From NCBI GenBank assembly GCA_036510225.1, contig DATCEH010000008.1, positions 15,361 through 79,360 on the forward strand: a DNA stretch of 64,000 nt, given 5' to 3'. This document shows, piece after piece, positions 1 to 64,000 of the stretch; position 1 is the stretch's first letter; each line of letters starts with the position of its first letter. The translations under genes were made by a program, and so were the position numbers. Below the pieces are notes generated by a model. It did no database searches, had not been told where the DNA came from, and worked only from the letters and a program-made list of their open reading frames with translations. Source of the stretch: Solirubrobacteraceae bacterium (lineage in GTDB: Bacteria; Actinomycetota; Thermoleophilia; Solirubrobacterales; Solirubrobacteraceae).

Positions 1-1085
1 GCCAGGACGTAGGCCACCATCGCCTCGCCGACGACGCCGGCCGCCGGCACCGTGCACGAGTCGGTCCGCTCCCGCAGGGCTGCCGCCGGCTCGTGCGTCG
101 CGATGTCGACCGACCGCAGCGGCTTGGTCAGCGTCGGCAGGGGCTTCATCGCGGCTCGCGCGATCAGCGGATCCCCGTTCGTCATGCCGCCCTCCAGGCC
201 GCCCGCGTGGTTGGTCTCCCGGTAGAGGCCGCGCTCCTGCGAGTAGAAGATCTCGTCGTGCGCCTCGGACCCCGGCTTCCCAGCCAGGCCGAATCCCTCA
301 CCCAGCCCGACGCCCTTGATCGCCTGGATCGAGCACAGCGCGCCCGCCAGGCGGCCGTCGAGCCGCTCCTCCCACGAGACGTGCGACCCCAGGCCGGGGA
401 TCAGCCCGTACGCCCGGACCTCGAAGACCCCGCCGAGCGACTCGTTTGCCTTGCGCTGGACGTTGATGTGGCCGACCATCTCCTTCGACGCCGTCGCATC
501 CAGACACCGAACCGGCGAGGAGTCGACCTCGACGAAGTCGTCGAGCGCCAGCGGCTCGTCGTAGTCCGGCGCATGCACGCTGCCGATCTGCACGACATGG
601 GAGACGATGTCCACGCCCAGCGCGCGCAGGAACTCCTTCAATACCGCGCCCCCCGCGACTCGGGCGGCCGTCTCCCGGGCGCTGGCCCGCTCGAGGACGT
701 CGCGGACGTCTGACAGCTTGTACTTCTGCGTCCCCGCCAGGTCCGCGTGTCCCGGTCGCGGCAGATGGACCTCGTCGACCGTACCCTCGATCGGCCACGG
801 GCTCATCCGCTCGGCCCAGTTCTTGTAGTCCCGGTTGGCGACCTGCAGGGCGATCGGCCCGCCGAGCGTCCGCCCGTGGCGCACGCCCCCCGTGACCTCC
901 GCCGCATCCCGCTCGATCTTCATCCGCCCGCCCCGACCGTGCCCCAGCTGGCGGCGCGCCATGTCCCGGTTGACCCTGTCGAGGTCGAGCTCGAGGCCGG
1001 CCGGCAGCCCCTCGACGATGCAGGTCAGACCCGGCCCATGGGACTCTCCTGCTGTGATCAAACGGATCGGCTCCACGGCTCGCAA
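1..1085 (-). CDS. aroC: chorismate synthase, partial (C-terminal end lies beyond the left window edge)
   Basis: Not in the supplied ORF track because it runs off the edge. My minus-strand translation from about 1085 reads LRAVEPIRLITAGESHGPGLTCIVEGLPAGLELD...GRGGRMKIERD...MSPWPIEGTVDEVHLPRPGHADLAGTQKYKL...NHAGGLEGGMTNGDPL...RTDSCTVPAAGVVGEAM, which are canonical AroC motifs. Start is TTG at 1085 or GTG at 1076 (uncertain). Confidence 0.9.
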   Translation of the reverse strand, partial: MRAVEPIRLITAGESHGPGLTCIVEGLPAGLELDLDRVNRDMARRQLGHGRGGRMKIERDAAEVTGGVRHGRTLGGPIALQVANRDYKNWAERMSPWPIEGTVDEVHLPRPGHADLAGTQKYKLSDVRDVLERASARETAARVAGGAVLKEFLRALGVDIVSHVVQIGSVHAPDYDEPLALDDFVEVDSSPVRCLDATASKEMVGHINVQRKANESLGGVFEVRAYGLIPGLGSHVSWEERLDGRLAGALCSIQAIKGVGLGEGFGLAGKPGSEAHDEIFYSQERGLYRETNHAGGLEGGMTNGDPLIARAAMKPLPTLTKPLRSVDIATHEPAAALRERTDSCTVPAAGVVGEAMVAYVL

Positions 1086-1208
1086 GGATACGGGACACCT
1101 TCTCGGGCTCCGCGGCGCGCCCGGTTGCGCACTGGCTCCGCGGTGGGACACTCGTCGCCTGGGAGGACCAGCCGCTCGAAAGGCCCACCGGTCTGATCGG
1201 AGAGTCCA

Positions 1209-2525
1209 ATGATGCGATTCGTTGTCGTGGTGTGCGGGATGGCGATGAGCTGGGCTTGGGCGGCTGCGCCAGCTGCCGCCGGCTGGTCCGCTTCGGTGAC
1301 GCTGCACCCCGCGTCCGGCTCAGTCGATCCTTCGGTGACCAACCCGCGAGCCACCGTGGATACCCAGGGCCGCGGGCTCGTCGCATGGTTTGCCTCGCGC
1401 GGGACGACCCTCGACGCGGCGTGCGACGACTGGAATCAGCGGCCGACGCGGACGAGGACAGTCGCCACGCGTCACGTCATCTCCGGAGTGGTTGGACCGG
1501 CGACGGCGTCTGACGGGGACGGCGACGAGGTGGTCGCCTGGGCGCAGACCGATGGGCTCTACGCGGCCGTGCGGTCGCGCGACTCTGCGTGCCTGACTCG
1601 ACCGCGCCGAGTGGTCAAGCTCACGATGAAGGCGAGCGGGTCAGGCGACGTCCACGCCGTTGGAACGGGCCGCGACAGCTTCGTGTTCGTGCTTCGCGCC
1701 AATGGTGCGGTTCTCGCTGTGGCGACCGACGACAATGCGCGTGCCGCGGGCGGGCTGGACGATCTCGGGCGGGGCACGCTATACGTGTCCCGAAGCAGCG
1801 GGGATGATCTGCGCGCCGACGCACGCGGCGACGCGGTTCTGGTCTGGTCGGAGGCAGGATCGCCGCAGCGGCTCGCGGTGAGCGTGCGACCCCCGGGTGG
1901 CGCGTTCGGTGCGCCGCAGTCCCTGCCCGACGCCGGCGCCGCTGACCCGTCGCTTGCTGTCGACGCAGCCGGCGACTACGCCGTCGCGTGGACCGACACC
2001 ACGCGAAGCGGGGAGCTCACCGACTACGGAACGCCGTCGGTCGCAATCGGAACCCAAGACACTCCGCTAGGCCTCGCGATCCGAGCGCCCGCCGCCCAGG
2101 GAAGAGATTCCTACGCCCCACAGGCAGCCTTCCTCGGTTCGCTCCGCCTGGCTGTGCTCTGGCAGGTCAAGACCCGCCCGACGCCGTTCGCGGACACAGG
2201 CAGCGTGGTCGAAGCGACGCTCGATGCAGGCCGCTTCGGAGCGCCTCGCTCTGCCGGATCCGTCGAGGACGCCGACGACCCACAGGTAGCTGCCATGACG
2301 GACCAGCAGGTCCTCGTCCTGTCGACCCGGACCCATCGATTCGCGGCGCAGATCGTCACCCGCGCCGGCATACTCAGGAGCATCGCGCCCCCACACGGCG
2401 TCGCTCTTCAAATCCACGGCGCCGGCGCCGGCGCCGATCGCGATCTCGCGTCGACCGGGCGATACGCAATTGCGACGTGGGCCGCACGGACCGGGATTCA
2501 GGCCAGCATGTATCACCACGCGTGA
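1209..2525 (+). CDS. secreted repeat protein of unknown function
   Basis: 438-aa ORF with an N-terminal hydrophobic signal-like segment (MMRFVVVVCGMAMSWAWAAAPAAAG). It carries recurring D-x-x-G-D/x-A-V-V/L-A/V-W type motifs (GRGLVAWF, GDEVVAWAQ, GDAVLVWSE, GDYAVAWTD), suggesting a repeated beta-propeller-like unit. No family recognised. Confidence 0.6.
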   Translation: MMRFVVVVCGMAMSWAWAAAPAAAGWSASVTLHPASGSVDPSVTNPRATVDTQGRGLVAWFASRGTTLDAACDDWNQRPTRTRTVATRHVISGVVGPATASDGDGDEVVAWAQTDGLYAAVRSRDSACLTRPRRVVKLTMKASGSGDVHAVGTGRDSFVFVLRANGAVLAVATDDNARAAGGLDDLGRGTLYVSRSSGDDLRADARGDAVLVWSEAGSPQRLAVSVRPPGGAFGAPQSLPDAGAADPSLAVDAAGDYAVAWTDTTRSGELTDYGTPSVAIGTQDTPLGLAIRAPAAQGRDSYAPQAAFLGSLRLAVLWQVKTRPTPFADTGSVVEATLDAGRFGAPRSAGSVEDADDPQVAAMTDQQVLVLSTRTHRFAAQIVTRAGILRSIAPPHGVALQIHGAGAGADRDLASTGRYAIATWAARTGIQASMYHHA

Positions 2526-2542
2526 ACCGTCGACGAGGAGCT

Positions 2543-2932
2543 TTACCGCGCTTCGGCGGCGGTGGTCTCGCTGCGATGAAGGTCGATCCACGCTTCGATC
2601 TCGTCCGGGTACGCGGCGCGGTACGCAAGTGCTGCGTCGATCTGCGGGCGGGTGACTGTCCCGTCTGACACGAGCTCGGCGGCCGGGTCCGCGACCGCTC
2701 CGAGGTCGTCGATCCACATGGCGACCTCCCACACGTCGGGGCCTGCGATCAGTCCCGCGCGGCGGCCGGTCGGTCCGTCGCGGAAGGTGATCATCGGGTA
2801 CTCGTCTCGCCGCGCGCCCTCTTCGGCGTAGCGGCGCAGACGGCTGGACATGCTCTCGCCGGCTGCGCCGGCACGGAGGCGTAGCCGTTCAGCGAGGTGG
2901 TCATCGAGTCGCACGGAGATATTCACGGACAT
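2543..2932 (-). CDS. ribbon-helix-helix plus DUF433-like putative antitoxin/DNA-binding protein
   Basis: The ORF track gives 2543..2956. The likely start is the internal MSVNISVRLDDHLAERLRLRA (CopG/RHH-like beta-strand plus helix). The C-terminal part, ITFRDGPTGRRAGLIAGPDVWEV...VTRPQIDAALAYRAAYPDEIEAWI, resembles DUF433. No cognate toxin is adjacent. Confidence 0.5.
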   Translation of the reverse strand: MSVNISVRLDDHLAERLRLRAGAAGESMSSRLRRYAEEGARRDEYPMITFRDGPTGRRAGLIAGPDVWEVAMWIDDLGAVADPAAELVSDGTVTRPQIDAALAYRAAYPDEIEAWIDLHRSETTAAEAR

Positions 2933-2944
2933 CACTACAGCGTG

Positions 2945-3262
2945 GCACGTTGTCACCCGGGGGGGTCAGGGAGACGTGGCAGTTCTTCCTGCTCGGCAGG
3001 CAGACGCCGGGCCCGACGCCACAAGTCCGGGGTTGATGACAAAGTCCCCGGGCCCGGCCGCTCTTCGCGACACCGAGGTACTCGGCGAGCTGGTCCGCGA
3101 CCGACGGGACCGGACTGAGGCGCGCGAGGTTCGAGAGGCTCCTGTGCCGGTCGCGTCGCCGACCTTGACGTCGACCCCATAGCTGTCGACACTCCGCGGC
3201 GCCGCCAGCTGGGCGACTGGCGCCCCGGCCGGGCTCGGCGTCGAGCTGACCGCACGTCTCAT
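2945..3262 (-). pseudogene. degraded paralog fragment of the pilus-operon gene at 5413..6405 (region equivalent to residues about 146-242)
   Basis: Two minus-strand frames alternately match the 5413..6405 product. STPSPAGAPVAQLAAPRSVDSYGVDVKVGDATG matches STPSTAGAPVAQLAKLRSVDSYAVDVRVQDATG. LSNLARLSPVPSVADQLAEYLGVAKSGRA matches LRNLADLERLSPVPSDTNALAEYLGVAKSGRA. DFVINPGLVASGP matches DFVLNKGTVVTGP. GPGVCLPSRKNCHV matches GPGACLPSASNCQV. At least three frame switches are needed. The nucleotide sequences 3033-3260 and 5700-5970 are alignable by eye. Confidence 0.7.
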
Positions 3263-3821
3263 CGACGTAGACGGGTAATGGCATCGCGCGTCTGGAGCAT
3301 CTCAGCGCCAGCGGCGAGGGCGTCCAGGATCTGGGCGGGCGTCATTGGTGGGCGTCGGTAGCGGGCCGCAAGGCTCGCCAGGGCAGCGAGGACCGCGTCC
3401 GGGGCTTCGACCGCTAGCCGGTAGACAAAGGCGTCTGGATGTTGAATGTCGACCGTGTGCTCCCGGACGACGGGATGGTCGAAGTCGCGGATGTTGGAGG
3501 TCACGATGACTTGCGCACCGCTGTGAATCGCGGCAGCGAGGACATGGCGGTCGTCGGGATCGGGGAGCTCGAGCAATTCCGCGAGCGCCTGATGCCCGTC
3601 TACGAGCGCGTCGGGAAGAGCGCGCTCGATCAGGCGACGCGTGCGGTCGAGCAGTGCCCCATTGAGGTCGGGGCGGTTCTCGCGCAGATTGCGAAAGACC
3701 TCATCGAGTATCTCGGCGGAATAGCGGCGCGAAACCCGCCAGTGCGCGCGAGCTCGAGCATGAAGTCGCGCGGGACCTGCCCGTAGAGGACGTTCGCATC
3801 ATAGACCGCGACAAGCCGCAT
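3259..3821 (-). pseudogene. PIN-domain toxin gene interrupted by a single frameshift
   Basis: ORF 3630..3821 begins MRLVAVYDANVLYGQVPRDFMLELARTGGFRA, then turns to nonsense. Shifting one frame near 3722-3730 gives YSAEILDEVFRNLRENRPDLNGALLDRTRRLIERALPDALVDGHQALAELLELPDPDDRHVLAAAIHSGAQVIVTSNIRDF, which continues into ORF 3259..3576. Together these form a complete PIN-like protein with the D...D...T/SxD acidic pattern. Confidence 0.75.
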
Positions 3822-3844
3822 CGGCGCGACTATCGCGCACCCAT

Positions 3845-4291
3845 TCAGATCCTGTGCTCTTGGCCGATCCCGGCGAGTTCCGTGAGGACTGCATCGCGGT
3901 CGGCATCGTCGCGGCGCTTGTGGGCAACGAGGTCGCCGAGCAAGATGCGGCGGTGTGTGCCGACCTTCCTCGCTGGCAGCCGTCGCTCATCGATCAGCTT
4001 GAGGATGTAGGGGCGCGACACGTTGAGAAGGTCCGCGGCCTGCTGGGTGCTGAGCTCGGCCCGCTCGGCGAAGACCGTAACCGCCTCGCCGTCGCCGAGT
4101 TGCTCCAGAACCTCGACGATCAGCGCGAGCGCCGCACGCGGAACGACGATACTCGCGCCCTCGCTCACGCGCAGCTCCAGGTCGCGGCGTTTGGAATTCT
4201 GCTCGAGCACTCCGGCGAGGATCCTCGCGGCGGTGCTCGCGGCTTCAGTCTCGGCGGGCGCGAGTGTCGTGGGCGTAGTTCGGTTGGCCAT
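3845..4291 (-). CDS. helix-turn-helix (excisionase/MerR-like) antitoxin partner of the PIN gene
   Basis: Within ORF 3845..4597 the credible start is ATG at 4291 (MANRTTPTTLAPAE...). The C-terminal LSTQQAADLLNVSRPYILKLIDERRLPARKVGTHRRILLGDLVAHKRR is an excisionase-family HTH. It sits immediately upstream of the PIN gene. Confidence 0.75.
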   Translation of the reverse strand: MANRTTPTTLAPAETEAASTAARILAGVLEQNSKRRDLELRVSEGASIVVPRAALALIVEVLEQLGDGEAVTVFAERAELSTQQAADLLNVSRPYILKLIDERRLPARKVGTHRRILLGDLVAHKRRDDADRDAVLTELAGIGQEHRI

Positions 4292-4964
4292 TTGATCCAA
4301 ACGAAATGATCGAAACAAGCGAAATAAGCGTAGCATGACGCATCGACTGGTCGCAACCCATCCCGCGGACACGGCGCAGAATGCGGCAAGGACAACGGGT
4401 TCAGCCGCGCGGTCCAAAGGCATACGCCGTAGCCAGCGAGACCACCGCCGCCCGACGCCGATCACCGGACGTGGCACGGTGCCAGCAACTTCTCGCGACG
4501 GCTCCAGGCGCATGAGATCCACAGCAGCAGCATGACGAGGCACCAACCCAGCCCAAACGCGAAGCCTCCCCCCGGGAGCAGCTCGATCACGACCCACTCG
4601 AGGATTCCGCCCCTTGTCGGACGAAGCGCCGGTCTCGCGTGGCTCCTGCGGCGATGGCGCCCGCCGCAGCGATGAATCCGATCGTGGCGACCCCCAGATA
4701 TCCCCAGTCGTACGTGCGGATCCGATGGTTGCTCGTCGGGTCAGCGACCGTCTCGGCGCCGATCAGGCCGCCGAGGAGCAGAAGAAGAGCGACAAGGGTG
4801 TTTGCTGTGTGGCTTCGCTCATCCGGCGGCCGTCCCCGGCGTGGACCGGGAGTCCGCGAACCACGCGGACCGCGTCCTGGACGTGGCTGCGGCGCCGCAC
4901 AGCTTCCCCGCCAGCACGACGAATGCCAGCGAGCGCAGCCGGCGGGTCGTAGTCTGAGTGACCG

Positions 4965-5330
4965 GTGAGAGCGCGAGTCCTTTCGCTCGCGACGACCGTA
5001 ATAGTGGCGGTCGCCGGATGCGGCGGGTCGTCCCCGCAGGTGACGCGATCCGGCCCGGGTGTCGCGCGGACCATGCGTGCAACGAGTCCGCTTCCATGCC
5101 CGCGAACGGCAATCGACAATAGCAGCGCTGTCGGCTCGCCCTTCGATGCTCGGACGCTGCTGGGGATGTCGGAGGTCTCGGCATCGGCTCTGGCGACACG
5201 GGACGGATGCACGGTACGTGTTGTGCGTCGCGACGGGAAGGCGGCTCCGCTCACGGCTGACCTGAAGGTCAATCGCATCAACGTCGAGATCTCAGCGAAC
5301 CGAGTGATCGCCGTGGACTCTGTGAGCTGA
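4965..5330 (+). CDS. lipoprotein with peptidase-inhibitor I78-like C-terminal domain
   Basis: Signal peptide plus lipobox (LSLATTVIVAVAGCGG). The C-terminal GCTVRVVRRDGKAAPLTADLKVNRINVEISANRVIAVDSVS resembles the I78 inhibitor family pattern (R-v-i-x-x-g-x-x-x-T-x-D-x-x-x-x-R-l-N-v-x-v-d). Confidence 0.65.
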   Translation: MRARVLSLATTVIVAVAGCGGSSPQVTRSGPGVARTMRATSPLPCPRTAIDNSSAVGSPFDARTLLGMSEVSASALATRDGCTVRVVRRDGKAAPLTADLKVNRINVEISANRVIAVDSVS

Positions 5331-5345
5331 CGGATCAGAGATGCG

Positions 5346-5376
5346 CTGGAGCCGGCCATCGAATGGCCGGCTCCAG
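5346..5376. terminator. strong hairpin between convergent genes
   Basis: CTGGAGCCGGCCAT-cga-ATGGCCGGCTCCAG gives a perfect 14-bp stem with a 3-nt loop. It lies between the stop of 4965..5330 (+) and the stop of 5413..6405 (-). No clear U-tract on either side. Confidence 0.6.
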
Positions 5377-5412
5377 ATGTAACTCCGTTATGCGGTGGCA
5401 CTGCCACGCCGA

Positions 5413-6405
5413 CTACCTGCCGTTGTTGAGGAGTCCCGCCACCGTGTTGCCGAGGTTCCCCAGCAGGCTGACGACGCCCTGGGCGACCGAGTAGACGAGC
5501 TGGTCGAGCGCCGGCTGCGGCGTCGCCAGCATCAGCTGCCGGCCGGTCTTGCTCTCCTGGCGGCGGGCCGTCGCTGCTGCCGCTGGCGTCGAGTGGCCGA
5601 CGACGCCCCAGTTGGTCACCGTGACGATCCCCTGGAAGATCGGTCCGGCCGCGGAGCTCGCGAGGAGCGCCTCGATCTGACCGGGCTTCAGCTCGACGAC
5701 CTGACAGTTGGATGCGCTCGGCAGGCACGCACCCGGGCCCGTCACGACGGTTCCCTTGTTGAGGACGAAGTCGGCGGCCCGGCCGCTCTTCGCCACCCCG
5801 AGGTACTCGGCCAGCGCGTTCGTATCCGACGGCACCGGGCTCAACCGCTCGAGATCCGCGAGGTTCCGCAGGCCTGTCGCGTCCTGCACCCTGACGTCGA
5901 CCGCGTAGCTGTCGACGCTGCGCAGCTTCGCCAGCTGGGCGACCGGCGCGCCAGCCGTGCTCGGCGTCGACGTGACCGGCTTCGGCGTGGTCACCTTCGC
6001 CGGCGTCGTCTTCTTCGGGGTCGTCTTGGTCGTCGTCTTGGTTGTCGTGGTCGTCTTCGGAGTGGCCGCGGTCGACTTCGAGGTGACCGCGGCAGTCGTC
6101 GTCTTGGCAGCCGTCGTGGTCACGTCCGCCGACGCCCGGAACGGGTTGAGCTCCGGCTTGGTGTAGTGCTTCGCCTTCGGCGTGTTCGGTCCGGCGACGT
6201 CCTCCAGCGCCTTCGCCGGGGATGGCGTCCCCGCCGGTAGGCTGATCGTCCTGCCCGGGCTCACCGGAGCCGGCTTGGACGATCCTCCGCCCGAGAACAC
6301 CGATGCCCCGAGGGGAATCGCGATCGCGAGCGCCACCAGGACGACCACGACCGGGAGGAGGCGTTTGTCAACGAGATCAGCAGCTATGGATCGTAGGAAT
6401 TTCAT
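5413..6405 (-). CDS. membrane-anchored protein with Thr/Lys/Pro-rich linker; last gene of the pilD-pilMNO operon, function unknown
   Basis: 330-aa ORF starting 10 nt after the pilO stop. One N-terminal TM helix (LLPVVVVLVALAIAIPL). A low-complexity linker follows (TTTAAKTTTAAVTSKSTAATPKTTTTTKTTTKTTPKKTTPAKVTTPKPVTSTPS), then a globular C-terminal domain. No family recognised. Confidence 0.8.
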   Translation of the reverse strand: MKFLRSIAADLVDKRLLPVVVVLVALAIAIPLGASVFSGGGSSKPAPVSPGRTISLPAGTPSPAKALEDVAGPNTPKAKHYTKPELNPFRASADVTTTAAKTTTAAVTSKSTAATPKTTTTTKTTTKTTPKKTTPAKVTTPKPVTSTPSTAGAPVAQLAKLRSVDSYAVDVRVQDATGLRNLADLERLSPVPSDTNALAEYLGVAKSGRAADFVLNKGTVVTGPGACLPSASNCQVVELKPGQIEALLASSAAGPIFQGIVTVTNWGVVGHSTPAAAATARRQESKTGRQLMLATPQPALDQLVYSVAQGVVSLLGNLGNTVAGLLNNGR

Positions 6406-6415
6406 CCCAGGAACC

Positions 6416-7090
6416 TCAGGAGGTCGGCGTCGCCGTCGACGCGGTGGTCGGGGTGGTTGCCCCCAGCGTTGCCGCTGGCTGGCTGTAGGCAGTGGCCGTC
6501 ACTGCGGCCTGAGCTGACCCGGATACCGGCGTCAGGCTGACCGACTGGATGCTCAGCAGACGCCCGTGGGCGACCACGTTGTTCCCATCGACCAGGGTGT
6601 AGTTGTCGATCGAGTGAATGAAGTGCTGCAGGGCGATGTAGCCCCCGTCAAACGTGAACGTGAAGCTGACCGGCGTCAGGACGGCGGCCGTCGGCCCCGC
6701 TGCCCCCGTCGTCCCCGTCGTCGGTGTGACGCTGGCGACCGGTGTCGCCGCGGCAGCTGGTGCAGCGACGTTGATCACCTGGAAGTCGATCCGCTTGTAG
6801 TGAGAGGTCTTGTCGAGCGCCACAAGCAGCTTCGGCACTCCGCTCGTCGACGGAACAGCCTTGTAGAGCTGCTTGACGACCTGCAGGTTCTGCGGGTAGC
6901 CGCTCTCCGCCGCCTGGCCCTGTGCGACCTGGGCCTGGGCGGATGCGAGCTGGGCATTCTGGGCGGTGACCGCCGTGCCGAGCTTCGCGGCGTCATGGCG
7001 CTTCGGGCTGACGAGCGCCAGCCAGAATGCGGCGAGCACGGCGGCGGCCACGAGGGCACATGCGACTAGTCGGTCCCTGGTGGTCATCAC
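6416..7090 (-). CDS. pilO: type IV pilus assembly protein PilO-like
   Basis: Its start (GTG 7090 / ATG 7087) overlaps the pilN stop. It has an N-terminal TM helix and a coiled-coil segment (AKLGTAVTAQNAQLASAQAQVAQGQAAE), followed by a C-terminal alpha/beta domain. Position after pilM-pilN supports the call. Confidence 0.7.
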   Translation of the reverse strand: MMTTRDRLVACALVAAAVLAAFWLALVSPKRHDAAKLGTAVTAQNAQLASAQAQVAQGQAAESGYPQNLQVVKQLYKAVPSTSGVPKLLVALDKTSHYKRIDFQVINVAAPAAAATPVASVTPTTGTTGAAGPTAAVLTPVSFTFTFDGGYIALQHFIHSIDNYTLVDGNNVVAHGRLLSIQSVSLTPVSGSAQAAVTATAYSQPAATLGATTPTTASTATPTS

Positions 7091-7794
7091 TTGCTCCCTG
7101 AGGTTGTCGATGGCACGGAGGCGGTGATCGGCGTGACGTCGCCCGCTCCCGCGGCATATATGAGGGTTGCGTTGAACGTGGCGCCCTTGCAGCCGGCAGC
7201 ACCGGACGTGCTTGTGGCGCCGGATGCTCCGGCACTCGGTGCGGCCTTCGTCGACGACGCCAGCGACACCGTCGAGACGCCGGCGACCCGGTTGAGGTCG
7301 ACCAGAACCGTCGCCACCTCACTGTGTGAGGTCGCGCACCCGGTCAGGGCAACCGACGGTCCGGGGGTTGCGGCGACCGGAACGCCCGGCGTTGGCGCCG
7401 CCGGCGCCACTGCCGCAGGGGACGTGCCGGACATCGAGTTCAGCGTGACGTCGGTCGGCAGCGACCGTGCGATCTGGTCCATCGAGTCGGACCAGTCGAA
7501 GCGGGACGACGCCAGCGCGGTGATCGCCTGCTGGCGCTGCTGGCGGATCGTCGCGAACTGGACGTACGGGTCCAGTGCCGCGGCCTGCGCCTGGGTATTG
7601 CTCGTCTCGGCCGTGACCTGCGTCAGCTTCGACTGCCGGGACGAGACCTGGCCGATCGAGATCGCGTAGAAGACGGCCATCAGCACGAAGACTGCGAGCG
7701 CACCGACGACGACGTAGGAGGCACCGCCGGCACGACCGGCGAGACCACCCGCGCCGCGGCGCTGCTCGGCGGGGATCAGGTTGATGGATCTCAC
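7087..7794 (-). CDS. pilN: type IV pilus assembly protein PilN
   Basis: The true start is GTG 7794, preceded by GAGGAGG and overlapping the pilM stop (GTGA). The N-terminus VRSINLIPAEQRR carries the conserved INLLP-type PilM-binding motif, followed by a TM helix (YVVVGALAVFVLMAVFYAI). The track ORF 7087..7962 extends spuriously upstream. Confidence 0.85.
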   Translation of the reverse strand: MRSINLIPAEQRRGAGGLAGRAGGASYVVVGALAVFVLMAVFYAISIGQVSSRQSKLTQVTAETSNTQAQAAALDPYVQFATIRQQRQQAITALASSRFDWSDSMDQIARSLPTDVTLNSMSGTSPAAVAPAAPTPGVPVAATPGPSVALTGCATSHSEVATVLVDLNRVAGVSTVSLASSTKAAPSAGASGATSTSGAAGCKGATFNATLIYAAGAGDVTPITASVPSTTSGSK

Positions 7795-9077
7795 GACGTA
7801 GCCTCCTCGATGGCCAGTCCGGCGGCCACGATCAGACGACTGGCCGGGACGCCGCCAGTCGCTTCTGGGTTGATCTGTGCAACGGATCCGACGCTGACCG
7901 GCATCCGCATCGCGGCCCCGAGTGCGTCGGTGAAGCCCGGGATGTCGACCGCCGGACCGCACAGGACGGCCCGTCCGACGTCGGTCTGGGCGCCCTGCGA
8001 GCTGTAGAAGTCGAGCGAGTTACGCACCTCCGCGGCGATCCGGTTGACACCCTCGGTCACCGCCGCCTGGACCATCGCCTGCTGGTCAGAGGCGTCCGGC
8101 CCGGGGCCGGTCGACTCGCCGTCGCGGTCCTCCACGACCGGGTTGACCCGGCTGACCTCACCGATCAGGGCGCGAGCCCGATCGAGCGGGACCTGGCAGC
8201 GCTCGGCAACGTCGCCGACGATCTCGTCGAGGCCGCCGCCGATCACTCTTGTGAAGCGGCAGACCCGGCCTTCGGCGATCGCCAGGTTCGTCAGGCCGCC
8301 GATCGACAGGTACAGCACCCGCTCGGCGGAGATCGCCCCTGCAGGCGCGAGGGCGCGGATCATCGCGAAGGCCGACAGATCGACGCCCTCCGGACGGAGC
8401 CCGGCGCCGCGGGCGGCGGCGAGGACCCTCTCGACCATGTCGCGCCTGGCCGCGACCAGCACGACCTGCTGACGCGGTCCGTTCGGAGTGTCGACAACAC
8501 CCAGGGAGTGATGGTCGAGGACGACGCTGTCCAGCGGCATCGGGATCTCGTCCTGTGCCTGGAAGCGGACCGCCGTGGCGAGCTCCTTCGGATCTGCGAT
8601 CGGCGGGAGCTCGAGCATGCGAACGACGATCCGCTGGTTGGCGACGCCGATCCGTACGCGAGTGTCGAGACCGCTGGACTCGAACAGCTGGGCCAGCGCG
8701 GCGCTCAGCGTGTCGACATCGGTCACCTCGCCGTCCCGCATCACACCGGGAGGCAGTGGCATACCGACCGCGCGCTCGATCTGGAGTCCACCGGCGACGC
8801 TGACCTGCGCGGCGACGATCTGTCCAGGCTCGATGTCGAGTCCGACCAACGGGCGGCCGGTTCGGCGGTTGTTCGAAGGCCCGCGCCGGATCGCCGGAAG
8901 CGAGCGCCGCGAGCCCGAGGAGGACCGCACGCTGGGTAGCGACGGCCGCTTGAGCTTGATGGGTTGGCTTAGACGGTTGGGCATCTTCCGGTTTCTTTTC
9001 TCGGGGCGTCCGGGAGGGTCGCCTTCCGGACCTTCATCGGCGCCTTTTCCGCCACGCATTAGCCCGCCACTAGACAT
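7791..9077 (-). CDS. pilM: type IV pilus assembly ATPase-like protein PilM (actin-like fold) with basic Ser/Arg-rich N-terminal extension
   Basis: The C-terminal roughly 350 aa of track ORF 7791..9899 read LVGLDIEPGQIVAAQV...RIGVANQRIVVRMLELP...AVRFQAQDEIPMPLDSVVLDH...VDLSAFAMIRAL...YLSIGGLTNLAIAEG...GGGLDEIVGDVA, typical of PilM. Start is ATG 9077 or ATG 8984. The rest of the 702-aa ORF is a read-through shadow over pilD. Confidence 0.9.
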   Translation of the reverse strand: MSSGGLMRGGKGADEGPEGDPPGRPEKRNRKMPNRLSQPIKLKRPSLPSVRSSSGSRRSLPAIRRGPSNNRRTGRPLVGLDIEPGQIVAAQVSVAGGLQIERAVGMPLPPGVMRDGEVTDVDTLSAALAQLFESSGLDTRVRIGVANQRIVVRMLELPPIADPKELATAVRFQAQDEIPMPLDSVVLDHHSLGVVDTPNGPRQQVVLVAARRDMVERVLAAARGAGLRPEGVDLSAFAMIRALAPAGAISAERVLYLSIGGLTNLAIAEGRVCRFTRVIGGGLDEIVGDVAERCQVPLDRARALIGEVSRVNPVVEDRDGESTGPGPDASDQQAMVQAAVTEGVNRIAAEVRNSLDFYSSQGAQTDVGRAVLCGPAVDIPGFTDALGAAMRMPVSVGSVAQINPEATGGVPASRLIVAAGLAIEEATS

Positions 9078-9112
9078 CCGTTCGATGCCGGCGCAAGCCG
9101 GCCGGTCGGCGA

Positions 9113-9874
9113 CTACGAGCCGACGCTGTTGAGGTACGCCGTGACGAGCGCGTCGCCGGCGTAGATGCCGACGATGCCGCCGAGGGCGAGGAACGGGCCG
9201 AACGGGATCGCCGTCTTGCGCCCGGCTCCGACGCCCGCGCGCTTCATGATCACGACTCCCACGACGACGCCGGCGACGAGCGCGACCAGCATCGCCGGTC
9301 CGACCGCCCGGCCGAGGAACAGGCCCAGCACGCCGGCCAGCTTGACGTCGCCCATGCCCATGCCCCGCGGGTAGGCCAGGGCCGCAAGCAGCAGGAAGCC
9401 GCCGGCCGCGGCTCCGGCGATCAGGCGCTCGACCTCGCCGCCCGGATCGAGCGCGGTGCCGATCACGATCGCCAGCACGGCCGCCGGTCCCGTGATCCGG
9501 TTGGGGAGGAGCCGGTGGTCGAGGTCGATCAGCGCGAGCGGGACGAGCACGAGCACCAGGACGAAGCCGAGCACGGCCTTCCCCGTCGAGTGCTGGCTTG
9601 CCACGGCGCCCGCGCAGAGCACGGCGGTACCGGCCTCGACGAGCGGATACCGGGCCGAGATCGGCTCGCCGCAACTGCGGCAGCGACCGCGCAGCCACAG
9701 CCACGCGAGAACCGGCACGTTGTCGTAGGGCTTGATCGGCGTCTCGCACGACGGACAGTGCGACGCCGGCACGGAAAGGGACTCTCCGCGCGGCAGGCGA
9801 TACACCACGACGTTCAGAAACGAGCCGATGATCGCGCCGAAGAGCCCGGCGAGGACGACATAGGCAGCGCTCAT
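9113..9874 (-). CDS. pilD: prepilin peptidase (A24 family)
   Basis: From ATG 9874: MSAAYVVLAGLFGAIIGSFLNVVVYRLP. It has the zinc-finger-like CPSC...CRSC, the first catalytic Asp context LIDLDHRLLP, and the second GMGDVKL. Multi-pass membrane protein. Confidence 0.9.
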   Translation of the reverse strand: MSAAYVVLAGLFGAIIGSFLNVVVYRLPRGESLSVPASHCPSCETPIKPYDNVPVLAWLWLRGRCRSCGEPISARYPLVEAGTAVLCAGAVASQHSTGKAVLGFVLVLVLVPLALIDLDHRLLPNRITGPAAVLAIVIGTALDPGGEVERLIAGAAAGGFLLLAALAYPRGMGMGDVKLAGVLGLFLGRAVGPAMLVALVAGVVVGVVIMKRAGVGAGRKTAIPFGPFLALGGIVGIYAGDALVTAYLNSVGS

Positions 9875-9946
9875 GCGCAAGGCACCATAGCCACAGCATC
9901 GACCGGCGTTCTCAATTTCTTTACGCCTTCGCGCGAGCGCCTCAGC

Positions 9947-11167
9947 ATGATGGCGCCCATGAGCGCCTCGGACATCATTCTCGTGCTGGTCGTCGTCACC
10001 GCGATCTCCTTCGACTTCACCAACGGCTTCCACGACACCGCGAACGCCGTCGCCACCGCGATCGCCACCGGCGCGCTCAAACCGCGCATCGCCGTCCTGA
10101 TGTCGGCCTGCCTCAACCTCGTCGGCGCGTTCATCTCGATCAAGGTCGCCGCGACGATCGCCAAGGGAATCGTCGACGCCAACGTCCTCAGCGGCACGAC
10201 AGGCCTCTCGCTCGTCTTCGCCGCCCTGATCGGGGCGGTCGCCTGGAACCTGATCACGTGGTACTTCACGATCCCGTCGAGCTCGAGCCACGCCCTGATC
10301 GGCGGGATCATCGGCGCGACGATCGTCGCCAGCGGGACCGGTGCCGTCAAGTTCCGCCCGCTTGTCCAGACCGTGCTCGCGCCGGCGATCATGTCGCCGG
10401 TGATCTGCGCCGTGGTCGCCTTGATCGGCACGTTCTGCGCCTACCGTCTGGTTCGCCTGCTGGGCGACCGTGAAGCGATCCGCGGCTACCGGGCCGGCCA
10501 GATCGGCTCGGCCGCACTCGTCTCACTGGCCCATGGGACGAACGACGCCCAGAAGACGATGGGCGTGATCTCGCTCGCCCTGATCGCCAACGGCAACATC
10601 AGCTCGACCCACTTCGCCGTGCCACTCTGGGTCAAGCTGTCCTGCGCCCTGGCGATCGCCAGCGGCACGGCGATCGGCGGATGGAGGATCATCAACACGA
10701 TGGGCAACCGCCTGACCACAGTCGAATCGCCTCAGGGCTTCTCGGCCGAGTCGGCCAGCGCCTCGGTGATCCTCGCCTCCTCCTACTACGGCTACCCCCT
10801 CTCGACGACCCACGTCGTCTCCGGCGGCGTGATCGGATCCGGCCTGGGCAAGCGCCTGGCCAGCGTCCACTGGGGCGTCGCCGGGCAGATGGCGACGGCC
10901 TGGGTCTTCACGATCCCGGCGGCCGGTGTGATGGGAGCGTTCGCCTGGGGCGTCTCGGACCTCTTCGGCAAGGGGAGCGTCGTCGGGTCGTTCATCATCG
11001 CCATCCTCGCCGCCGCGGCCGCGTTCACGCTGTTCCGACTGGCTCAGCGCAACAACATCTCCGCGGCCGACCTCGACCGCTCGCACGTGACGCCCGAAGA
11101 CGAAGCCCGAAGCGGAGGGGCCGCGCTCACCGCCCCTGCGCGCGCTGCGGCCGGCGCCGCGGCGTAG
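9947..11167 (+). CDS. pitA: inorganic phosphate transporter, PiT family
   Basis: From ATG 9947: FDFTNGFHDTANAVATAI and a second-half GTNDAQKTMG signature, with about 10 hydrophobic segments. The track ORF 9515..11167 has a spurious N-terminal extension. Confidence 0.9.
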   Translation: MMAPMSASDIILVLVVVTAISFDFTNGFHDTANAVATAIATGALKPRIAVLMSACLNLVGAFISIKVAATIAKGIVDANVLSGTTGLSLVFAALIGAVAWNLITWYFTIPSSSSHALIGGIIGATIVASGTGAVKFRPLVQTVLAPAIMSPVICAVVALIGTFCAYRLVRLLGDREAIRGYRAGQIGSAALVSLAHGTNDAQKTMGVISLALIANGNISSTHFAVPLWVKLSCALAIASGTAIGGWRIINTMGNRLTTVESPQGFSAESASASVILASSYYGYPLSTTHVVSGGVIGSGLGKRLASVHWGVAGQMATAWVFTIPAAGVMGAFAWGVSDLFGKGSVVGSFIIAILAAAAAFTLFRLAQRNNISAADLDRSHVTPEDEARSGGAALTAPARAAAGAAA

Positions 11168-11182
11168 GGAGTCACGGTCACG

Positions 11183-11476
11183 ATGCTCGCCACCGCACTG
11201 ATCAACACCGACGCCCTCTGGAAGATCATCCTTGCCTCACTGCTCGGCGGCGTCGGCGTCGTCGTCGCCTTCGGCTTCCTCCTGCTTGGCCTCTCGAAGG
11301 CCAACCAGGCCAAGGGCAAGCCCGGCGAGCAGGCCGGCTTCTACCTGATCAGCGGCGTCTGCGGCCTGTTCTGCGTCGCAGCGATCGCCGTCGGGATCTA
11401 CGCGATGGCCAAGAAACCGTCCAGCCCGGCACCGAAGCCCGCCGCGAAGGCGGCGGCGATCCACGCCAGCGCCTGA
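11183..11476 (+). CDS. small membrane protein (two predicted TM helices)
   Basis: 97-aa ORF starting 16 nt after pitA. Hydrophobic helices ILASLLGGVGVVVAFGFLLLGL and FYLISGVCGLFCVAAIAVGIYAM. Pro/Ala/Lys tail. Confidence 0.55.
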   Translation: MLATALINTDALWKIILASLLGGVGVVVAFGFLLLGLSKANQAKGKPGEQAGFYLISGVCGLFCVAAIAVGIYAMAKKPSSPAPKPAAKAAAIHASA

Positions 11477-11556
11477 GCACCGCGTCGGGTCGGGTGCCGC
11501 GCGGGGGTCCCGCGGGCCAGGCGGTCAGATCGCCGGAGCGGCGTAGGATCGGTCGT

Positions 11557-12324
11557 ATGTCCGACTACCCGCAGCCGATCGTCCCGGTCGGTCACGTCGA
11601 GGCCGCTCCGCGTCGCGTCCGGGCGCTGCTCGGCGGCCAGGTCGTCCTCGACACGACGCGGGCTCTCTACGTCTGGGAATGGCCCCACTACCCCCAGTAC
11701 TACGTGCCGGTCTCAGACGTCGACCGCGATCTACTCGTCGACGAGCACCACACCGAGCGCACGGAGCTGGGCATGGCCCGACGGCACGGCCTGCGGGTCG
11801 GCGAGCTCGCACGCCCGGGCTGTGTGCAGATCTACGGCGAGGACTCCCACGAGGGCCTCGCGGGAACCGCCAGGCTCGACTGGAACGCGCTCGACGCTTG
11901 GTTCGAGGAGGACGAGGAGGTCTTCGTCCATCCGCGGGACCCGTACTCCCGGGTCGACGCCCTGCGGTCGACGCGGACCGTACGCGTCGAGATCGACGGC
12001 ATCGTGCTCGCGGAGTCGTCCTCCCCGGTGATGGTCTTCGAGACCGGCCTGCCGACCCGCTATTACCTCAACCGCACCGACGTCAACTTCGAGCATCTCA
12101 GGCCGACCGATACCGTGACCGCCTGCCCCTACAAGGGCCGGACCAGCCGCTACTGGTCGGTCGTGATCGGTTCCGACGAGCATCCCGACCTCGCCTGGGC
12201 CTACGACTTCCCGACCCGCGAGCTCACGCCGATCGCCGGTCTGGTCGCCTTCTACAACGAGAAGGTCGACGTGATCCTCGACGGTCGACCAATCGCACGC
12301 CCGCAGACGCACTTTTCCAATTAG
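11557..12324 (+). CDS. DUF427 domain protein (tandem DUF427 domains)
   Basis: From ATG 11557: MSDYPQPIVPVGHVEAAPRRVRALLGG...ALYVWEWPHYPQYYVP...VFVHPRDPYSRVDAL...VRVEIDGIVLAESSSPVMVFETGLPTRYYL...TACPYKGRTSRYWSV...DLAWAYDFP...VAFYNEKVDVILDG, which are DUF427 hallmarks. Confidence 0.85.
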   Translation: MSDYPQPIVPVGHVEAAPRRVRALLGGQVVLDTTRALYVWEWPHYPQYYVPVSDVDRDLLVDEHHTERTELGMARRHGLRVGELARPGCVQIYGEDSHEGLAGTARLDWNALDAWFEEDEEVFVHPRDPYSRVDALRSTRTVRVEIDGIVLAESSSPVMVFETGLPTRYYLNRTDVNFEHLRPTDTVTACPYKGRTSRYWSVVIGSDEHPDLAWAYDFPTRELTPIAGLVAFYNEKVDVILDGRPIARPQTHFSN

Positions 12325-12395
12325 CCTCCAGGCACGGACCGCCCGACGGACGATCGACTCGGAATTAGTCCGCCCCCGCGCCACCGACGCTCAGC

Positions 12396-13631
12396 TCATC
12401 CCGCTCGGGGAGCCAGACTCCCGCGAACCGGCGAGCCAGTGAGCGTCCTTCGCCGGACGCTGCCCGGTGAATACAGCGAGAACGCGAGCGAGCACGTCGC
12501 CGGAAGTGCGGCCGCCAGGAAGAGCAGCGACTGCTGGTCGGCGCTCAGATGTACGGGCGCCCAGACGAACACGACCCAGCTCAGGGCCGTGGCGGCCAAC
12601 GCCCCGACCGGAGGACGGTCGTGCGTGAGCGCCTCCCACGCAGCCAGTGCGAGGATGAATGGCAGCGCGTAGTACACCGTGTCCCAGACGTCGAGCTCGG
12701 CCCGTAGGAGAAGTAGCAACGCGAGCAGGAGTAGGGCGTCGTATTCCCGGCGCCGCCCTCTCGCGGCCAGGAATGTGAGCGGCGCGCCGATCAGCACGAT
12801 CAGCGGGTGACTCAGCGTGATCGCCCATCCCACGCCGACACGGTAGCCGGGCTTCGGCGCCCCGAAGAGGCCGTACACCGCATGCCCATGCGTTCCCAGG
12901 AACCACCACACCTGCCAGGGTTGAAAGATCGGAGACGCCGCGCTGACCGACGCCGCGGCGCGCAACTGGCCTGTGAAGCCACCGCCGGCGAGGACGAGCG
13001 GCGCGAGGACCACCGCGACCACGCCACCGGAAATCGCGATCGCCCTGACCCGGCCGGCCGGTAGCGCCAGGAGAACCGGGCCGACGGCGACGAGTGCCCA
13101 TTCCTTGTTGGCGATCGCGAGGCCCAACAGGAGCCCCGCCCAGCCGCTCCGACCGCGCATCGCCACAAGCACTGCGGCGATCGCCAGGCCGGCACTCAGC
13201 AGGTCCTCAGGATGACCGATCTCGCCGGCTCGAATCGTGATCGGGTTGGCCACGAAGAGGGCGAGAAGCGCACCGCGGGCAAGGCGCGATCTGTGCAGGC
13301 CTCGCATCTGACCGACGATCACGATGCCGACCCCCGCCGCGACGAGGAGACACGGCAACGAGACCATCCGGTAGACGGCGACCGGGCCTCCGCCCCACAG
13401 CCCGGGCACGAGAGCGAACGGTGCCCTCAGAATTAACGAGCCGCCATAAGCGGGCGCCGCCGTGAGGAAGGACAGAACGTGTCCTTGGATCAGCGCGTCG
13501 ATCGCTGGTCGAGCCTCGTCGTCGTAGTCATTCCAGGCCACGTCGTAGAAGCCGAGCCACGCGATCACGAGGATCCCGAGCGCGGACATCGCCAGGACGA
13601 AGGCGTAGTTGGACAGGCGTTTCGGCATCAC
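12396..13631 (-). CDS. polytopic membrane protein, GT-C-like glycosyltransferase (DUF2029/GT87-like)
   Basis: 411-aa ORF with more than 10 hydrophobic segments and an early periplasmic loop (YDVAWNDYDDEARPAIDALIQGHVLSFLTAAPAYGGSLILRAPFA). Overall architecture resembles mannosyl/arabinosyltransferase-type GT-C proteins. The family assignment is tentative. Confidence 0.65.
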   Translation of the reverse strand: MMPKRLSNYAFVLAMSALGILVIAWLGFYDVAWNDYDDEARPAIDALIQGHVLSFLTAAPAYGGSLILRAPFALVPGLWGGGPVAVYRMVSLPCLLVAAGVGIVIVGQMRGLHRSRLARGALLALFVANPITIRAGEIGHPEDLLSAGLAIAAVLVAMRGRSGWAGLLLGLAIANKEWALVAVGPVLLALPAGRVRAIAISGGVVAVVLAPLVLAGGGFTGQLRAAASVSAASPIFQPWQVWWFLGTHGHAVYGLFGAPKPGYRVGVGWAITLSHPLIVLIGAPLTFLAARGRRREYDALLLLALLLLLRAELDVWDTVYYALPFILALAAWEALTHDRPPVGALAATALSWVVFVWAPVHLSADQQSLLFLAAALPATCSLAFSLYSPGSVRRRTLTGSPVRGSLAPRAG

Positions 13632-13769
13632 GGGTCATATCGGCCGCGACCTCCGCGCGCTCAAACCGCACGACCTGGCCCGCGATCGAGTCTGCGCCGT
13701 CGTGGCGCGGTCACTCGACTCCGGCGGTCGGAGCGATCCCGGCGATCACCCATCGCCCCGGGACCGCGG

Positions 13770-14291
13770 CTACCAGGAACCGCTCTGTGTCACTGCGCTC
13801 TTCGTGAAGCCGCCGATCACGTCGCAGCCCCCCGCGCTGGCGTTGCCGGCCGCTACGGTGCACGTACGCGAGACGACCCCGGCGTCGTGGGTGACGGTGA
13901 AGCTGTCCCCGGTCGGGATCGAGATGACCGTCACCGCGTACCCGAGCCTGTTCCCGGTCGCGGCCGGAGTGCCGCCGGGACCAGTGACCGAGCTGAGGAA
14001 TGCCCTGCCCGGCCCCGTGGACGTGGTCGGAATCGAGGGCTCCGTCACCGCAAGAGTCGCCGTTGAGACGGTCGCGTAGCTCCCGCCGTCATCGGTGGAT
14101 ATCGTCTCCGCGGTTGTCTGCGCCGTCCGGACGAGCTCCTTCGCCGACGCGTCGCTGGCCTTCGACTGCTGGTTGAGGAACGACGGGATCGCGATCGCCG
14201 CGAGAATGCCGATGATCAGGACCACGATGAGAAGCTCGATCAGCGTGAAGCCGGTCTCGGCGGAGCCGCGTCGCGTCATGTTGCGGAGCAT
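13770..14291 (-). CDS. pilA: type IVa-like major pilin paralog 1
   Basis: From ATG 14291 (GGAGGA upstream): MLRNMTRRGSAETG|FTLIELLIVVLIIGILAAIAIPSFLNQQSKA. This is a class III signal peptide with Gly-1, Phe+1, Glu+5. C-terminal Cys-x12-Cys loop; ends ...QSGSW. Confidence 0.9.
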   Translation of the reverse strand: MLRNMTRRGSAETGFTLIELLIVVLIIGILAAIAIPSFLNQQSKASDASAKELVRTAQTTAETISTDDGGSYATVSTATLAVTEPSIPTTSTGPGRAFLSSVTGPGGTPAATGNRLGYAVTVISIPTGDSFTVTHDAGVVSRTCTVAAGNASAGGCDVIGGFTKSAVTQSGSW

Positions 14292-14406
14292 TAGGAATCC
14301 TCCTGGGATCCTCTGGCGTTGGTCGGGCGCCAGCTCCGTGGGTCGTCCTGCCGCGGTCACGGCAACCCGGCTATCTCGACGTACCTCCGCCGGAGGCACG
14401 GGAGAC

Positions 14407-14478
14407 CCGTGGCTTTGCGTCACACCCTCGCGAGTGTTTTGCCATTGGCACCTCGGCTCTGGCTTGCCCCATGGATCG
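14407..14478 (-). promoter_or_regulatory. conserved pilin upstream element, copy 1
   Basis: The block ccgtggctttgcgtcacaccctcgcgagtgttttgccattggcacctcggctctggcttgccccatggatcgac begins 116 nt upstream of the pilin-1 ATG. It is nearly identical to 16087..16162 upstream of pilin 3. It contains the palindromes CTCGCGAG and TGCCAATGGCA. Confidence 0.6.
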
Positions 14479-14671
14479 ACCGGGCACGAGGTGCGGTGTA
14501 GCGACGGAGCCCGCGACGTGGACGTCTGTCGTAGACCGAGCGCTCGCCCACTCGGCGCTGCCTAACGCCCGTCACCGGGCAGCGAGTCTGAGCTCAATAG
14601 CGGGCAGCCAGCGACCGGTGCCGTCGGTGGACGTCGCGGCTCCGACCGTGATCGGCTCGAGGCGTCGGCCG

Positions 14672-14708
14672 CACGAAAAGAGCGGGCGGGCCGATGGCCC
14701 GCCCGCTC
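14672..14708 (-). terminator. rho-independent terminator after pilin paralog 2
   Basis: AGCGGGCGGGCC-gat-GGCCCGCCCGCT is a perfect 12-bp GC stem. On the minus strand it is followed by CTTTTCGTG, and it lies 30 nt downstream of the stop at 14738. Confidence 0.75.
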
Positions 14709-14737
14709 TGAGTTTGCTCGACCTGCCTGCTACTTGC

Positions 14738-15247
14738 CTACCAGGATCCGGCACCGGTGTGCGCACCGGCGGCCGTGATCTGGCAGCCGCCTGCGGTCGC
14801 GTTGCCGGCCGGGACGTTGCAGCTGCGCGTCACAACGCCCGCGTTCTGTGTGACCGTGAACGTGTCGTTGGTCGGCGTCGATGTGACCGTGACGGCATAA
14901 CCTGTCGGGCTTCCCGTAGAACCCGTTCCGTCCGGAGCAGTGACCGCACTCAGGTAAGCGTTGCCGGCGCCCGACGTGCTCGTCGGGATCGACGGCTCTG
15001 TCGCAGTAAGCGTCGCACTCGACACAGTCGAGTAGCTACCGCTGTTGTCTGTGGCGATCGTCTCTGCGGTCGTCTGAGCCGTCCGGGCCAGCTCCTTGGC
15101 CGAAGCGTCGCTGGCCTTGCTCTTCTGGTTGAGGAACGACGGGATCGCGATCGCCGCGAGAATACCGATGATCAGAATCACGACGAGAAGCTCAATCAGC
15201 GTGAAACCCTTCTCGTCCTTCGCACGCTGACGCACCTTGTAAAACAT
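14738..15247 (-). CDS. pilA: type IVa-like major pilin paralog 2
   Basis: From ATG 15247 (GAGGAAGG upstream): MFYKVRQRAKDEKG|FTLIELLVVILIIGILAAIAIPSFLNQKSKA. The C-terminal RSCNVPAGNATAGGCQITAAGAHTGAGSW is nearly identical to paralog 3. The track ORF 14738..15568 is over-extended. Confidence 0.9.
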   Translation of the reverse strand: MFYKVRQRAKDEKGFTLIELLVVILIIGILAAIAIPSFLNQKSKASDASAKELARTAQTTAETIATDNSGSYSTVSSATLTATEPSIPTSTSGAGNAYLSAVTAPDGTGSTGSPTGYAVTVTSTPTNDTFTVTQNAGVVTRSCNVPAGNATAGGCQITAAGAHTGAGSW

Positions 15248-15461
15248 TTCAACCTTCCTCGGTTCGTGCTGCGTCATAACAGTCCCTCTGCCAGTGACCG
15301 CAAACGCGAGTCTGGTCAGCAGGGTGGCGACGGCCGCCGCGGCACTGGACTTCACTTGATGCGGCGGTGTGGAGCCGACGACGAGGCGACCACCGTGGCC
15401 GCCTCGTGTCGCGTGACTCGCGAGCCTCTCGTGAGACCGACGCGAGTGAGTCAGTAGTCGC

Positions 15462-15974
15462 TTACCAGGACCCGGCGCCGGTGTGTGCGCCAGCAGCGGT
15501 AATCTGGCAGCCGCCTGCGGTCGCGTTGCCCGACGGGACGTTGCAGCTGCGGGTGACAACTCCTGCATTCTGCGTGACCGTGAACGTATCGCCGGTCGGC
15601 GTCGAGGTGGTCGTCACGGCGTAGCCCGTCGCGCTACCATTCGCGGCCGGTGTGCCACCCGGGCCGGTGACCGAGCTGAGAAACGCATTGCCGGCACCCG
15701 ACGAACTCGTCGGGATCGAGGGCTCGGTCGCAGTCAGCGTCGCGCTGGAGACAGTCAGGTAGCTACCGCTGTTGTCCGTCGCGATCGTCTCTGCCGTGGT
15801 CTGAGCGGTACGGGCCAACTCCTTCGCCGACGCGTCGCTCGCCTTGCTCTTCTGGTTGAGGAACGACGGGATCGCGATCGCGGCGAGGATGCCGATGATC
15901 AGGATCACGACGAGCAGCTCGATGAGTGTGAAGCCCTTCTCGTCCTTGGCACGCTGGCGCATCTTGTAAAGCAT
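15462..15974 (-). CDS. pilA: type IVa-like major pilin paralog 3
   Basis: MLYKMRQRAKDEKG|FTLIELLVVILIIGILAAIAIPSFLNQKSKA..., 170 aa. The N-terminal roughly 100 aa and C-terminal roughly 40 aa are near-identical to paralog 2, and the central segment differs. Confidence 0.9.
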   Translation of the reverse strand: MLYKMRQRAKDEKGFTLIELLVVILIIGILAAIAIPSFLNQKSKASDASAKELARTAQTTAETIATDNSGSYLTVSSATLTATEPSIPTSSSGAGNAFLSSVTGPGGTPAANGSATGYAVTTTSTPTGDTFTVTQNAGVVTRSCNVPSGNATAGGCQITAAGAHTGAGSW

Positions 15975-16086
15975 GAATCCTCCTGGATCCGCTTGGCTTG
16001 TAGATGGAGTGCCAGCTCCTTGAGTGTCGATGGCCGATGTTTCGGCAGCCCGGCTATCTCACAAGACCTTGCGGTCAAGTCGAGAT

Positions 16087-16162
16087 CCGTGGCTTTGCGT
16101 CACACCCTCGCGAGCGCTTTGCCTTTGGCACCTCGGCTCTGGCTTCCTGCCCCATTGATCGG
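16087..16162 (-). promoter_or_regulatory. conserved pilin upstream element, copy 2
   Basis: ccgtggctttgcgtcacaccctcgcgagcgctttgcctttggcacctcggctctggcttcctgccccattgatcggc begins 113 nt upstream of the pilin-3 ATG. See copy 1. Confidence 0.6.
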
Positions 16163-16264
16163 CTGCACCTGAGCCGAACATGAGGGTCTGGACGAAAGTC
16201 GTACACCACCCCCGTGGGGCCGCCTCGGTCGGCCGGCTCGAAACAGTGCGTCTAACGGACGCGC

Positions 16265-16468
16265 TCAGGCAGGTGGAGCGGCGCCGGCGGCGGCCGACTC
16301 GCGCCAGCGAGCCTGTGCGTCGTGACCGGCGAGGCGCACGCCGCTGCCCTCGCACCACGGGCACGGAACGAGCTTCGCCTCACCACCGAGGCTCGAGATC
16401 ACCTGGCCGGCGCCACGGCAGGCCAGGCAGTCATCGGAGCGGCTCGGGGAGTCTGTCTCGTCTGCCAT
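16265..16468 (-). CDS. small DnaJ-type zinc-finger protein
   Basis: From ATG 16468: MADETDSPSRSDDCLACRGAGQVISSLGGEAKLVPCPWCEGSGVRL. It carries two CxxCxGxG motifs (CLACRGAG, CPWCEGSG). 67 aa. The upstream part of track ORF 16265..16633 looks non-coding. Confidence 0.5.
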   Translation of the reverse strand: MADETDSPSRSDDCLACRGAGQVISSLGGEAKLVPCPWCEGSGVRLAGHDAQARWRESAAAGAAPPA

Positions 16469-16511
16469 CGGTGGCGAGCGTAGCGGGTGTCGCCTGCGAT
16501 CATGCCCGCCG

Positions 16512-18398
16512 GTGGCCCGTCCCGCGACGCAAGAGGCTGAGAAACCCGCGCGGGACGACGACTCTCGAGCGATCGACGCTCCGGGCCGCCTGCCGAGCAG
16601 CGCTGCGGCGTTGGTAGCCTTGGCCCTGATCACGGCAGCCGCGGCGACGCTGCGCCTGAGCTCGCTCCGTGCGGTCCCGCCCGACCCGTTCTACGACGCC
16701 GCCGTGCGGAGCATGTCGCAGTCGCTGCACAACTTCTTCTTCGGCGCCTACGAGCCGGCCGGAAGCGTCTCGATCGACAAGCCGCCGATCGACCTCTGGC
16801 TCCAGGTCGTCTCGGTGAAGCTGTTCGGGTTCGGCCCGGTGGCCCTCAAGCTGCCCCAGGCGATCGCCGGGACGCTCGCCGTCCCCCTGCTCTACGACGC
16901 CGTGCGCCGGGTCTTCGGCTCGCTCGCCGGCCTCGCGAGCGCGCTCGTCCTCGCGGTCCTGCCGATCGCCGTGCTGACGGCGCGGAGCGACACGATGGAC
17001 TCGGTGATGATGCTGCTCAGCGTGCTGGCGCTCTGGCTGCTCGTGCGCTTCATGCAGGACCAGCGGGCGCGGTGGCTCTACCTCGCGGCCGCTGCGATGG
17101 GCCTGGCGTTCAACGTGAAGCTGTTCCAGGGACTCGTCGGACTCCCGGCCCTGGCCCTGCTCGCGTGGTCGGCCGGGTCCACCAGGCGGCTTCGGCGCCT
17201 CGGGCTGGCCAGCGGCGTCTTCGTCGCGGTCGCGCTGGCCTGGCTGACGGCGACGCTGGTCGTCCCGAACGCCCCCTATGCGATCGGCTCGACGAACGGG
17301 TCGGCGTGGAACGCGGCGTTCGTCTTCAACGGCTATGACCGGATCGCGAGCCCAGCGACTCAGTCGGCTCTCAACGGCCCCGATTCGACCGGCCCGACCA
17401 AGCCGGCCGGTAACAGCGAGCAGCAGCGGGCGACCGTCCCGATCGGCACGCCCTCGGCGCTGCGGCTCTTCGATCACGACGGCCCGCTCTCGGGTCTGCG
17501 CCTCGGCTTCGTCCTGCTGGCTGCGCTCGGCCTCGGCCTCGCCGCGCTGATCGCGTCGCTGCGCATCGCCGAGCAACGTGTCGTGGCCGCGTCCCTGCTC
17601 GTGTGGCTGGGGACCGGGGTCGTCCTGTTCAGCGCGATGGCCCGGCTGCACCCTCGCTATACCGACGGCTTCACGCCGGCCGTCGCCGCAGCCGCCGGCA
17701 TCGGGCTGGCCTGGATCGCACGGAAGGCGTCGGCGAACGGGCCCGGCGGGCTTGCCTGCCGGCTCGTCGGCGGGCTGACCGCGGTCGGCCTCGTCCTCTA
17801 CGGACACTTCCTGCTCGGCGGGGGCAGCGATATCTGGAAGCTCACGGCACTGGCCGCAATCGCGGCGATCCTCGCGGCGATCGTCCCGCTGCCGGCGTCG
17901 CTCGCCCAGAGCCGTCCTCTGCGCGGGCCGGTGCTCGCCGGGGCGCTCGCCGTCGCGACGCTCGTGATGCCGGTGGCGATCGCACGCGGGCTCGCCATCC
18001 ACCACGAGGACGACGCTGGTCACGTCGGCGCGATGGCCCCGTCGCAGACCGCCTCGCTCAGCGCATACCTGCACGCTCACGGGGACGGCGCTCACTACGA
18101 GCTGGCGAGCGCCGCGGCGACTCAGGCCGGCGCGCTGATCGCCCGCGATGGCCTGCCGGTGCTCGTGCTGACGTCATACAACGCCCGCCCCCTCGTGCCC
18201 GTCAGCCGACTTGCCGAGCTCGTCGCGAGCGGCGCCGTTCGCTACGCACTGCTCGAGGGCGGCTGCGGTCCTCGGACCTCGCGCCAGCTGGCCCAGTGCT
18301 CGAGCGACGCAGCGTGGGTACGCGCCCACGGACAGGATGTCTCGAAAGCGGCGGGATTGACCCGTCCAAGACTCCTCTGGCGCCTGAGAAGACGCTAA
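16512..18398 (+). CDS. ArnT/PMT-like GT-C family membrane glycosyltransferase
   Basis: 628-aa polytopic protein. The N-terminal region PDPFYDAAVRSMSQSLHNFFFGAYEPAGSVSIDKPPIDLWLQVVSVKLFG...LPQAIAGTLAVPLLY matches the conserved first loop and helices of dolichyl/undecaprenyl-phosphate-sugar dependent GT39/GT83-type enzymes. Confidence 0.8.
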   Translation: MARPATQEAEKPARDDDSRAIDAPGRLPSSAAALVALALITAAAATLRLSSLRAVPPDPFYDAAVRSMSQSLHNFFFGAYEPAGSVSIDKPPIDLWLQVVSVKLFGFGPVALKLPQAIAGTLAVPLLYDAVRRVFGSLAGLASALVLAVLPIAVLTARSDTMDSVMMLLSVLALWLLVRFMQDQRARWLYLAAAAMGLAFNVKLFQGLVGLPALALLAWSAGSTRRLRRLGLASGVFVAVALAWLTATLVVPNAPYAIGSTNGSAWNAAFVFNGYDRIASPATQSALNGPDSTGPTKPAGNSEQQRATVPIGTPSALRLFDHDGPLSGLRLGFVLLAALGLGLAALIASLRIAEQRVVAASLLVWLGTGVVLFSAMARLHPRYTDGFTPAVAAAAGIGLAWIARKASANGPGGLACRLVGGLTAVGLVLYGHFLLGGGSDIWKLTALAAIAAILAAIVPLPASLAQSRPLRGPVLAGALAVATLVMPVAIARGLAIHHEDDAGHVGAMAPSQTASLSAYLHAHGDGAHYELASAAATQAGALIARDGLPVLVLTSYNARPLVPVSRLAELVASGAVRYALLEGGCGPRTSRQLAQCSSDAAWVRAHGQDVSKAAGLTRPRLLWRLRRR

Positions 18399-18408
18399 TT
18401 TCCAGTCC

Positions 18409-19122
18409 ATGCCAGCGAACGCCCCGACGCTCGAGATCCTCGTCGTCGACGACGAGGTCGCCCTGCGCGAGATGCTCGAGCGCTCGTTCACCCGCGAAGG
18501 TCACCGCGTGACGGCGGTGGCAGACGGGACATCGGCGATCGAACGGGCCGGGAGCGACCATTTCGACGTGATCCTGCTCGATGTCGCGCTGGGGTCGGGC
18601 CCCAACGGATACGACGTCTGCCGGACGCTGCGAGCCCGCCGGAATGTCGTGCCAATCATCATGCTGACGGCGCTCGACAGCGAGGCTGACGCGGTGCAGG
18701 GGCTCGAAGCCGGAGCTGACGACTACGTGACGAAGCCGTTCGGCCTGGCCGAGCTCCGCAGTCGCATCCGGGCCGTCCTGCGCAGGGCCGGCCCCCGCGG
18801 CCTCGGCGGGTTGGGTGGCGAGGTGCTGAAGATCGCCAGTATCAAGCTCGACCGGGCACAGCGCGAGGTCAGCGTCGACGGAGTCCCCGCGAAGTTGACG
18901 TTCTCCGAGTTCGAGCTCCTCTCGTGCCTGATGTCCGAGCCGCAGCGCCTCTTCAATCGCCAGGAGCTCCTCCGTGCGATCTGGGGGGATTCGGCCTACC
19001 GGGATCCGCGGGCGATCGACGTTCACATCCGCCACCTCCGCGAGAAGCTTGAGCAGCGGCCAGACGAGCCGCGTCTGATCCTCACCGTGCGGGGCGCCGG
19101 GTACCGCTTCGCGGAGCGCTGA
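18409..19122 (+). CDS. OmpR/PhoB-family response regulator
   Basis: Receiver domain (ILVVDDE...DVILLDVAL...MLTALD...GADDYVTKPF) plus winged-helix output (LTFSEFELLSCLMSEPQRLFNRQELLRAIWG...IDVHIRHLREKL...TVRGAGYRF). Confidence 0.92.
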   Translation: MPANAPTLEILVVDDEVALREMLERSFTREGHRVTAVADGTSAIERAGSDHFDVILLDVALGSGPNGYDVCRTLRARRNVVPIIMLTALDSEADAVQGLEAGADDYVTKPFGLAELRSRIRAVLRRAGPRGLGGLGGEVLKIASIKLDRAQREVSVDGVPAKLTFSEFELLSCLMSEPQRLFNRQELLRAIWGDSAYRDPRAIDVHIRHLREKLEQRPDEPRLILTVRGAGYRFAER

Positions 19123-20543
19123 TGCGCCATTTCGGCCTCCGTCCGCGCCTCCTCGCCGCGCTGGTCCTGACGAGCGCGGTATCGCTGGGGTTCGCGGCTA
19201 TCGCGCTGCTCTCGCCCCTGAAGAACAGCCTGCGTCAGGACAGCACGACGACCGTCCTGGCGACGGTCGGCGCGGCGATGCCCGGCTTCGAGGAGATCGA
19301 CCCTGACCCGGCGACGCCCGGGCAACTCAACCCGGCCTCCCTGAGAACCCAGGTACGCTCGCTAGAGCTCCGCTCGGGCGGGCGGGTCGCGGTCTTCGAC
19401 TCGCAGCTGAAGCCAGTCGAGAACTCCGACCTCGACCCCGACCTGCCGCTGTCGGTCAGCGACGTTGCGCTCAGCCTGAAGACGCACCGCCGACTCAACC
19501 TAATCGACCACGGCGACCTCGTCGTCACGCAACCCGTCGAGATCCTCCACCAGCCGTACGTCGTCGAGCTGCGAAAGCATCTGGAATACGTCCAGGAGGC
19601 GACGCGTGTGGTCGGCAGCGTCTTCCTCAAGGCAGCCGCCGTCGGCCTCGCGGTCGCCCTGCTGCTGGGGATCGGGCTCTCGGCCACGCTCGTGCGCCGC
19701 CTCGAGCGCCTGCGCGACGCGACGCGCAACCTCGACCGCGGCGGAATCGACGCCGTCCTCAAACCGGACGACAGCCCACACGACGAGATCGGCGAGCTGA
19801 CCCGTGCGTTCATCGGTCTGCAGGAACGCCTGCGCCACCAGGAGAGCGCGCGGCGGGCGTTCGTAGCCACCGCGTCGCACGAGCTGCGGACGCCGCTGGC
19901 TTCGCTGGACGGGATGCTCGAGTTGCTGGCCGACGACCTCGCCGGCGACCCGATCGATGTCGACGACGCCCGGCGGCGACTGACTCACGCCCAGGAGCAG
20001 TCTCGCCGACTCGGCAATCTCGCAGCCGATCTGCTCGACCTCAGCCGGATCGATGCTGACGTCGAGCTGCGGAGCGAGCCGATCGAGTGCTTCGAGCTGG
20101 CGCGGGCCGTCGCGGCCGAATTCGACCGCCGGGCGTCCGAGCGTGACGTCAGCCTGAGCATCGAACCCGCGACGATGTCGTGCTGGGCCGAGGGTGATCC
20201 GGGTAGCGTGGCACGGATCGTGCGCATCCTGCTCGACAATGCGCTCCGCGCCGCGCCATCCGAGTCCACCGTGAGCGTGGCGATCGACGGCGCCAGACAG
20301 TGGACCCAGATCGAGGTCCGCGACCGGGGACCAGGGGTTCTGCCGGCCGAGCGCGACCTGATCTTCGAGCGCTTCCAGCGCGGCAGCGGCCGCGGCGGCG
20401 AAGGGGGCTTCGGACTCGGCCTGGCGATCGGCCGGGAGCTCGCCACGAGAATGGGCGGCTCGCTCGAGCTCGTCGACGACGCTCAGGACGGAACGGTCTT
20501 CCGGCTGCGGCTGAAGACGGCCCTCGTGGCGGTGGCGGTGTGA
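19122..20543 (+). CDS. sensor histidine kinase (HAMP-HisKA-HATPase_c)
   Basis: Its ATG overlaps the regulator stop (TGATG). It has two TM segments, a HAMP domain, the H-box FVATASHELRTPLASL, an N-box LLDNALRAA and G-boxes RDRGPGV and GGFGLGLAI. Confidence 0.92.
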   Translation: MRHFGLRPRLLAALVLTSAVSLGFAAIALLSPLKNSLRQDSTTTVLATVGAAMPGFEEIDPDPATPGQLNPASLRTQVRSLELRSGGRVAVFDSQLKPVENSDLDPDLPLSVSDVALSLKTHRRLNLIDHGDLVVTQPVEILHQPYVVELRKHLEYVQEATRVVGSVFLKAAAVGLAVALLLGIGLSATLVRRLERLRDATRNLDRGGIDAVLKPDDSPHDEIGELTRAFIGLQERLRHQESARRAFVATASHELRTPLASLDGMLELLADDLAGDPIDVDDARRRLTHAQEQSRRLGNLAADLLDLSRIDADVELRSEPIECFELARAVAAEFDRRASERDVSLSIEPATMSCWAEGDPGSVARIVRILLDNALRAAPSESTVSVAIDGARQWTQIEVRDRGPGVLPAERDLIFERFQRGSGRGGEGGFGLGLAIGRELATRMGGSLELVDDAQDGTVFRLRLKTALVAVAV

Positions 20544-21709
20544 GCGCGGAGCTCGTCGAGCTGGCCGAACGAGCGCGTCGGGTCGGGCGAATCGGTGTCG
20601 ACACGGAGTTCGTCGGCGAGGGCCACTACAGGACCCTGCTCTGCCTGATCCAGCTGGTCGTCGAGGACGACGCGGGCCTGACGGTCCTCGTGGTCGATAC
20701 GCTCGATCACTCGATCGACCTCGCTGCGCTGGCCGCGGTGCTCGCCGACCCGGAGGTCGAGGTCGTCGTCCATGCGGGGCGCCAAGACGTCGCGCTGCTG
20801 CGCCGGTGCCTGCCGACCGAGGTCACGCGACTCTTCGACACGCAGATCGCCGCGGGGTTCGCGGGTTTGCCGGCTCAGGCCGGCTACGACACGCTGCTGC
20901 GCGAGGTGCTTGGCGTCAATGTGCAGAAGACGGCGAGCTACACCCGCTGGGATCGGCGTCCGCTCAGCGACGAGCAGGTTGGCTACGCGCGGGAGGACGT
21001 TCTCCACCTGCTCGACCTCTCGACCGAGCTGCAGCGGACGCTCGCGGCAAGCGGTCGCCTGGAGTGGGCGCGCGAGGAGTGCCGCGCGCTCGAGCACGCG
21101 AGCGACTCGCGCGATCCAGACCAGGTCTTCGCCCGGCTGCCGCGGATCAACTCGCTGAAGGCGTCCGCCCGGGCCGTGGCGCGTGAGCTTGTCGAATGGC
21201 GGGAGCGTGTCGCCGCCGATCAGGACCGGCCGGCGTCGACGGTGCTCAACGACGCCGCGGTCGTCGAGCTCGCCAAGCGGCGACCGCGGTCGGCCTCGGA
21301 GCTCGACCAGATCCGCGGCGTAAACCCGGGAAGCCTGCGCCGTCGCGGGGCCGAGCTGCTGGCGGCGATCGACCGGGGCACGCGGCGCGATCCGATTCCG
21401 GCCGAGGCGCAGCACCACGAGCCGAACTCACCGCTCGACGCCCCGCTGATCGCCCTCTGCGAAGCCCTCGTCCGGGCACGGGCGCTCGAGGGCCAGCTCG
21501 CGTACGAGCTGATCGCCGCGCGGGCCGACCTCCAGCGCATCGTCACCAGCGTGCGAGCCGGGCGCGGCGAGCCTCAGCTCCGGACGCTCGACGGCTGGCG
21601 TCGCGAGCTGGTTGGCGCCGAGCTGCTCGAGCTGCTCGGAGGCCGCCACGCGCTGGCGGTCGGCGCCGACGGGCGACTTGCGGTGAGTGCGGCCGTCCAG
21701 GTAGGCTGA
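20540..21709 (+). CDS. rnd: ribonuclease D (DEDDy 3'-5' exonuclease plus HRDC)
   Basis: GTG 20540 overlaps the kinase stop (GTGTGA). Motifs IGVDTEF, VVHAGRQDVALL and YAREDVLHLL, then the HRDC-like ARELVEWRERVAADQDRPASTVLNDAAVVELAKRRPRSASEL. The track ORF 20300..21709 is over-extended. Confidence 0.85.
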   Translation: MSAELVELAERARRVGRIGVDTEFVGEGHYRTLLCLIQLVVEDDAGLTVLVVDTLDHSIDLAALAAVLADPEVEVVVHAGRQDVALLRRCLPTEVTRLFDTQIAAGFAGLPAQAGYDTLLREVLGVNVQKTASYTRWDRRPLSDEQVGYAREDVLHLLDLSTELQRTLAASGRLEWAREECRALEHASDSRDPDQVFARLPRINSLKASARAVARELVEWRERVAADQDRPASTVLNDAAVVELAKRRPRSASELDQIRGVNPGSLRRRGAELLAAIDRGTRRDPIPAEAQHHEPNSPLDAPLIALCEALVRARALEGQLAYELIAARADLQRIVTSVRAGRGEPQLRTLDGWRRELVGAELLELLGGRHALAVGADGRLAVSAAVQVG

Positions 21710-21719
21710 CGCCCCGCCT

Positions 21720-23477
21720 ATGGGAAAGCGCGACGCGGCCGGCCGGGTCGTCATACAACGGTCCCGCGCTCGGCGGGCACAGCAGGCCGCTCTGGCGATC
21801 GCGTGTATAGCGCTCGCCTGTGTGCTCCCGGCGAGCGCCGTGGCCTCGGTCTCACAGAGCTCGATCTTCCAGGACGACGACCTCCTGATCTACAACACGA
21901 CGGCCGGCACCCAGCAGACGATGCAAACGCTGGCGCTGCTCGGGGTCCAGAGCATTCGCGTCTCGGTCTACTGGCGAGTGGTCGCCCCGGACCCGCTGTC
22001 GACGACGCGGCCGGCCAACTTCGACGCGTCGGACCCGGCCGCCTACCCGGCCGATGCTTGGTCTCGCTACGACCAGGTCGTCGAGGACGCCCACGCCCTG
22101 GGAATCGCCGTGAATCTCGACATCACGTCCCCGGCGCCGCTCTGGGCGACCCAGACGCCGGATCGGGCCGACATCGCCAACACCTACGACCCGTCGGGCC
22201 CCGAGTTCGGGGCGTTCGTGCACGCGGTGTCCGAGCGCTACAGCGGCACCTACGTGCCGCCACCGCCCGCCAGTTCCACTCCCACTCCGGCCCCTACACC
22301 GTGCGTTGGTCTGCTCGGCTGCCTGTTCAACCCGAACGGCACTGGTAGCAGCCCAGCCCCTCCACCGCCGCCGATCGTCACGACCACGCCGCTCCCGCGC
22401 GTGAGCAGCTGGTCGATCTGGAACGAGCCCAACCAACCGGGATGGCTGACGCCACAGTGGGCTCCGGACGCGGCCGGTCACCTGGTCGAGCGCTCGCCGG
22501 CGCTCTACCGGAGCCTCGTCAACGCCGGCTACGCGTCGCTCCTGCAGACCGGGCACGGCTCGGACACGATCTTGATCGGCGAGACCGCCCCGAAGGGCCT
22601 CTCGGTGCGCGGCGAGACCCGGGCGATCTCACCGCTGCTGTTCATCCGCGATCTGTACTGCGTCAACTCGAAGCTCCAGCCGCTGGCCGGCTCGCGGGCC
22701 TCCGCGCTTGCCTGCCCGGTGACTGCCGCCCAGTCGGCGGCCTTCCCCGCGCAGAACCCCGGGCTCTTCAAGGAGACGGGCTGGGCCCATCACCCGTATG
22801 AGCTGACCTTCGCTCCGACGGTCTCGACGAAGAACTCGGACTTCGTGACGATCGCCAACCTGAGCCGGCTCGGGACGACCTTCGACGGCATCGAGCGGGC
22901 ATATCACCGCTCCCGCCAGATCCCGTACTACCTGACCGAGTTCGGCTACATGAGCGACCCGCCGAGCCCGGTCGGGGTCTCGCTCAGCCAGCAGTCGGCC
23001 TTCCTGAACCAGGCGGAGTTCATCGCCTACAGCAACCCCCGAGTCCGCGATCTCTCGCAGTTCCTCCTGCAGGACTCACCGCCGATCGCGTGCACCCGAT
23101 GCTCGGATCCAGGCGGGTATGGCTCGAGCTTCGAGACTGGCCTGGAGTTCCAGGGCGGCAAGCCGAAGCCGAGCTTCGCGGCCTACCGGATGCCGATCTT
23201 CCTGCCGTCACCGACCGTGAAGAAGGGCGCCAAGCTGCGCGTCTGGGGACTCGTCCGCCCGGCTCCGCACGGCGCCGCGGTCAGCGTCGCGATCCAGTTC
23301 CGTCCGGGGACGACGGGCGCGTTCAAACGGATCGCGACCGCCCGGACCAAGTCGCATCCGGCCTATCTCGACACGCACGTCAGCCTGACTCGGTCGGGAC
23401 AGCTCCGCCTGGCCTGGCGGGATCCGACGACCCACGCAGTGATCTACAGCCGGGACGTCAGCGCCACCGTGAGGTGA
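21720..23477 (+). CDS. secreted clan GH-A-like glycoside hydrolase (family not resolved)
   Basis: Signal-anchor segment (ALAIACIALACVLPASAVA). WSIWNEPNQPGW is an acid/base NEP motif and YYLTEFGY a nucleophile-type TEFG motif, in a TIM-barrel-length protein with a beta-rich C-terminal tail. Confidence 0.7.
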   Translation: MGKRDAAGRVVIQRSRARRAQQAALAIACIALACVLPASAVASVSQSSIFQDDDLLIYNTTAGTQQTMQTLALLGVQSIRVSVYWRVVAPDPLSTTRPANFDASDPAAYPADAWSRYDQVVEDAHALGIAVNLDITSPAPLWATQTPDRADIANTYDPSGPEFGAFVHAVSERYSGTYVPPPPASSTPTPAPTPCVGLLGCLFNPNGTGSSPAPPPPPIVTTTPLPRVSSWSIWNEPNQPGWLTPQWAPDAAGHLVERSPALYRSLVNAGYASLLQTGHGSDTILIGETAPKGLSVRGETRAISPLLFIRDLYCVNSKLQPLAGSRASALACPVTAAQSAAFPAQNPGLFKETGWAHHPYELTFAPTVSTKNSDFVTIANLSRLGTTFDGIERAYHRSRQIPYYLTEFGYMSDPPSPVGVSLSQQSAFLNQAEFIAYSNPRVRDLSQFLLQDSPPIACTRCSDPGGYGSSFETGLEFQGGKPKPSFAAYRMPIFLPSPTVKKGAKLRVWGLVRPAPHGAAVSVAIQFRPGTTGAFKRIATARTKSHPAYLDTHVSLTRSGQLRLAWRDPTTHAVIYSRDVSATVR

Positions 23478-23770
23478 CGCGTGGTTGGGCCGAGCGGTCT
23501 GGGACACCGGACAGCGCATCGCCGTGACCGGACCCGACAGCGTGGCTACAGGTTCCAGAACCTCGCAACAGCGTGAGATCAGTGCTTCGCCGGGGGCGAG
23601 ACCGGGGAGCGGTTCACGCTCACCGCCGACCGCCGGCAGTCGTCGAACTGGTTTCACTGCGACGCCGGCGGGCCGTGCCGGTCGAAGAGGCGCGAAACGC
23701 CGCCGCTCGCCATGCGGCGGATGCCGGCCTGCTCCGAGATCTTTGTTCGTTGCGGACACGACGGACGAGC

Positions 23771-24286
23771 ATGAGGGCCCTCTGCTGGACACGTCGTTCT
23801 GTCGCCAAGGAGTCAAGCCGAGCGCTTGGCCAGATGCCCGGGGTCACTGAGACCGACGTCTCAGTCGTCACCCTGGCCGAGCTGACGATTGGAGTACTGG
23901 TGGCGGCGGATGGCGACCGGGCCGGCCGTGTCGCGACGTTGTCGGCGGTCGAGTCAACCTGGGACCCGCTCCCCGTGGACGCGGAGGTTACGCGAGCGTT
24001 CGGGCGGATAGTGGCTGACCTGCGGGCCCGGGAGCGCCGCGTGCCCATCCTCGACGCGCTGATCGCCGCGACTGCGATCGTCCAGGGAATCCCCGCCGTC
24101 ACGCAGGACCGCGACTACGACGCGATTCTCGGCCTCGACGTTGTGCGGGTATTGAGGGAAGGGCCCGCCGCGACCGCCGACTCACTTGGTGAGTGTCGGG
24201 CGTCAACCCCCGGGCAGCTGAGGACCTCCTCCGCACGCGCACGCTCCCCGGCCATCTTGGAAGGCGTATCGCGATCAGTCAGCTAG
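23771..24286 (+). pseudogene. VapC-like PIN-domain gene with a scrambled N-terminus and an elongated C-terminus
   Basis: The core VSVVTLAELTIGVLVAADGDRAGRVATL...LPVDAEVTRAFGRIVADLRARERRVPILDALIAATAIVQGIPAVTQDRDYDAILGL is PIN/VapC. The expected first acidic motif is readable only in another frame (GPLLDTSF). The ATG-23771 frame reads MRALCWTRRSVAKE instead. See the finding. Confidence 0.5.
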
Positions 24287-24514
24287 GCCGGCGCCGACAG
24301 ACGCGCAGGTCGCGCCTGTGTCCTGCGAACCATTCTGACCGGGGAAGGGGAGGCTGTCGTCGGAGCTCTGCCGATGACCCTCTTCGCTACGCCGCGATCT
24401 GCGAGCGCGACGTCAGCGCAAGCGTGAAGTGACACCGGGCCACCGCCGACGCGACACTCGTCGTGCGCGCTGCTCGGCAGGTCCAGGGTGCCCAGCATCG
24501 CCGCTCGTCCCCGC

Positions 24515-26131
24515 TCAACAGCCGCTCGTCGGATCTGGCTCGGGGAGCGGATAGACCGGCGTGCACTCGGTGTACTGGCTGACGTGGAACACGCCGACGG
24601 CGTTGGCCAAGGAGTAGTTGTTGAGGCTGACGTTCTCGAGCAACGTCGCGGCGTTCAGCGTGACGTTGTCGCCGATGGCGTTGCCTTCGAATACGAGGCC
24701 GCTGATCGTGACGTCGCTCGTCGGCGCGTAGAGGAACATCGACTCGGTCAGGCTGCCGCCGATCGTGACGGTCGTCCCGTGCGCGGTCCCGTTCCCGACG
24801 ACGTAAAGCTGGAACTGACTCGAACCGGTCAGGCTCGTGACGCCGCCGACCAGATTGGACACGCCGACCGTGCTGTTGAAGTTGCCCTGGTTGGAGCCGA
24901 GGCCGTTGCCCGAGCACCGGCTCGACGTCGGGCTGTCGATGAAGACGCGGACCGGGGTCGAGGTGCTCGACGTGATGTTCGCGGTGACGCTGCCGCCGGT
25001 CGCGTTGAAGTTGCAGAGGATGTAGTCCCCAGGCGTCAGCGTCATCGTGTTGCGGGTCAGGGTGACGGTGTTCGTCGTCGGATCGTACGCCCTCGTCCCG
25101 CCACCGCCGTTGTTGCCTCCGAGCGTCGTCGCGGTCACGCCACTCGGGAGGCTCGGGACGACGCAGGCGCTTGGGCAGCCGGTGTCGTCGACGCTCACTG
25201 CCTGCCGACTGACCGAGCTGGCCTGAGGGGTGAACGTCTCCAGCACCGGCAGGAAGACGTCCGCCTTGCTGAAACCCCCGCCGTAGGTCACGTTTGCGGT
25301 GAGGCCGCTCAGGTTGAGGAGGTTGGTGCCGGTGATGGTCGCGGCCTTGAGACCCAGACATATCACCGGGCAGACCCCGGGGATCGAAAGGTTGCCATTC
25401 GTCCGCATGTCGCCGGTCACCGCGATCACTGCGCCATTGAGCGTCAGGTTGCCGGCGGCCTCGATGAGTTGAAACGGATCGACCGGGGCGAGCGTCGCCA
25501 TCACGCGGCGCACCACGCAGCCGGAGGTCGGAGCCGTCGCCAGCGTCGGTCGACTGGATGAGCAGGTCGATGAGTTGCCGTTGTCCTCGACGCCGACGGC
25601 GACGACCTTCGGATGGAGGACGACGTTCGGGCCGACCGTCGTGGCGCCGCCGACCTGCTGCATCTCGTAGAAGGCGTGGTTGCCGACCTGGACCGTGTCG
25701 CTGATCGGGCTGGAGACACCCGATCCGTCGGGAAGCGCGCACGCCCCGGTGGCAAGGTTCGCCTCGGCCTGTACCGTGAAGGCCGTGATCACACCGGAAA
25801 GACTGGTCTGCGGGATCACGCAGTCTGCCACGTTGGCCAGAGCGCCGCTGAGCAGGCCCGCGGTGAAGTTGACGTTCGAGAGATTGATCTGGTTGAACCG
25901 GTAGATACCCTGATCCACTCCGGCGTCGGCCGCCTGGAGCGCACGCTGGCTGCGCGTGTCGCGGGTTGTATGACTGCGTGAGTCGAGCGTCTCGACGAGA
26001 GCTACCGTCGCGAAGGCCAGGGAGACGATCAGGACGAGCAGCGCGATGATCATCACGAACCCCTCCTCACCGGACGCCCGCTGGCGCAGCGCGTTCGAGG
26101 CCCGACGACAGCTGCTGCAGCGCTGGTTCAT
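24515..26131 (-). CDS. large PilX-like pilus-associated protein (hydrophobic pseudopilin-like N-terminus without Glu5, beta-helix-like body)
   Basis: Its ATG overlaps the stop of the upstream minor pilin (ATGA). The N-terminal GEEGFVMIIALLVLIVSLAFATVALV resembles the PilX N-terminal domain. The body is rich in short G/N/T/S/V repeats (NLTLNG, NLSIPG, TANVTYGG, SVTANITSS, TVTIGG) and many Cys. 538 aa. Confidence 0.7.
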   Translation of the reverse strand: MNQRCSSCRRASNALRQRASGEEGFVMIIALLVLIVSLAFATVALVETLDSRSHTTRDTRSQRALQAADAGVDQGIYRFNQINLSNVNFTAGLLSGALANVADCVIPQTSLSGVITAFTVQAEANLATGACALPDGSGVSSPISDTVQVGNHAFYEMQQVGGATTVGPNVVLHPKVVAVGVEDNGNSSTCSSSRPTLATAPTSGCVVRRVMATLAPVDPFQLIEAAGNLTLNGAVIAVTGDMRTNGNLSIPGVCPVICLGLKAATITGTNLLNLSGLTANVTYGGGFSKADVFLPVLETFTPQASSVSRQAVSVDDTGCPSACVVPSLPSGVTATTLGGNNGGGGTRAYDPTTNTVTLTRNTMTLTPGDYILCNFNATGGSVTANITSSTSTPVRVFIDSPTSSRCSGNGLGSNQGNFNSTVGVSNLVGGVTSLTGSSQFQLYVVGNGTAHGTTVTIGGSLTESMFLYAPTSDVTISGLVFEGNAIGDNVTLNAATLLENVSLNNYSLANAVGVFHVSQYTECTPVYPLPEPDPTSGC

Positions 26132-26841
26132 GACACGTTCACCCCGAGGCGCAGCCCGTTGGCAGCGTTGACCTGGTCCGACGGGACTGGGTTGGCGATC
26201 ACGGTCGACAGATACTCGGGCGTGTTCGGCCCGACGTCCTTGCGAGTCCCGAGAGCGTTCAGCTGCACCGCGACGATGACCCGCCGAACGTCGGTATCAG
26301 TCGTCCCGGTGGCTCCGCCGGTCGCACCGGTGCAAAGGCCGCCCGGAGTGCTTCCCTGGCAGACGTCCGTCACTTGCGTGACGAACGTGTAGACCGTTGC
26401 GGTCGTTGAGCCGACCGTCACGTTCGGCTGGATCGGGGTGACCGCGCCGCTCGCGCTCTGGACAAGCGGCTCGGTCACGAGCACGGTTCCGGGACTCTGG
26501 TAGTTCTCCTCGACCTCCCAGTGCAGCAGGTCGCTCGTGATGAAGTCCGTCGGGTTGCTCGGGTCGCTGTCGAGGCCCGCCTTCGTCGGGATCGACGTCA
26601 TGGCGAGCGCGCCAAAGCCGTTCTGGCTTACCGCCTGGCGCACCTTCTCGATCTGAGATTGGGCGATCGACAGGAGAGTGACCTGTCGTCCGTTGGCCAG
26701 CGCGCTGGTGTTCGACTGCACGAACAGGTCGGCGCTCGCCCCGACCACGATCAGCGAGATCAAGAGCGTGATCATGACCTCGATCAGGGTCAGGCCTGAT
26801 TCGCCGGCCGCACGTCGGACGCCTCGCACGTTCACGACCAT
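26128..26841 (-). CDS. minor pilin, PilV-like
   Basis: Prepilin motif RRAAGESG|LTLIEVMITLLISLIVVGAS (Gly-1, Glu+5). 237 aa. Overlaps both flanking genes, suggesting translational coupling. Confidence 0.8.
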   Translation of the reverse strand: MVVNVRGVRRAAGESGLTLIEVMITLLISLIVVGASADLFVQSNTSALANGRQVTLLSIAQSQIEKVRQAVSQNGFGALAMTSIPTKAGLDSDPSNPTDFITSDLLHWEVEENYQSPGTVLVTEPLVQSASGAVTPIQPNVTVGSTTATVYTFVTQVTDVCQGSTPGGLCTGATGGATGTTDTDVRRVIVAVQLNALGTRKDVGPNTPEYLSTVIANPVPSDQVNAANGLRLGVNVS

Positions 26842-27560
26842 GCCCTCAGGTTGACGCCGGTCGTGACGGCGGCGGTACCCGAGCCCCTGACCACAACCTT
26901 GGCGTTGGGATCGTTCTGGCTGATCGCCTCGACGGCCAGGTTGACAGCCACGTAGACGGGGAAGCTCGGCGGAGACCCGGGTGGAGTGCCGCTGATCGCG
27001 GTGCCGATCGTGTTACCGGTCGTCCCGGTCGGGGTGATCGTCGCTGAGGAAACGCCGGCGACCTCGGACTGCTGGTTGCCGGCAACCGTGCACGACCCGC
27101 TGGCAAGCGCGGCCGTCGGCGCGACGCAGGTGCGGGTGCAGGACCCCGGCACGCCGCCGCTTGCCGCGGTACACGACCAGGTGAGGTGGTCGCAGGTGGT
27201 CGCTCCGGAGCATCCTCCGGCGGGGGCGATGTAGAAGCTCGCGGAGAACGCGGCGCTCACTCCGGTCGTGTAGGTGATCACGACAGGCGTGTCGTTGCCG
27301 AGCGTCGCGGTCGAGTCAGCGTTGTTCTGAGCCTCGCGAATGTCGCGCGTGAACAGGGCGAGGCCGGTCTCGGCCTGGCGTGTCGCGAAAGTCCGGCTGG
27401 ACACTCCGTCCTGCTGGTCGATCGAGACGATCAGGAAGGTCATCAGGCCACCCGCGAGGACGAGCCCCGCGGCCATCGCAACGAGCAGCTCGATCAGGGT
27501 GAAGCCGTCCGCTGAGCGGAGCGAAGGGCGAGAGCGGTGGTTGTGGAGGGAGGTCGACAT
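26832..27560 (-). CDS. minor pilin, PilW-like
   Basis: From ATG 27560: MSTSLHNHRSRPSLRSADG|FTLIELLVAMAAGLVLAGGLMTFLI. 242 aa with Cys-rich middle and C-terminal parts. The track ORF 26832..27710 is over-extended. Confidence 0.8.
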   Translation of the reverse strand: MSTSLHNHRSRPSLRSADGFTLIELLVAMAAGLVLAGGLMTFLIVSIDQQDGVSSRTFATRQAETGLALFTRDIREAQNNADSTATLGNDTPVVITYTTGVSAAFSASFYIAPAGGCSGATTCDHLTWSCTAASGGVPGSCTRTCVAPTAALASGSCTVAGNQQSEVAGVSSATITPTGTTGNTIGTAISGTPPGSPPSFPVYVAVNLAVEAISQNDPNAKVVVRGSGTAAVTTGVNLRAWS

Positions 27561-27987
27561 CGAAGCTGAGCGGAGGAACGGGGTTCGTCCGGCTAGGTCA
27601 AGTGTCGGCGCACGGCCGATGGTCCTTGAGTCCAAATCGCAGGGCGATGCAACTTCCGTCCATGCGGCGGAGCGACCGCCCGCGCGCAGCGACTCGCCTC
27701 GCCCAGGCACACGACGCCCCCGAAGCCACCCGGTGCCGAGCCCCCGCTGTTGCCACGAGGGCTCTGCGGCCCCGGACCTCTTGTCGCTTGCGGCCGCCGG
27801 CAGGTGACCGGCCTTCCCTCCAACCCGGAACCGACGGGGGACGGCGGTCCCCCGGCGCGCGTACGCCGCGGGCCAGAGCCCGCTGCGAACCCGCTAAGCC
27901 GCCGGGATCAGTGCCGTCGGCATACGCTCAGCTAACCGCCGGCGGTCTGCCACCCTCGGTGGGACAGCTCCGGCTCCCCGGCTCGCC

Positions 27988-28371
27988 TCAATAACCGCCG
28001 GCGATGCAGGCGCCGGCGGAGCCGAACAGATCCTTGAAGATCTTTGCCGGCGCGACCGAGCAGCTGAAGCCGCCGACCCCGTAGGCGGTCACCCGCCACT
28101 TGCCGTTGAGCGTGTGGAGCAGGGCCTTCGACGCGCCCGACTTGTGCGAGGTCAGCTTGACCAGGGCGTAGCTGTGGTTGGCCGTCGAGACGACGATCTT
28201 CGAGACCTTGGCGTCCGACGGGGCCTTCGAGTGCTTCGCGTGAATATACGTATGCATCACCTTGTCGATCGCCGAGTGCTCCTTCTTCGTGGGCGCCCGG
28301 TGGGCGAGCGCCGGTGAGGCGCCGAGGACGAGCAGGCTGGCCAGGGCGAGGAGGATCGGGAGGCGTCGCAT
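27988..28371 (-). CDS. small secreted protein, unknown function
   Basis: From ATG 28371: MRRLPILLALASLLVLGASPALA|HRAPTKKEH..., a clear Sec signal peptide. 127 aa. It is the only sensible part of track ORF 27988..29094. Confidence 0.65.
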   Translation of the reverse strand: MRRLPILLALASLLVLGASPALAHRAPTKKEHSAIDKVMHTYIHAKHSKAPSDAKVSKIVVSTANHSYALVKLTSHKSGASKALLHTLNGKWRVTAYGVGGFSCSVAPAKIFKDLFGSAGACIAGGY

Positions 28372-28492
28372 AAGCCGGCAGGGTAGCGGTCGCACCGGAT
28401 CGGCGCGTCGCGTCCGGTTCGGGCGCTCTACTCTGGAGGTAGGCCGACCCGCCATCGGCCGCCAACCGCGATTCACGAGAGGAAGCACCAGC

Positions 28493-28969
28493 ATGACCGA
28501 AGCGAACGTGATCACCGCCGAAGGCCTGAGCGCCTTGAACGCAGAACTCGAGGAGCTCGAAGGCCCAAGTCGCCGGGAGATCGCCGAGCGCATCAAGACC
28601 GCCCGGGAGTGGGGCGACCTGAAGGAGAACAGCGAGTACCACGACGCCAAGAACGACCAGTCGCACCTCGAGCGCAAGATCGCGATGCTCCGCGAGCGGA
28701 TCTCCCGGTCGGAGATCATCGAGCCCGAGGCGACCGGCACGGGCACCGACGGGGTCGTCTCGTTCGGCTCGACGGTCGTCGTCGCCGACGAGGCCGGCGG
28801 CGAGCAGACCTGGACGCTCGTCAGCTCGCACGAGGCCGCTCCCAAGGAGGGCCGCCTGTCGATCGAGTCGCCGGTCGCGAAGGCGCTGACCGGCCGCCGG
28901 GCCGGCGACACGACGACGATCGCCCTCCCCCGCGGGGCCCGGACCCTGCGGATCGTCAGCGTTACCTGA
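28493..28969 (+). CDS. greA: transcription elongation factor GreA
   Basis: From ATG 28493 (GAGAGGAAG upstream): MTEANVITAEGLSALNAELEELEG...REIAERIKTAREWGDLKENSEYHDAKNDQSHLERKIAMLRERI...SPVAKALTGRRAGD. Canonical GreA N-terminal coiled coil and C-terminal domain. Confidence 0.93.
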   Translation: MTEANVITAEGLSALNAELEELEGPSRREIAERIKTAREWGDLKENSEYHDAKNDQSHLERKIAMLRERISRSEIIEPEATGTGTDGVVSFGSTVVVADEAGGEQTWTLVSSHEAAPKEGRLSIESPVAKALTGRRAGDTTTIALPRGARTLRIVSVT

Positions 28970-29768
28970 GCAGAGCCGACCGCCCGACCCAGGTCCTCGA
29001 CGTCCACGGCGCGCGGGTTCTCGAGGCCCGGGCCGGCGGCGGTGTGGTCGAGATCGTCGCGCCGTACGCCAGCAGGCCGTTGCGGTAGACGCACTGGAAC
29101 TGGCCGAGCCCGCCCGGGCTGATCGTGTAGGTCGCCGTGGTAACGTCGTCACAGTTGCCGTGGGCCCTGCTCGCGCGCCAGGCGGTCTCGGTCGACTTTC
29201 CGAGCGCCAGCACGGGCGCCCAGGTCGGGACGCTCAGACCGAGCACCTCGCCCGGCGCAACGGCGAGCGGCTCCGCCAGCTTGAAGACGGAGGTCTCTCC
29301 CAGCAGCGGCGCCAGCGCGACCAGCGGCGTCACGCCGACCACCCGGAACCGGTAGTTGGATCCCTGGCGCAGGATGACCAGCGCCGCATACGGGAACCCG
29401 CCGGCCAGCTGGTCGAAGAAGTTGATCTCGTCGGCGTCGGGCTTGGATAGGGTGATCGTCCAGCTCACGACGACGCCGGCGTGACCGACGACCATCGCGT
29501 TGTGGCTACCCGCCACCGCTGCCTGGAAGCCGGTCGTCCGGGTCAGCGCCTGGCAGGGGAGTCCGGGGCAGCTGGGGGAACCGGGCGAAGCCGCCGTGCC
29601 GAGTCGCTGGACGGCCGCCCCTGCGCTTGTCGACCACGAGAGGACGCCGACCGCGGCCAGCGTGCCCAGTGCGGCGCGGGTGCCGACGACCCTCCGCGAC
29701 GACTGAGCGCCGTCGGGCGCCGATCTGTCGAAGCTCGCCCTGGCTGGACGTGAACGGTTCGATGACAT
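28962..29768 (-). CDS. secreted hypothetical protein
   Basis: 268-aa ORF with an Arg-rich N-terminus followed by a hydrophobic stretch (ALGTLAAVGVLSWSTSAGAAV). Coherent non-shadow composition through the middle. Converges on greA with an 8-nt overlap. No family recognised. Confidence 0.5.
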   Translation of the reverse strand: MSSNRSRPARASFDRSAPDGAQSSRRVVGTRAALGTLAAVGVLSWSTSAGAAVQRLGTAASPGSPSCPGLPCQALTRTTGFQAAVAGSHNAMVVGHAGVVVSWTITLSKPDADEINFFDQLAGGFPYAALVILRQGSNYRFRVVGVTPLVALAPLLGETSVFKLAEPLAVAPGEVLGLSVPTWAPVLALGKSTETAWRASRAHGNCDDVTTATYTISPGGLGQFQCVYRNGLLAYGATISTTPPPARASRTRAPWTSRTWVGRSALLR

Positions 29769-29861
29769 TTTCGCAGCGCAAGAGTACGGAATGTCGGGCT
29801 GCCGCGAGACGGCGGCGTCTGGCGCGTCATCGCGTCGGCCTCGCCGGTTCGCGGGCTACGA

Positions 29862-30524
29862 TTGGTGTGGATGCGCCCGGCCGCCCTGCTCGACATCGAC
29901 GGAACGCTCGTCGACACCAATTATCAGCACGCGCTCGCGTGGTACCGGGCGTTCCGCGAGCACGGCCTGGTCTTCCCGATCTGGCGGCTCCACCGGCACA
30001 TCGGCATGGGCGGAGACCAGCTGGTCGAGGCGATCGCCGGCGAGGACGTCGACCGCGAGCACGGGGATTCGATCCGCGCCGTCGAGAAGGACCGCTACCA
30101 CGAGCTGATCGGCGAGGTCGAGCTGATGCCGGACGCGCGGCGCCTGATCACCCGGCTCAGCGACCGCGGCCACGCGGTGGTGCTCGCGAGCTCGGCCAGC
30201 GCCGAGGATCTCGCGCACTACCGGGGGATGCTCGACGTCGACGAGTCGATCGCCGACGCGACGTCGAGCGACGATGTCGAGGAGACGAAGCCGGCGCCCG
30301 ACCTGATCCAGGCGGCGATCGCCAAGGTCTCGGACGGCGCGGACGCCGTGATGGTCGGCGACTCGACCTGGGACTGCGAGGCCGCCCAGCGGGCGGGCAT
30401 CCCGTCGATCGCCCTGCTGACCGGCGGCTTCGGCGAGGACGAGCTCCGGGCGGCCGGGGCGAGCGCGGTGTTCGAGTCGCTCGGCGCCCTGCTCGAGCGG
30501 ATCGACGAGACGCCGCTCAGATGA
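29862..30524 (+). CDS. HAD-superfamily hydrolase (phosphatase-like)
   Basis: Motif I LLDIDGTLVDT, motif II VLASSA, and motifs III/IV K...VGDSTWD. 220 aa; the start may be the internal MRPAALL. Confidence 0.85.
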   Translation: MVWMRPAALLDIDGTLVDTNYQHALAWYRAFREHGLVFPIWRLHRHIGMGGDQLVEAIAGEDVDREHGDSIRAVEKDRYHELIGEVELMPDARRLITRLSDRGHAVVLASSASAEDLAHYRGMLDVDESIADATSSDDVEETKPAPDLIQAAIAKVSDGADAVMVGDSTWDCEAAQRAGIPSIALLTGGFGEDELRAAGASAVFESLGALLERIDETPLR

Positions 30525-30801
30525 GGCTGTCGCCCTTGGGCGGGATCACCCACATCTTCTTGGCCATCGTGTCGAGCGTCTGCGGGTCGAGGTCGGCGAT
30601 CTTCTCGAAGCCGGCCTTCTCCATCAGCCGCACGAGGTCCCCCCACGCGCGGGCGACCGGCAGCACGCGGTTCATGCCCCAGCCGGCGACGTCCTTGAGC
30701 TCCTTGGCCCGGGCTCGGGCCTCGTCGAGCGTGATCTCGCCGAAGTGCTTCTCGGCTCCGCCGATGTGGACGGGACGGGTCAGCGTGTCTTCGCTCATCA
30801 C
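30517..30801 (-). CDS. conserved-looking hypothetical protein
   Basis: 94-aa ORF with balanced composition (MMSEDTLTRPVHIGGAEKHFGEITLDEARARAKELKDVAGWGMNRVLP...). No family recognised. Confidence 0.55.
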   Translation of the reverse strand: MMSEDTLTRPVHIGGAEKHFGEITLDEARARAKELKDVAGWGMNRVLPVARAWGDLVRLMEKAGFEKIADLDPQTLDTMAKKMWVIPPKGDSLI

Positions 30802-30846
30802 TGCAGCCTAGTCCCTGCGGCGGCCCGAGCCGCCAGACCTGGCCGG

Positions 30847-31749
30847 TCAGGCGAGCACACGGCGGCGGAAGTTCCGCAGGCCGAGCGTCAGGAAGACGGC
30901 GCAGAACCCGACGAGCACGGGATAGACGATGTAGAGGTGCATGTGCGAGGCATGGGTCAGGCCGGCCCGCATGCCCTCGGCGACGTAGATCAGCGGATTG
31001 ACGAGGACGAGGATCTGCAGCCAGTGAACGCCGTGGAACTGGACCGGCGCGAGCCGCGTCCACTGGTAGTAGGTCCCCCCGAGGAAGGTCAGCGGGAGCA
31101 CGACGAAGCCGAACATCAGGCCGAGGTTCCGTGGCTCGAACTTGGTCCCGAGCAGCAGCCCGAGCGAGGTCATCGTGACGCAGGCCAGCGGGATCAGGGT
31201 GATGATGACCGGCCAGCGAACCGCCAGATGGGCGTGGACGCCCGACGCGTGGACGACGGCTGCGATCGGGAAGACGATCACCGCGGCGATCAGGCCCTGG
31301 GTCGCCCCGGAGAGCACCTTGGCCATCGCGACGAGCCAGATCGGGCACGGCGCCTGGACGCGATCCTCGATCTCCCTGGTGTAGCCGAACTCCTGCGAGA
31401 GCTGGATCGCGACGGCCTGGATGCCCTGGAACATGATCGTGATCGCGACGACCCCGGGAACGAGGACGGTCGCGAACGCCGACTCGCCCCCCGCCCCACC
31501 AGCCCCGCCGCCGATCCCCTGACCGATCGTGGGGAAGACGTCGAGGAAGACGAAGACGAGGAGGAACGGCTGGATAAGTGTGCGGACGATGAACTCGCCT
31601 TTGTTCTTCCAGAGCACGGTCAAGTCACGCAGGATGAGGGCAACGAGCGCGGCCCGGCTGGCCGCGGCCATCGTCCGGCTCGGCTCGATCGCGATCCTCG
31701 GGCGGTCCGCCGCGGCAGGCTCCGGCGTGGTCGGCGTCGTGGTCGCCAT
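30847..31749 (-). CDS. ABC-2 type transporter permease
   Basis: 300 aa with six hydrophobic segments. Immediately downstream of, and overlapping, the ATPase gene. Typical DrrB/NodJ-like organisation. Confidence 0.85.
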   Translation of the reverse strand: MATTTPTTPEPAAADRPRIAIEPSRTMAAASRAALVALILRDLTVLWKNKGEFIVRTLIQPFLLVFVFLDVFPTIGQGIGGGAGGAGGESAFATVLVPGVVAITIMFQGIQAVAIQLSQEFGYTREIEDRVQAPCPIWLVAMAKVLSGATQGLIAAVIVFPIAAVVHASGVHAHLAVRWPVIITLIPLACVTMTSLGLLLGTKFEPRNLGLMFGFVVLPLTFLGGTYYQWTRLAPVQFHGVHWLQILVLVNPLIYVAEGMRAGLTHASHMHLYIVYPVLVGFCAVFLTLGLRNFRRRVLA

Positions 31750-32741
31750 CAGTCGCGGAGCTCCTTGCCGGTGAGCTGGATGAAGACGGTCTCGAGCGAC
31801 GGCTCGGCGACCGAGATGTCGACCAGATCGAAGCCGCCGGACTCGGCCGCCGTGACGACTCGCGGGACGAGCCGGTCGGCCCCGGTCACGTGGAGCTCGA
31901 CGCCGCCGTCGAGCACGCGCGAGCGCGTCACCCCGGGGATCTCTCTCGTCAGGTGCCCGGCGAGCGCCTCGCCGTCACCACCGGCCTTGACCGTGACGAT
32001 CGTGTCCGCGCCGATCGACCGCTTGAGCGCGGCCGGGGTGTCGAGCGCGAGGATCCTCCCGTGGTCCATGATCGCGACCCGGCCGCAGAGCTGGTCGGCC
32101 TCCTCCATGTAGTGCGTGGTCAGGAGGATCGTCTGGCCCTCGGCGTTCAGCTCGCCGAGGATCTCCCATAGGGCGAGCCGGCTCTGGGGATCGAGGCCGG
32201 CGGTCGGCTCGTCGAGGAAGAGGACGGCGGGCCGGTGGAAGATCGCCCGGGCGACCATCAGCCGCTGGGCCATCCCGCCCGACAGCGCGAAGACCGATTT
32301 CGAAGCCCATTTGGAGAGCTGGAACTTGTCGAGCAGCTCGGCCGCGATCCGCCGGGAGTCGGCCGCCGGCATGCCGAACAGCCGGCCGTGGAAGTAGAGG
32401 TTCTCGGTGACCGTCAGCTGGCGATCGAGCGTGTTGCTCTGGGAGACGATCCCGATCAGCTGCTTTGCGAGCGCCGGCTGTGCGACGACGTCGATCGACC
32501 CGACCCAGGCCCGCCCGGCGGTCGGGATGACGCGTGTCGTGAGCATCCCGGCCGTCGTCGTCTTGCCGGCCCCGTTGGGGCCGAGCAGGCCGAAGATCTC
32601 GCCGGCGTCGACGGTGAGGTCGAGCTCGTCGACCGCTGCCAGCTCACTCCCGGCGTAGACCTTCGTCAGGCCTTCGGTGCGGATCACGGCCGCAACGGTC
32701 GGATCCGGCTGCGACGTCGGACTGGTTTCGGTGGCCGCCAT
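31749..32741 (-). CDS. ABC transporter ATP-binding protein (DrrA-like)
   Basis: Walker A GLLGPNGAGKTTT, Q-loop, signature LSGGMAQRLMVARA, Walker B VLFLDEPTAGLD, H-loop TTHYMEEA. Confidence 0.93.
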   Translation of the reverse strand: MAATETSPTSQPDPTVAAVIRTEGLTKVYAGSELAAVDELDLTVDAGEIFGLLGPNGAGKTTTAGMLTTRVIPTAGRAWVGSIDVVAQPALAKQLIGIVSQSNTLDRQLTVTENLYFHGRLFGMPAADSRRIAAELLDKFQLSKWASKSVFALSGGMAQRLMVARAIFHRPAVLFLDEPTAGLDPQSRLALWEILGELNAEGQTILLTTHYMEEADQLCGRVAIMDHGRILALDTPAALKRSIGADTIVTVKAGGDGEALAGHLTREIPGVTRSRVLDGGVELHVTGADRLVPRVVTAAESGGFDLVDISVAEPSLETVFIQLTGKELRD

Positions 32742-32751
32742 GTCCCGTGGA

Positions 32752-33729
32752 TCAGCCGAGCGTCGCCCGGTCGTGCGGTGCGGCGAAGTCGATCATCGGT
32801 CCGACGGGGACGATCCCGGACGGGTTGATTCCCGGATGGGTCGCGTAGTAGTGGCGCTTGATGTGGTCGAGATCGACCGTCTGGGCGACCGCGGCCGTCT
32901 GGTAGAGGTCGCGGACGTAGGGCCAGAGGTTCGGGTAGTCGACGATCCGCCGGATGTTGCACTTGAAGTGGCCGACGTAGACCGGGTCGAAGCGGACGAG
33001 CGTCGGGAAGAGCCGCCAGTCGGCGAGCGTCTGCTCGCTCCCGAACAGGTACCGCTGGCCGGCCAGGCGCCGGTCGAGCCGGTCGAGCGTCTCGAAGAGC
33101 GGGAGCACGGCCTCCTCGTAGGCCGCCTGCGACTTGGCGAACCCGGCCCGGTAGACGCCGTTGTTGACGCGCTCGTAGATCTCCGCGTTCAGTTCGTCGA
33201 TCGACCCGCGCAGCCCGTCTGGGTAATAGTCGAGCTCGGGATGCCCGGCGAGGGCGTCGAACGCGCTGTTGAGCATCACCACGATGTCGGCCGACTCGTT
33301 GTTGACGATCTGGCCGGTCTGGGTGTCCCAGAGCACCGGGACGGTGACGCGCGCGTCGAATTCGGGGTCGCTGGCGGTGTACGCCTCCGAGAGGTACTCC
33401 CAGCCGTGGAGCGGGTCCCCGGTGGCGCCGCGGACGTCCCGAAAGGCCCAGCCTTTGTCGTCGCGGATCGGATCGACGATCGAGAGACCGATCGCGTCCT
33501 CGAGTCCCTTCAGGCTGCGGAGGATCACCGTCCGGTGGGCCCACGGGCACGCGAGCGACACATACAGGTGGTAGCGGCCGGCCTCGGCGGCGAAGCCCGA
33601 GCTCGCGTCGGCGGTGACCCAGTTGCGGAAGCGGCTTCCCTGGCGGACGAACCGCCCGTCGTCGGCCTGCTCGCCCTTCGCGAGCGTCGGCTCGAGCGCG
33701 GACTGGTGGTTGGCGGTGGGGCCTGTCAT
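32752..33729 (-). CDS. glutathionyl-hydroquinone reductase (Xi-class glutathione S-transferase, YqjG-like)
   Basis: GRYHLYVSLACPWAHRTVILRSLKGLEDAIGLSIV with the diagnostic CPWAHR motif. Also VPVLWD, GVYRAGFA and HIKRHYY. Confidence 0.9.
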   Translation of the reverse strand: MTGPTANHQSALEPTLAKGEQADDGRFVRQGSRFRNWVTADASSGFAAEAGRYHLYVSLACPWAHRTVILRSLKGLEDAIGLSIVDPIRDDKGWAFRDVRGATGDPLHGWEYLSEAYTASDPEFDARVTVPVLWDTQTGQIVNNESADIVVMLNSAFDALAGHPELDYYPDGLRGSIDELNAEIYERVNNGVYRAGFAKSQAAYEEAVLPLFETLDRLDRRLAGQRYLFGSEQTLADWRLFPTLVRFDPVYVGHFKCNIRRIVDYPNLWPYVRDLYQTAAVAQTVDLDHIKRHYYATHPGINPSGIVPVGPMIDFAAPHDRATLG

Positions 33730-33995
33730 GTATCGCCCTGTTCGGAGCGAGCGCGCTCCTCGAGCTTCTCCCGGAGGTAGGACGCCTGCTCCGAGCGCCG
33801 GGCGTGGGTGTGCTCCTCCGCGGGGTCGCAGTCCTCGCCGGTGCGCTGCGCGGCGAGCGTCGCCAGCCGCGCCTCCGCTTCCTCGCGCCGGCGCTGAGCA
33901 TCCACCATGGTCGCCGTGTCGGGATCGTGTTCGATCTCCTGATCCTGGCAGATCGCGCTCAGCAGGTCACGGGGCTTCTCGCGCCGGTCAGCCAA
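33726..33995 (-). CDS. small acidic hypothetical protein
   Basis: 89-aa ORF whose stop overlaps the downstream ATG (ATGA), suggesting translational coupling. Highly charged. No family recognised. Confidence 0.45.
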   Translation of the reverse strand: MADRREKPRDLLSAICQDQEIEHDPDTATMVDAQRRREEAEARLATLAAQRTGEDCDPAEEHTHARRSEQASYLREKLEERARSEQGDT

Positions 33996-34164
33996 GCGAC
34001 CTGCGCCCGGCTGTCGGCTGCGGGTGGACCCGACGGCCGTAGCGGCGCTGTCCGCGGACCCGTATCCTCATCTTGAGTAGAGGGCATGTTTCTGAGGTTG
34101 GGCCGTCGATCGCCCAGCAGCGGGAAGTGACTTCGGAGGGTTCGACCTGCCCCGGAGGTCCGCT

Positions 34165-34521
34165 GTGCTCCAAACGCCACACCCCGCCCGCTGCCGGCGG
34201 TTGCCGCGCGCCTCGCGCGAAGCGCGGGCCGCTCTCACCGGGGTTGGCATCGCGGCGCTACTGATCGTCCCCGTCGCGATCAGGCTCATGCCGGGCAGCG
34301 CCGTCGGGACGAACCTCGCGGCGGCGAGCACGAGCACGCGAGCATTTCCGACGTTCTGGGTCGTCCACGCCGGCCAGACGCTCGGCGTGGTCTCGGCGGC
34401 GACGGGACTCAGCGTGGCCGCGATCGAGCAGCTCAACCCCCACGCCGATCCCGGCGAGCTGATCCCCGGCCAGCGCATCAGGCTCCGCCCGACGGCGCCC
34501 AGACCACCGCGCAAACCGTGA
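34165..34521 (+). CDS. LysM-domain protein
   Basis: N-terminal TM/signal-anchor (GVGIAALLIVPVAI). The C-terminal VVHAGQTLGVVSAATGLSVAAIEQLNPHADPGELIPGQRIRL is a LysM motif. Confidence 0.7.
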   Translation: MLQTPHPARCRRLPRASREARAALTGVGIAALLIVPVAIRLMPGSAVGTNLAAASTSTRAFPTFWVVHAGQTLGVVSAATGLSVAAIEQLNPHADPGELIPGQRIRLRPTAPRPPRKP

Positions 34522-34847
34522 GCGCCGGCGGCCAGCCGACCGGCGATCCACCTCGTTGAGGTACTTCGCCAGGGACTGCGCGATGTGCTCCTCGCCGCGG
34601 GCGCTGCGAGCCCAAACCGTCTCATGCGTCGGGACGTCGCCGAGGGCGAGGAATGAGACCTCCGACCCGCGGATGCGTGGCGCACGGACCGCTGTCAGGG
34701 CACAGGCGTTCGTGTGGACGAACTTCGGGGACACGATACGTCCCAGATTTCACTCGGCGACAGGCTCGGTGACGCGTGCAGCCACGTCGAAGCGGCGTTC
34801 TCGTGGCCTGCATATGCCGGAGGCCCCCAGCGCATGGTCGGCGCGGC

Positions 34848-35699
34848 TCACTTCTTGCCGAGGTCAGTCTGATGTGCGTCGAGTAGGCGGGCGGCCTCGC
34901 CGGCCAGCGCGGAAATGCCGCGAAGATCTTGGATGACCTGAGCTAGCGAGCTTCCTGGGTCCGTATGAGCCTCGGCGGCGTCGGAAACCGCTCGCATCGT
35001 GCGCCCCTCGAACTCCCAAGCTAAGTCGAGGGTCTGCCAGAGCTTCTCTACGGCTGTCGCGCCAGCGCCTGCAAGCAGTGTGCCGAGTTTCTCGGCGTTC
35101 TGCTGAGATGCCTCTGGACCTCGGCGGCAGATGAACGCGTTCCAGCGTTTGTCGAGTGCATCTCGACCGTCCGCGTCGAGGCTTGCCAGGCGGTGCGCCG
35201 GGTCAACGCCGAGCGCCCTAACGAGAAAGAGGTTCTTCAGCTGTGCGATACCGGGCTCGGCCAAGCCGTGACCAGCGGGCAGCCCGAACCGCGAGAAGTT
35301 GGTGCCGCCCGCTGACGCCGCGACGTCGTCTGCCTCTGCAGGCGTGATGATGGCAAACAGCAGGCGACCACGACCGCCGCTTCGGTCGGGCCGATTGCCA
35401 TACGCGGTCGGGATGTGGCAGTCATCCGACAGCAGCAATGCCCGACCCGGAAGGTTCATTGTGTCGCGGTGCTCGCGACCTTCGCGCTCGCGTCCCGAGC
35501 GGCCGTGGGCACGCAGGATGTCGCCGGCCAAAGGGAGCTTCTCGCTCGGCTCAGCGTAAAACGCGCCAGTCAAGGGCGCCTTCGGCGGAAACGCCGCCGT
35601 CGCCAAGCGAACGGCGTCACCCTGGAGATGCACGTCGAACAGGTACGGGGCTTCGAAGATGTCGCCGAACAGCACTTCGGGCCGCGGCTTGACGTACAC
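34848..35699 (-). CDS. uncharacterised protein B of the two-gene operon (possible MazF/PemK/CcdB-fold-like N-terminal half plus helical tail)
   Basis: 283-aa ORF with GTG start 8 nt after the stop of gene A. Non-shadow composition and locally lower GC. Motif order GDIFEAPYLFDV ... GRALLLSDDCHI ... GRLLFAIITPAEA ... FSRFGLPAGHGLAEPGIAQLKNLFLV ... RLASLD mimics the strand order of Kid/MazF-type toxins. This is an inference and unverified. Confidence 0.65.
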   Translation of the reverse strand: MYVKPRPEVLFGDIFEAPYLFDVHLQGDAVRLATAAFPPKAPLTGAFYAEPSEKLPLAGDILRAHGRSGREREGREHRDTMNLPGRALLLSDDCHIPTAYGNRPDRSGGRGRLLFAIITPAEADDVAASAGGTNFSRFGLPAGHGLAEPGIAQLKNLFLVRALGVDPAHRLASLDADGRDALDKRWNAFICRRGPEASQQNAEKLGTLLAGAGATAVEKLWQTLDLAWEFEGRTMRAVSDAAEAHTDPGSSLAQVIQDLRGISALAGEAARLLDAHQTDLGKK

Positions 35700-35707
35700 C
35701 GTGTCGG

Positions 35708-36574
35708 CTAGACGCGGCGTCTGTGGGCGAGCAACTCGGCTGCTGCCCGGCGTCCTGAGGCGGCACCGGCAAGTGAGAACGACGTCGCGACCGCTTCTCG
35801 CGGGCGGTCGCTATCCCAATAGGCGGCGTCAAAGGAGAAAGCTTGTGCCCTGCGCTGGGTATCCAGCAGCGTCTCGCTCCAGTCACCATCGGTCACGGCG
35901 GACCAGTCCAGTCCAGGGGACTCGGTCAGGGTCGCGTGGGTTTCAAGGGCGGGCATAACAAAGTCCATTCCAGTTCCCATGACCGTTACATGCTCGACGG
36001 CCACAGCGCTGCCTTTGTGCATGGGGGCTGCGACTCGGTTAGACGAGAAGCGCTCCTTGCGTTCGGTCAACGCAATGACGTACATGTCAGCGGACCGTCG
36101 GTCGACACGCCCAAACTCACTGGAGAAGCGAACACCCCACTCTGCCAACTCGTCTTCGGCGTCGCTTACTACCGCCCCCCACTCCAAGACCGCGGGCTCT
36201 GCGAGGTCTGCAAGTCGTTGTACCACGGTGTCGAAGCGCCAGACAGGGAGTCGCTGAGCGTGAACGACCTCGGCTACAGACTGCTGCAGACCGGCGGCGA
36301 GGTCCTGGAAGGCCGCGGAGGCGAATACCTTCGCCGTAAGACGCTCGATGCGCTCCAAAGCGCGCGGAGCTTGAAGCACCCCATCCAGCAAGCCTGCCAC
36401 GGCGAACATGGGATAGACGCCCGTCCGGATGCGGTCCACCCTCGGGAGCCAGTGCGGGGCGGGAAGCCGATGGGCCTGTTGAAGTCGCTGGCGCTGGCGC
36501 TGGGCGCGCGGTCCTCCACCGAGGAAGGTCTCAATCTCGTGGTGGGTGACAAATGCCGGCAGAGCTTGGGCCAT
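35708..36574 (-). CDS. uncharacterised protein A of the two-gene operon (possible N-terminal excisionase-like HTH)
   Basis: The most plausible start is ATG 36574 (MAQALPAFVTHHEIETFLGG...AHRLPAPHWLPRVDRIRTGVYPMFAVAGLL), but the track ORF extends to 36844, so the start is uncertain. The C-terminal roughly 200 aa have no recognisable family. Confidence 0.6.
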   Translation of the reverse strand: MAQALPAFVTHHEIETFLGGGPRAQRQRQRLQQAHRLPAPHWLPRVDRIRTGVYPMFAVAGLLDGVLQAPRALERIERLTAKVFASAAFQDLAAGLQQSVAEVVHAQRLPVWRFDTVVQRLADLAEPAVLEWGAVVSDAEDELAEWGVRFSSEFGRVDRRSADMYVIALTERKERFSSNRVAAPMHKGSAVAVEHVTVMGTGMDFVMPALETHATLTESPGLDWSAVTDGDWSETLLDTQRRAQAFSFDAAYWDSDRPREAVATSFSLAGAASGRRAAAELLAHRRRV

Positions 36575-36939
36575 AGCGGAAGTGTAGTGCAACGACAGAA
36601 TGTCGTGACGACGCGACGACAATACGTCGCCTTCAGAACAATCCAGACTTGGTCCGCGGGTCGCAGCCCCAAGGAAGCTGCGCGACCGGGGCAGCCTGAC
36701 CCCCGCCGTCTCCGCCGTCCCCGATGCGGGCATTGTCGTCGTGGAACTCAAGGACGGACGCAGACTTTCAGGCTGTCCGCGCATCGGCCCGCAGCACCGC
36801 GATAAGCACCATCTCCCTTTCCGAGGACCCGACCGGCGCTCCACAAATCTGAACGGGAGCGCGCCGCTCCGAACAACCTCGCCGCGGTTCAGACCTCGCC
36901 GTACACCGACCTATCCGTGGAACGCGAGTAGCCTCAAGG

Positions 36940-37649
36940 ATGATGTCCGCGCGTGTCGATGATACCGGCGCTGCCCACGCCGGCAGCCAGCTCCAGACCC
37001 AGCTTTACGTCAATCAGCGGCCCGGACAGCTCGACGACGCAATCCGCGCCGAGTTCACCGACCTCGCTGAGGCGACCTTCACGTGGCGAAGCCCGCTCGC
37101 GGCTGACGGCTACGCGGAGTACTGGGACAAGGCGTTCCTTGAACAGGTCGGCCTCCGCCACCACGCCTCGGACCTGAAAGCGTTCTGGCCGACGGGCGGC
37201 CCGCATTGGGATGCACTCGCGACCGTGCAGCTGCCTGGTGGCGACCGGCCGGGCGTCCTACTTGGTGAGGGCAAGAGCTACCCCGGTGAACTCTACGGTT
37301 CCGGGTGCCAGGCGAAACCGAACTCGGTATCGCGCACGCTCATCGAGAAGTCGCTCGCCAAGACTCAGGAGCTACTCGGCGTCAGAACGAAGACTCCCGA
37401 TGACTGGTGCGGGCCGCTCTACAGAACGCCAACCGCCTCGCGCACGTCTACTGGCTGCGCTCTCGCGGCGTGCGCGCCTGGCTCGCGCACCTCCTGTTCG
37501 TGGACGACCCCCACGGGAAGACGACTGCCGGCGAGTGGGAGCTCTCGCTCAAGCAGGCAGACGACGAACTCGGCCTCACCGGACTTGCAGTGCCGGCGGC
37601 CGGTCACGTGCTGCTCCCGGCAGGAACCCGGGAAGAGCTGCTCGCGTAG
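36940..37649 (+). pseudogene. nuclease-like (PD-(D/E)xK-type motif) gene with a 1-nt frameshift
   Basis: ORF 36940..37698 is sensible up to ...TPDDWCGPLY, then turns to nonsense. ORF 37407..37649 in the next frame continues LQNANRLAHVYWLRSRGVRAWLAHLLFVDDPHGKTTAGEWE.... Restoring one C after TAC at about 37422 gives a continuous GPLYQNANRLAH. GPHWDALA...VLLGEGKSYPGE resembles a D...E-x-K nuclease core (inference). Confidence 0.55.
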
Positions 37650-37773
37650 GGCGCCGGCCCGGCCCGACCCTCCGACGGCTCCCCCGTCGACCCGGTGAGC
37701 CGCAACCCGCGACTTTCCGGCCCCGGCCGCCGTGCCCCGCGGGCGCATCCCCAGCATCCGCGGGCTCCTACGG

Positions 37774-37799
37774 CTGAGCGCCCCGTCAGGGGCGCTCAG
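37774..37799. other. perfect GC-rich hairpin
   Basis: CTGAGCGCCCC-gtca-GGGGCGCTCAG has an 11-bp stem and 4-nt loop, about 125 nt downstream of the 36940..37649 stop. It abuts the first iteron-like repeat. No U-tract. Confidence 0.6.
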
Positions 37800-38076
37800 A
37801 AACCGGGCTACATCGAGGTTGGGGAGAAACCGGGCAGCATCAGGGCCGTTCTTGGGTGAGTTCCCGAAACCTGCTGATTTGCAGGCGAATCTCGCGCCAA
37901 TAACCGGGCAACAACGAGGGCAACAGCGCCGGCGGGACGTGGCCCTTGCTGTGGCCCGGTATGAAAATTTGGCTTGCTAGAGCCAAATTTGCAGTTGTGG
38001 CCCGGTTGCCGATTTTGTGTGTGGCCCGGTTTTGCTGGCAGGACCTGGCAGGCCGCAACCCGAGAAACCGGGCCAC
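37799..38076. repeat. iteron-like array: seven copies of AACCGGGC(C)AC-type motif in both orientations plus a 10-bp inverted repeat
   Basis: Direct copies: AGAAACCGGGCtaCATC (37798-), AGAAACCGGGCagCATC (37825-), tAACCGGGCaAC (37901-), AGAAACCGGGCCACATC (38063-). Inverted copies: GTGGCCCGGTat (37951-), GTGGCCCGGTT (37997-), GTGGCCCGGTTT (38021-). AAATTTGGCT-tgctag-AGCCAAATTT lies at 37965-37990. The stretch is AT-richer and non-coding. Confidence 0.75.
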
Positions 38077-38109
38077 ATCTGAAAACTCCCTGCATATTGG
38101 CACTATTTT

Positions 38110-39621
38110 GTAGGCGTTCAGAGGGGTCAGGGGGACATAACTCGCCAGCGTCGAATCCCGGGGTGTGGAGCGGGCGGATGCAGCGGCGATTTATGACGCG
38201 GGGCGCGAGGTCGTCATCGAGGTTCTGTTGCGGATGGATCGCCAGATCGAGGTGTTGACCGGGCAGGTCGCGCGTCAGGGTGAGCGGATCGCGGTGCTGG
38301 AGGCGAAACTGGCGGCGAACTCGCGTAATTCGTCGCGGCCGCCGAGCACCGACAAGCCGGCGAAGGCGCCAAAGCTGGCGAAGGAGCGGTCGCCGCGCAT
38401 GCCGGGCGGTCAGTCCGGGCACCAGGGTCACGGCCGGGAGTTGCTGCCGACTGCGGCCGTGGATGAGGTCATCGAGCATTGGCCACTCTTGTGCGGGTGC
38501 GGCCACTTGTTCACCGAGGGCGAGCGGGTAGCGGTCGGGCCGGTGGCGCGTCATCAAATTGAGGAACTGCCGCGTATCGCGGTCAGGGTGATCGAGCATC
38601 AATGCCCCAGGGTGAGTTGCCCAGACTGCGGCGGCTCGCCACGCGCCGATCTACCGCCCGTGGTCGCCGGCAGCGCGTTCGGGCCGCGCTTTCAGGCCGC
38701 CGTTGCGGCGCTCGTCGTGCGCAACCGTGTCTCGCGCCTGGACGCCGTCGAGCTCTTGGAGGAGCTCTTCGGTGCGAGGATCAGTACCGGCGCGATCGAG
38801 GCGATCCTCACACGGACCGCTGACGCGCTCGAGGAGCCGTGCCGCGACCTGCTTGAGCATGTCCAGGCCAGCACGGCGCTGAACATCGACGAGACGGGGT
38901 GGCGCCTGAAGGGCGCCCAGCGAGCGTTGTGGGGCGCGTTCACCGACCGCCTCGCCGTCTTTCAGATCCGCGCGGACCGTCACGAGGATCATGCCCGCGC
39001 CCTGCTCACCGGGCATCGGGGTGTCGTGACATCTGATCGCTGGTGGGCCTACAACCACCTCCCGTTGACTCGACGCCAGGTCTGCTGGAGCCATCTGCGC
39101 CGTGACTTCCAGGCCCAAGCAGAAGGCCTCGACGCGCAGGCCGAACTCGGCAAAGCCGGACTCCAGGTCTGCGAGACGGTGTTCGCCGCGTTCCAAGCTT
39201 TCCAGGACACCAACGACCGCGACGAGCTCAGACGCCGAATCCGCGCCGCGCAACGCGAACTCAAGCCCATCCTGCGCCGCTACTGCGGCAAAGCACCAAG
39301 AAACAAGCGCACCCGTGGCCTCGCCCGAAACCTCCTGAAAGTCTGGCCCGCACTGTGGACGTTCGCCCGGATCCCGGGCGTCACACCGACCAACAACCAC
39401 GCCGAGCGCGGCCTCCGCGGAGCCGTGATCGCCCGCAAACTCTCGCTCGGCAGCCAATCCGTCGATGGGGAGACGCGCACCGCACGCCTCCTCACGGCCT
39501 CGATCACCTGCCGCCTACAACAGCGCAGCCTCTTCGACTACCTCACCGACCTTCACGCCGCCCACGGCATCGGCGCTCCAGTTCCCCTGCTCACCTGAGC
39601 CGAGGGGGACTGAACGCCTAC
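38110..39621 (+). mobile_element. IS66-family insertion sequence (single-transposase type)
   Basis: Terminal inverted repeats GTAGGCGTTCAG (38110-38121) and CTGAACGCCTAC (39610-39621) bracket the transposase ORF. Only a short shared TATTT is visible in the flanks, so the target-site duplication is not clear. Confidence 0.75.
38165..39598 (+). CDS. IS66-family transposase
   Basis: 477 aa. An N-terminal leucine-zipper-like helix is followed by NSRNSSRPPSTDKP, the typical IS66 TnpC motif. It also has a zinc-finger-like CPRVSCPDCGG and a DDE region with NIDETGW. Confidence 0.9.
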   Translation: MERADAAAIYDAGREVVIEVLLRMDRQIEVLTGQVARQGERIAVLEAKLAANSRNSSRPPSTDKPAKAPKLAKERSPRMPGGQSGHQGHGRELLPTAAVDEVIEHWPLLCGCGHLFTEGERVAVGPVARHQIEELPRIAVRVIEHQCPRVSCPDCGGSPRADLPPVVAGSAFGPRFQAAVAALVVRNRVSRLDAVELLEELFGARISTGAIEAILTRTADALEEPCRDLLEHVQASTALNIDETGWRLKGAQRALWGAFTDRLAVFQIRADRHEDHARALLTGHRGVVTSDRWWAYNHLPLTRRQVCWSHLRRDFQAQAEGLDAQAELGKAGLQVCETVFAAFQAFQDTNDRDELRRRIRAAQRELKPILRRYCGKAPRNKRTRGLARNLLKVWPALWTFARIPGVTPTNNHAERGLRGAVIARKLSLGSQSVDGETRTARLLTASITCRLQQRSLFDYLTDLHAAHGIGAPVPLLT

Positions 39622-39962
39622 GGTATTTGATTCAAGCGGTCCCCGCCGATAGCAGGCAAAGGTACCGAATGGGTACCGAAACCGGCGGTCGATTCGCGTC
39701 CAAGCGCGGCCCCGCCGCCACCGTCTCGCGAGGTGCCGCCGGCTGACTCCTTCTCAGTGGGCGCAAGCGCTTCGGTCGGCAACGCGAGTCGGACCGGACG
39801 ACCGCATCGTCGCCTTGCGGTTCCGAGGGGGATCTCGCGGTGACGCGGGACCGGCGCTCGGAGGTCGCGGGCAGCGTTGCCCCAGATCGCGTGGTTCGCG
39901 CCCTCGCGAAGAACCTCGCATCCGTGTGCGCGCAGGTGAACTTCGAGCTCGCGCCGCTTCAA
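39618..39962 (-). CDS. hicA: HicA-like mRNA interferase toxin with an aberrant long C-terminal tail
   Basis: The TTG start overlaps the hicB stop. LKRRELEVHLRAHGCEVLREGANHAIWGNAARDLRAPVPRHREIPLGTARR matches the HicA pattern (G-x-H...PRH-x-EI). The ORF then runs about 50 extra codons and stops at a TAG inside the IS66 right terminal repeat. Confidence 0.65.
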   Translation of the reverse strand: MKRRELEVHLRAHGCEVLREGANHAIWGNAARDLRAPVPRHREIPLGTARRRCGRPVRLALPTEALAPTEKESAGGTSRDGGGGAALGRESTAGFGTHSVPLPAIGGDRLNQIP

Positions 39963-40192
39963 GCGGCGAGGCTGATCGTCAGCGACTCGACGTGGCCGCC
40001 GCCGATCGCCGGCTCTCGGCCCTCTTCGCGGTAGGACGCAATCATCTCGCGCGCCGCGTCCAGCAGCATCTCGCGCGCTTCCTCGACCGTACGCCCGCAG
40101 GTCACGACGGCAGGCCACTCCGCGAGCTGCGCCATCGTCCAGCCGTCCTCGTCGGGCGTGAACACGGCCGTCAGCGTCATCGAATCGCTCAT
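39959..40192 (-). CDS. hicB: HicB-family antitoxin
   Basis: From ATG 40192: MSDSMTLTAVFTPDEDGWTMAQLAEWPAVVTCGRTVEEAREMLLDAAREMIASY, a HicB N-terminal RNase-H-like fold signature. The track ORF 39959..40369 is over-extended. Confidence 0.8.
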   Translation of the reverse strand: MSDSMTLTAVFTPDEDGWTMAQLAEWPAVVTCGRTVEEAREMLLDAAREMIASYREEGREPAIGGGHVESLTISLAA

Positions 40193-40652
40193 CAGAGACC
40201 AAGTATGCACCCGGGCGGGCTGATCTTGCCAACTGAGGCAGGCCGATTTAACCGCGGCCTGACCGGGGGCGGCGAGCACCGCGCTGTCCTGTCCCGGGTC
40301 CGGAACGTCGACCGCCGAGCCTGGAGGCCGGGTTATCGAGGCTGGCGGTCTATCGATGATCCTCGGCATTGTCGATGCCCGGCACCTAGACCGACGTGAT
40401 CCAAGGCTCGCGTGACGGCGCTGATCTGACCCGTGTGCCTACGCGCCGGCGCCGGCCGCAGCCAGGAGCAAGCCGGAGGGCGGGAGCCCTCGACTGCTCT
40501 CGGCAGCCGTCCGTGAGCGTCGCCGCGGACGGTCGGTTTGCTCAGTTCGACGTTGTCGGGCTTACGATCGCGTCGGCGACAACCCGATCATCCGGCGTCG
40601 GACCAGCGCTGTGGCCTGTTCCACTCGCGCGATCATGACGTCGCCCAGGCGA

Positions 40653-40940
40653 TCACGCACCTCGGTCGCCGGGGGTAGGAACGTGATCGTGTCGGCTGCT
40701 GCTCGGGCTCATGGTCTCCTGCCCGTTGGCGGCGTAGATCACGTCAGGATCTAGGTCGACGTCTTTCGGCCAGACGAGTGTCCCGGTTTCCTCATCAACG
40801 CTCACCTAACCGAACTTGGCCGGATCGCGGAGCGGCGCGAACGCCGCCGTGTCGAGCAGAGGAGCGATGTTCACGTCGCGCACGTCGCTGTCGGCGAACA
40901 CGATGCGGCAGACGACAGAGGGACGCCGGGGCTGGATCCG
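40653..40940 (-). pseudogene. DUF2442-family gene relic (in-frame TAG and lost start frame)
   Basis: Not in the ORF track. My minus-strand translation reads ...IQPRRPSVVCRIVFADSDVRDVNIAPLLDTAAFAPLRDPAKFG*VSVDEETGTLVWPKDVDLDPDVIYAA..., matching the DUF2442 pattern (L-x-V-x-F-x-D-G...v-D-l-x-p-l-l...F-x-p-L-r-D-p-x-x-F...g-t-l-x-W-P-x-x-v-D-l-x-P-d). TAG lies at 40806-40808. The nearest upstream ATG is out of frame. Confidence 0.5.
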
Positions 40941-41008
40941 TGCATCTCGTCAGAGCACGACGAGCCGGCGCGCGACTCGTCCAAGGGCCCCATGGCTCGG
41001 TTCGCGCC

Positions 41009-41335
41009 TCAATGCACGACGACGGGCGGCGTGCCGGCGCCGTTCTCGACTGGGATCAAGTGGTATTGCACGACGTAGCCCAGACTGTCTGCGTAGCGCT
41101 CGACGGTCGATATCTTCGCGTCGGTCGCCGTCGTCTCAAGCCTGGCCACCGAGGATTGCGACGTCGCCATCGCGGCGGCAACGGCCGTCTGCGACCGACG
41201 CTGTGCCTCGCGTCGCTCGGCGAGCGCGCGGAGCAGCTCGCGGCGTCGAACAGCGGCGGCGAGCAGACTAGGGAAGTCCGGGTTCCGCGCCGTGCGCTTG
41301 GCGATCATCTTGTCTAGAAAATCAGGCTCGGTCAT
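41009..41335 (-). CDS. XRE-family HTH antitoxin (HigA-like)
   Basis: 108 aa. LRALAERREAQRRSQTAVAAAMATSQSSVARLETTATDAKISTVERYADSLG is a Cro/C1-type HTH. It lies directly downstream of a RelE/Gp49-like gene. Confidence 0.8.
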   Translation of the reverse strand: MTEPDFLDKMIAKRTARNPDFPSLLAAAVRRRELLRALAERREAQRRSQTAVAAAMATSQSSVARLETTATDAKISTVERYADSLGYVVQYHLIPVENGAGTPPVVVH

Positions 41336-41399
41336 CAGCTCGTCCTCCGCAAACGATACCGTTTACGGTATCCCATCTATGCGATAGGTGGGAGGGGAC

Positions 41400-41803
41400 T
41401 CATCGGTGGAGAGGCCGCCTTCCCTGCGCGACACGTTTCGCGTCGCCGCGCCGTCGCCAGTCCGCCAGGCGCCGCTTCGCAAGCTCGATCGTCCCGCGCG
41501 GCGTCTTCTGGGTCTTCTTCTTGAGCCCCTCCAACGCGAGCAGCACCTGACCACGACCGCCCTCCTCGGCGAACAGGATGCGGTGATCACGCGGTCGCCG
41601 TCTACCCGAACCTCCCAGATGTCGTCTTCAAGATGCCGGGCGGCGACCAGACCTTGCGTCCGCACCCCCTGCATCCCGGCCAAGACCGCGGCAGCGTCAC
41701 CGTCGGAAAGGTCGTCGATGAACTCCTCGACCGGACTGCGACCGGCGGCCGTCTCGTAGCCACGCCAGCGACGACGCGGGGCCGGTGGGCCGGACTCAAC
41801 CAT
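41400..41803 (-). pseudogene. RelE/ParE-superfamily (Gp49/HigB-like) toxin gene with frameshift
   Basis: The ORF 41363..41803 N-terminus, WRGYETAAGRSPVEEFIDDLSDGDAAAVLAGMQGVRTQGLVAARHLEDDIWEVRVDGDR, is Gp49-like. The conserved continuation HRILFAEEGGRGQVLLALEGLKKKTQKTPRGTIELAKRRLADW is readable only in another frame, switching at about 41585-41600. The true stop is TGA at 41400. Confidence 0.65.
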
Positions 41804-41821
41804 CCCAGCTTCGGCGCCGGC

Positions 41822-42440
41822 TCAATCGCCGAGCAGCTTGTCGAGTGCCGCGGGACTCGTCGCCCCGGTCTGCGCCTCGAGCAGCCGCGAGAGCTTGTCC
41901 GCCGCATCGTTCTGCGGCACGTGATGCACGTAGATCATCGTCGTCGCGATGTCTGCGTGGCCCATGTACGCCTTCACGTCTGACAGCGGGAAAGCCCGGA
42001 CGGCGAGCGTGCCGAACGTGTGGCGCAGGTCGTGGCAGCGCAGATGCTCGATCCCAGCCGCCTCCAGCGCCCGGTAGTAGCGACGGCGCAGGGCCGAGTC
42101 CTCGAAGAACGTGCCGTTCGGCCCGGGGAACACGAGGTCGTTGACGCCGACGAGGTGGCCTCGCCGGCTGACCTCGTCGAGCACTCGCGCGACCTGGTCG
42201 ATCATCGGCACCGCCCTCACCTGCCCGGCTTCGGCACGTCCTCGAGACCCATCGTGTACGACCGGCGCACGTGGATGATCCGCTTCGGAAAGTCGACGTC
42301 CCGCCAACGAAGCGCCCGCAGCTCGCCCAGACGCACACCCGAGAAGGCCGCCGTCGTGAAGATTGGGGTTCGAGACTGCCGGCCGAACACAGCGCAGTCG
42401 TCGTCGTCGCGAGTCGCGCCAAGACCGCACATGCGCGTGA
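41822..42440 (-). pseudogene. tyrosine recombinase/integrase relic (catalytic domain only, frameshifted)
   Basis: ORF 42217..42579 carries AAFSGVRLGELRALRWRDVDFPKRIIHVRRSY (Arg I box). ORF 41822..42457 in another frame carries VRAVPMIDQV...HLRCHDLRHTFGTLAV...VKAYMGHADIATTMIYVH (HxxR, H/W, Tyr). The frame switch is at about 42217-42235. The N-terminal SAM-like domain region is occupied by vapB on the other strand. Confidence 0.75.
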
Positions 42441-42456
42441 TAGCATTTTGCAAGCA

Positions 42457-42687
42457 ATGGCCAATCTGCTTGTCCGTGATCTCCCTGACGATGTCCACGC
42501 GGCTCTCCAGCAGCGAGCTAAGCGGGACGGCCAGTCGCTGCAACAGTACGTCACGCGCGAGCTCACAAGAATCGCTCACCGGCCAAGCCTCGGCGAGGTG
42601 TTGGACCGGATCGAGCGACGCGCCGGCGGCACCGTCGGCCTCGCGCAGGCTCTCGATGACCTTGCCGAGGAGCGCTCGCGGGGTTGA
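42457..42687 (+). CDS. vapB: VapB-type antitoxin (FitA/Arc-like ribbon-helix-helix)
   Basis: From ATG 42457: MANLLVRDLPDDVHAALQQRAKRDGQSLQQYVTRELTRIAHRPSL.... Its stop overlaps the vapC start. Confidence 0.8.
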   Translation: MANLLVRDLPDDVHAALQQRAKRDGQSLQQYVTRELTRIAHRPSLGEVLDRIERRAGGTVGLAQALDDLAEERSRG

Positions 42688-43079
42688 TCGTCATCGACGC
42701 GAGCGTGCTCGCTAACGCGATTGGCGACGATGGTACCGATGGGCACCGGGCTCGCACGGAGCTGCGCGCTGCCGGCGAGCTGGCAGCGCCGGACCTCGTC
42801 GATGTCGAGACGACGGCCGTGCTTCGCAAGCGCTGGCTCGCGGGATCCATCAGCGAGCAGCGCTTTGCCGTTGCCATCGAGGATCTCGAAGACCTCTACC
42901 TCGATCGCTACCCAACGCTGCTACTCATGCGCCGCGCCTACGAACTGCGGGCCAACCTCACTACATACGACGCCGCCTACGTCGCGCTCGCCGAACTGCT
43001 CGGTTGCGAGCTGCTGACCGGCGACGGCCGGCTCGCCAACGCGCCTGGACCACGCTGCACGATCCGATTCCTCACCTGA
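42684..43079 (+). CDS. vapC: VapC PIN-domain ribonuclease toxin (intact)
   Basis: MIVIDASVLANAIGDD...LAAPDLVDVETTAVLRK...YPTLLLMRRAYELRANLTTYDAAYVALAELLGCELLTGD. All four acidic PIN positions are readable in one frame. Confidence 0.88.
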   Translation: MIVIDASVLANAIGDDGTDGHRARTELRAAGELAAPDLVDVETTAVLRKRWLAGSISEQRFAVAIEDLEDLYLDRYPTLLLMRRAYELRANLTTYDAAYVALAELLGCELLTGDGRLANAPGPRCTIRFLT

Positions 43080-43924
43080 ACACTCTGCGGCCGCCACCAA
43101 GCGCCGCCAATGGCCCCGCTGAGTTCGCGGCGACCGGCGTCAAAGATTGGCCGGCCTCTGGATCGGACCGTCGCCAAGCCGATCGCGCGACGGGCGCCGA
43201 CCAACCAAGCGAGCAATCGGAGGCTCGGCGAGCACGCGCCGTGCGGGATGCGTCGTGACTCCACGTGGCGCCGGCGGGCCCGCTGCGGGCCGGAGTCGTG
43301 GGCGGGGCAGCGGTTTCGTAGCTCTGTGCGCGCCTCAGCGAGGCCCTAACTCTACGAGCGTCACGCCAATGCCAATCCCCAGGCTCATGCTGGACGACTC
43401 CAGCACCGACGAGCTCCTCGTGCGCTTCGAGGCCGCCGCCACCAGCGCCGAAAGACGCCCCCGCGGCACTTGACCATCCCGATCGAGGAGCCGCCTCGCG
43501 CATCGAGTGAGTTGCTGGCCAACCTGGACGACGACGCTGACCGCCACGGGCGTTACCGCGTCGACATGCGCACGCTGGGCGCTTGGTCGCGTGGCACCTG
43601 CTCTCAGGCCAAGCGAACGCCTGCAACCGGCGCGCCCCGACTCCCGGACGTCGACCCGTGCGAGAGCCCGCGAGGCGTCGGGCGAGACGGCTGGATCCAC
43701 GCGATAGGAGCGGTCTTATGGTGCCCCGCGTACCGGCCGCCCGGACTTGTGCGGCTCCGGAGCGTCCCGCCGGGCCCCGCGCCCGGCTGTGGCGCCGCCT
43801 GCGCGACCTGCGATCCCCGGCGGCGCCTGCGATCCGCCGCGGCCGCGGCGGGCGAGGTCGCGCACGTATCGCGACTCGACCGCTGCGAGACTCCGGCGCA
43901 GGCGGCGCGTGTCGGACGCCGCGC

Positions 43925-44380
43925 TCATGATCCGCGGTGCACGATCAGCACCGAGCGGCGTGAGTGCGCCGCGACGGCGCTCGTGACGCTCCCGACGAAA
44001 ACCCCCGCAAGGCCGCTGCGGCCGTGCGAGCCGAGGACGATCAGGCGTGCGTCGTGCTCGTCGGCGAGCTCGGCGATGCCCTTCCAGATCGGCGAGCGTT
44101 CCACCTCCGCGCTGCGGGCGCGGAAGCCCGCGGCCTCGGCGTGGGCCGCGCCCGCGGCTGCGGTCTGCGCGGCCGCCGCCCGAACGTCGGCGATCTGCGC
44201 CGCGTCGAACTGCATCCCGCCGACGGGCAGGAACCCGACGTCGAACGGCTGCCACACCGTCACGACCAGCGCCTCGCAGCCCGCCTCGAGCAGGCGGCCT
44301 GCCTCCTCGATTCCCTGCTTGGCCAGGTCAGAGCCGTCGTAGGCGAAGACCACGGGACCGGATCCGTGGACGCCGCTCAC
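43925..44380 (-). CDS. universal stress protein (UspA family)
   Basis: VVFAYDGSDLAKQGIEEA...ADEHDARLIVLGSHGRSGLAGVFVGSVTSAVAAHSRRSVLIV is the classic Usp ATP-binding C-terminal motif G-2x-G-9x-G(S/T). Confidence 0.88.
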   Translation of the reverse strand: MSGVHGSGPVVFAYDGSDLAKQGIEEAGRLLEAGCEALVVTVWQPFDVGFLPVGGMQFDAAQIADVRAAAAQTAAAGAAHAEAAGFRARSAEVERSPIWKGIAELADEHDARLIVLGSHGRSGLAGVFVGSVTSAVAAHSRRSVLIVHRGS

Positions 44381-45864
44381 GACTGCACCGAGGCCTCAGC
44401 CGGGCGTAGGCGCGTAGCGTGGTTGCGCGCGGCCAGCAGGGTCGGCGAGTGCCACGCCGGGCCCTCGCCGCCCAGGAACCGCTCGAGTTGAGGCGTCTCG
44501 GGCCGTGCTCCTCCGAGCAGGTAGATCAGGACCGGCACGGCAGCTCCGGCGATCGCGAGTCCGAGGCCGATCCAGAGCGCGATGCCGGTGCCCGACCGGA
44601 CGTTGCCGCCGACGGTGACGGCGAAGTGCGCGAACACCGGCGCGATCATGAACGCGGCGACGGCACGCAGCAGCTCGACGATCGCGAACACACGCTGCAG
44701 CGTGGCGGCCGGCAGCGAGAAGCCCGCGGCGAACAGCGCCGGCGCGACGGTGGCGCCGAGGCCGATCCCGGTCAGCCCCGAGCCGATCAGCGTGAGCGCC
44801 TGGGTCGGTGGCAGCTCGATGCGGAACACCGCGATGCCCGCGGCCAGGAAGCCCATTCCCGCCAACGGCAGGTACTGCAGCGCCCGCTTGTCGATGACCA
44901 CGCCAAGCAGCACCGCGGTGAGGACCGCGCCCGCCAGCTCCGGCAGGTACAGGAGCCCGACGTGCAGCGGGCCGTACCGCGCCGCGAGGAGCTTCGCCGT
45001 CAGCGCCGTCGCGGAGATCGACGCCGCGGCGGCGCACAGCGCCAGGACGATTCCCGCGACGGGGATCGTGCTCGTTAGCATCGGGCGGACCGTCAGGAGC
45101 GCTCGCCTGGCCCGGTACTGGTGCGCGATCAGCCCGACGATCAGCGCCAGCCCACCGCCGAGCAGGCCGGAGGTCCGGACCTCGAGGAACTTGTGCGTGA
45201 GAAGCTCGGAAGCTCCAAAGAACGCGGCGATCGAACCCGCGGCCGCGAGCCCGATGGCCAGCGGGCTGCGAGGAGCGCTCAGGTCGGCCGGGGGCGTGTC
45301 CTCGAACGTCAACAGCGCCAGGACGAAGGCTCCCGCCGAGATCGCGGCGACGACCCAGAACAGCGGTCGCCAGGCGTTGGCCTCGGCCTGGACGCCGCCG
45401 ATCGCGGGACCGACCGTGACCGCGCCGAAGATGCACATGCTCATGATCACCGCGGTCGAGCGGAACCTCTCGACGCCGAATCCGAGCGCCAGAGGCGGCA
45501 CAGCTGCGATCAGCAGGAGGCTCGTGCACAGGCCCTGCAGCACGTGGCCGGCGATGAACATCGCGGGATTCTGCGCCGCCGCCGCGAGGACCGACCCGAT
45601 CACCAGCAGCGTGGCGTAGACGAGCATGATCCGCCGCTGGCGCAGCAGCTGCGCGAACTGGACCGCGATCACCGTCCCGATCGCGTATGCCGCATTGGCC
45701 ATGCCGGCGCCGAGGCTCATCGCCTGCGGGCTCATCTGCAGATCGCGGCCGATGATCGGGGTGACCGGTCCGATTGCCGCCGACAGCGCCAGGTATGGGA
45801 TCAGGGCGAACATCACCATCGCGGCAGCGGCCGGATAGCGGCCCGCCAGTGGACCTTGCCTCAT
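44377..45864 (-). CDS. MFS transporter (DHA2/EmrB-like, about 14 TM)
   Basis: 495 aa with about 14 hydrophobic segments. Divergent from a TetR regulator. Its stop overlaps the usp start. Confidence 0.88.
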   Translation of the reverse strand: MRQGPLAGRYPAAAAMVMFALIPYLALSAAIGPVTPIIGRDLQMSPQAMSLGAGMANAAYAIGTVIAVQFAQLLRQRRIMLVYATLLVIGSVLAAAAQNPAMFIAGHVLQGLCTSLLLIAAVPPLALGFGVERFRSTAVIMSMCIFGAVTVGPAIGGVQAEANAWRPLFWVVAAISAGAFVLALLTFEDTPPADLSAPRSPLAIGLAAAGSIAAFFGASELLTHKFLEVRTSGLLGGGLALIVGLIAHQYRARRALLTVRPMLTSTIPVAGIVLALCAAAASISATALTAKLLAARYGPLHVGLLYLPELAGAVLTAVLLGVVIDKRALQYLPLAGMGFLAAGIAVFRIELPPTQALTLIGSGLTGIGLGATVAPALFAAGFSLPAATLQRVFAIVELLRAVAAFMIAPVFAHFAVTVGGNVRSGTGIALWIGLGLAIAGAAVPVLIYLLGGARPETPQLERFLGGEGPAWHSPTLLAARNHATRLRPAEASVQS

Positions 45865-45898
45865 TTATTTCCCTTTCGCTCCGAAATGCGCCTAAAAT

Positions 45899-45968
45899 GG
45901 AGGCTGCCTCCCGTCCTTCGATATGGAGCCAGCCTCCGCTTCTGGTAACTATAAAGGAGGGACCCTCC
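45899..45968. promoter_or_regulatory. three GGAG(G/C)-N3-CCTCC palindromes in the MFS/TetR divergent promoter
   Basis: atGGAGGCtGCCTCCcg (45899-45911), atGGAGccagcCTCCgc (45925-45937, imperfect) and aaGGAGGGaCCCTCCgc (45956-45968). They lie between the divergent starts 45864 and 45988. Confidence 0.55.
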
Positions 45969-45987
45969 GCTTTACAAGGCCCACGCG

Positions 45988-46572
45988 ATGACCGTTACCG
46001 AAACGCAACAATCAGCTCTCTCCCGCCGCCCCAAACGCGCTGACGCGCGCCGCAACTACGACCACCTGATCGCCGCCGCCCGCACAGCCTTCACAGAACG
46101 CGACCGCTCGGCCTCGCTCGAGGACATCGCGCGACGCGCCGGCGTCGGCATCGGGACGCTGTACCGCCACTTCCCGACACGCGGCGACCTGATCGAGGCC
46201 GTCTACCTCGAGGAGGTCGAAACGCTGTGCCGCTCGGCCGACGACCTGCGCACAGCCGAGCCGTGGGACGCCCTCGTCGGCTGGCTGGCCCGGTTCGTCG
46301 CCTACATGACCACCAAGCAGGCACTCGCCGAGGAACTCTTCGCGGCCAACCGCGACACCGAGGTCTTCAACAGCTGTCGCGTGGCGCTCTACGGCGCGGG
46401 CGAGCCGCTCCTCAAACGCGCCCAGGAAGCGGGCGCCGTGCGACGCGACGTCACGATCGACGACGTGGTGCCGATGGTCGGCGGGATCGCGAAGATCCAG
46501 AACGCGGATGCGGCCACCGTCGATCGGATCCTCAGCGTCGCGCTCGACGGCCTGCGCTACCGCACAGGCTGA
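45988..46572 (+). CDS. TetR/AcrR-family transcriptional regulator
   Basis: N-terminal HTH RRNYDHLIAAARTAFTERDRSASLEDIARRAGVGIGTLYRHFPTRGDL. 194 aa. Confidence 0.9.
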   Translation: MTVTETQQSALSRRPKRADARRNYDHLIAAARTAFTERDRSASLEDIARRAGVGIGTLYRHFPTRGDLIEAVYLEEVETLCRSADDLRTAEPWDALVGWLARFVAYMTTKQALAEELFAANRDTEVFNSCRVALYGAGEPLLKRAQEAGAVRRDVTIDDVVPMVGGIAKIQNADAATVDRILSVALDGLRYRTG

Positions 46573-46663
46573 CGCCGGCGAACCGTCGCGCCGTTCGCGA
46601 CGGCGCAGTGCAGCGGCCACGCCCCGGCAGCAACACTGACCGCGTTGGCGCTCTCCTCGCGGA

Positions 46664-47236
46664 TTGATCTCTCAGACGCCGGGTGCGCTACACCGCGGTG
46701 GGCGGTCCGGACCACGAAGCGCACGGGTCGGGGAGCCCCGCGTGGGTCTATCGTGGCGTCCGGTCTTCGCGCGCGAGAGGGCTCGCATCGCGGATGCGCT
46801 GGGGCGACGGGCGCTCCGGATCGATCACATCGGCTCGACCGCGGTCGAGGGACTCCCGGCGAAGCCGATCATCGACATCGACCTGAGCGTGGCTGACCCG
46901 GGCGACGAGGCCGGCTACGTTCCGGCGCTCGAGTTCGCCGGGTACGTGCTGCGCGTGCGCGAGCCGGGGCATCGGATGCTTGGGACCCGCACGCTGGATG
47001 TTCACGTCCACATCTGCTCCAGGGGTGGCGATTGGGAGCGGCGTCACCTGCTGTTTCGCGACTGGCTGCGCTGCGATGCCGACGACAGGGCGCGGTACGC
47101 CAGCGCCAAGCGGGCACTCGCTGAGCGCAACTGGCCAGACATGAACGCCTACGCCGCCGCCAAGACCGGCGTGATACGAGAGATCACCGGTCGTGCTGAG
47201 CAATGGGCGGAGACCACCGCCTGGCATCCCGAGTAG
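46664..47236 (+). CDS. GrpB-family protein (UPF0157)
   Basis: IDHIGSTAVEGLPAKPIIDIDLSV...HVHICSRGGDWERRHLLFRDWLR...RYASAKRAL is the GrpB signature. The start is uncertain; GTG 46742 gives a more typical length. Confidence 0.78.
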   Translation: MISQTPGALHRGGRSGPRSARVGEPRVGLSWRPVFARERARIADALGRRALRIDHIGSTAVEGLPAKPIIDIDLSVADPGDEAGYVPALEFAGYVLRVREPGHRMLGTRTLDVHVHICSRGGDWERRHLLFRDWLRCDADDRARYASAKRALAERNWPDMNAYAAAKTGVIREITGRAEQWAETTAWHPE

Positions 47237-47315
47237 CCGATCCGCCGCGCCGCAGCGGAATCCCGCAGCGGAACGGCCCCGATCCCGGTCCGGCGGGTAC
47301 ATCACTGGCCCGCTG

Positions 47316-47735
47316 CTACGAGTTCGGTCGCAACGCTGAGCGCAGACGTTCCGCGACCTGCTCCGGCGTTGCACGGACGCTGAAGCTGATGATCCACTGA
47401 GCGAGGTCACGATCAGAAGCCTCGACGCGGTATCCGTTGACGGAGAGAAAGGTCAGCATCGCGACGAGTGCCAGTCGCTTGTTGCCGTCGACGAATGTCT
47501 GGCTCTCTGCGATGCCGTGCGCGAGAACGCAGGCCTGCAGAGCGAGGTCTCGGCGGCCTCGTAGTGCGCGTACATCTGTGGCCGCGCGAGCGCACTCTGC
47601 AGACCCGCCGCGTCGCGCAGCTGGTCGGCGGCCTGGCCTGCGGTCGCGCCGATGATCAGTCCGCAAAGCTCTACTGCGTCGACAAGCTCGAGATAGATCG
47701 GCTCGCTCTCGCCGGCCTCCTCGTCCGCTGAGGCT
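47316..47735 (-). pseudogene. doc: Doc (death-on-curing, Fic-fold) toxin gene with frameshift and no in-frame start
   Basis: The C-terminal frame (ORF 47316..47666) reads DLALQACVLAHGIAESQTFVDGNKRLALVAMLTFLSVNGYRV, with the Doc motif H-x-F-x-D-G-N-K-R as QTFVDGNKR. The N-terminal part, EPIYLELVDAVELCGLIIGATAGQAADQLRDAAGLQSALARPQMYAHYEAAE, is in a different frame, switching at about 47545-47558. No ATG/GTG/TTG lies between the antitoxin stop and EPIYL. Confidence 0.65.
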
Positions 47736-47740
47736 GAGCC

Positions 47741-47995
47741 CTACCCTGCGGAGTGCTCGCTGTCGGGATCGTGCTCGGCGAGAATCCTCAACGCCTGCGT
47801 ATGCTCGGCCACGACGTGCTCCCCCGCGCTGCGGATCCGCTGGCGTACCTGCTTCGTGGGCATGATCCGCAGTTCGCCTCCGTCGAGCTCTTCGACAAGC
47901 ACTGAGGTCCCCGGGGCGTAGCCTCGGGCCTCAAGCTCGCGTGGGATCGAGACGACGTTGCTGTTGCCGACACGGCGAATCTTGACGATCTTCAC
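47741..47995 (-). CDS. AbrB/MazE/SpoVT-family antitoxin
   Basis: MKIVKIRRVGNSNVVSIPRELEARGYAPGTSVLVEELDGGELRIMP has a swapped-hairpin beta-barrel motif (vG-N-S-x-x-v-x-i-P). It lies directly upstream of the doc relic. Confidence 0.8.
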   Translation of the reverse strand: MKIVKIRRVGNSNVVSIPRELEARGYAPGTSVLVEELDGGELRIMPTKQVRQRIRSAGEHVVAEHTQALRILAEHDPDSEHSAG

Positions 47996-48299
47996 CTCTC
48001 AAGTATATACACGGATGTCCCGGGAACCCAGGCCCGATGGCCGGAGGACAGCCCATCACGGCGCATAGGCCCTGGCGAAACCACCGCTCACCCGGCCGTG
48101 ACCCACTCGCCGGCCATCGGGCCGCCTTGGGCGCGCCTGCCGGTCGCTCGACGGACACCGCGGCGCGACGCCAGCAGTTTGCTCCGGAGAAGGTGGTTCG
48201 CTTGAGTGGAGGTGATCCTTGGCCGGCGGACTCCGCGGCGGAGCGCGCGACCGCCAGGAGGCCTCGCACGCGAGCCTCGTGCGAAATATAATTTTGCGC

Positions 48300-48686
48300 G
48301 TGCGAACCGTGAAGCTCAAACAGCCCGAGGAGCTACTGCAGCTGGCTGCCACGGCGGCCGAGCAAGTCGACAAGCCCATCGATGTGCTCTATGCAGAGGC
48401 GATCGAGCGCTACATCGAGGTCACCAAGCACGCGACGGCGGGTGCGCTGCGCAGCCGGATGTACGTGCGTAGCGCGTCGGCGTACGTGACCATCGAGATC
48501 CCGGAGGAGCTGTTCGAGCTCGCCGAAAAGGTTGCCGAGCGCCAGGAGAAGAAGCGCGACGTCATGTATGCCGAGGCGCTGGCGAAGGCGCTGGCCAAGC
48601 TCGTGGCGCGCGCGCCCGACGACAGCGCCCTGAACCAGGGGCACGACCTCCCGAGCGGGGCGTGGCGCCCGAAGGGGCCGACCTAA
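48300..48686 (+). CDS. hypothetical protein with internal tandem duplication of a helix-rich (RHH-like) unit
   Basis: Two similar units: LKQPEELLQLAATAAEQVDKPIDVLYAEAIERYIEV and IEIPEELFELAEKVAERQEKKRDVMYAEALAKALAKL. A perfect TATAAT lies at 48285-48290 just upstream of candidate GTG starts (48300/48309). The track ORF begins at 48219. Confidence 0.45.
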   Translation: MRTVKLKQPEELLQLAATAAEQVDKPIDVLYAEAIERYIEVTKHATAGALRSRMYVRSASAYVTIEIPEELFELAEKVAERQEKKRDVMYAEALAKALAKLVARAPDDSALNQGHDLPSGAWRPKGPT

Positions 48687-48910
48687 ACGCATTTCGCGGC
48701 TGCGACGATCCGAACCCCGCCGGTCGTGCCTTCAGCAAGCCCGCTCGTGAAGTCCTGGCGGTCCAGGTGCTCGGACCAGTACCGGTAGGAGTCCGTCCGA
48801 TACCAGATCGCCGTCCGAACCGTGCGGCCCTGCCACGCCACGTCGCGTGGCCCGCCGACGTTGACCGCGAGTAGTGTCCCGGCGGGCCCGTCGTTCGCTG
48901 TGCTCGCCAC
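48683..48910 (-). pseudogene. MOSC-domain (YiiM-like) gene relic
   Basis: GTLLAVNVGGPRDVAWQGRTVRTAIW resembles the YiiM N-terminus, and YRYWSEHLDRQDFTSGLAEGTTGG resembles the later Y-x-x-W...G-x-F-GENLT segment. The intervening part and the whole C-terminal half are missing. Confidence 0.4.
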
Positions 48911-48913
48911 GAC

Positions 48914-49645
48914 TCAGACCAGCCGCTCGCCGCCGTCGACGTGGATCGTCAGGCCCGTCATGAAGGTGTTCGTCATCGCCAGGACCGCCGCGCTGGCGAC
49001 GTCCTCTGCCCCGCCGATCCGCCGGGCCGGGTTGGTCTGTCCGAGCTCGGCGAACATCGCCGCCTTGCGCTCGTCACCGAGCGCGTCCCACGCCCCGGTG
49101 TCGATCACGCCGGGCGAGATCGCGTTGACCCGGATCGGGGCCAGCTCGACCGCGAGTGACCGCGTCAGGGTGTCCGCCGCGGCGTTTGTGATCGCCACGG
49201 CGAGCGTCCCGACCTCGATCTTGAAGGCCGCCACCCCCGAGAAGATCAGCAGCGATCCGCCCTCATTGATCTGGGAGCTGAACGCCCGCGCCAGCATCAG
49301 GGGGCCAATCACCTTCGTGTCGAAGGAGAGCCGGACCTGGTCACGTTCGAGGTCCCCGATCTGACCGCGAGCGCGAGCGGACGCGGTCGAGACGATGTGG
49401 TCGACGCGGCCGACCCGAGCGGCGAGCGCGGAGATCGAGGCGTCATCGGTGAGGTCCACGGCTTCGGTTCCGATCGCCGCCTCTCCGGCGTAGGCGCGTT
49501 CAAGGGCTTCCCGCCGGCGGCCCGCGACGATCACGTTGGCGCCCTCCTCCCGAGCGGCGAGCGCGATACCGCGGGCGATGCCGCTGCCGCGACCTATGAC
49601 GAGTACGGTCTTGTCCTTCAGTGAGCCGGCCATCTGGCCCTCCAT
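48914..49645 (-). CDS. short-chain dehydrogenase/reductase family protein (atypical active-site region)
   Basis: Rossmann motif VLVIGRGSGIARGIA, with NAISPG and the typical length. I could not see the classical YxxxK in the expected place (AVAITNAAADTL). Confidence 0.82.
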   Translation of the reverse strand: MEGQMAGSLKDKTVLVIGRGSGIARGIALAAREEGANVIVAGRRREALERAYAGEAAIGTEAVDLTDDASISALAARVGRVDHIVSTASARARGQIGDLERDQVRLSFDTKVIGPLMLARAFSSQINEGGSLLIFSGVAAFKIEVGTLAVAITNAAADTLTRSLAVELAPIRVNAISPGVIDTGAWDALGDERKAAMFAELGQTNPARRIGGAEDVASAAVLAMTNTFMTGLTIHVDGGERLV

Positions 49646-49784
49646 CTTCTGTCGTGGTCCCCTGTCGGCGAGGCCGCCGGGTTGGCGGCCCGTCCGCGAG
49701 GTCTCCCCTGGACAGTGCGCCGCGGCCGGCGCTTCTTACCGACCCTGGCGACGGATCGGGCCCAGAGCTACTCCGGCGGGGCGC

Positions 49785-50012
49785 CTACTCCGGCGGGGCG
49801 CCGAAGCGGCGGGCCGCGTCGACCAGGCCCTCGTAATCGGCGCGACAACCCGGGCAGCTCCGGAGGTGGACCGCAGTGCCGGGGAAGACCGCGGCCGGGT
49901 CATCTCCCGCGAGCTGTAGATCCGCGAACTGGTCGAGGATCGCTTCGCCCGCGATGCACCCCGCGTCCCCGTCCTGCACCCCCAGCAGATCGTCGAGACC
50001 TCGCTCGCTCAC
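49785..50012 (-). CDS. putative zf-HC2-type anti-sigma factor (short, soluble)
   Basis: GTG 50012 overlaps the sigma-factor stop (GTGA). VSERGLDDLLGVQDGDAGCIAGEAILDQFADLQLAGDDPAAVFPGTAVHLRSCPGCRADYEGL carries the H-x3-C-x2-C motif. Confidence 0.55.
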   Translation of the reverse strand: MSERGLDDLLGVQDGDAGCIAGEAILDQFADLQLAGDDPAAVFPGTAVHLRSCPGCRADYEGLVDAARRFGAPPE

Positions 50013-50689
50013 GAGCTCACCTCCTCGGCGGGGAGTGGGTAACCCGCAGCAGCCAGGCACGCGCGGAGCTTGCGCCGCGCGTCGAAGAGGTTCTTATAGA
50101 GCGCGTTGCGGTTGGAGCCGAGCTTCAGCGCCAGGACATCGATCGACACGTCGTTGAGGGCGACGGCCACGAAAACCTGACGCTGACGATCGGTCAGCTC
50201 GCTGTTGATCGCCTGGCTGAGAACGGTCAGCTGCTCGCGACGCTCGGCGCTCTGCACCGGCTGCGCGGCGAAGGCGTCCGGGACCTGCTCCCACGCGGGC
50301 TCCTCCTCAGGCCGATGATGGCGCCACGCATGGCCGGCGACCTTGGCCGACACATCGAAGATCACGAACTTGTACGCCCACGTCGTGAACCGGCTCGCCC
50401 CGCGGAACTCCTCCAGCTTGGACAGGATGCTCAGCATCGCGTCGCTCGCCGACTGCTGGGCGAGGTCGTCCAGCTCCGGCCCGCCGATCGAGCCAAGCGC
50501 GTGGCGGCGACGCCCCAGCTCGTAGCGGGCCACGCGCAGAAGCAGCGCGTGCAACTCGGCCGTGGTCCGGCGGAAGTGCGGGCTGCTCGAGCGAAGGCCT
50601 TCGACCCAGTGCTGCGTGTCGCTCCCGACAGCCCGAGCCGCCGGAGCCGAAGACTCGCCTGAGCTCACGCTGGGGGCCATCGCAGTCAT
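50009..50689 (-). CDS. ECF-type sigma-70 family RNA polymerase sigma factor
   Basis: Region 2 (AMLSILSKLEEFRGASRFTTWAYKFVIF) and region 4 HTH (LTDRQRQVFVAVALNDVSIDVLALKLGSNRNALYKNLFDARRKLR). The start is taken at ATG 50689 (MTAMAPS...) and is uncertain. Confidence 0.82.
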   Translation of the reverse strand: MTAMAPSVSSGESSAPAARAVGSDTQHWVEGLRSSSPHFRRTTAELHALLLRVARYELGRRRHALGSIGGPELDDLAQQSASDAMLSILSKLEEFRGASRFTTWAYKFVIFDVSAKVAGHAWRHHRPEEEPAWEQVPDAFAAQPVQSAERREQLTVLSQAINSELTDRQRQVFVAVALNDVSIDVLALKLGSNRNALYKNLFDARRKLRACLAAAGYPLPAEEVSS

Positions 50690-50805
50690 CTTAGGCGCCG
50701 TCCGGCGACGAGCGCGCCGACGCTTTGGCAACCGTAGACGCGCGCGCTGACGCCTTTGAGAACCAGCACGGTAAGAACCCGGGTGGGCGATCCCACATAC
50801 CGAGC

Positions 50806-51123
50806 ATGGGACTTTCATGGCACGTCCCTGAGGCCGACGTCGACTCCCGCGCGCTCACGCCGGCAGCGCGCCGGACGTTCTGCCCCTACAAGGGAATCGC
50901 CACCTACTGGGACATCGGCGAGACACGCCTCGCGGCGTGGTCCTACCGAGCGCCGGTCGAGGAGATGCTACGGATCGCCGGGATGGTCTCGTTCGAGCCC
51001 GACCAGGTCACGGTCGCGCTCGACGGCGCAGTACAGCTCAAGGCGTCCGGCCAGACCGTGGTCGCTCACGGAGTCGACCGAGACCTCACGATCGACGAGG
51101 CGGGGCACATCGGCCCGGCCTGA
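50806..51123 (+). CDS. DUF427-domain protein, N-terminally short (possibly truncated)
   Basis: WHVPEADVDSRALTPAARRTFCPYKGIATYWDIGETRLAAWSYRAPVEEMLRIAGMVSFEPDQVTVALDG has the CPYKG-x-A-x-YW core of DUF427. The usual N-terminal roughly 30 residues are not evident. Confidence 0.5.
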   Translation: MGLSWHVPEADVDSRALTPAARRTFCPYKGIATYWDIGETRLAAWSYRAPVEEMLRIAGMVSFEPDQVTVALDGAVQLKASGQTVVAHGVDRDLTIDEAGHIGPA

Positions 51124-51124
51124 G

Positions 51125-51403
51125 GTGCGCCCACGCAGGTCACCCCCTCCGATCCCCGGCCTGCGACGCCTGCTGGCCGCCAGCCCGACCGACCCCGGCT
51201 GCGAGGCCGGGTACGGCCTGCTCGAGCACCTCGTCGAGCTGGAGCTCGCCGGGAGGGACCCGGGCACCGTCTTCCCGGCCGCCGCGATCCACCTTCAGAA
51301 CTGCCCGGCCTGCCGCGCCGACTACGAAGGGCTTCGGGCCAGCGCGACGCCGACCCCAATCGCGGTCATCCAGGCGGTCTCCGGGCGGCCGCGTAGGCAT
51401 TGA
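51125..51403 (+). CDS. paralog of the zf-HC2 anti-sigma-like peptide
   Basis: GCEAGYGLLEHLVELELAGRDPGTVFPAAAIHLQNCPACRADYEGL aligns with GCIAGEAILDQFADLQLAGDDPAAVFPGTAVHLRSCPGCRADYEGL of 49785..50012. The GTG 51125 start is inferred. Confidence 0.45.
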   Translation: MRPRRSPPPIPGLRRLLAASPTDPGCEAGYGLLEHLVELELAGRDPGTVFPAAAIHLQNCPACRADYEGLRASATPTPIAVIQAVSGRPRRH

Positions 51404-51419
51404 CTCGCCGCTGCCGCGT

Positions 51420-51560
51420 AGCCCAGACCGATCGGCATCAGAAGATCGCGCGGCCACGGGGATGCCGACGTGCGTCGCGAAACAGGTGCCCAGACCCGTC
51501 AGGAATCGAGAAGCGCGAGCCCCCAGACGCGGCTAGCGTGACCGCCATGGACATCCCCCC
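51420..51560 (+). repeat. relic copy of the 3' end of the AraC gene plus the start of the VOC gene found at 54880-55040
   Basis: ggatgccgacgtgcgtcgcgaaacaggtgcccagacccgtcaggaatcgagaagcgcgagcccccagacgcggctagcgtgaccgccatggacatc aligns by eye with ggatgccggcgtgcgtcgccaagcaggtgaccagaccgatcaggaatcgagaagcgccgaccccgagcggcagctagcgtgagcgccatggacatc. Confidence 0.75.
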
Positions 51561-51584
51561 AGACCCACGACCTCAGGAGCGACC

Positions 51585-51941
51585 ATGACCGGCTCTTCCA
51601 CCCAGGGAATCAAGACCGTGCTGCATCCCGTGTCCGACCTGGCCGCGGCCAAGGCCGTGTACGCCGCCCTGCTCGGCGTCGCGCCGCAGGCCGACGAGTC
51701 CTACTACGTCGGCTTCGAGGCCGAGGGCCAGCACATCGGGCTGGTGCCCGGCGGCGGACCGCAGGGCATGACCTCGCCGGTGGCCTACTGGCAAGTCCCG
51801 GACATCAACGCGAAGCTGGCTGAGGTGACCGCCGCGGGTGCCACCGTGAACGAGCCCCCACACGACGTCGGCGGCGGCCGCCTGGTGGCCACGGTCGCCG
51901 ACCCCGATGGCAACGTCCTCGGGCTGCTTCAGGACCCGTGA
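51585..51941 (+). CDS. VOC-family (glyoxalase/bleomycin-resistance fold) protein
   Basis: 118 aa. IKTVLHPVSDLAAAKAVYAALLGV...HIGLVPGG...RLATVADPDGNVLGLLQ has the typical beta-alpha-beta-beta-beta module pattern. Confidence 0.82.
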   Translation: MTGSSTQGIKTVLHPVSDLAAAKAVYAALLGVAPQADESYYVGFEAEGQHIGLVPGGGPQGMTSPVAYWQVPDINAKLAEVTAAGATVNEPPHDVGGGRLVATVADPDGNVLGLLQDP

Positions 51942-51953
51942 GTGCCCGGGCCC

Positions 51954-51993
51954 GGGGGCGGGGGCGGGGGCGGGGGCGCGGGCGCGGGCGGGG
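51954..51993 (+). repeat. G-rich hexanucleotide tandem repeat (GGGGGC)x4 followed by degenerate GCGGGC units; G-quadruplex-type motif
   Basis: Read directly: G5 runs at 51954-58, 51960-64, 51966-70 and 51972-76, separated by single C. Then G3/G3/G4 runs follow to 51993. Confidence 0.9.
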
Positions 51994-52116
51994 CCCAGAG
52001 GCTTCACGGAGCGCAGCGAAGGAGAACCGGACGTACTGCTCGAAGCTGCTCAGATCGAGCCAGGCGACGCCGACGAAGACCACGAAGGCGGCCCCGCCCA
52101 GCAGAATGGAGACACG

Positions 52117-54507
<2,391 letters not shown>

Positions 54508-54539
54508 CCGAGCCCTCGCGGACGCCGTGAGACGAGTGC

Positions 54540-55013
<474 letters not shown>

Positions 55014-55014
55014 C

Positions 55015-55434
55015 GTGAGCGCCATGGACATCACGATTCACGCCAGCTACCTCCCGCACGACGACCCGGACGCCGCCCTGGCCTTCTATCGCGACACGCT
55101 CGGCTTCGAGGTCCGCCGGGAAGTCGCCTACAACGGAATGCGCTGGATCACGGTCGGCCCGGCCGACCAGCCCGGCACGTCGATCGTCCTGCATCCGCCG
55201 GGGGCCGCCCCCGGCATCACCGACGACGAGCGCCGCACGATCGCCGAGATGATGGCCAAGGGCACCTTTGCCGCGATCAACCTGGCCACCGCCGACCTCG
55301 ACAGCACCTTCGAGCAGGTGCAGGGCGCCGGCGCCGAGGTCGTCCAGGAGCCGATCGAGCAGCCGTACGGCATTCGCGACTGCGCCGTCCGCGACCCCGC
55401 CGGCAACCTGATCCGCATCCAGGAGCTGCGCTGA
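55015..55434 (+). CDS. VOC-family (glyoxalase/bleomycin-resistance fold) protein
   Basis: MSAMDITIHASYLPHDDPDAALAFYRDTLGFEV...ITVGPADQPGTSIVLHPP...YGIRDCAVRDPAGNLIRIQE. It starts 2 nt after the AraC stop. Confidence 0.88.
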   Translation: MSAMDITIHASYLPHDDPDAALAFYRDTLGFEVRREVAYNGMRWITVGPADQPGTSIVLHPPGAAPGITDDERRTIAEMMAKGTFAAINLATADLDSTFEQVQGAGAEVVQEPIEQPYGIRDCAVRDPAGNLIRIQELR

Positions 55435-55453
55435 GGCAGTACGGGTCCGGCTG

Positions 55454-56164
55454 CTAGTCGGCGCCGACCACCTTGAAGTCCTTGTTGACGAAGATGTGGT
55501 GGGGCCAGTTGACGCCGATCTCGTGGACCTCGTACTCGCCGTTGCTCAGCCGCACGACACGATCGACGATGCCGCCAGCGTAGGCCGCCAACGCGGCTTT
55601 TGTGGCCTTGATCGCCGTGCTTGCGCCGACGATCCTGCCGGATCCCTCCTTGTAGCTCGCCGGGATCTGACCGACCGTCCTTGCCGTGCTGGGCGCACCC
55701 GGCTTGAACGGAACGACCGTCGACGATGTCTTGGACCCGCTGCTCGCCGGTTGCACGATGACCTGCGTGGCCGTGATCGTCGTGCTGTCGGTTGTTCCCA
55801 CCACGAGGACGGTCTCGCCTTTGGTGACCGAGCTCGCCGTCGCCGACTTCGTGCCCTTCTCGTATCTCGTGGACGACGTCTCCCTGACGGTCACCTTCTC
55901 CCCTGCCACCGTCAACAGCCCGAACCCCGACACGGACACGCTGCTCACCGTGCCGGCAGATCCGCCCGCGGCCGGTCCGGATCGAGCGTTGGATCCCCCG
56001 CCACCCGGCACGGCTTTCCCTGACGTTGCCGCGGCGGACGTCGCCGTTGTCGCGGCGCCCGAGCCCGGGCTGGCGGCTGCGCCGACGATCCCGTAGGCAC
56101 CGCCCCCGATCGCGACGGCCGTCGCGCCGATCGCGATCGACCTGGTGAGACTTCGAGAGAACAT
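55454..56164 (-). CDS. secreted protein (Gly/Ser/Ala/Thr-rich linker, beta-rich middle, PepSY-like C-terminus)
   Basis: From ATG 56164: MFSRSLTRSIAIGATAVAIGGGAYGIVGAAA (signal/anchor). C-terminal IKATKAALAAYAGGIVDRVVRLSNGEYEVHEIGVNWPHHIFVNKDFKVV. Confidence 0.68.
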   Translation of the reverse strand: MFSRSLTRSIAIGATAVAIGGGAYGIVGAAASPGSGAATTATSAAATSGKAVPGGGGSNARSGPAAGGSAGTVSSVSVSGFGLLTVAGEKVTVRETSSTRYEKGTKSATASSVTKGETVLVVGTTDSTTITATQVIVQPASSGSKTSSTVVPFKPGAPSTARTVGQIPASYKEGSGRIVGASTAIKATKAALAAYAGGIVDRVVRLSNGEYEVHEIGVNWPHHIFVNKDFKVVGAD

Positions 56165-56337
56165 GGAGTGCACCCTTCCCTCGTCCGTTGATCGTGAGTT
56201 GGCCGCCTGCACTCACGATCCGCCGACGCCCCAAGAACCGCGTGAGAGCGACCGGGGAGGTTCCTGTGAAAGGAAGTCTGGACGACGGTCTAGCCTCCTC
56301 GCATGACCCACGCCGCCGACATCCTCGCGGATCGCGC

Positions 56338-59040
56338 GTGAGCGGCGAGCGACGGCCGTCCGCCTGCTCGGTCGTCCTTGCCGGCGACCTCGCCCACCTG
56401 CGAGCCCCCGACGACCACCCTGCCCTGCGGAGCGTTCTCGCGATCCCCGGACGCGGCTACCACCCCGACGACGGCCACTGGAGTGTCCGGCTTCGCAACG
56501 ATCGCCCCCGATCCCTCCTGCGCCTGATCGGCTACCACTCGATCGCGATCAGCCCGGGCGACCGGCTCGTCCTGGAGGCGGCCCTCGCCGACCGGTCCAC
56601 GTTCGACCTCGAGCTGGTCCGGCCCACCCGGCGCACCGACGTCCCCAACTGCGTCAGCGTCTGCGAGCACTGGGACGACGCCGACCTCCGCTGGCTCGCC
56701 AAGCGCCTGCGCCGCCACGCCCATCCGGAGATCGGTCGCCTGAGCATCGTCATCGACCGGCGCGCCGCCCTGGCCTTCGACGAGCTCTACGCCCGCCGCG
56801 ACGACGTCCGCTGGACCGCCCCACTCGCCGCCGAGATCAAGCAGGTCCTCGACGCCCGGTCGCGCACGACCCCGGCGGCCGTCAACCGCCGACGCCGGAC
56901 GGCGTCCGTCCGCTTCGTCGCCGGCCGCACCGACCTCGAGATCGCCAGCCACGACCGCGACGCCGTGATCACCGGCTTCACGGCCCCGACTCGGGTCGGC
57001 CAGTTCACGTTCCTCGTCGCCGCCGACCGCGCGGCCGCGCTGAGCATCAGCCGCCTGCGCGACCGCCATCCCGACGTGATGCTCGCCCCGTCGGTCGCCG
57101 ACTGGATGCACACGGCGACACACTGGACCGGCCGCGTGACCGCGAGCAGTTTTGACGGCGCTCCGGCGTTCCTCGTGCTCGGCGACCCCGACGACCCGCC
57201 CGCCTGCCTGCGAAGCCCGCCGGCCACCTCCGCCGCTCCCGGCACCTGGCGGCTCCCCCTGACCGCGCAGGGCCACGCCGTCCTCGTCGACCTGCTCGCC
57301 GCCCATCCCAAGACGAAGGTCGACCCCTACGCCCTGCGCTGCGCCCAGGCTCTCGCCGATCGTCCCGACGCCCCCGTCCCACCGGCGATCGTCACGGTCG
57401 AGAACCACGACGGCACACACGACGACGCCACCTTCACGCTGATCCGGATGTGGGCGCACGAGACCGACGGCGCCCTCGCCGCCATGCCCGGCGCCCGACC
57501 CCGGTCGCGATGGATCGATCGCACGATCGGCATCGAGGTCCTCGCCGACGCCTGGAACGCCACATCCGTCCGCGACCACGCGGCCACCCACGGCCTCGAG
57601 CTCGACGCCGCCGCCCGAGTCCTGCTCGATCGGCTGCTCGCCGACCACCAGCAGGGAACGGAGCTGGTCACACTCTCCCAAGCGACACACGGCACGCTCG
57701 AGATCCCGACCCTCGCCGGCGCGCTGATGCCCTTCCAAGCCGCCGGCGTGACCTACGCTCGCACACAGCGACGCACGTTCATCGCCGACGAGCAGGGCCT
57801 CGGCAAGACCGTCCAGGCGCTCGCCACCGTCGAAGCCGACGGCGCCTTCCCGGCGATCGTTCTCTGTCCCGCCTCGCTCAAGCTCAACTGGCAGCGCGAA
57901 GCCGACCGCTGGCTCCCACACCGGTCGACGACCGTGATCACCGGGCGGGCGACCACGCCGCTGCACGGCGAGATCCTCGTCCTCAACTACGAGATCCTCG
58001 ACGCCCATCGCGAGGCCCTCTCCGGGCTGGACGCCGCGGCTCTCGTGCTCGACGAGTCGCACTACTGCAAGAACCCGCGCGCCAGACGCACCCAGGAGGC
58101 CCAACTGCTCTCGAGTGCGCTCCGGCCCGAGGCCCTGCGGCTCGCGCTGACGGGGACACCACTCGTCAATCGTGCCAAGGAGCTCGTCCCGCAGTTGCGG
58201 CTGCTCGGCCGACTGGGCGAGTTCGGTTCGGCCGCCGAGTTCGAACGCAAGTTCACCGAACCCGCCGACCGTGAGCGTCTCCACTGGCATCTGCGCCGCT
58301 CCTGCTACGTCAGGCGCCTCAAGCGCGACGTCCTCCCCCAGCTCCCGGCAAAGCAGCGTGCCGTCGTGCCCGTCGCACTCGACAATGCCGGCGAGTATGC
58401 CCGCGCCGAGGAGGCCTTCCTCAGCTGGCTCACAGACCACTACCGCGACTCGCAGGACCTCGCCCGCCGGCTCGACAGCGCGATGCGCGCCCAGGCGCTC
58501 GTCAAGATCAACGCCCTGCGCAAGCTCACCGGCACCGGCAAGATCAAGATCGCCGGCGACTGGATCGAGGACTTCACCGCCAGCGGTGAGAAGCTGGTCG
58601 TCTTCGCCTCGCACCGTGACGTCCAGAGCCGGCTCGTCGAGCGGTTCCCGGCGGCCGCGCATCTACTGGGCAGTGACAGTCAGGACGAGCGCCAGCAGGC
58701 CGTCGATCGCTTCCAGCACGACCCCGACGTGCTGCTGTGCATCTGCTCGCTGAAGGTCGCCGCCCACGGCATCACGCTCACCGCCGCCGCCAACGTCGCG
58801 TTCGTCGAGCTCGGCTGGACCCCGGCCGAGCACGACCAGGCCGAGGACCGCGCCCACCGGATCGGCCAGGACAACGCCGTCACGGCCTGGTACCTGCTCG
58901 CCGCCGGCACGATCGACGACCGCCTCGGCGCCCTGATCGACCGCAAGCGCCTCGTCGTCGGCGCGATCACCGACGGGGCCGCGCCGGCCGAGGGGGCGAT
59001 CGTCGACGCGCTGCTCACCAGCTACATCCAGGCCGCGTAG
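56338..59040 (+). CDS. SNF2/RAD54-family helicase with an N-terminal region of about 430 aa of unknown function
   Basis: Helicase motifs I ADEQGLGKT, II LVLDESHYCKN, III LTGTPLVNR, and V/VI LKVAAHGITLT...QAEDRAHRIGQ. The start is uncertain; GTG 56338 is preferred over 56188, which overlaps the divergent gene. Confidence 0.86.
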   Translation: MSGERRPSACSVVLAGDLAHLRAPDDHPALRSVLAIPGRGYHPDDGHWSVRLRNDRPRSLLRLIGYHSIAISPGDRLVLEAALADRSTFDLELVRPTRRTDVPNCVSVCEHWDDADLRWLAKRLRRHAHPEIGRLSIVIDRRAALAFDELYARRDDVRWTAPLAAEIKQVLDARSRTTPAAVNRRRRTASVRFVAGRTDLEIASHDRDAVITGFTAPTRVGQFTFLVAADRAAALSISRLRDRHPDVMLAPSVADWMHTATHWTGRVTASSFDGAPAFLVLGDPDDPPACLRSPPATSAAPGTWRLPLTAQGHAVLVDLLAAHPKTKVDPYALRCAQALADRPDAPVPPAIVTVENHDGTHDDATFTLIRMWAHETDGALAAMPGARPRSRWIDRTIGIEVLADAWNATSVRDHAATHGLELDAAARVLLDRLLADHQQGTELVTLSQATHGTLEIPTLAGALMPFQAAGVTYARTQRRTFIADEQGLGKTVQALATVEADGAFPAIVLCPASLKLNWQREADRWLPHRSTTVITGRATTPLHGEILVLNYEILDAHREALSGLDAAALVLDESHYCKNPRARRTQEAQLLSSALRPEALRLALTGTPLVNRAKELVPQLRLLGRLGEFGSAAEFERKFTEPADRERLHWHLRRSCYVRRLKRDVLPQLPAKQRAVVPVALDNAGEYARAEEAFLSWLTDHYRDSQDLARRLDSAMRAQALVKINALRKLTGTGKIKIAGDWIEDFTASGEKLVVFASHRDVQSRLVERFPAAAHLLGSDSQDERQQAVDRFQHDPDVLLCICSLKVAAHGITLTAAANVAFVELGWTPAEHDQAEDRAHRIGQDNAVTAWYLLAAGTIDDRLGALIDRKRLVVGAITDGAAPAEGAIVDALLTSYIQAA

Positions 59041-59175
59041 GCACGTCCGCCGCGACGACGCGTACGGGTGCGGACATCCAGGTTGCGGCTACTCCGAGTC
59101 GAGGTAGACGATCACCGCCGGCACGCGCCGGGTCGGGTCGGCGGTCGGCCCTGCCCAACCCGGCGCGGTCAGGCC

Positions 59176-59595
59176 TCAGCCCGCGGTGTCCTGGCCGTGT
59201 GAGCCGCCGCGCTCTCCGTAGGCGAACCATCCCGACAGAAACGAGAGTCCGACAAGGCCGAGCAGAAGCGCCCATGGCCACAGCGTGGCGCTCGTCGCCG
59301 AGGCGACGATGTACCCAATGGCCACGGCAAGGCTCAGAACTCGCCCGACGACGGCCTGGACCTTGAGCCGCTGCATCGCCTGACGCTCGTCGAGCTGCCG
59401 TCGAATCGCCGCACCCGGATCGGTGTCGCGCCCGCCCAGGATGAAGAGCGCGACGATCGCGACGACCGGGATCGGGATGACATCGGCCACGCTCGACCAT
59501 CCATGTGTCGAGCCACCGACGGCAAGCGCGATCAGGCTGGCGATCGCGAGCAGTGCCGGTGCGCGCAGCTGTGGGGACATCGATCTGGTTCTCAC
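59176..59595 (-). CDS. four-TM membrane protein, partner of the upstream XRE regulator
   Basis: Its GTG start overlaps the regulator stop (GTGA). Hydrophobic segments ALLAIASLIALAV, IPVVAIVALFILG, VGRVLSLAVAIGYIVA and WALLLGLVGLSFL. Confidence 0.68.
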   Translation of the reverse strand: MRTRSMSPQLRAPALLAIASLIALAVGGSTHGWSSVADVIPIPVVAIVALFILGGRDTDPGAAIRRQLDERQAMQRLKVQAVVGRVLSLAVAIGYIVASATSATLWPWALLLGLVGLSFLSGWFAYGERGGSHGQDTAG

Positions 59596-59801
59596 TTGGA
59601 AGGCTCCTCATCGGTTGGGTCGAACATCTCCTCGATCGGGACCTCGAACAACCCGGCGATCCGAAACGCCAGCGGCAGCGACGGTAGATAGCGTCCGCTT
59701 TCGATCGAGATCACCGTCTGGCGAGACACGCCCAGGGCAAGTGCGACGTCCGCCTGGGTCAGGCCGCGCCGGCCGCGCTGCTCGCGTACCCGATTTCTCA
59801 T
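59592..59801 (-). CDS. XRE-family HTH transcriptional regulator (YozG-like small regulator)
   Basis: From ATG 59801: MRNRVREQRGRRGLTQADVALALGVSRQTVISIESGRYLPSLPLAFRIAGLFEVPIEEMF. Confidence 0.85.
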   Translation of the reverse strand: MRNRVREQRGRRGLTQADVALALGVSRQTVISIESGRYLPSLPLAFRIAGLFEVPIEEMFDPTDEEPSK

Positions 59802-59823
59802 AAAGTCAAGGTACCTTGACTTT
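59802..59823. promoter_or_regulatory. perfect 22-bp palindrome abutting the XRE start codon (candidate auto-operator)
   Basis: AAAGTCAAGGT|ACCTTGACTTT lies at 59802-59823, immediately 5' of ATG 59801 on the minus strand. A further half-site-like TTTGTCAAG lies at 59829-59837. Confidence 0.7.
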
Positions 59824-60178
59824 GGCGGTTTGTCAAGCACGCTTTACCCGGCGGGTCGTCCCCGGGCGTGCTGGACGCCGGCGATTTCGCTGGTCGGGGG
59901 GGACCGGGTGGTGGAGATGGAGACTCTCCAAAAAAATCGCTGACTGACTCAGGCAACTACTTTCGCGATCAAGGTCTCGCATCCACCTCCACCGCCCGGG
60001 AGGACCCCGGTCGATCCCCCATCCCACACCCCGGCGCCGGCCCACCCCTGCCCGACCCCCAAACCCGTGCCGGCTCCCCCTCCCCACCCGCAACCGCCCG
60101 CACGCGGCCCGCAGAATCAAGATCGCGACCCCCTCGACCCGTCACGCGCCCGAACCGCCCGGCCGCGACCCGCCCCGA

Positions 60179-61366
60179 TCAGGCTTCGCCGGCCCCGCCT
60201 GGCACGGCGTTCGGACGCTCACCCGGCACCGCCGCCAACCGCTCGGCGATCCGATCGCGGTGGAAGTGCTCGGCCCAGCCCCGCGCGGTCGCGTTGAACG
60301 TCTCGTCGCACACCTCGGGGTCCACACCGTGGGCGAGGGCGAGCTCCACGAAGTCGGGGCGATCGTGCTCGACGGCCAGGTGCAGCAACGTGGCTCCGTG
60401 GTGAGTGAACCGACGTTTCGCCAGCTCGGGGCATCGGCCGAGCACATAGCCGGCCACGCCCGGCTGATCGGTGACAAGGGCCAGCGTGAGCGGGCTTGTG
60501 TCGCCCGGCAGCGAACCCGCGAGTTCCGCGCGCGTCGGCCGCAGCGCATCCAGCGCCGCGATGTCGCCGAACCCGATCGCCTCGGTCATCGCGATCTCGC
60601 GCGGTGTCGGCTCGGGCCCCGGTCGGTACCACCAGGTCTGTCCCCACCCCAGCGGGCGAAAGCCCGCCCGGCGGTAGACCGGCTCGCCTGCGTCGGTGGC
60701 GTTCAACACCGCATGCCGGCAACCCTGCTCGACCGCCAGAGAGCATGCCGCCCGGGTCAGGGCCGCGCCGATCCCCCGCCGGCGGACGCGCGGGACCACG
60801 CCCATCGAGTAGATGCCGGCCACGCCGTTCCACGGGTTGACGGCGATCTGGCCGACGAGCTTCTCTCTCAGGCGCACGCCCAGTCGAAAGCTACCCTGCG
60901 GCTCGGGCCCGCTCGGCGCGTAGGGCAACGTCCTCGCGTACGGAGGCCCGGCCGGCTCGACCGCGAACCGTGTCGAGAACGGCTCGCCGGCGTTCTCGTC
61001 GAGGTCGATCGCCATCCAGAGCGGTCGCCATCCCCACGCGAACCCCCGGGCGACCAACCGCGTGCCGAGCTCCGCGTTCGCCGACAGCGACCAGCAGCCG
61101 ACGCTGCAGCACCCGCGCGCGCGGATCTCGGCCGTCAGGGCGTCGACATCCAGTTGTGCACCGCCGGGGAAGACCATCGCGTCGCGACCGACGAACAGCT
61201 CCGACCCGCCGACCTCCACGACGACACCCCCCTCCGCGGCCACGTTCCGTCGAAACCACACCCGGTGATTCTCGGCCGCCGCGTTCAAGAGAGAATCCTC
61301 CTCGGCCCTGCGCACGCCCCCACGATATGAGATCTGATCTGCCGACGGCCCACACGGGCGGGTCAC
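60179..61366 (-). CDS. GNAT-family N-acetyltransferase fused to C-terminal ankyrin repeats
   Basis: GNAT motif A IYSMGVVPRVRRRGIGAALTRAA...VLNATDAGEPVYRRAGF. The C-terminal GATLLHLAVEHDRPDFVELALAHGVDPE is ankyrin-like. The start is uncertain. Confidence 0.72.
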   Translation of the reverse strand: MTRPCGPSADQISYRGGVRRAEEDSLLNAAAENHRVWFRRNVAAEGGVVVEVGGSELFVGRDAMVFPGGAQLDVDALTAEIRARGCCSVGCWSLSANAELGTRLVARGFAWGWRPLWMAIDLDENAGEPFSTRFAVEPAGPPYARTLPYAPSGPEPQGSFRLGVRLREKLVGQIAVNPWNGVAGIYSMGVVPRVRRRGIGAALTRAACSLAVEQGCRHAVLNATDAGEPVYRRAGFRPLGWGQTWWYRPGPEPTPREIAMTEAIGFGDIAALDALRPTRAELAGSLPGDTSPLTLALVTDQPGVAGYVLGRCPELAKRRFTHHGATLLHLAVEHDRPDFVELALAHGVDPEVCDETFNATARGWAEHFHRDRIAERLAAVPGERPNAVPGGAGEA

Positions 61367-61375
61367 GGTCTGGCC

Positions 61376-61423
61376 CCTCGCGGCCGCCCTCGCGGCCGCC
61401 CTCGCGGCCGCCCTCGCGGCCGT
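61376..61423. repeat. 12-bp tandem repeat (CCTCGCGGCCGC) x4 in a divergent intergenic region
   Basis: Units lie at 61376-87, 61388-99, 61400-11 and 61412-23; the last ends in T. Each of the first three contains the 8-bp palindrome GCGGCCGC. Confidence 0.9.
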
Positions 61424-61435
61424 TAAGCTTGGTCG

Positions 61436-63334
61436 ATGCCCGCCTACAGGTCACGGACCGTCACGCACGGCCGCAACATGGCCGGTGCCCGAGCGCTCCT
61501 GCGGGCCGCCGGCGTCGAGAAGGACGACATCGGCCGCAAGCCGATCGTGGCCGTCGCGAACAGCTACACCCAGTTCGTCCCGGGCCACACGCACCTCAAG
61601 CCGGTCGGCGAGATCGTCGCCGACGCGGTCCAGGCTGCCGGGGGTATCCCCCGCGAGTTCAACACGATCGCCGTCGACGACGGGATCGCGATGGGCCACG
61701 GGGGGATGCTCTACTCGCTGCCGTCGCGTGACCTGATCGCCGACAGCGTCGAGTACATGGTCAATGCCCACTGCGCCGACGCCCTCGTCTGCATCTCCAA
61801 CTGCGACAAGATCACCCCGGGGATGCTCAATGCCGCGCTGCGGCTGAACATCCCGACCGTCTTCGTCTCCGGCGGGCCGATGGAGGGCGGCACGGCGACC
61901 CTCGTCGACGGCACCGTCCGCAAGCGCGTGAACCTGATCTCGGCGATCGCCGACGCGGTCGCCGACGAGGTCTCAGACGAGGACATCGCGATCATCGAGG
62001 AGGCCGCCTGCCCGACGTGCGGGTCGTGCTCGGGCATGTTCACGGCGAACTCGATGAACTGCCTGACCGAGGCGCTCGGCCTGGCGCTGCCCGGGAACGG
62101 GTCGATCCTCGCGACGCACACCGCCCGCAAGGCGCTCTACGAGGCCGCCGGCCGGACGGTCGTCGAGATCGCGGCGAGGTACTACGGCGAGGACGACGAG
62201 TCCGTCCTGCCGCGGTCGATCGCCACGCGCGCGGCCTTCGAGAACGCGATGACGCTCGACGTCGCGATGGGCGGCTCGACGAACACCGTGCTGCACATCC
62301 TGGCCGCCGCCCAGGAGGCCGAGCTCGACTTCACGATGAAGGACATCGACGCCCTGTCGCGGCGGGTTCCGTGCCTCTGCAAGGTCGCCCCGAACGGCAC
62401 GTACCTGATGGAGGACGTCCACCGCGCCGGCGGCATGCCGGCGATCCTCGGCGAGCTGCGGCGCGCCGGCCTGCTCGACGAGGACGTCCACACGGTCCAC
62501 GCGCGCACCGTCGACGACTGGCTCGATGCCTGGGACATCCGCTCCGGCCGGGCGTCTGACGAGGCGATCGAGGTCTTCCACGCCGCGCCCGGCTGCCGGC
62601 GCTCGGCCACGGCGTTCTCCCAGTCCGAGCGGTGGGACTCGCTCGACACCGACGCCGCCGGCGGCTGCATCCACGACGTCGCCCACGCGTACTCCACCGA
62701 CGGCGGCCTCGCGATTCTCTATGGCAACCTCGCGGTCCGCGGCTGCGTCGTCAAGACCGCCGGCGTCGACGAGTCGATCCTGACGTTCACCGGGCCGGCG
62801 GTCGTCGTCGAGTCGCAGGAGGCCGCGGTCGACGCGATCCTCGGCGGCCGCGTCGCGGCCGGCGATGTCGTCGTGATCCGCTACGAAGGCCCCCGCGGCG
62901 GGCCGGGCATGCAGGAGATGCTCTACCCGACGTCCTACCTGAAGGGCAGGGGACTCGGCAAGGCGTGTGCGCTGATCACCGACGGCCGCTTCTCCGGCGG
63001 GACGTCCGGCCTGTCGATCGGCCACGTCTCACCCGAGGCGGCCTCCGGCGGCGCGATCGCCCTGGTGCAGGACGGCGACACGATCGCGATCGACATCCCG
63101 AACCGGCGGCTCGCGCTCGACGTTCCCGACGACGAGCTGGCCGACCGCCGTGACCGGCTCGAAGCGGGCGTCGGCTACGTGCCGGCTGCCCGCGACCGGG
63201 CCGTCTCCCCGGCATTGCGGGCCTACGCCGCCATGGCGACGTCGGCCGACACCGGCGCCGTCCGCGACGTCAACGCGGTCGAGCGCGCCGTCGCCGCGGC
63301 CGCGACGCGCGACCCCTCCCTCTCGGCGTCCTGA
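61436..63334 (+). CDS. ilvD: dihydroxy-acid dehydratase
   Basis: [27 protein letters not shown]...[16 protein letters not shown]...[12 protein letters not shown]...[18 protein letters not shown]...[22 protein letters not shown] are canonical IlvD/Edd family motifs. Confidence 0.93.
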
Positions 63335-63455
63335 CCGGCCCGCGGCGTCGGGCCGGCGGCGTCGGGCTCAAGCGCCGAGCGTCGTGGTGTCGATCACGAA
63401 CCGGTAGCGGCCGTCGGCGGGTCTCCCTCAGCACGACCTCTGACTTCGCTTGACT

Positions 63456-63473
63456 TAGCAACATTTGTTGCTA
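63456..63473. promoter_or_regulatory. 18-bp palindrome TAGCAACA-TT-TGTTGCTA in an AT-richer intergenic patch
   Basis: Read directly. It is preceded by the direct repeats TGACTTcgctTGACTT (63441-63456). It lies about 120 nt downstream of the ilvD stop. Confidence 0.6.
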
Positions 63474-64000
63474 TGTTTGTTGGTGCTCGAGGAACTCAGT
63501 CAGGGGTTCCCGGGCGACGAGTTTGCGGCGAGATGTCGCCGACCAACCCTAGGAGGTCTCGGTCGTCGGCGGGCCCGTCGCACCGCAGGGCGAGGGACGC
63601 TCGGGCGCAAGGGGACGCTCGAGCGCCTCACCCACGGGCGAGCGATCCGGCCGACTGCCTCCGCGCCTGCGGGTCAGAACTCGTTGACGGCGGGCTGGCC
63701 GGCGCGACCGAGATACCGGGCGTCGCGCGGCTCCCCGTTCGACGCTTCGTAGCGCCTCGCTCAAGCCGTCGGGGTCCGAGCCGCCGCGTGGCCTGCTCGA
63801 CGCGGTCGGCATCGCCGACCGCCCAGGCCGGTCGCTCGGCGAGCTGGCCGCGGAAGTGCCTGATCACTCGGCGTCCGCGTCGCGGCGCGCCTCACGGACC
63901 GAAGTCATGAGCGTCGCCGGGGCTGGGGCGATCGCGGCAGACTCGTCGCGTCCCGCCGCGAGCTGCCCGAGCCCCCAGATCGGGCGCAGTACGCCGCCAC

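Follow-up and report, generated by a model that had tools for sequence, protein, structure and literature searches.

A rare, unnamed two-gene module of soil bacteria, most likely a new toxin-antitoxin-type cassette with a predicted MazF-fold protein

What are the two tightly coupled genes that lie in DNA of lowered GC content in a Solirubrobacteraceae genome, and does the broken gene beside them belong to the same unit? A preliminary description of this locus had placed all three genes at the core of a decayed mobile or defence-type island and had offered a regulator and a large toxin as a guess. We analysed them in the window, i.e., the whole 64-kb stretch of DNA, and in homologous loci of other genomes. 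Gene A (36574 to 35708; 35708..36574, minus strand) begins with ATG and is a 288-aa ORF, and the presumed effector conserved across the family, gene B (35699 to 34848; 34848..35699, minus strand), begins with GTG and is a 283-aa ORF. Gene A is the upstream partner, and the ORF list reproduces the coordinates first given for both genes as well as the 8-nt spacer between them (CCGACACG). Our results indicate that A and B constitute a rare, unnamed module which is most likely a new toxin-antitoxin-type cassette.

The surroundings of the two genes agree with the decayed mobile island described earlier, with IS66, a split integrase relic and toxin-antitoxin-type genes all present. Most of the neighbours then listed are found: an IS66 transposase gene (38165-39598), an HTH_31 gene (41009-41335) beside a Gp49/HigB-like remnant (41400-41546), an integrase relic split over two frames (41822-42579), and a PIN gene (42684-43079). 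The rest of the list fared less well, as the HicB-like ORF (39959-40369) has no Pfam match and Tandem Repeats Finder detected no iteron array between 33.5 and 44.5 kb. The lower GC content is borne out, with values of 0.65-0.66 in windows at 35-37 kb versus approximately 0.69-0.70 in the flanks. GC3 is 0.71 for A and 0.74 for B, whereas the neighbouring GST gene reaches 0.94 and the ABC-transporter gene adjoining the latter 0.93.

A and B are real genes under purifying selection. Homologs of B fall into 46 clusters with family lengths of 265-306 aa, and those of A comprise 71 representatives at 50% identity and 8 close homolog clusters. The dN/dS values against the closest homologs are 0.15-0.18 for A and 0.12-0.14 for B, and together with the homolog clusters they uphold the view that neither frame is a shadow ORF. 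The ATG start of A is supported by the agreement of homolog N termini, which share the same first residues (MSQ/MAQ..PAF(V/I)THHE), and by a conserved -10-like TAnnnT located 6-10 nt upstream across loci. It is scarcely credible that the two genes are chance ORFs or decaying relics without function. The island is decaying and pseudogenes lie next door, but the lengths of A and B are kept, homologs extend down to 28% identity, dN/dS is 0.12-0.18, B is modelled with confidence and the layout of the promoter is conserved, which together rule out spurious ORFs or functionless remnants. As in the preliminary description, neither gene could be placed in a known family: A, B and the neighbouring gene C had no Pfam, NCBIfam, PADLOC or PDB-sequence match, and none of the three matched a catalogued defence protein in PADLOC-DB 2.0 at E<=1.

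The pairing of A and B, proposed from the window, holds across genomes. The gene directly preceding B belongs to the A family in the window and in approximately 24 fetched loci, over a range of B identities from 28 to 100%, and this is the case in every A-B-type locus. Partner and B are separated by 3-15 nt in A-B loci and overlap by up to 4 nt in other architectures, the partner being upstream and B downstream in all of them. Other clades of B have unrelated upstream partners, either a TIGR04255 protein with a 305-aa HTH-like protein or a pair of 223 aa and 152 aa. The sequence of B is kept while the upstream partner sets, three including A, are exchanged. Between the same pairs of loci, A diverges faster than B, with identities of 31 versus 46%, 44 versus 64%, and 51 versus 64%.

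The distribution of A-B is patchy and mobile, and the module is horizontally acquired. A search of 185,579 species genomes turned up no more than 4 loci, and the module is so far confined to the Solirubrobacterales and the Dormibacterota, which are poorly studied soil lineages; no homolog of it was found in phage, plasmid and IMG/VR collections. Chromosomal contexts vary from locus to locus. Integrases occur near A-B in several loci elsewhere, and A-B adjoins Bil anti-phage operons in some cases and, in another, AbiE and integrases on an ICE-like element. The company of defence and mobile genes expected for the pair is seen at some loci (Bil, AbiE, integrases), whereas many others lie among housekeeping genes; the association with defence genes is partial.

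Gene C (36940..37649, plus strand) is divergent from A and located 365 bp away. It is a frameshifted pseudogene, and uninterrupted homologs of approximately 235 aa place the 1-nt loss, recognized earlier from the letters, near 37424/37425 (CTCTAC^AGAAC). Such unbroken homologs cover 99-100% of the repaired protein, with identities of up to 79%. D91, E110-G111-K112, Q162, N165 and R166 are invariant, the first two elements across 29 diverse homologs, and by its conserved D...(D/E)-x-K motif C resembles PD-(D/E)xK nucleases. The likeness to these nucleases, suggested in the preliminary description, is one of motif (the invariant D...E-G-K), and searches of Pfam and PDB sequence profiles returned nothing for C. 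That A, B and C form one three-gene defence unit with C as its nuclease effector is highly improbable. The divergent position next to A and the invariant D...E-x-K motif would suit such a unit, but a C homolog was present in none of the 40 B-family loci scanned (L045 left out). The C family, with at least 263 clusters, is far larger than the B family, and its members elsewhere stand alone, with integrase and IS110 genes close by but neither A nor B; in the window, A and B are both intact, C alone being a pseudogene. These synteny data reject the three-gene unit. C is unrelated to the A-B unit, and its earlier inclusion in the core cannot be maintained.

What kind of protein is B? Its N-terminal half is predicted to adopt a Kid/MazF/CcdB-type barrel. 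The AlphaFold2 (AF2) model has a pLDDT of 87 and a pTM of 0.78, and residues 1-175 (35175..35699, minus strand) form a MazF/Kid-type SH3-like barrel according to AF2 and Foldseek. The strands are b1 (11-17), b2 (85-91), b3 (112-120), b4 (137-140), b5/6 (150-161) and b7 (170-174), and helix a1 spans residues 95-100. These modelled strands coincide, in the same order, with the motifs from which a Kid/MazF/CcdB-type strand order had been read, and a MazF-type SH3-like barrel is indeed what structure prediction followed by Foldseek gave. When the model was compared with the PDB by Foldseek, ranks 1-30 were all MazF/EndoA/MazF-mt chains (probability 0.98-1.00, E from 2e-3, target-normalised TM 0.55-0.71), and CcdB appeared from rank 32. 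In BFVD, the best two matches were annotated "PemK-like protein." Sequence-level comparisons found no link between B and PemK/MazF, and the likeness rests on the predicted fold: B and 33 family members gave nothing even at E<=10 against Pfam, including PemK/MazF PF02452, hhalign against a small, 7-sequence MazF alignment returned a probability of 0.1%, and a profile search of the PDB with B gave no MazF match.

Two features set the modelled protein apart, and both had been anticipated in outline. The large insertion corresponds to residues 18-84 of the AF2 model (35448..35648, minus strand), where AF2 and the alignment place 67 residues in the position of a short loop between beta1 and beta2 that is catalytic in MazF. 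Within it, D22 and D28 are near-invariant and H65 is found in 27/33 sequences; in the clade of the window's protein, the insertion carries an Arg/Glu-rich segment absent from distant clades. The helical tail, estimated earlier at approximately 90 aa, extends over residues 176-283 (approximately 108 residues; 34848..35174 including the stop codon, minus strand) and is modelled as four long helices (176-191, 195-208, 214-243 and 249-282) with pLDDT values of 90-98. Its invariant or near-invariant residues are W186, R192-R193-G194-P195, N201, K204, W228 and E231-G232. Over the whole protein, F11, G12, D13, A87, D92, C94, G111, R112, L113, F115, A116, F158, L182, A188, R192, R193, G194 and E231 are invariant, and D13, D92, C94, R112, R192/R193 and E231 have no counterpart in MazF. 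R86, at the start of beta2, is conserved in 29/33 sequences and is matched to the catalytic Arg of MazF (E. coli R29) by strand order only; it is a possible catalytic residue of B. Position 119, likewise equated with the MazF Thr (T52) by strand order only, is T or S in 19/33.

Protein A is probably a DNA-binding autorepressor and neutralizer of B. Its N-terminal 60 residues hold most of the near-invariant positions, in the motif F-x-T-H-x-E-[LI]-x-x-x-L-G...R-x-R-x-R...L-P-x-P, and are followed by a helical middle, a beta-rich region (approximately residues 148-208) and a basic C-terminal helix; the AF2 model is of low confidence (pLDDT 44). The N terminus bears some resemblance to the HTH_17 pattern. 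Among 51 A-family members, no Pfam profile, HTH_17/excisionase-MerR included, was matched at E<=1, a PDB profile search gave nothing relevant, and profile searches gave no sigma-factor match. The original proposal of a regulator gains indirect support, as regards DNA binding, from the conserved palindrome at the A promoter, while its assignment to the excisionase/MerR type is left unproven by the profiles. At the other end of the protein, the C-terminal tails of 21/53 A-family members contain [GA]x[TSNP]M[TSAV]R, which occurs in 0/394 body windows and is also present in the unrelated 152-aa partners. A peptide shared by these partners fits a common B-binding element.

Upstream of A are two operator-like palindromes. 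Palindrome 2 (CGACATTCTGTCG; 36593..36605, minus strand) is a perfect CGACA-N3-TGTCG and overlaps the -35/spacer region of the A promoter. It is found at the same position in L008, L010, L011, L013, L014, L017, L018, L021, L024, L025, L033, L035, L037 and L039, and variants of it are found in L001, L009, L016 and L029. Palindrome 1 (CGACGTATTGTCG; 36617..36629, minus strand), one mismatch from perfect, lies 24 bp upstream of palindrome 2, and a second palindrome at this 24-bp spacing is also present in L008, L010, L013, L014, L017, L018 and L021. Nearly all A-B loci carry the element at the A promoter, where 23 of its 24 strict occurrences in the 396 kb of fetched loci are located; in the same 396 kb, there is none upstream of operons with other partners. 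In the 64-kb window, the perfect form occurs at the A promoter only, and conservation of the A upstream region is confined to the palindromic sites, the surrounding sequence not being conserved. This concentration at the A promoter suggests that A is an autorepressor, and we infer that A binds CGACA-N3-TGTCG and represses its own operon. A -10-like hexamer, TACACT (36581..36586, minus strand), was read by eye 6 nt upstream of the A ATG, and its TAnnnT equivalents precede the ATG by 6-10 nt in homologous loci. A scan with the sigma-70 consensus called no promoter at this site. If TACACT is the -10 element, the A mRNA would be leaderless or nearly so.

These observations lead us to the reading that we prefer and to which we give an even chance: the two genes would make up a self-contained cassette that spreads horizontally and resembles type II toxin-antitoxin or abortive-infection systems, its effector having a divergent MazF fold. 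The operon would be transcribed from a leaderless-type promoter, the N-terminal domain of A would bind one or two of the promoter-overlapping palindromes and thus repress its own operon, and the C-terminal part of A would keep B inactive. B would be the effector, a strongly diverged MazF/Kid-fold domain in which the catalytic beta1-beta2 loop has grown into a 67-residue subdomain and to which a four-helix tail is attached. Loss or titration of A, through element loss, stress proteolysis or phage infection, would free B to arrest growth, the likeliest route being MazF-style RNA cleavage or RNA binding. DNA binding by A, neutralization of B by A, toxicity of B and an RNase chemistry are all steps that we infer. 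The mazEF-like gene order, the predicted fold, the synteny, the operator, the modularity and the partner tails favour a toxin-antitoxin-type cassette, and the lower GC3, the mobile company in the window (IS66, integrase relic, toxin-antitoxin genes) and the defence neighbours elsewhere favour a mobile one. Counting against the toxin-antitoxin reading are the size of A, which at 288 aa is large for an antitoxin, the lack of an HTH family, the poorly modelled structure of A, the empty PADLOC search, the many loci amid housekeeping genes and the absence from the phage, plasmid and IMG/VR collections. MazF-type chemistry is further disfavoured by the replacement of the catalytic loop and the incomplete conservation of the Thr equivalent.

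How does the pair compare with known systems? With generic type II toxin-antitoxin modules it shares two co-directional, coupled genes kept as a pair and a patchy, mobile distribution. With MazF/Kid/PemK and CcdB, B shares the predicted barrel of residues 1-175, and with MazF/Kid/PemK it also shares an Arg at the start of beta2, equated by strand order, and cassettes that are mobile and patchy; mazEF-type operons have the same order of upstream partner and downstream effector, tight coupling and promoter palindromes. B differs from MazF/Kid/PemK in that it has no sequence or profile similarity to them and is 283 aa instead of approximately 110 aa long, with the insertion at the catalytic loop, the extra four-helix domain and the unconserved Thr equivalent, and A, a partner of 288 aa, has no AbrB, RHH or MazE signature. 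In multi-domain antitoxins of type II, DNA is bound by the N-terminal domain and the toxin is neutralised by a C-terminal tail. A is like them in its conserved N terminus, its conserved palindromic operator, its faster evolution than B, and its variable C terminus with a short conserved peptide or a basic helix at its end, but it belongs to no known antitoxin or HTH family and has a beta-rich middle domain.

Two proteins with enlarged MazF-like domains are closer to B in build. GajC of type II Gabija (Liu-DS1) is a large MazF-like protein with a helical insertion, its beta1-beta2 loop is essential, and it presumably acts as the effector of this system, whose anti-phage activity has been validated (PMC13069673). 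B is similarly large and broken by an insertion. GajC works with the UvrD-type helicase GajB, whereas no helicase is consistently linked to B, and its additional helices are an internal 5-helix insert whereas those of B are mainly C-terminal. CalpT (CRISPR-T) is the MazF-like anti-sigma factor of CalpL-CalpT-CalpS, is not toxic alone and is detectable as MazF-like by HHpred (10.1101/2024.05.08.593097). It shares with B a two-domain build of approximately 270-285 aa, an enlarged N-terminal MazF-like domain with extra helices and a DNA-binding or transcription partner, and it shows that a MazF fold need not entail general RNase toxicity. This raises the possibility, in our view a rather unlikely one, that B has a MazF fold without catalysis and serves as an anti-factor by which A is sequestered; A would then be the active component, a transcription factor that a signal sets free to alter gene expression, and the module would be a regulatory switch and not a poison with its antidote. 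CalpT, with its large MazF-like N-terminal domain (approximately 23 kDa) and a second domain, binds the sigma factor CalpS and silences it, the toxicity residing in CalpS; in B, correspondingly, the catalytic loop is replaced and the Thr equivalent is not conserved, and it is A that contains the best-conserved region resembling a DNA-recognition element and whose operator is conserved. Nevertheless, no annotated B locus is linked to a Lon-SAVED or CHAT protease gene, to a sigma factor or to the type III CRISPR neighbours of CalpT, and the second domain of B is helical, without a Pfam match, instead of the Ig-like DUF2080. B was also missed by Pfam and by the limited hhalign run, whereas CalpT is HHpred-detectable. 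Operator copies seen only at the A promoter suggest pure autoregulation, and the constancy of B, and not of A, when partners change is what one would sooner expect of an effector than of an accessory anti-factor.

A distinctly improbable alternative is that the barrel of B is a scaffold for a chemistry other than that of MazF, e.g., a Cys-dependent one involving D92, C94 and H65, with a cellular molecule or the C-terminal tail of the partner as the target. D92-x-C94 is invariant and, like H65, has no MazF counterpart, and the C-terminal motif shared by unrelated partner families could be a substrate or docking site; on the other hand, neither Foldseek nor profile searches found similarity to a thiol enzyme, and H65 is not invariant. 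We regard it as possible, though doubtful, that B represents a new anti-phage or abortive-infection effector family, in which a rebuilt MazF-fold core, with a subdomain instead of its catalytic loop, an added helical tail and invariant D/C/R residues of its own, is held in check by exchangeable sensor-regulator partners (the three sets named above) that dock via the shared C-terminal peptide and would couple the effector to different infection cues.

Should B be a working effector, it would be a MazF-fold family that current sequence profiles miss and would widen, beside CalpT and GajC, the known range of the MazF/CcdB fold. The value of the module is moderate, as uncharacterised toxin-antitoxin-like cassettes are numerous and no long-standing question is at stake. 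Its three interchangeable partner sets and the C-terminal peptide that they share offer a natural system for the study of effector-regulator wiring, and the conserved 13-bp operator provides a directly testable protein-DNA pair for a putative DNA-binding domain without a known family. The A-type N-terminal module is also found fused to a SAM-methyltransferase and a SnoaL_2 domain in two proteins.

Genes A and B form a tightly spaced pair on the minus strand: A (36574-35708) encodes a 288-aa protein and is followed after 8 nt by B (35699-34848), which starts with GTG and encodes 283 aa. Both are genuine genes, with GC3 values of 0.71 (A) and 0.74 (B). The pair proposed in the preliminary description is borne out by its coordinates and 8-nt spacing, by homolog clusters (46 for B, with conserved length; 8 close clusters for A, for which an exhaustive profile search yielded 71 representatives at 50% identity), and by dN/dS values of 0.12 to 0.18 against the closest homologs, at a dS near saturation. 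The exact B sequence is present at NCBI as a hypothetical protein from a Solirubrobacteraceae metagenome-assembled genome. Pfam, NCBIfam, and PADLOC gave no matches for A, B, the divergent neighboring gene C, or their families, permissive thresholds included, and sequence-profile searches of the PDB with the three families gave chance-level matches only. The family is rare: we detected it in 4 of 185,579 species genomes (from Solirubrobacterales, Dormibacterota, and one unclassified bacterium) and at 24 metagenome loci. B had no match in phage, plasmid, or IMG/VR collections, and C had none in IMG/VR.

We collected 45 loci. A B homolog is present in 40 of them, whose six-frame open reading frames (ORFs) were scanned with family HMMs; the other five are L045, a B locus annotated by look-up only, and four C-family loci. 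In the B loci a tightly coupled gene always lies upstream of B, in one of three architectures. The first, A-B, is found in the window and about 24 loci, with B identities of 28 to 100%. In the second, a TIGR04255-family protein (279 to 303 aa) and an HTH-like protein of 303 to 305 aa precede B (L004 to L007, L012, and L030; partial in L022, L026, and L036). In the third, found within integrative elements, a 223-aa protein and a 152- to 160-aa protein precede B (L002/L003, L027, L031/L032, L034, and L045). When the partner families (A, X, Y, U, and V) were compared by hhalign, no global profile similarity emerged; B is therefore the fixed component, combined with interchangeable partners. For the same reason we gave up the view that every partner is a remote A homolog, the common part being a short C-terminal motif only. 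For a given pair of loci, divergence is faster in A than in B. None of the A-family proteins checked is fused to B; P0214 (611 aa) and P0222 (595 aa) combine the first ~230 residues of A with SAM-dependent methyltransferase and SnoaL_2 domains. The A module therefore does not occur solely as a partner of B, which indicates that it can serve other outputs.

Just upstream of the ATG of A lies a perfect 13-bp palindrome, CGACATTCTGTCG (36593-36605), and a further 13-bp palindrome, CGACGTATTGTCG (36617-36629), lies 24 bp from it. CGACA-N3-TGTCG, in one or two copies, keeps this position even among A-B loci with A proteins of just 30 to 50% identity, and farther upstream there is no sequence conservation across these loci. 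In the 396 kb of collected loci, 23 of the 24 occurrences of the strict motif are at an A promoter and none is upstream of the second or third architecture; close variants occur in two clades. Judged by sequence conservation, the palindromes form a strong phylogenetic footprint, which implies a conserved sequence-specific DNA-binding protein. The highly conserved N-terminal region of A is the obvious candidate binder, and we infer that A binds the palindromes and represses. The footprint and this region lend indirect support to the regulatory role first suggested for A. Between the palindromes and the ATG, 6 nt before the latter, lies a −10-like TACACT (36581-36586), and TAnnnT recurs across loci 6 to 10 nt before the A ATG. 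The placement points to a leaderless transcript and settles the start codon of A. A scan with the sigma-70 consensus found no promoter at A; the promoter proposed here is based on comparative conservation of the −10-like hexamer.

The C-terminal tails of the partners also share a feature. The motif [GA]x[TSNP]M[TSAV]R is located 1 to 9 residues from the C terminus among A-family proteins (P0177 to P0239), in 21 of 53 full-length representatives; it is absent from all 394 internal windows and appears about 0.04 times per shuffle of the tails. The 152- to 160-aa partners, which are unrelated to A, share it (L002:7540-7998, L027:9522-9998, L031:9513-9998, and L034:9519-9998), the 152-aa ones ending with ...RGGGTMRRR. 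The A protein of the window belongs to another subclade with the tail SGR[RKE]AA..LL, a helix in a low-confidence AlphaFold2 model (7 sequences; pLDDT 44). The simplest reading of the common motif is a docking peptide for B; it could also be a degron or a substrate.

Several loci depart from these arrangements. In L021:593-1471 (P0029), residues 1 to 173 of A are joined in frame to the start of B, with the C-terminal third of A deleted. B is frameshifted or split in L011:8001-8839, where A is intact, and in L040:2-803, which stops short of the upstream gene. Toxin-antitoxin cassettes typically include toxin-inactivated copies, and the two loci here are too few to weigh. In the subclade nearest the window, A is immediately preceded by a 195-aa ORF (L008:6111-6698), with probable further copies at L014:2908-3495, L017:643-1230, and L018:2345-2932. 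Pfam identifies Collagen triple-helix repeats in the L008 copy and nothing in the L014 copy; the window lacks this gene altogether. The 1000-aa protein P0230, with many tandem 'ATLGQDEIDALLGGGK' repeats, matched the N-terminal (H)EI(E/D)xxLGGG motif of A in a profile search, probably a low-complexity coincidence; the repeat resembles the FliM/FliN-type 'EIDALL' peptide.

The AlphaFold2 model of B, built from a 33-sequence alignment, has a pLDDT of 87 and a pTM of 0.78. In a Foldseek search of the PDB, ranks 1 to 30 were MazF, EndoA, MazF-mt, and Staphylococcus aureus and Deinococcus radiodurans MazF chains (probability, 0.98 to 1.00; E values from 2e-3; target-normalized TM-score, 0.55 to 0.71), with CcdB from rank 32 on; among predicted viral structures, the top two matches are both named PemK-like. 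The modeled core comprises beta1 (residues 11 to 17, FGDIFEA), beta2 (85 to 91, GRALLLS), alpha1 (95 to 100), beta3 (112 to 120, RLLFAIITP), beta4 (137 to 140), beta5/6 (150 to 161), and beta7 (170 to 174). This strand order places the predicted MazF core on the very motifs from which a Kid/MazF fold had been guessed, and the guess appears correct. A 67-residue insertion (residues 18 to 84) occupies the place of the short catalytic beta1-beta2 loop of MazF, and residues 176 to 283 form four long helices modeled with very high confidence. The MazF-type fold of B is well supported as a prediction. The likeness is one of predicted fold alone, from which neither PemK/MazF family membership nor RNase chemistry follows: a Pfam scan of the B family found no MazF match at the sequence level, and hhalign gave no signal between the N-terminal domain and a small MazF alignment of 7 sequences. 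Of 33 B-family sequences, 29 keep an Arg where beta2 begins and only 19 keep a Thr/Ser where beta3 ends. Invariant residues peculiar to the family are D13, D92, C94, R112, R192, R193, and E231.

We regard it as an evenly balanced proposition that the A-B cassette belongs with type II toxin-antitoxin or abortive-infection-type systems. The two-gene operon would be leaderless and autoregulated, with A as an upstream multi-domain regulator and neutralizer and the conserved downstream protein B, predicted to have a toxin fold, as the effector. The cassette is mobile and its partners are swapped between clades; it is these features that fit such systems, and we hypothesize a function in defense. 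GajC (PMC13069673) is a precedent for a MazF-like protein with a helical insertion that acts as a defense effector, although no GajB helicase, as in type II Gabija, is linked to B. The main rival reading draws on published work. CalpT, which is similar to B in size and likewise has an enlarged MazF-like domain, is yet a non-toxic anti-sigma factor (doi 10.1101/2024.05.08.593097), and B could be a regulatory protein of this kind. We consider this unlikely, since B has no DUF2080 domain, linked protease or sigma factor, or CRISPR context. CalpT and Gabija are analogies, not families that include B. The cassette is not categorically new; it is worth experiment because operator, toxicity, and complex are all easy to check.

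The window has a GC content of about 69%, and A-B is at the left edge of a ~9-kb stretch with lower GC3. To the left are core genes for a glutathione S-transferase (GST) and an ABC transporter (GC3, 0.93 to 0.94) and a LysM-domain protein (34165-34521; 118 aa; GC3, 0.87), the last convergent with B at the core/island boundary. To the right of C are an IS66 transposase (38165-39598), a HicB-like ORF identified by eye and without a Pfam match (39959-40369), an HTH_31 gene with a 48-aa Gp49/HigB-like remnant (41009-41546), a tyrosine integrase divided between two reading frames (41822-42579), and a PIN-domain gene (42684-43079), beyond which ordinary genes resume. Given the lower GC3, IS66, the HigB-like remnant, the broken integrase, and the PIN gene, the region was correctly described as a decayed mobile island; the iteron array also reported there was not detected by Tandem Repeats Finder, and Rfam and tRNA searches of the island found nothing.

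Among the relatives, two A-B loci divergently adjoin complete Bil operons (L009:3646-6484, with BilA_UBL_2, BilB-like, and BilD_N matches; L001:4544-6980, with ThiF and Prok-JAB), which are ubiquitin-like anti-phage operons (doi 10.1101/2023.09.04.556158), and the operator-like site of A is within the shared intergenic region. Since these loci are close relatives, the adjacency probably reflects one event. At L012 the second architecture adjoins an integrase and DNA_methylase, HATPase_c_3, 70-aa, 298-aa, and DUF6339 ORFs (10347-15528), which look like an uncharacterized restriction or defense cluster. At L045 (2591-14200) the third architecture lies between two integrase genes, beside AbiEii/AbiEi and a TraG/TrwB-type coupling protein, and the integrases and coupling protein mark it as cargo of an integrative conjugative element. 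Many A-B loci are amid housekeeping genes, and in pooled neighbor Pfam counts only Fic, integrase, and AAA_16 (2 each) stand out.

Gene C (36940-37649, plus strand) had been considered part of the A-B unit, which is wrong: C is absent from all 40 B loci scanned and comes from a much bigger family (263+ clusters of ~235 aa), whose members stand alone near integrase and IS110 genes (L041 to L044). The island carries C as an unrelated passenger. C is frameshifted near 37424; once the frame is repaired, the 236-aa product aligns with intact 235-aa homologs over 99 to 100% of its length. The family has no Pfam or PDB match; with invariant D91, E110-G-K112, Q162, N165, and R166, it probably constitutes a separate, uncharacterized family of PD-(D/E)xK-like nucleases.
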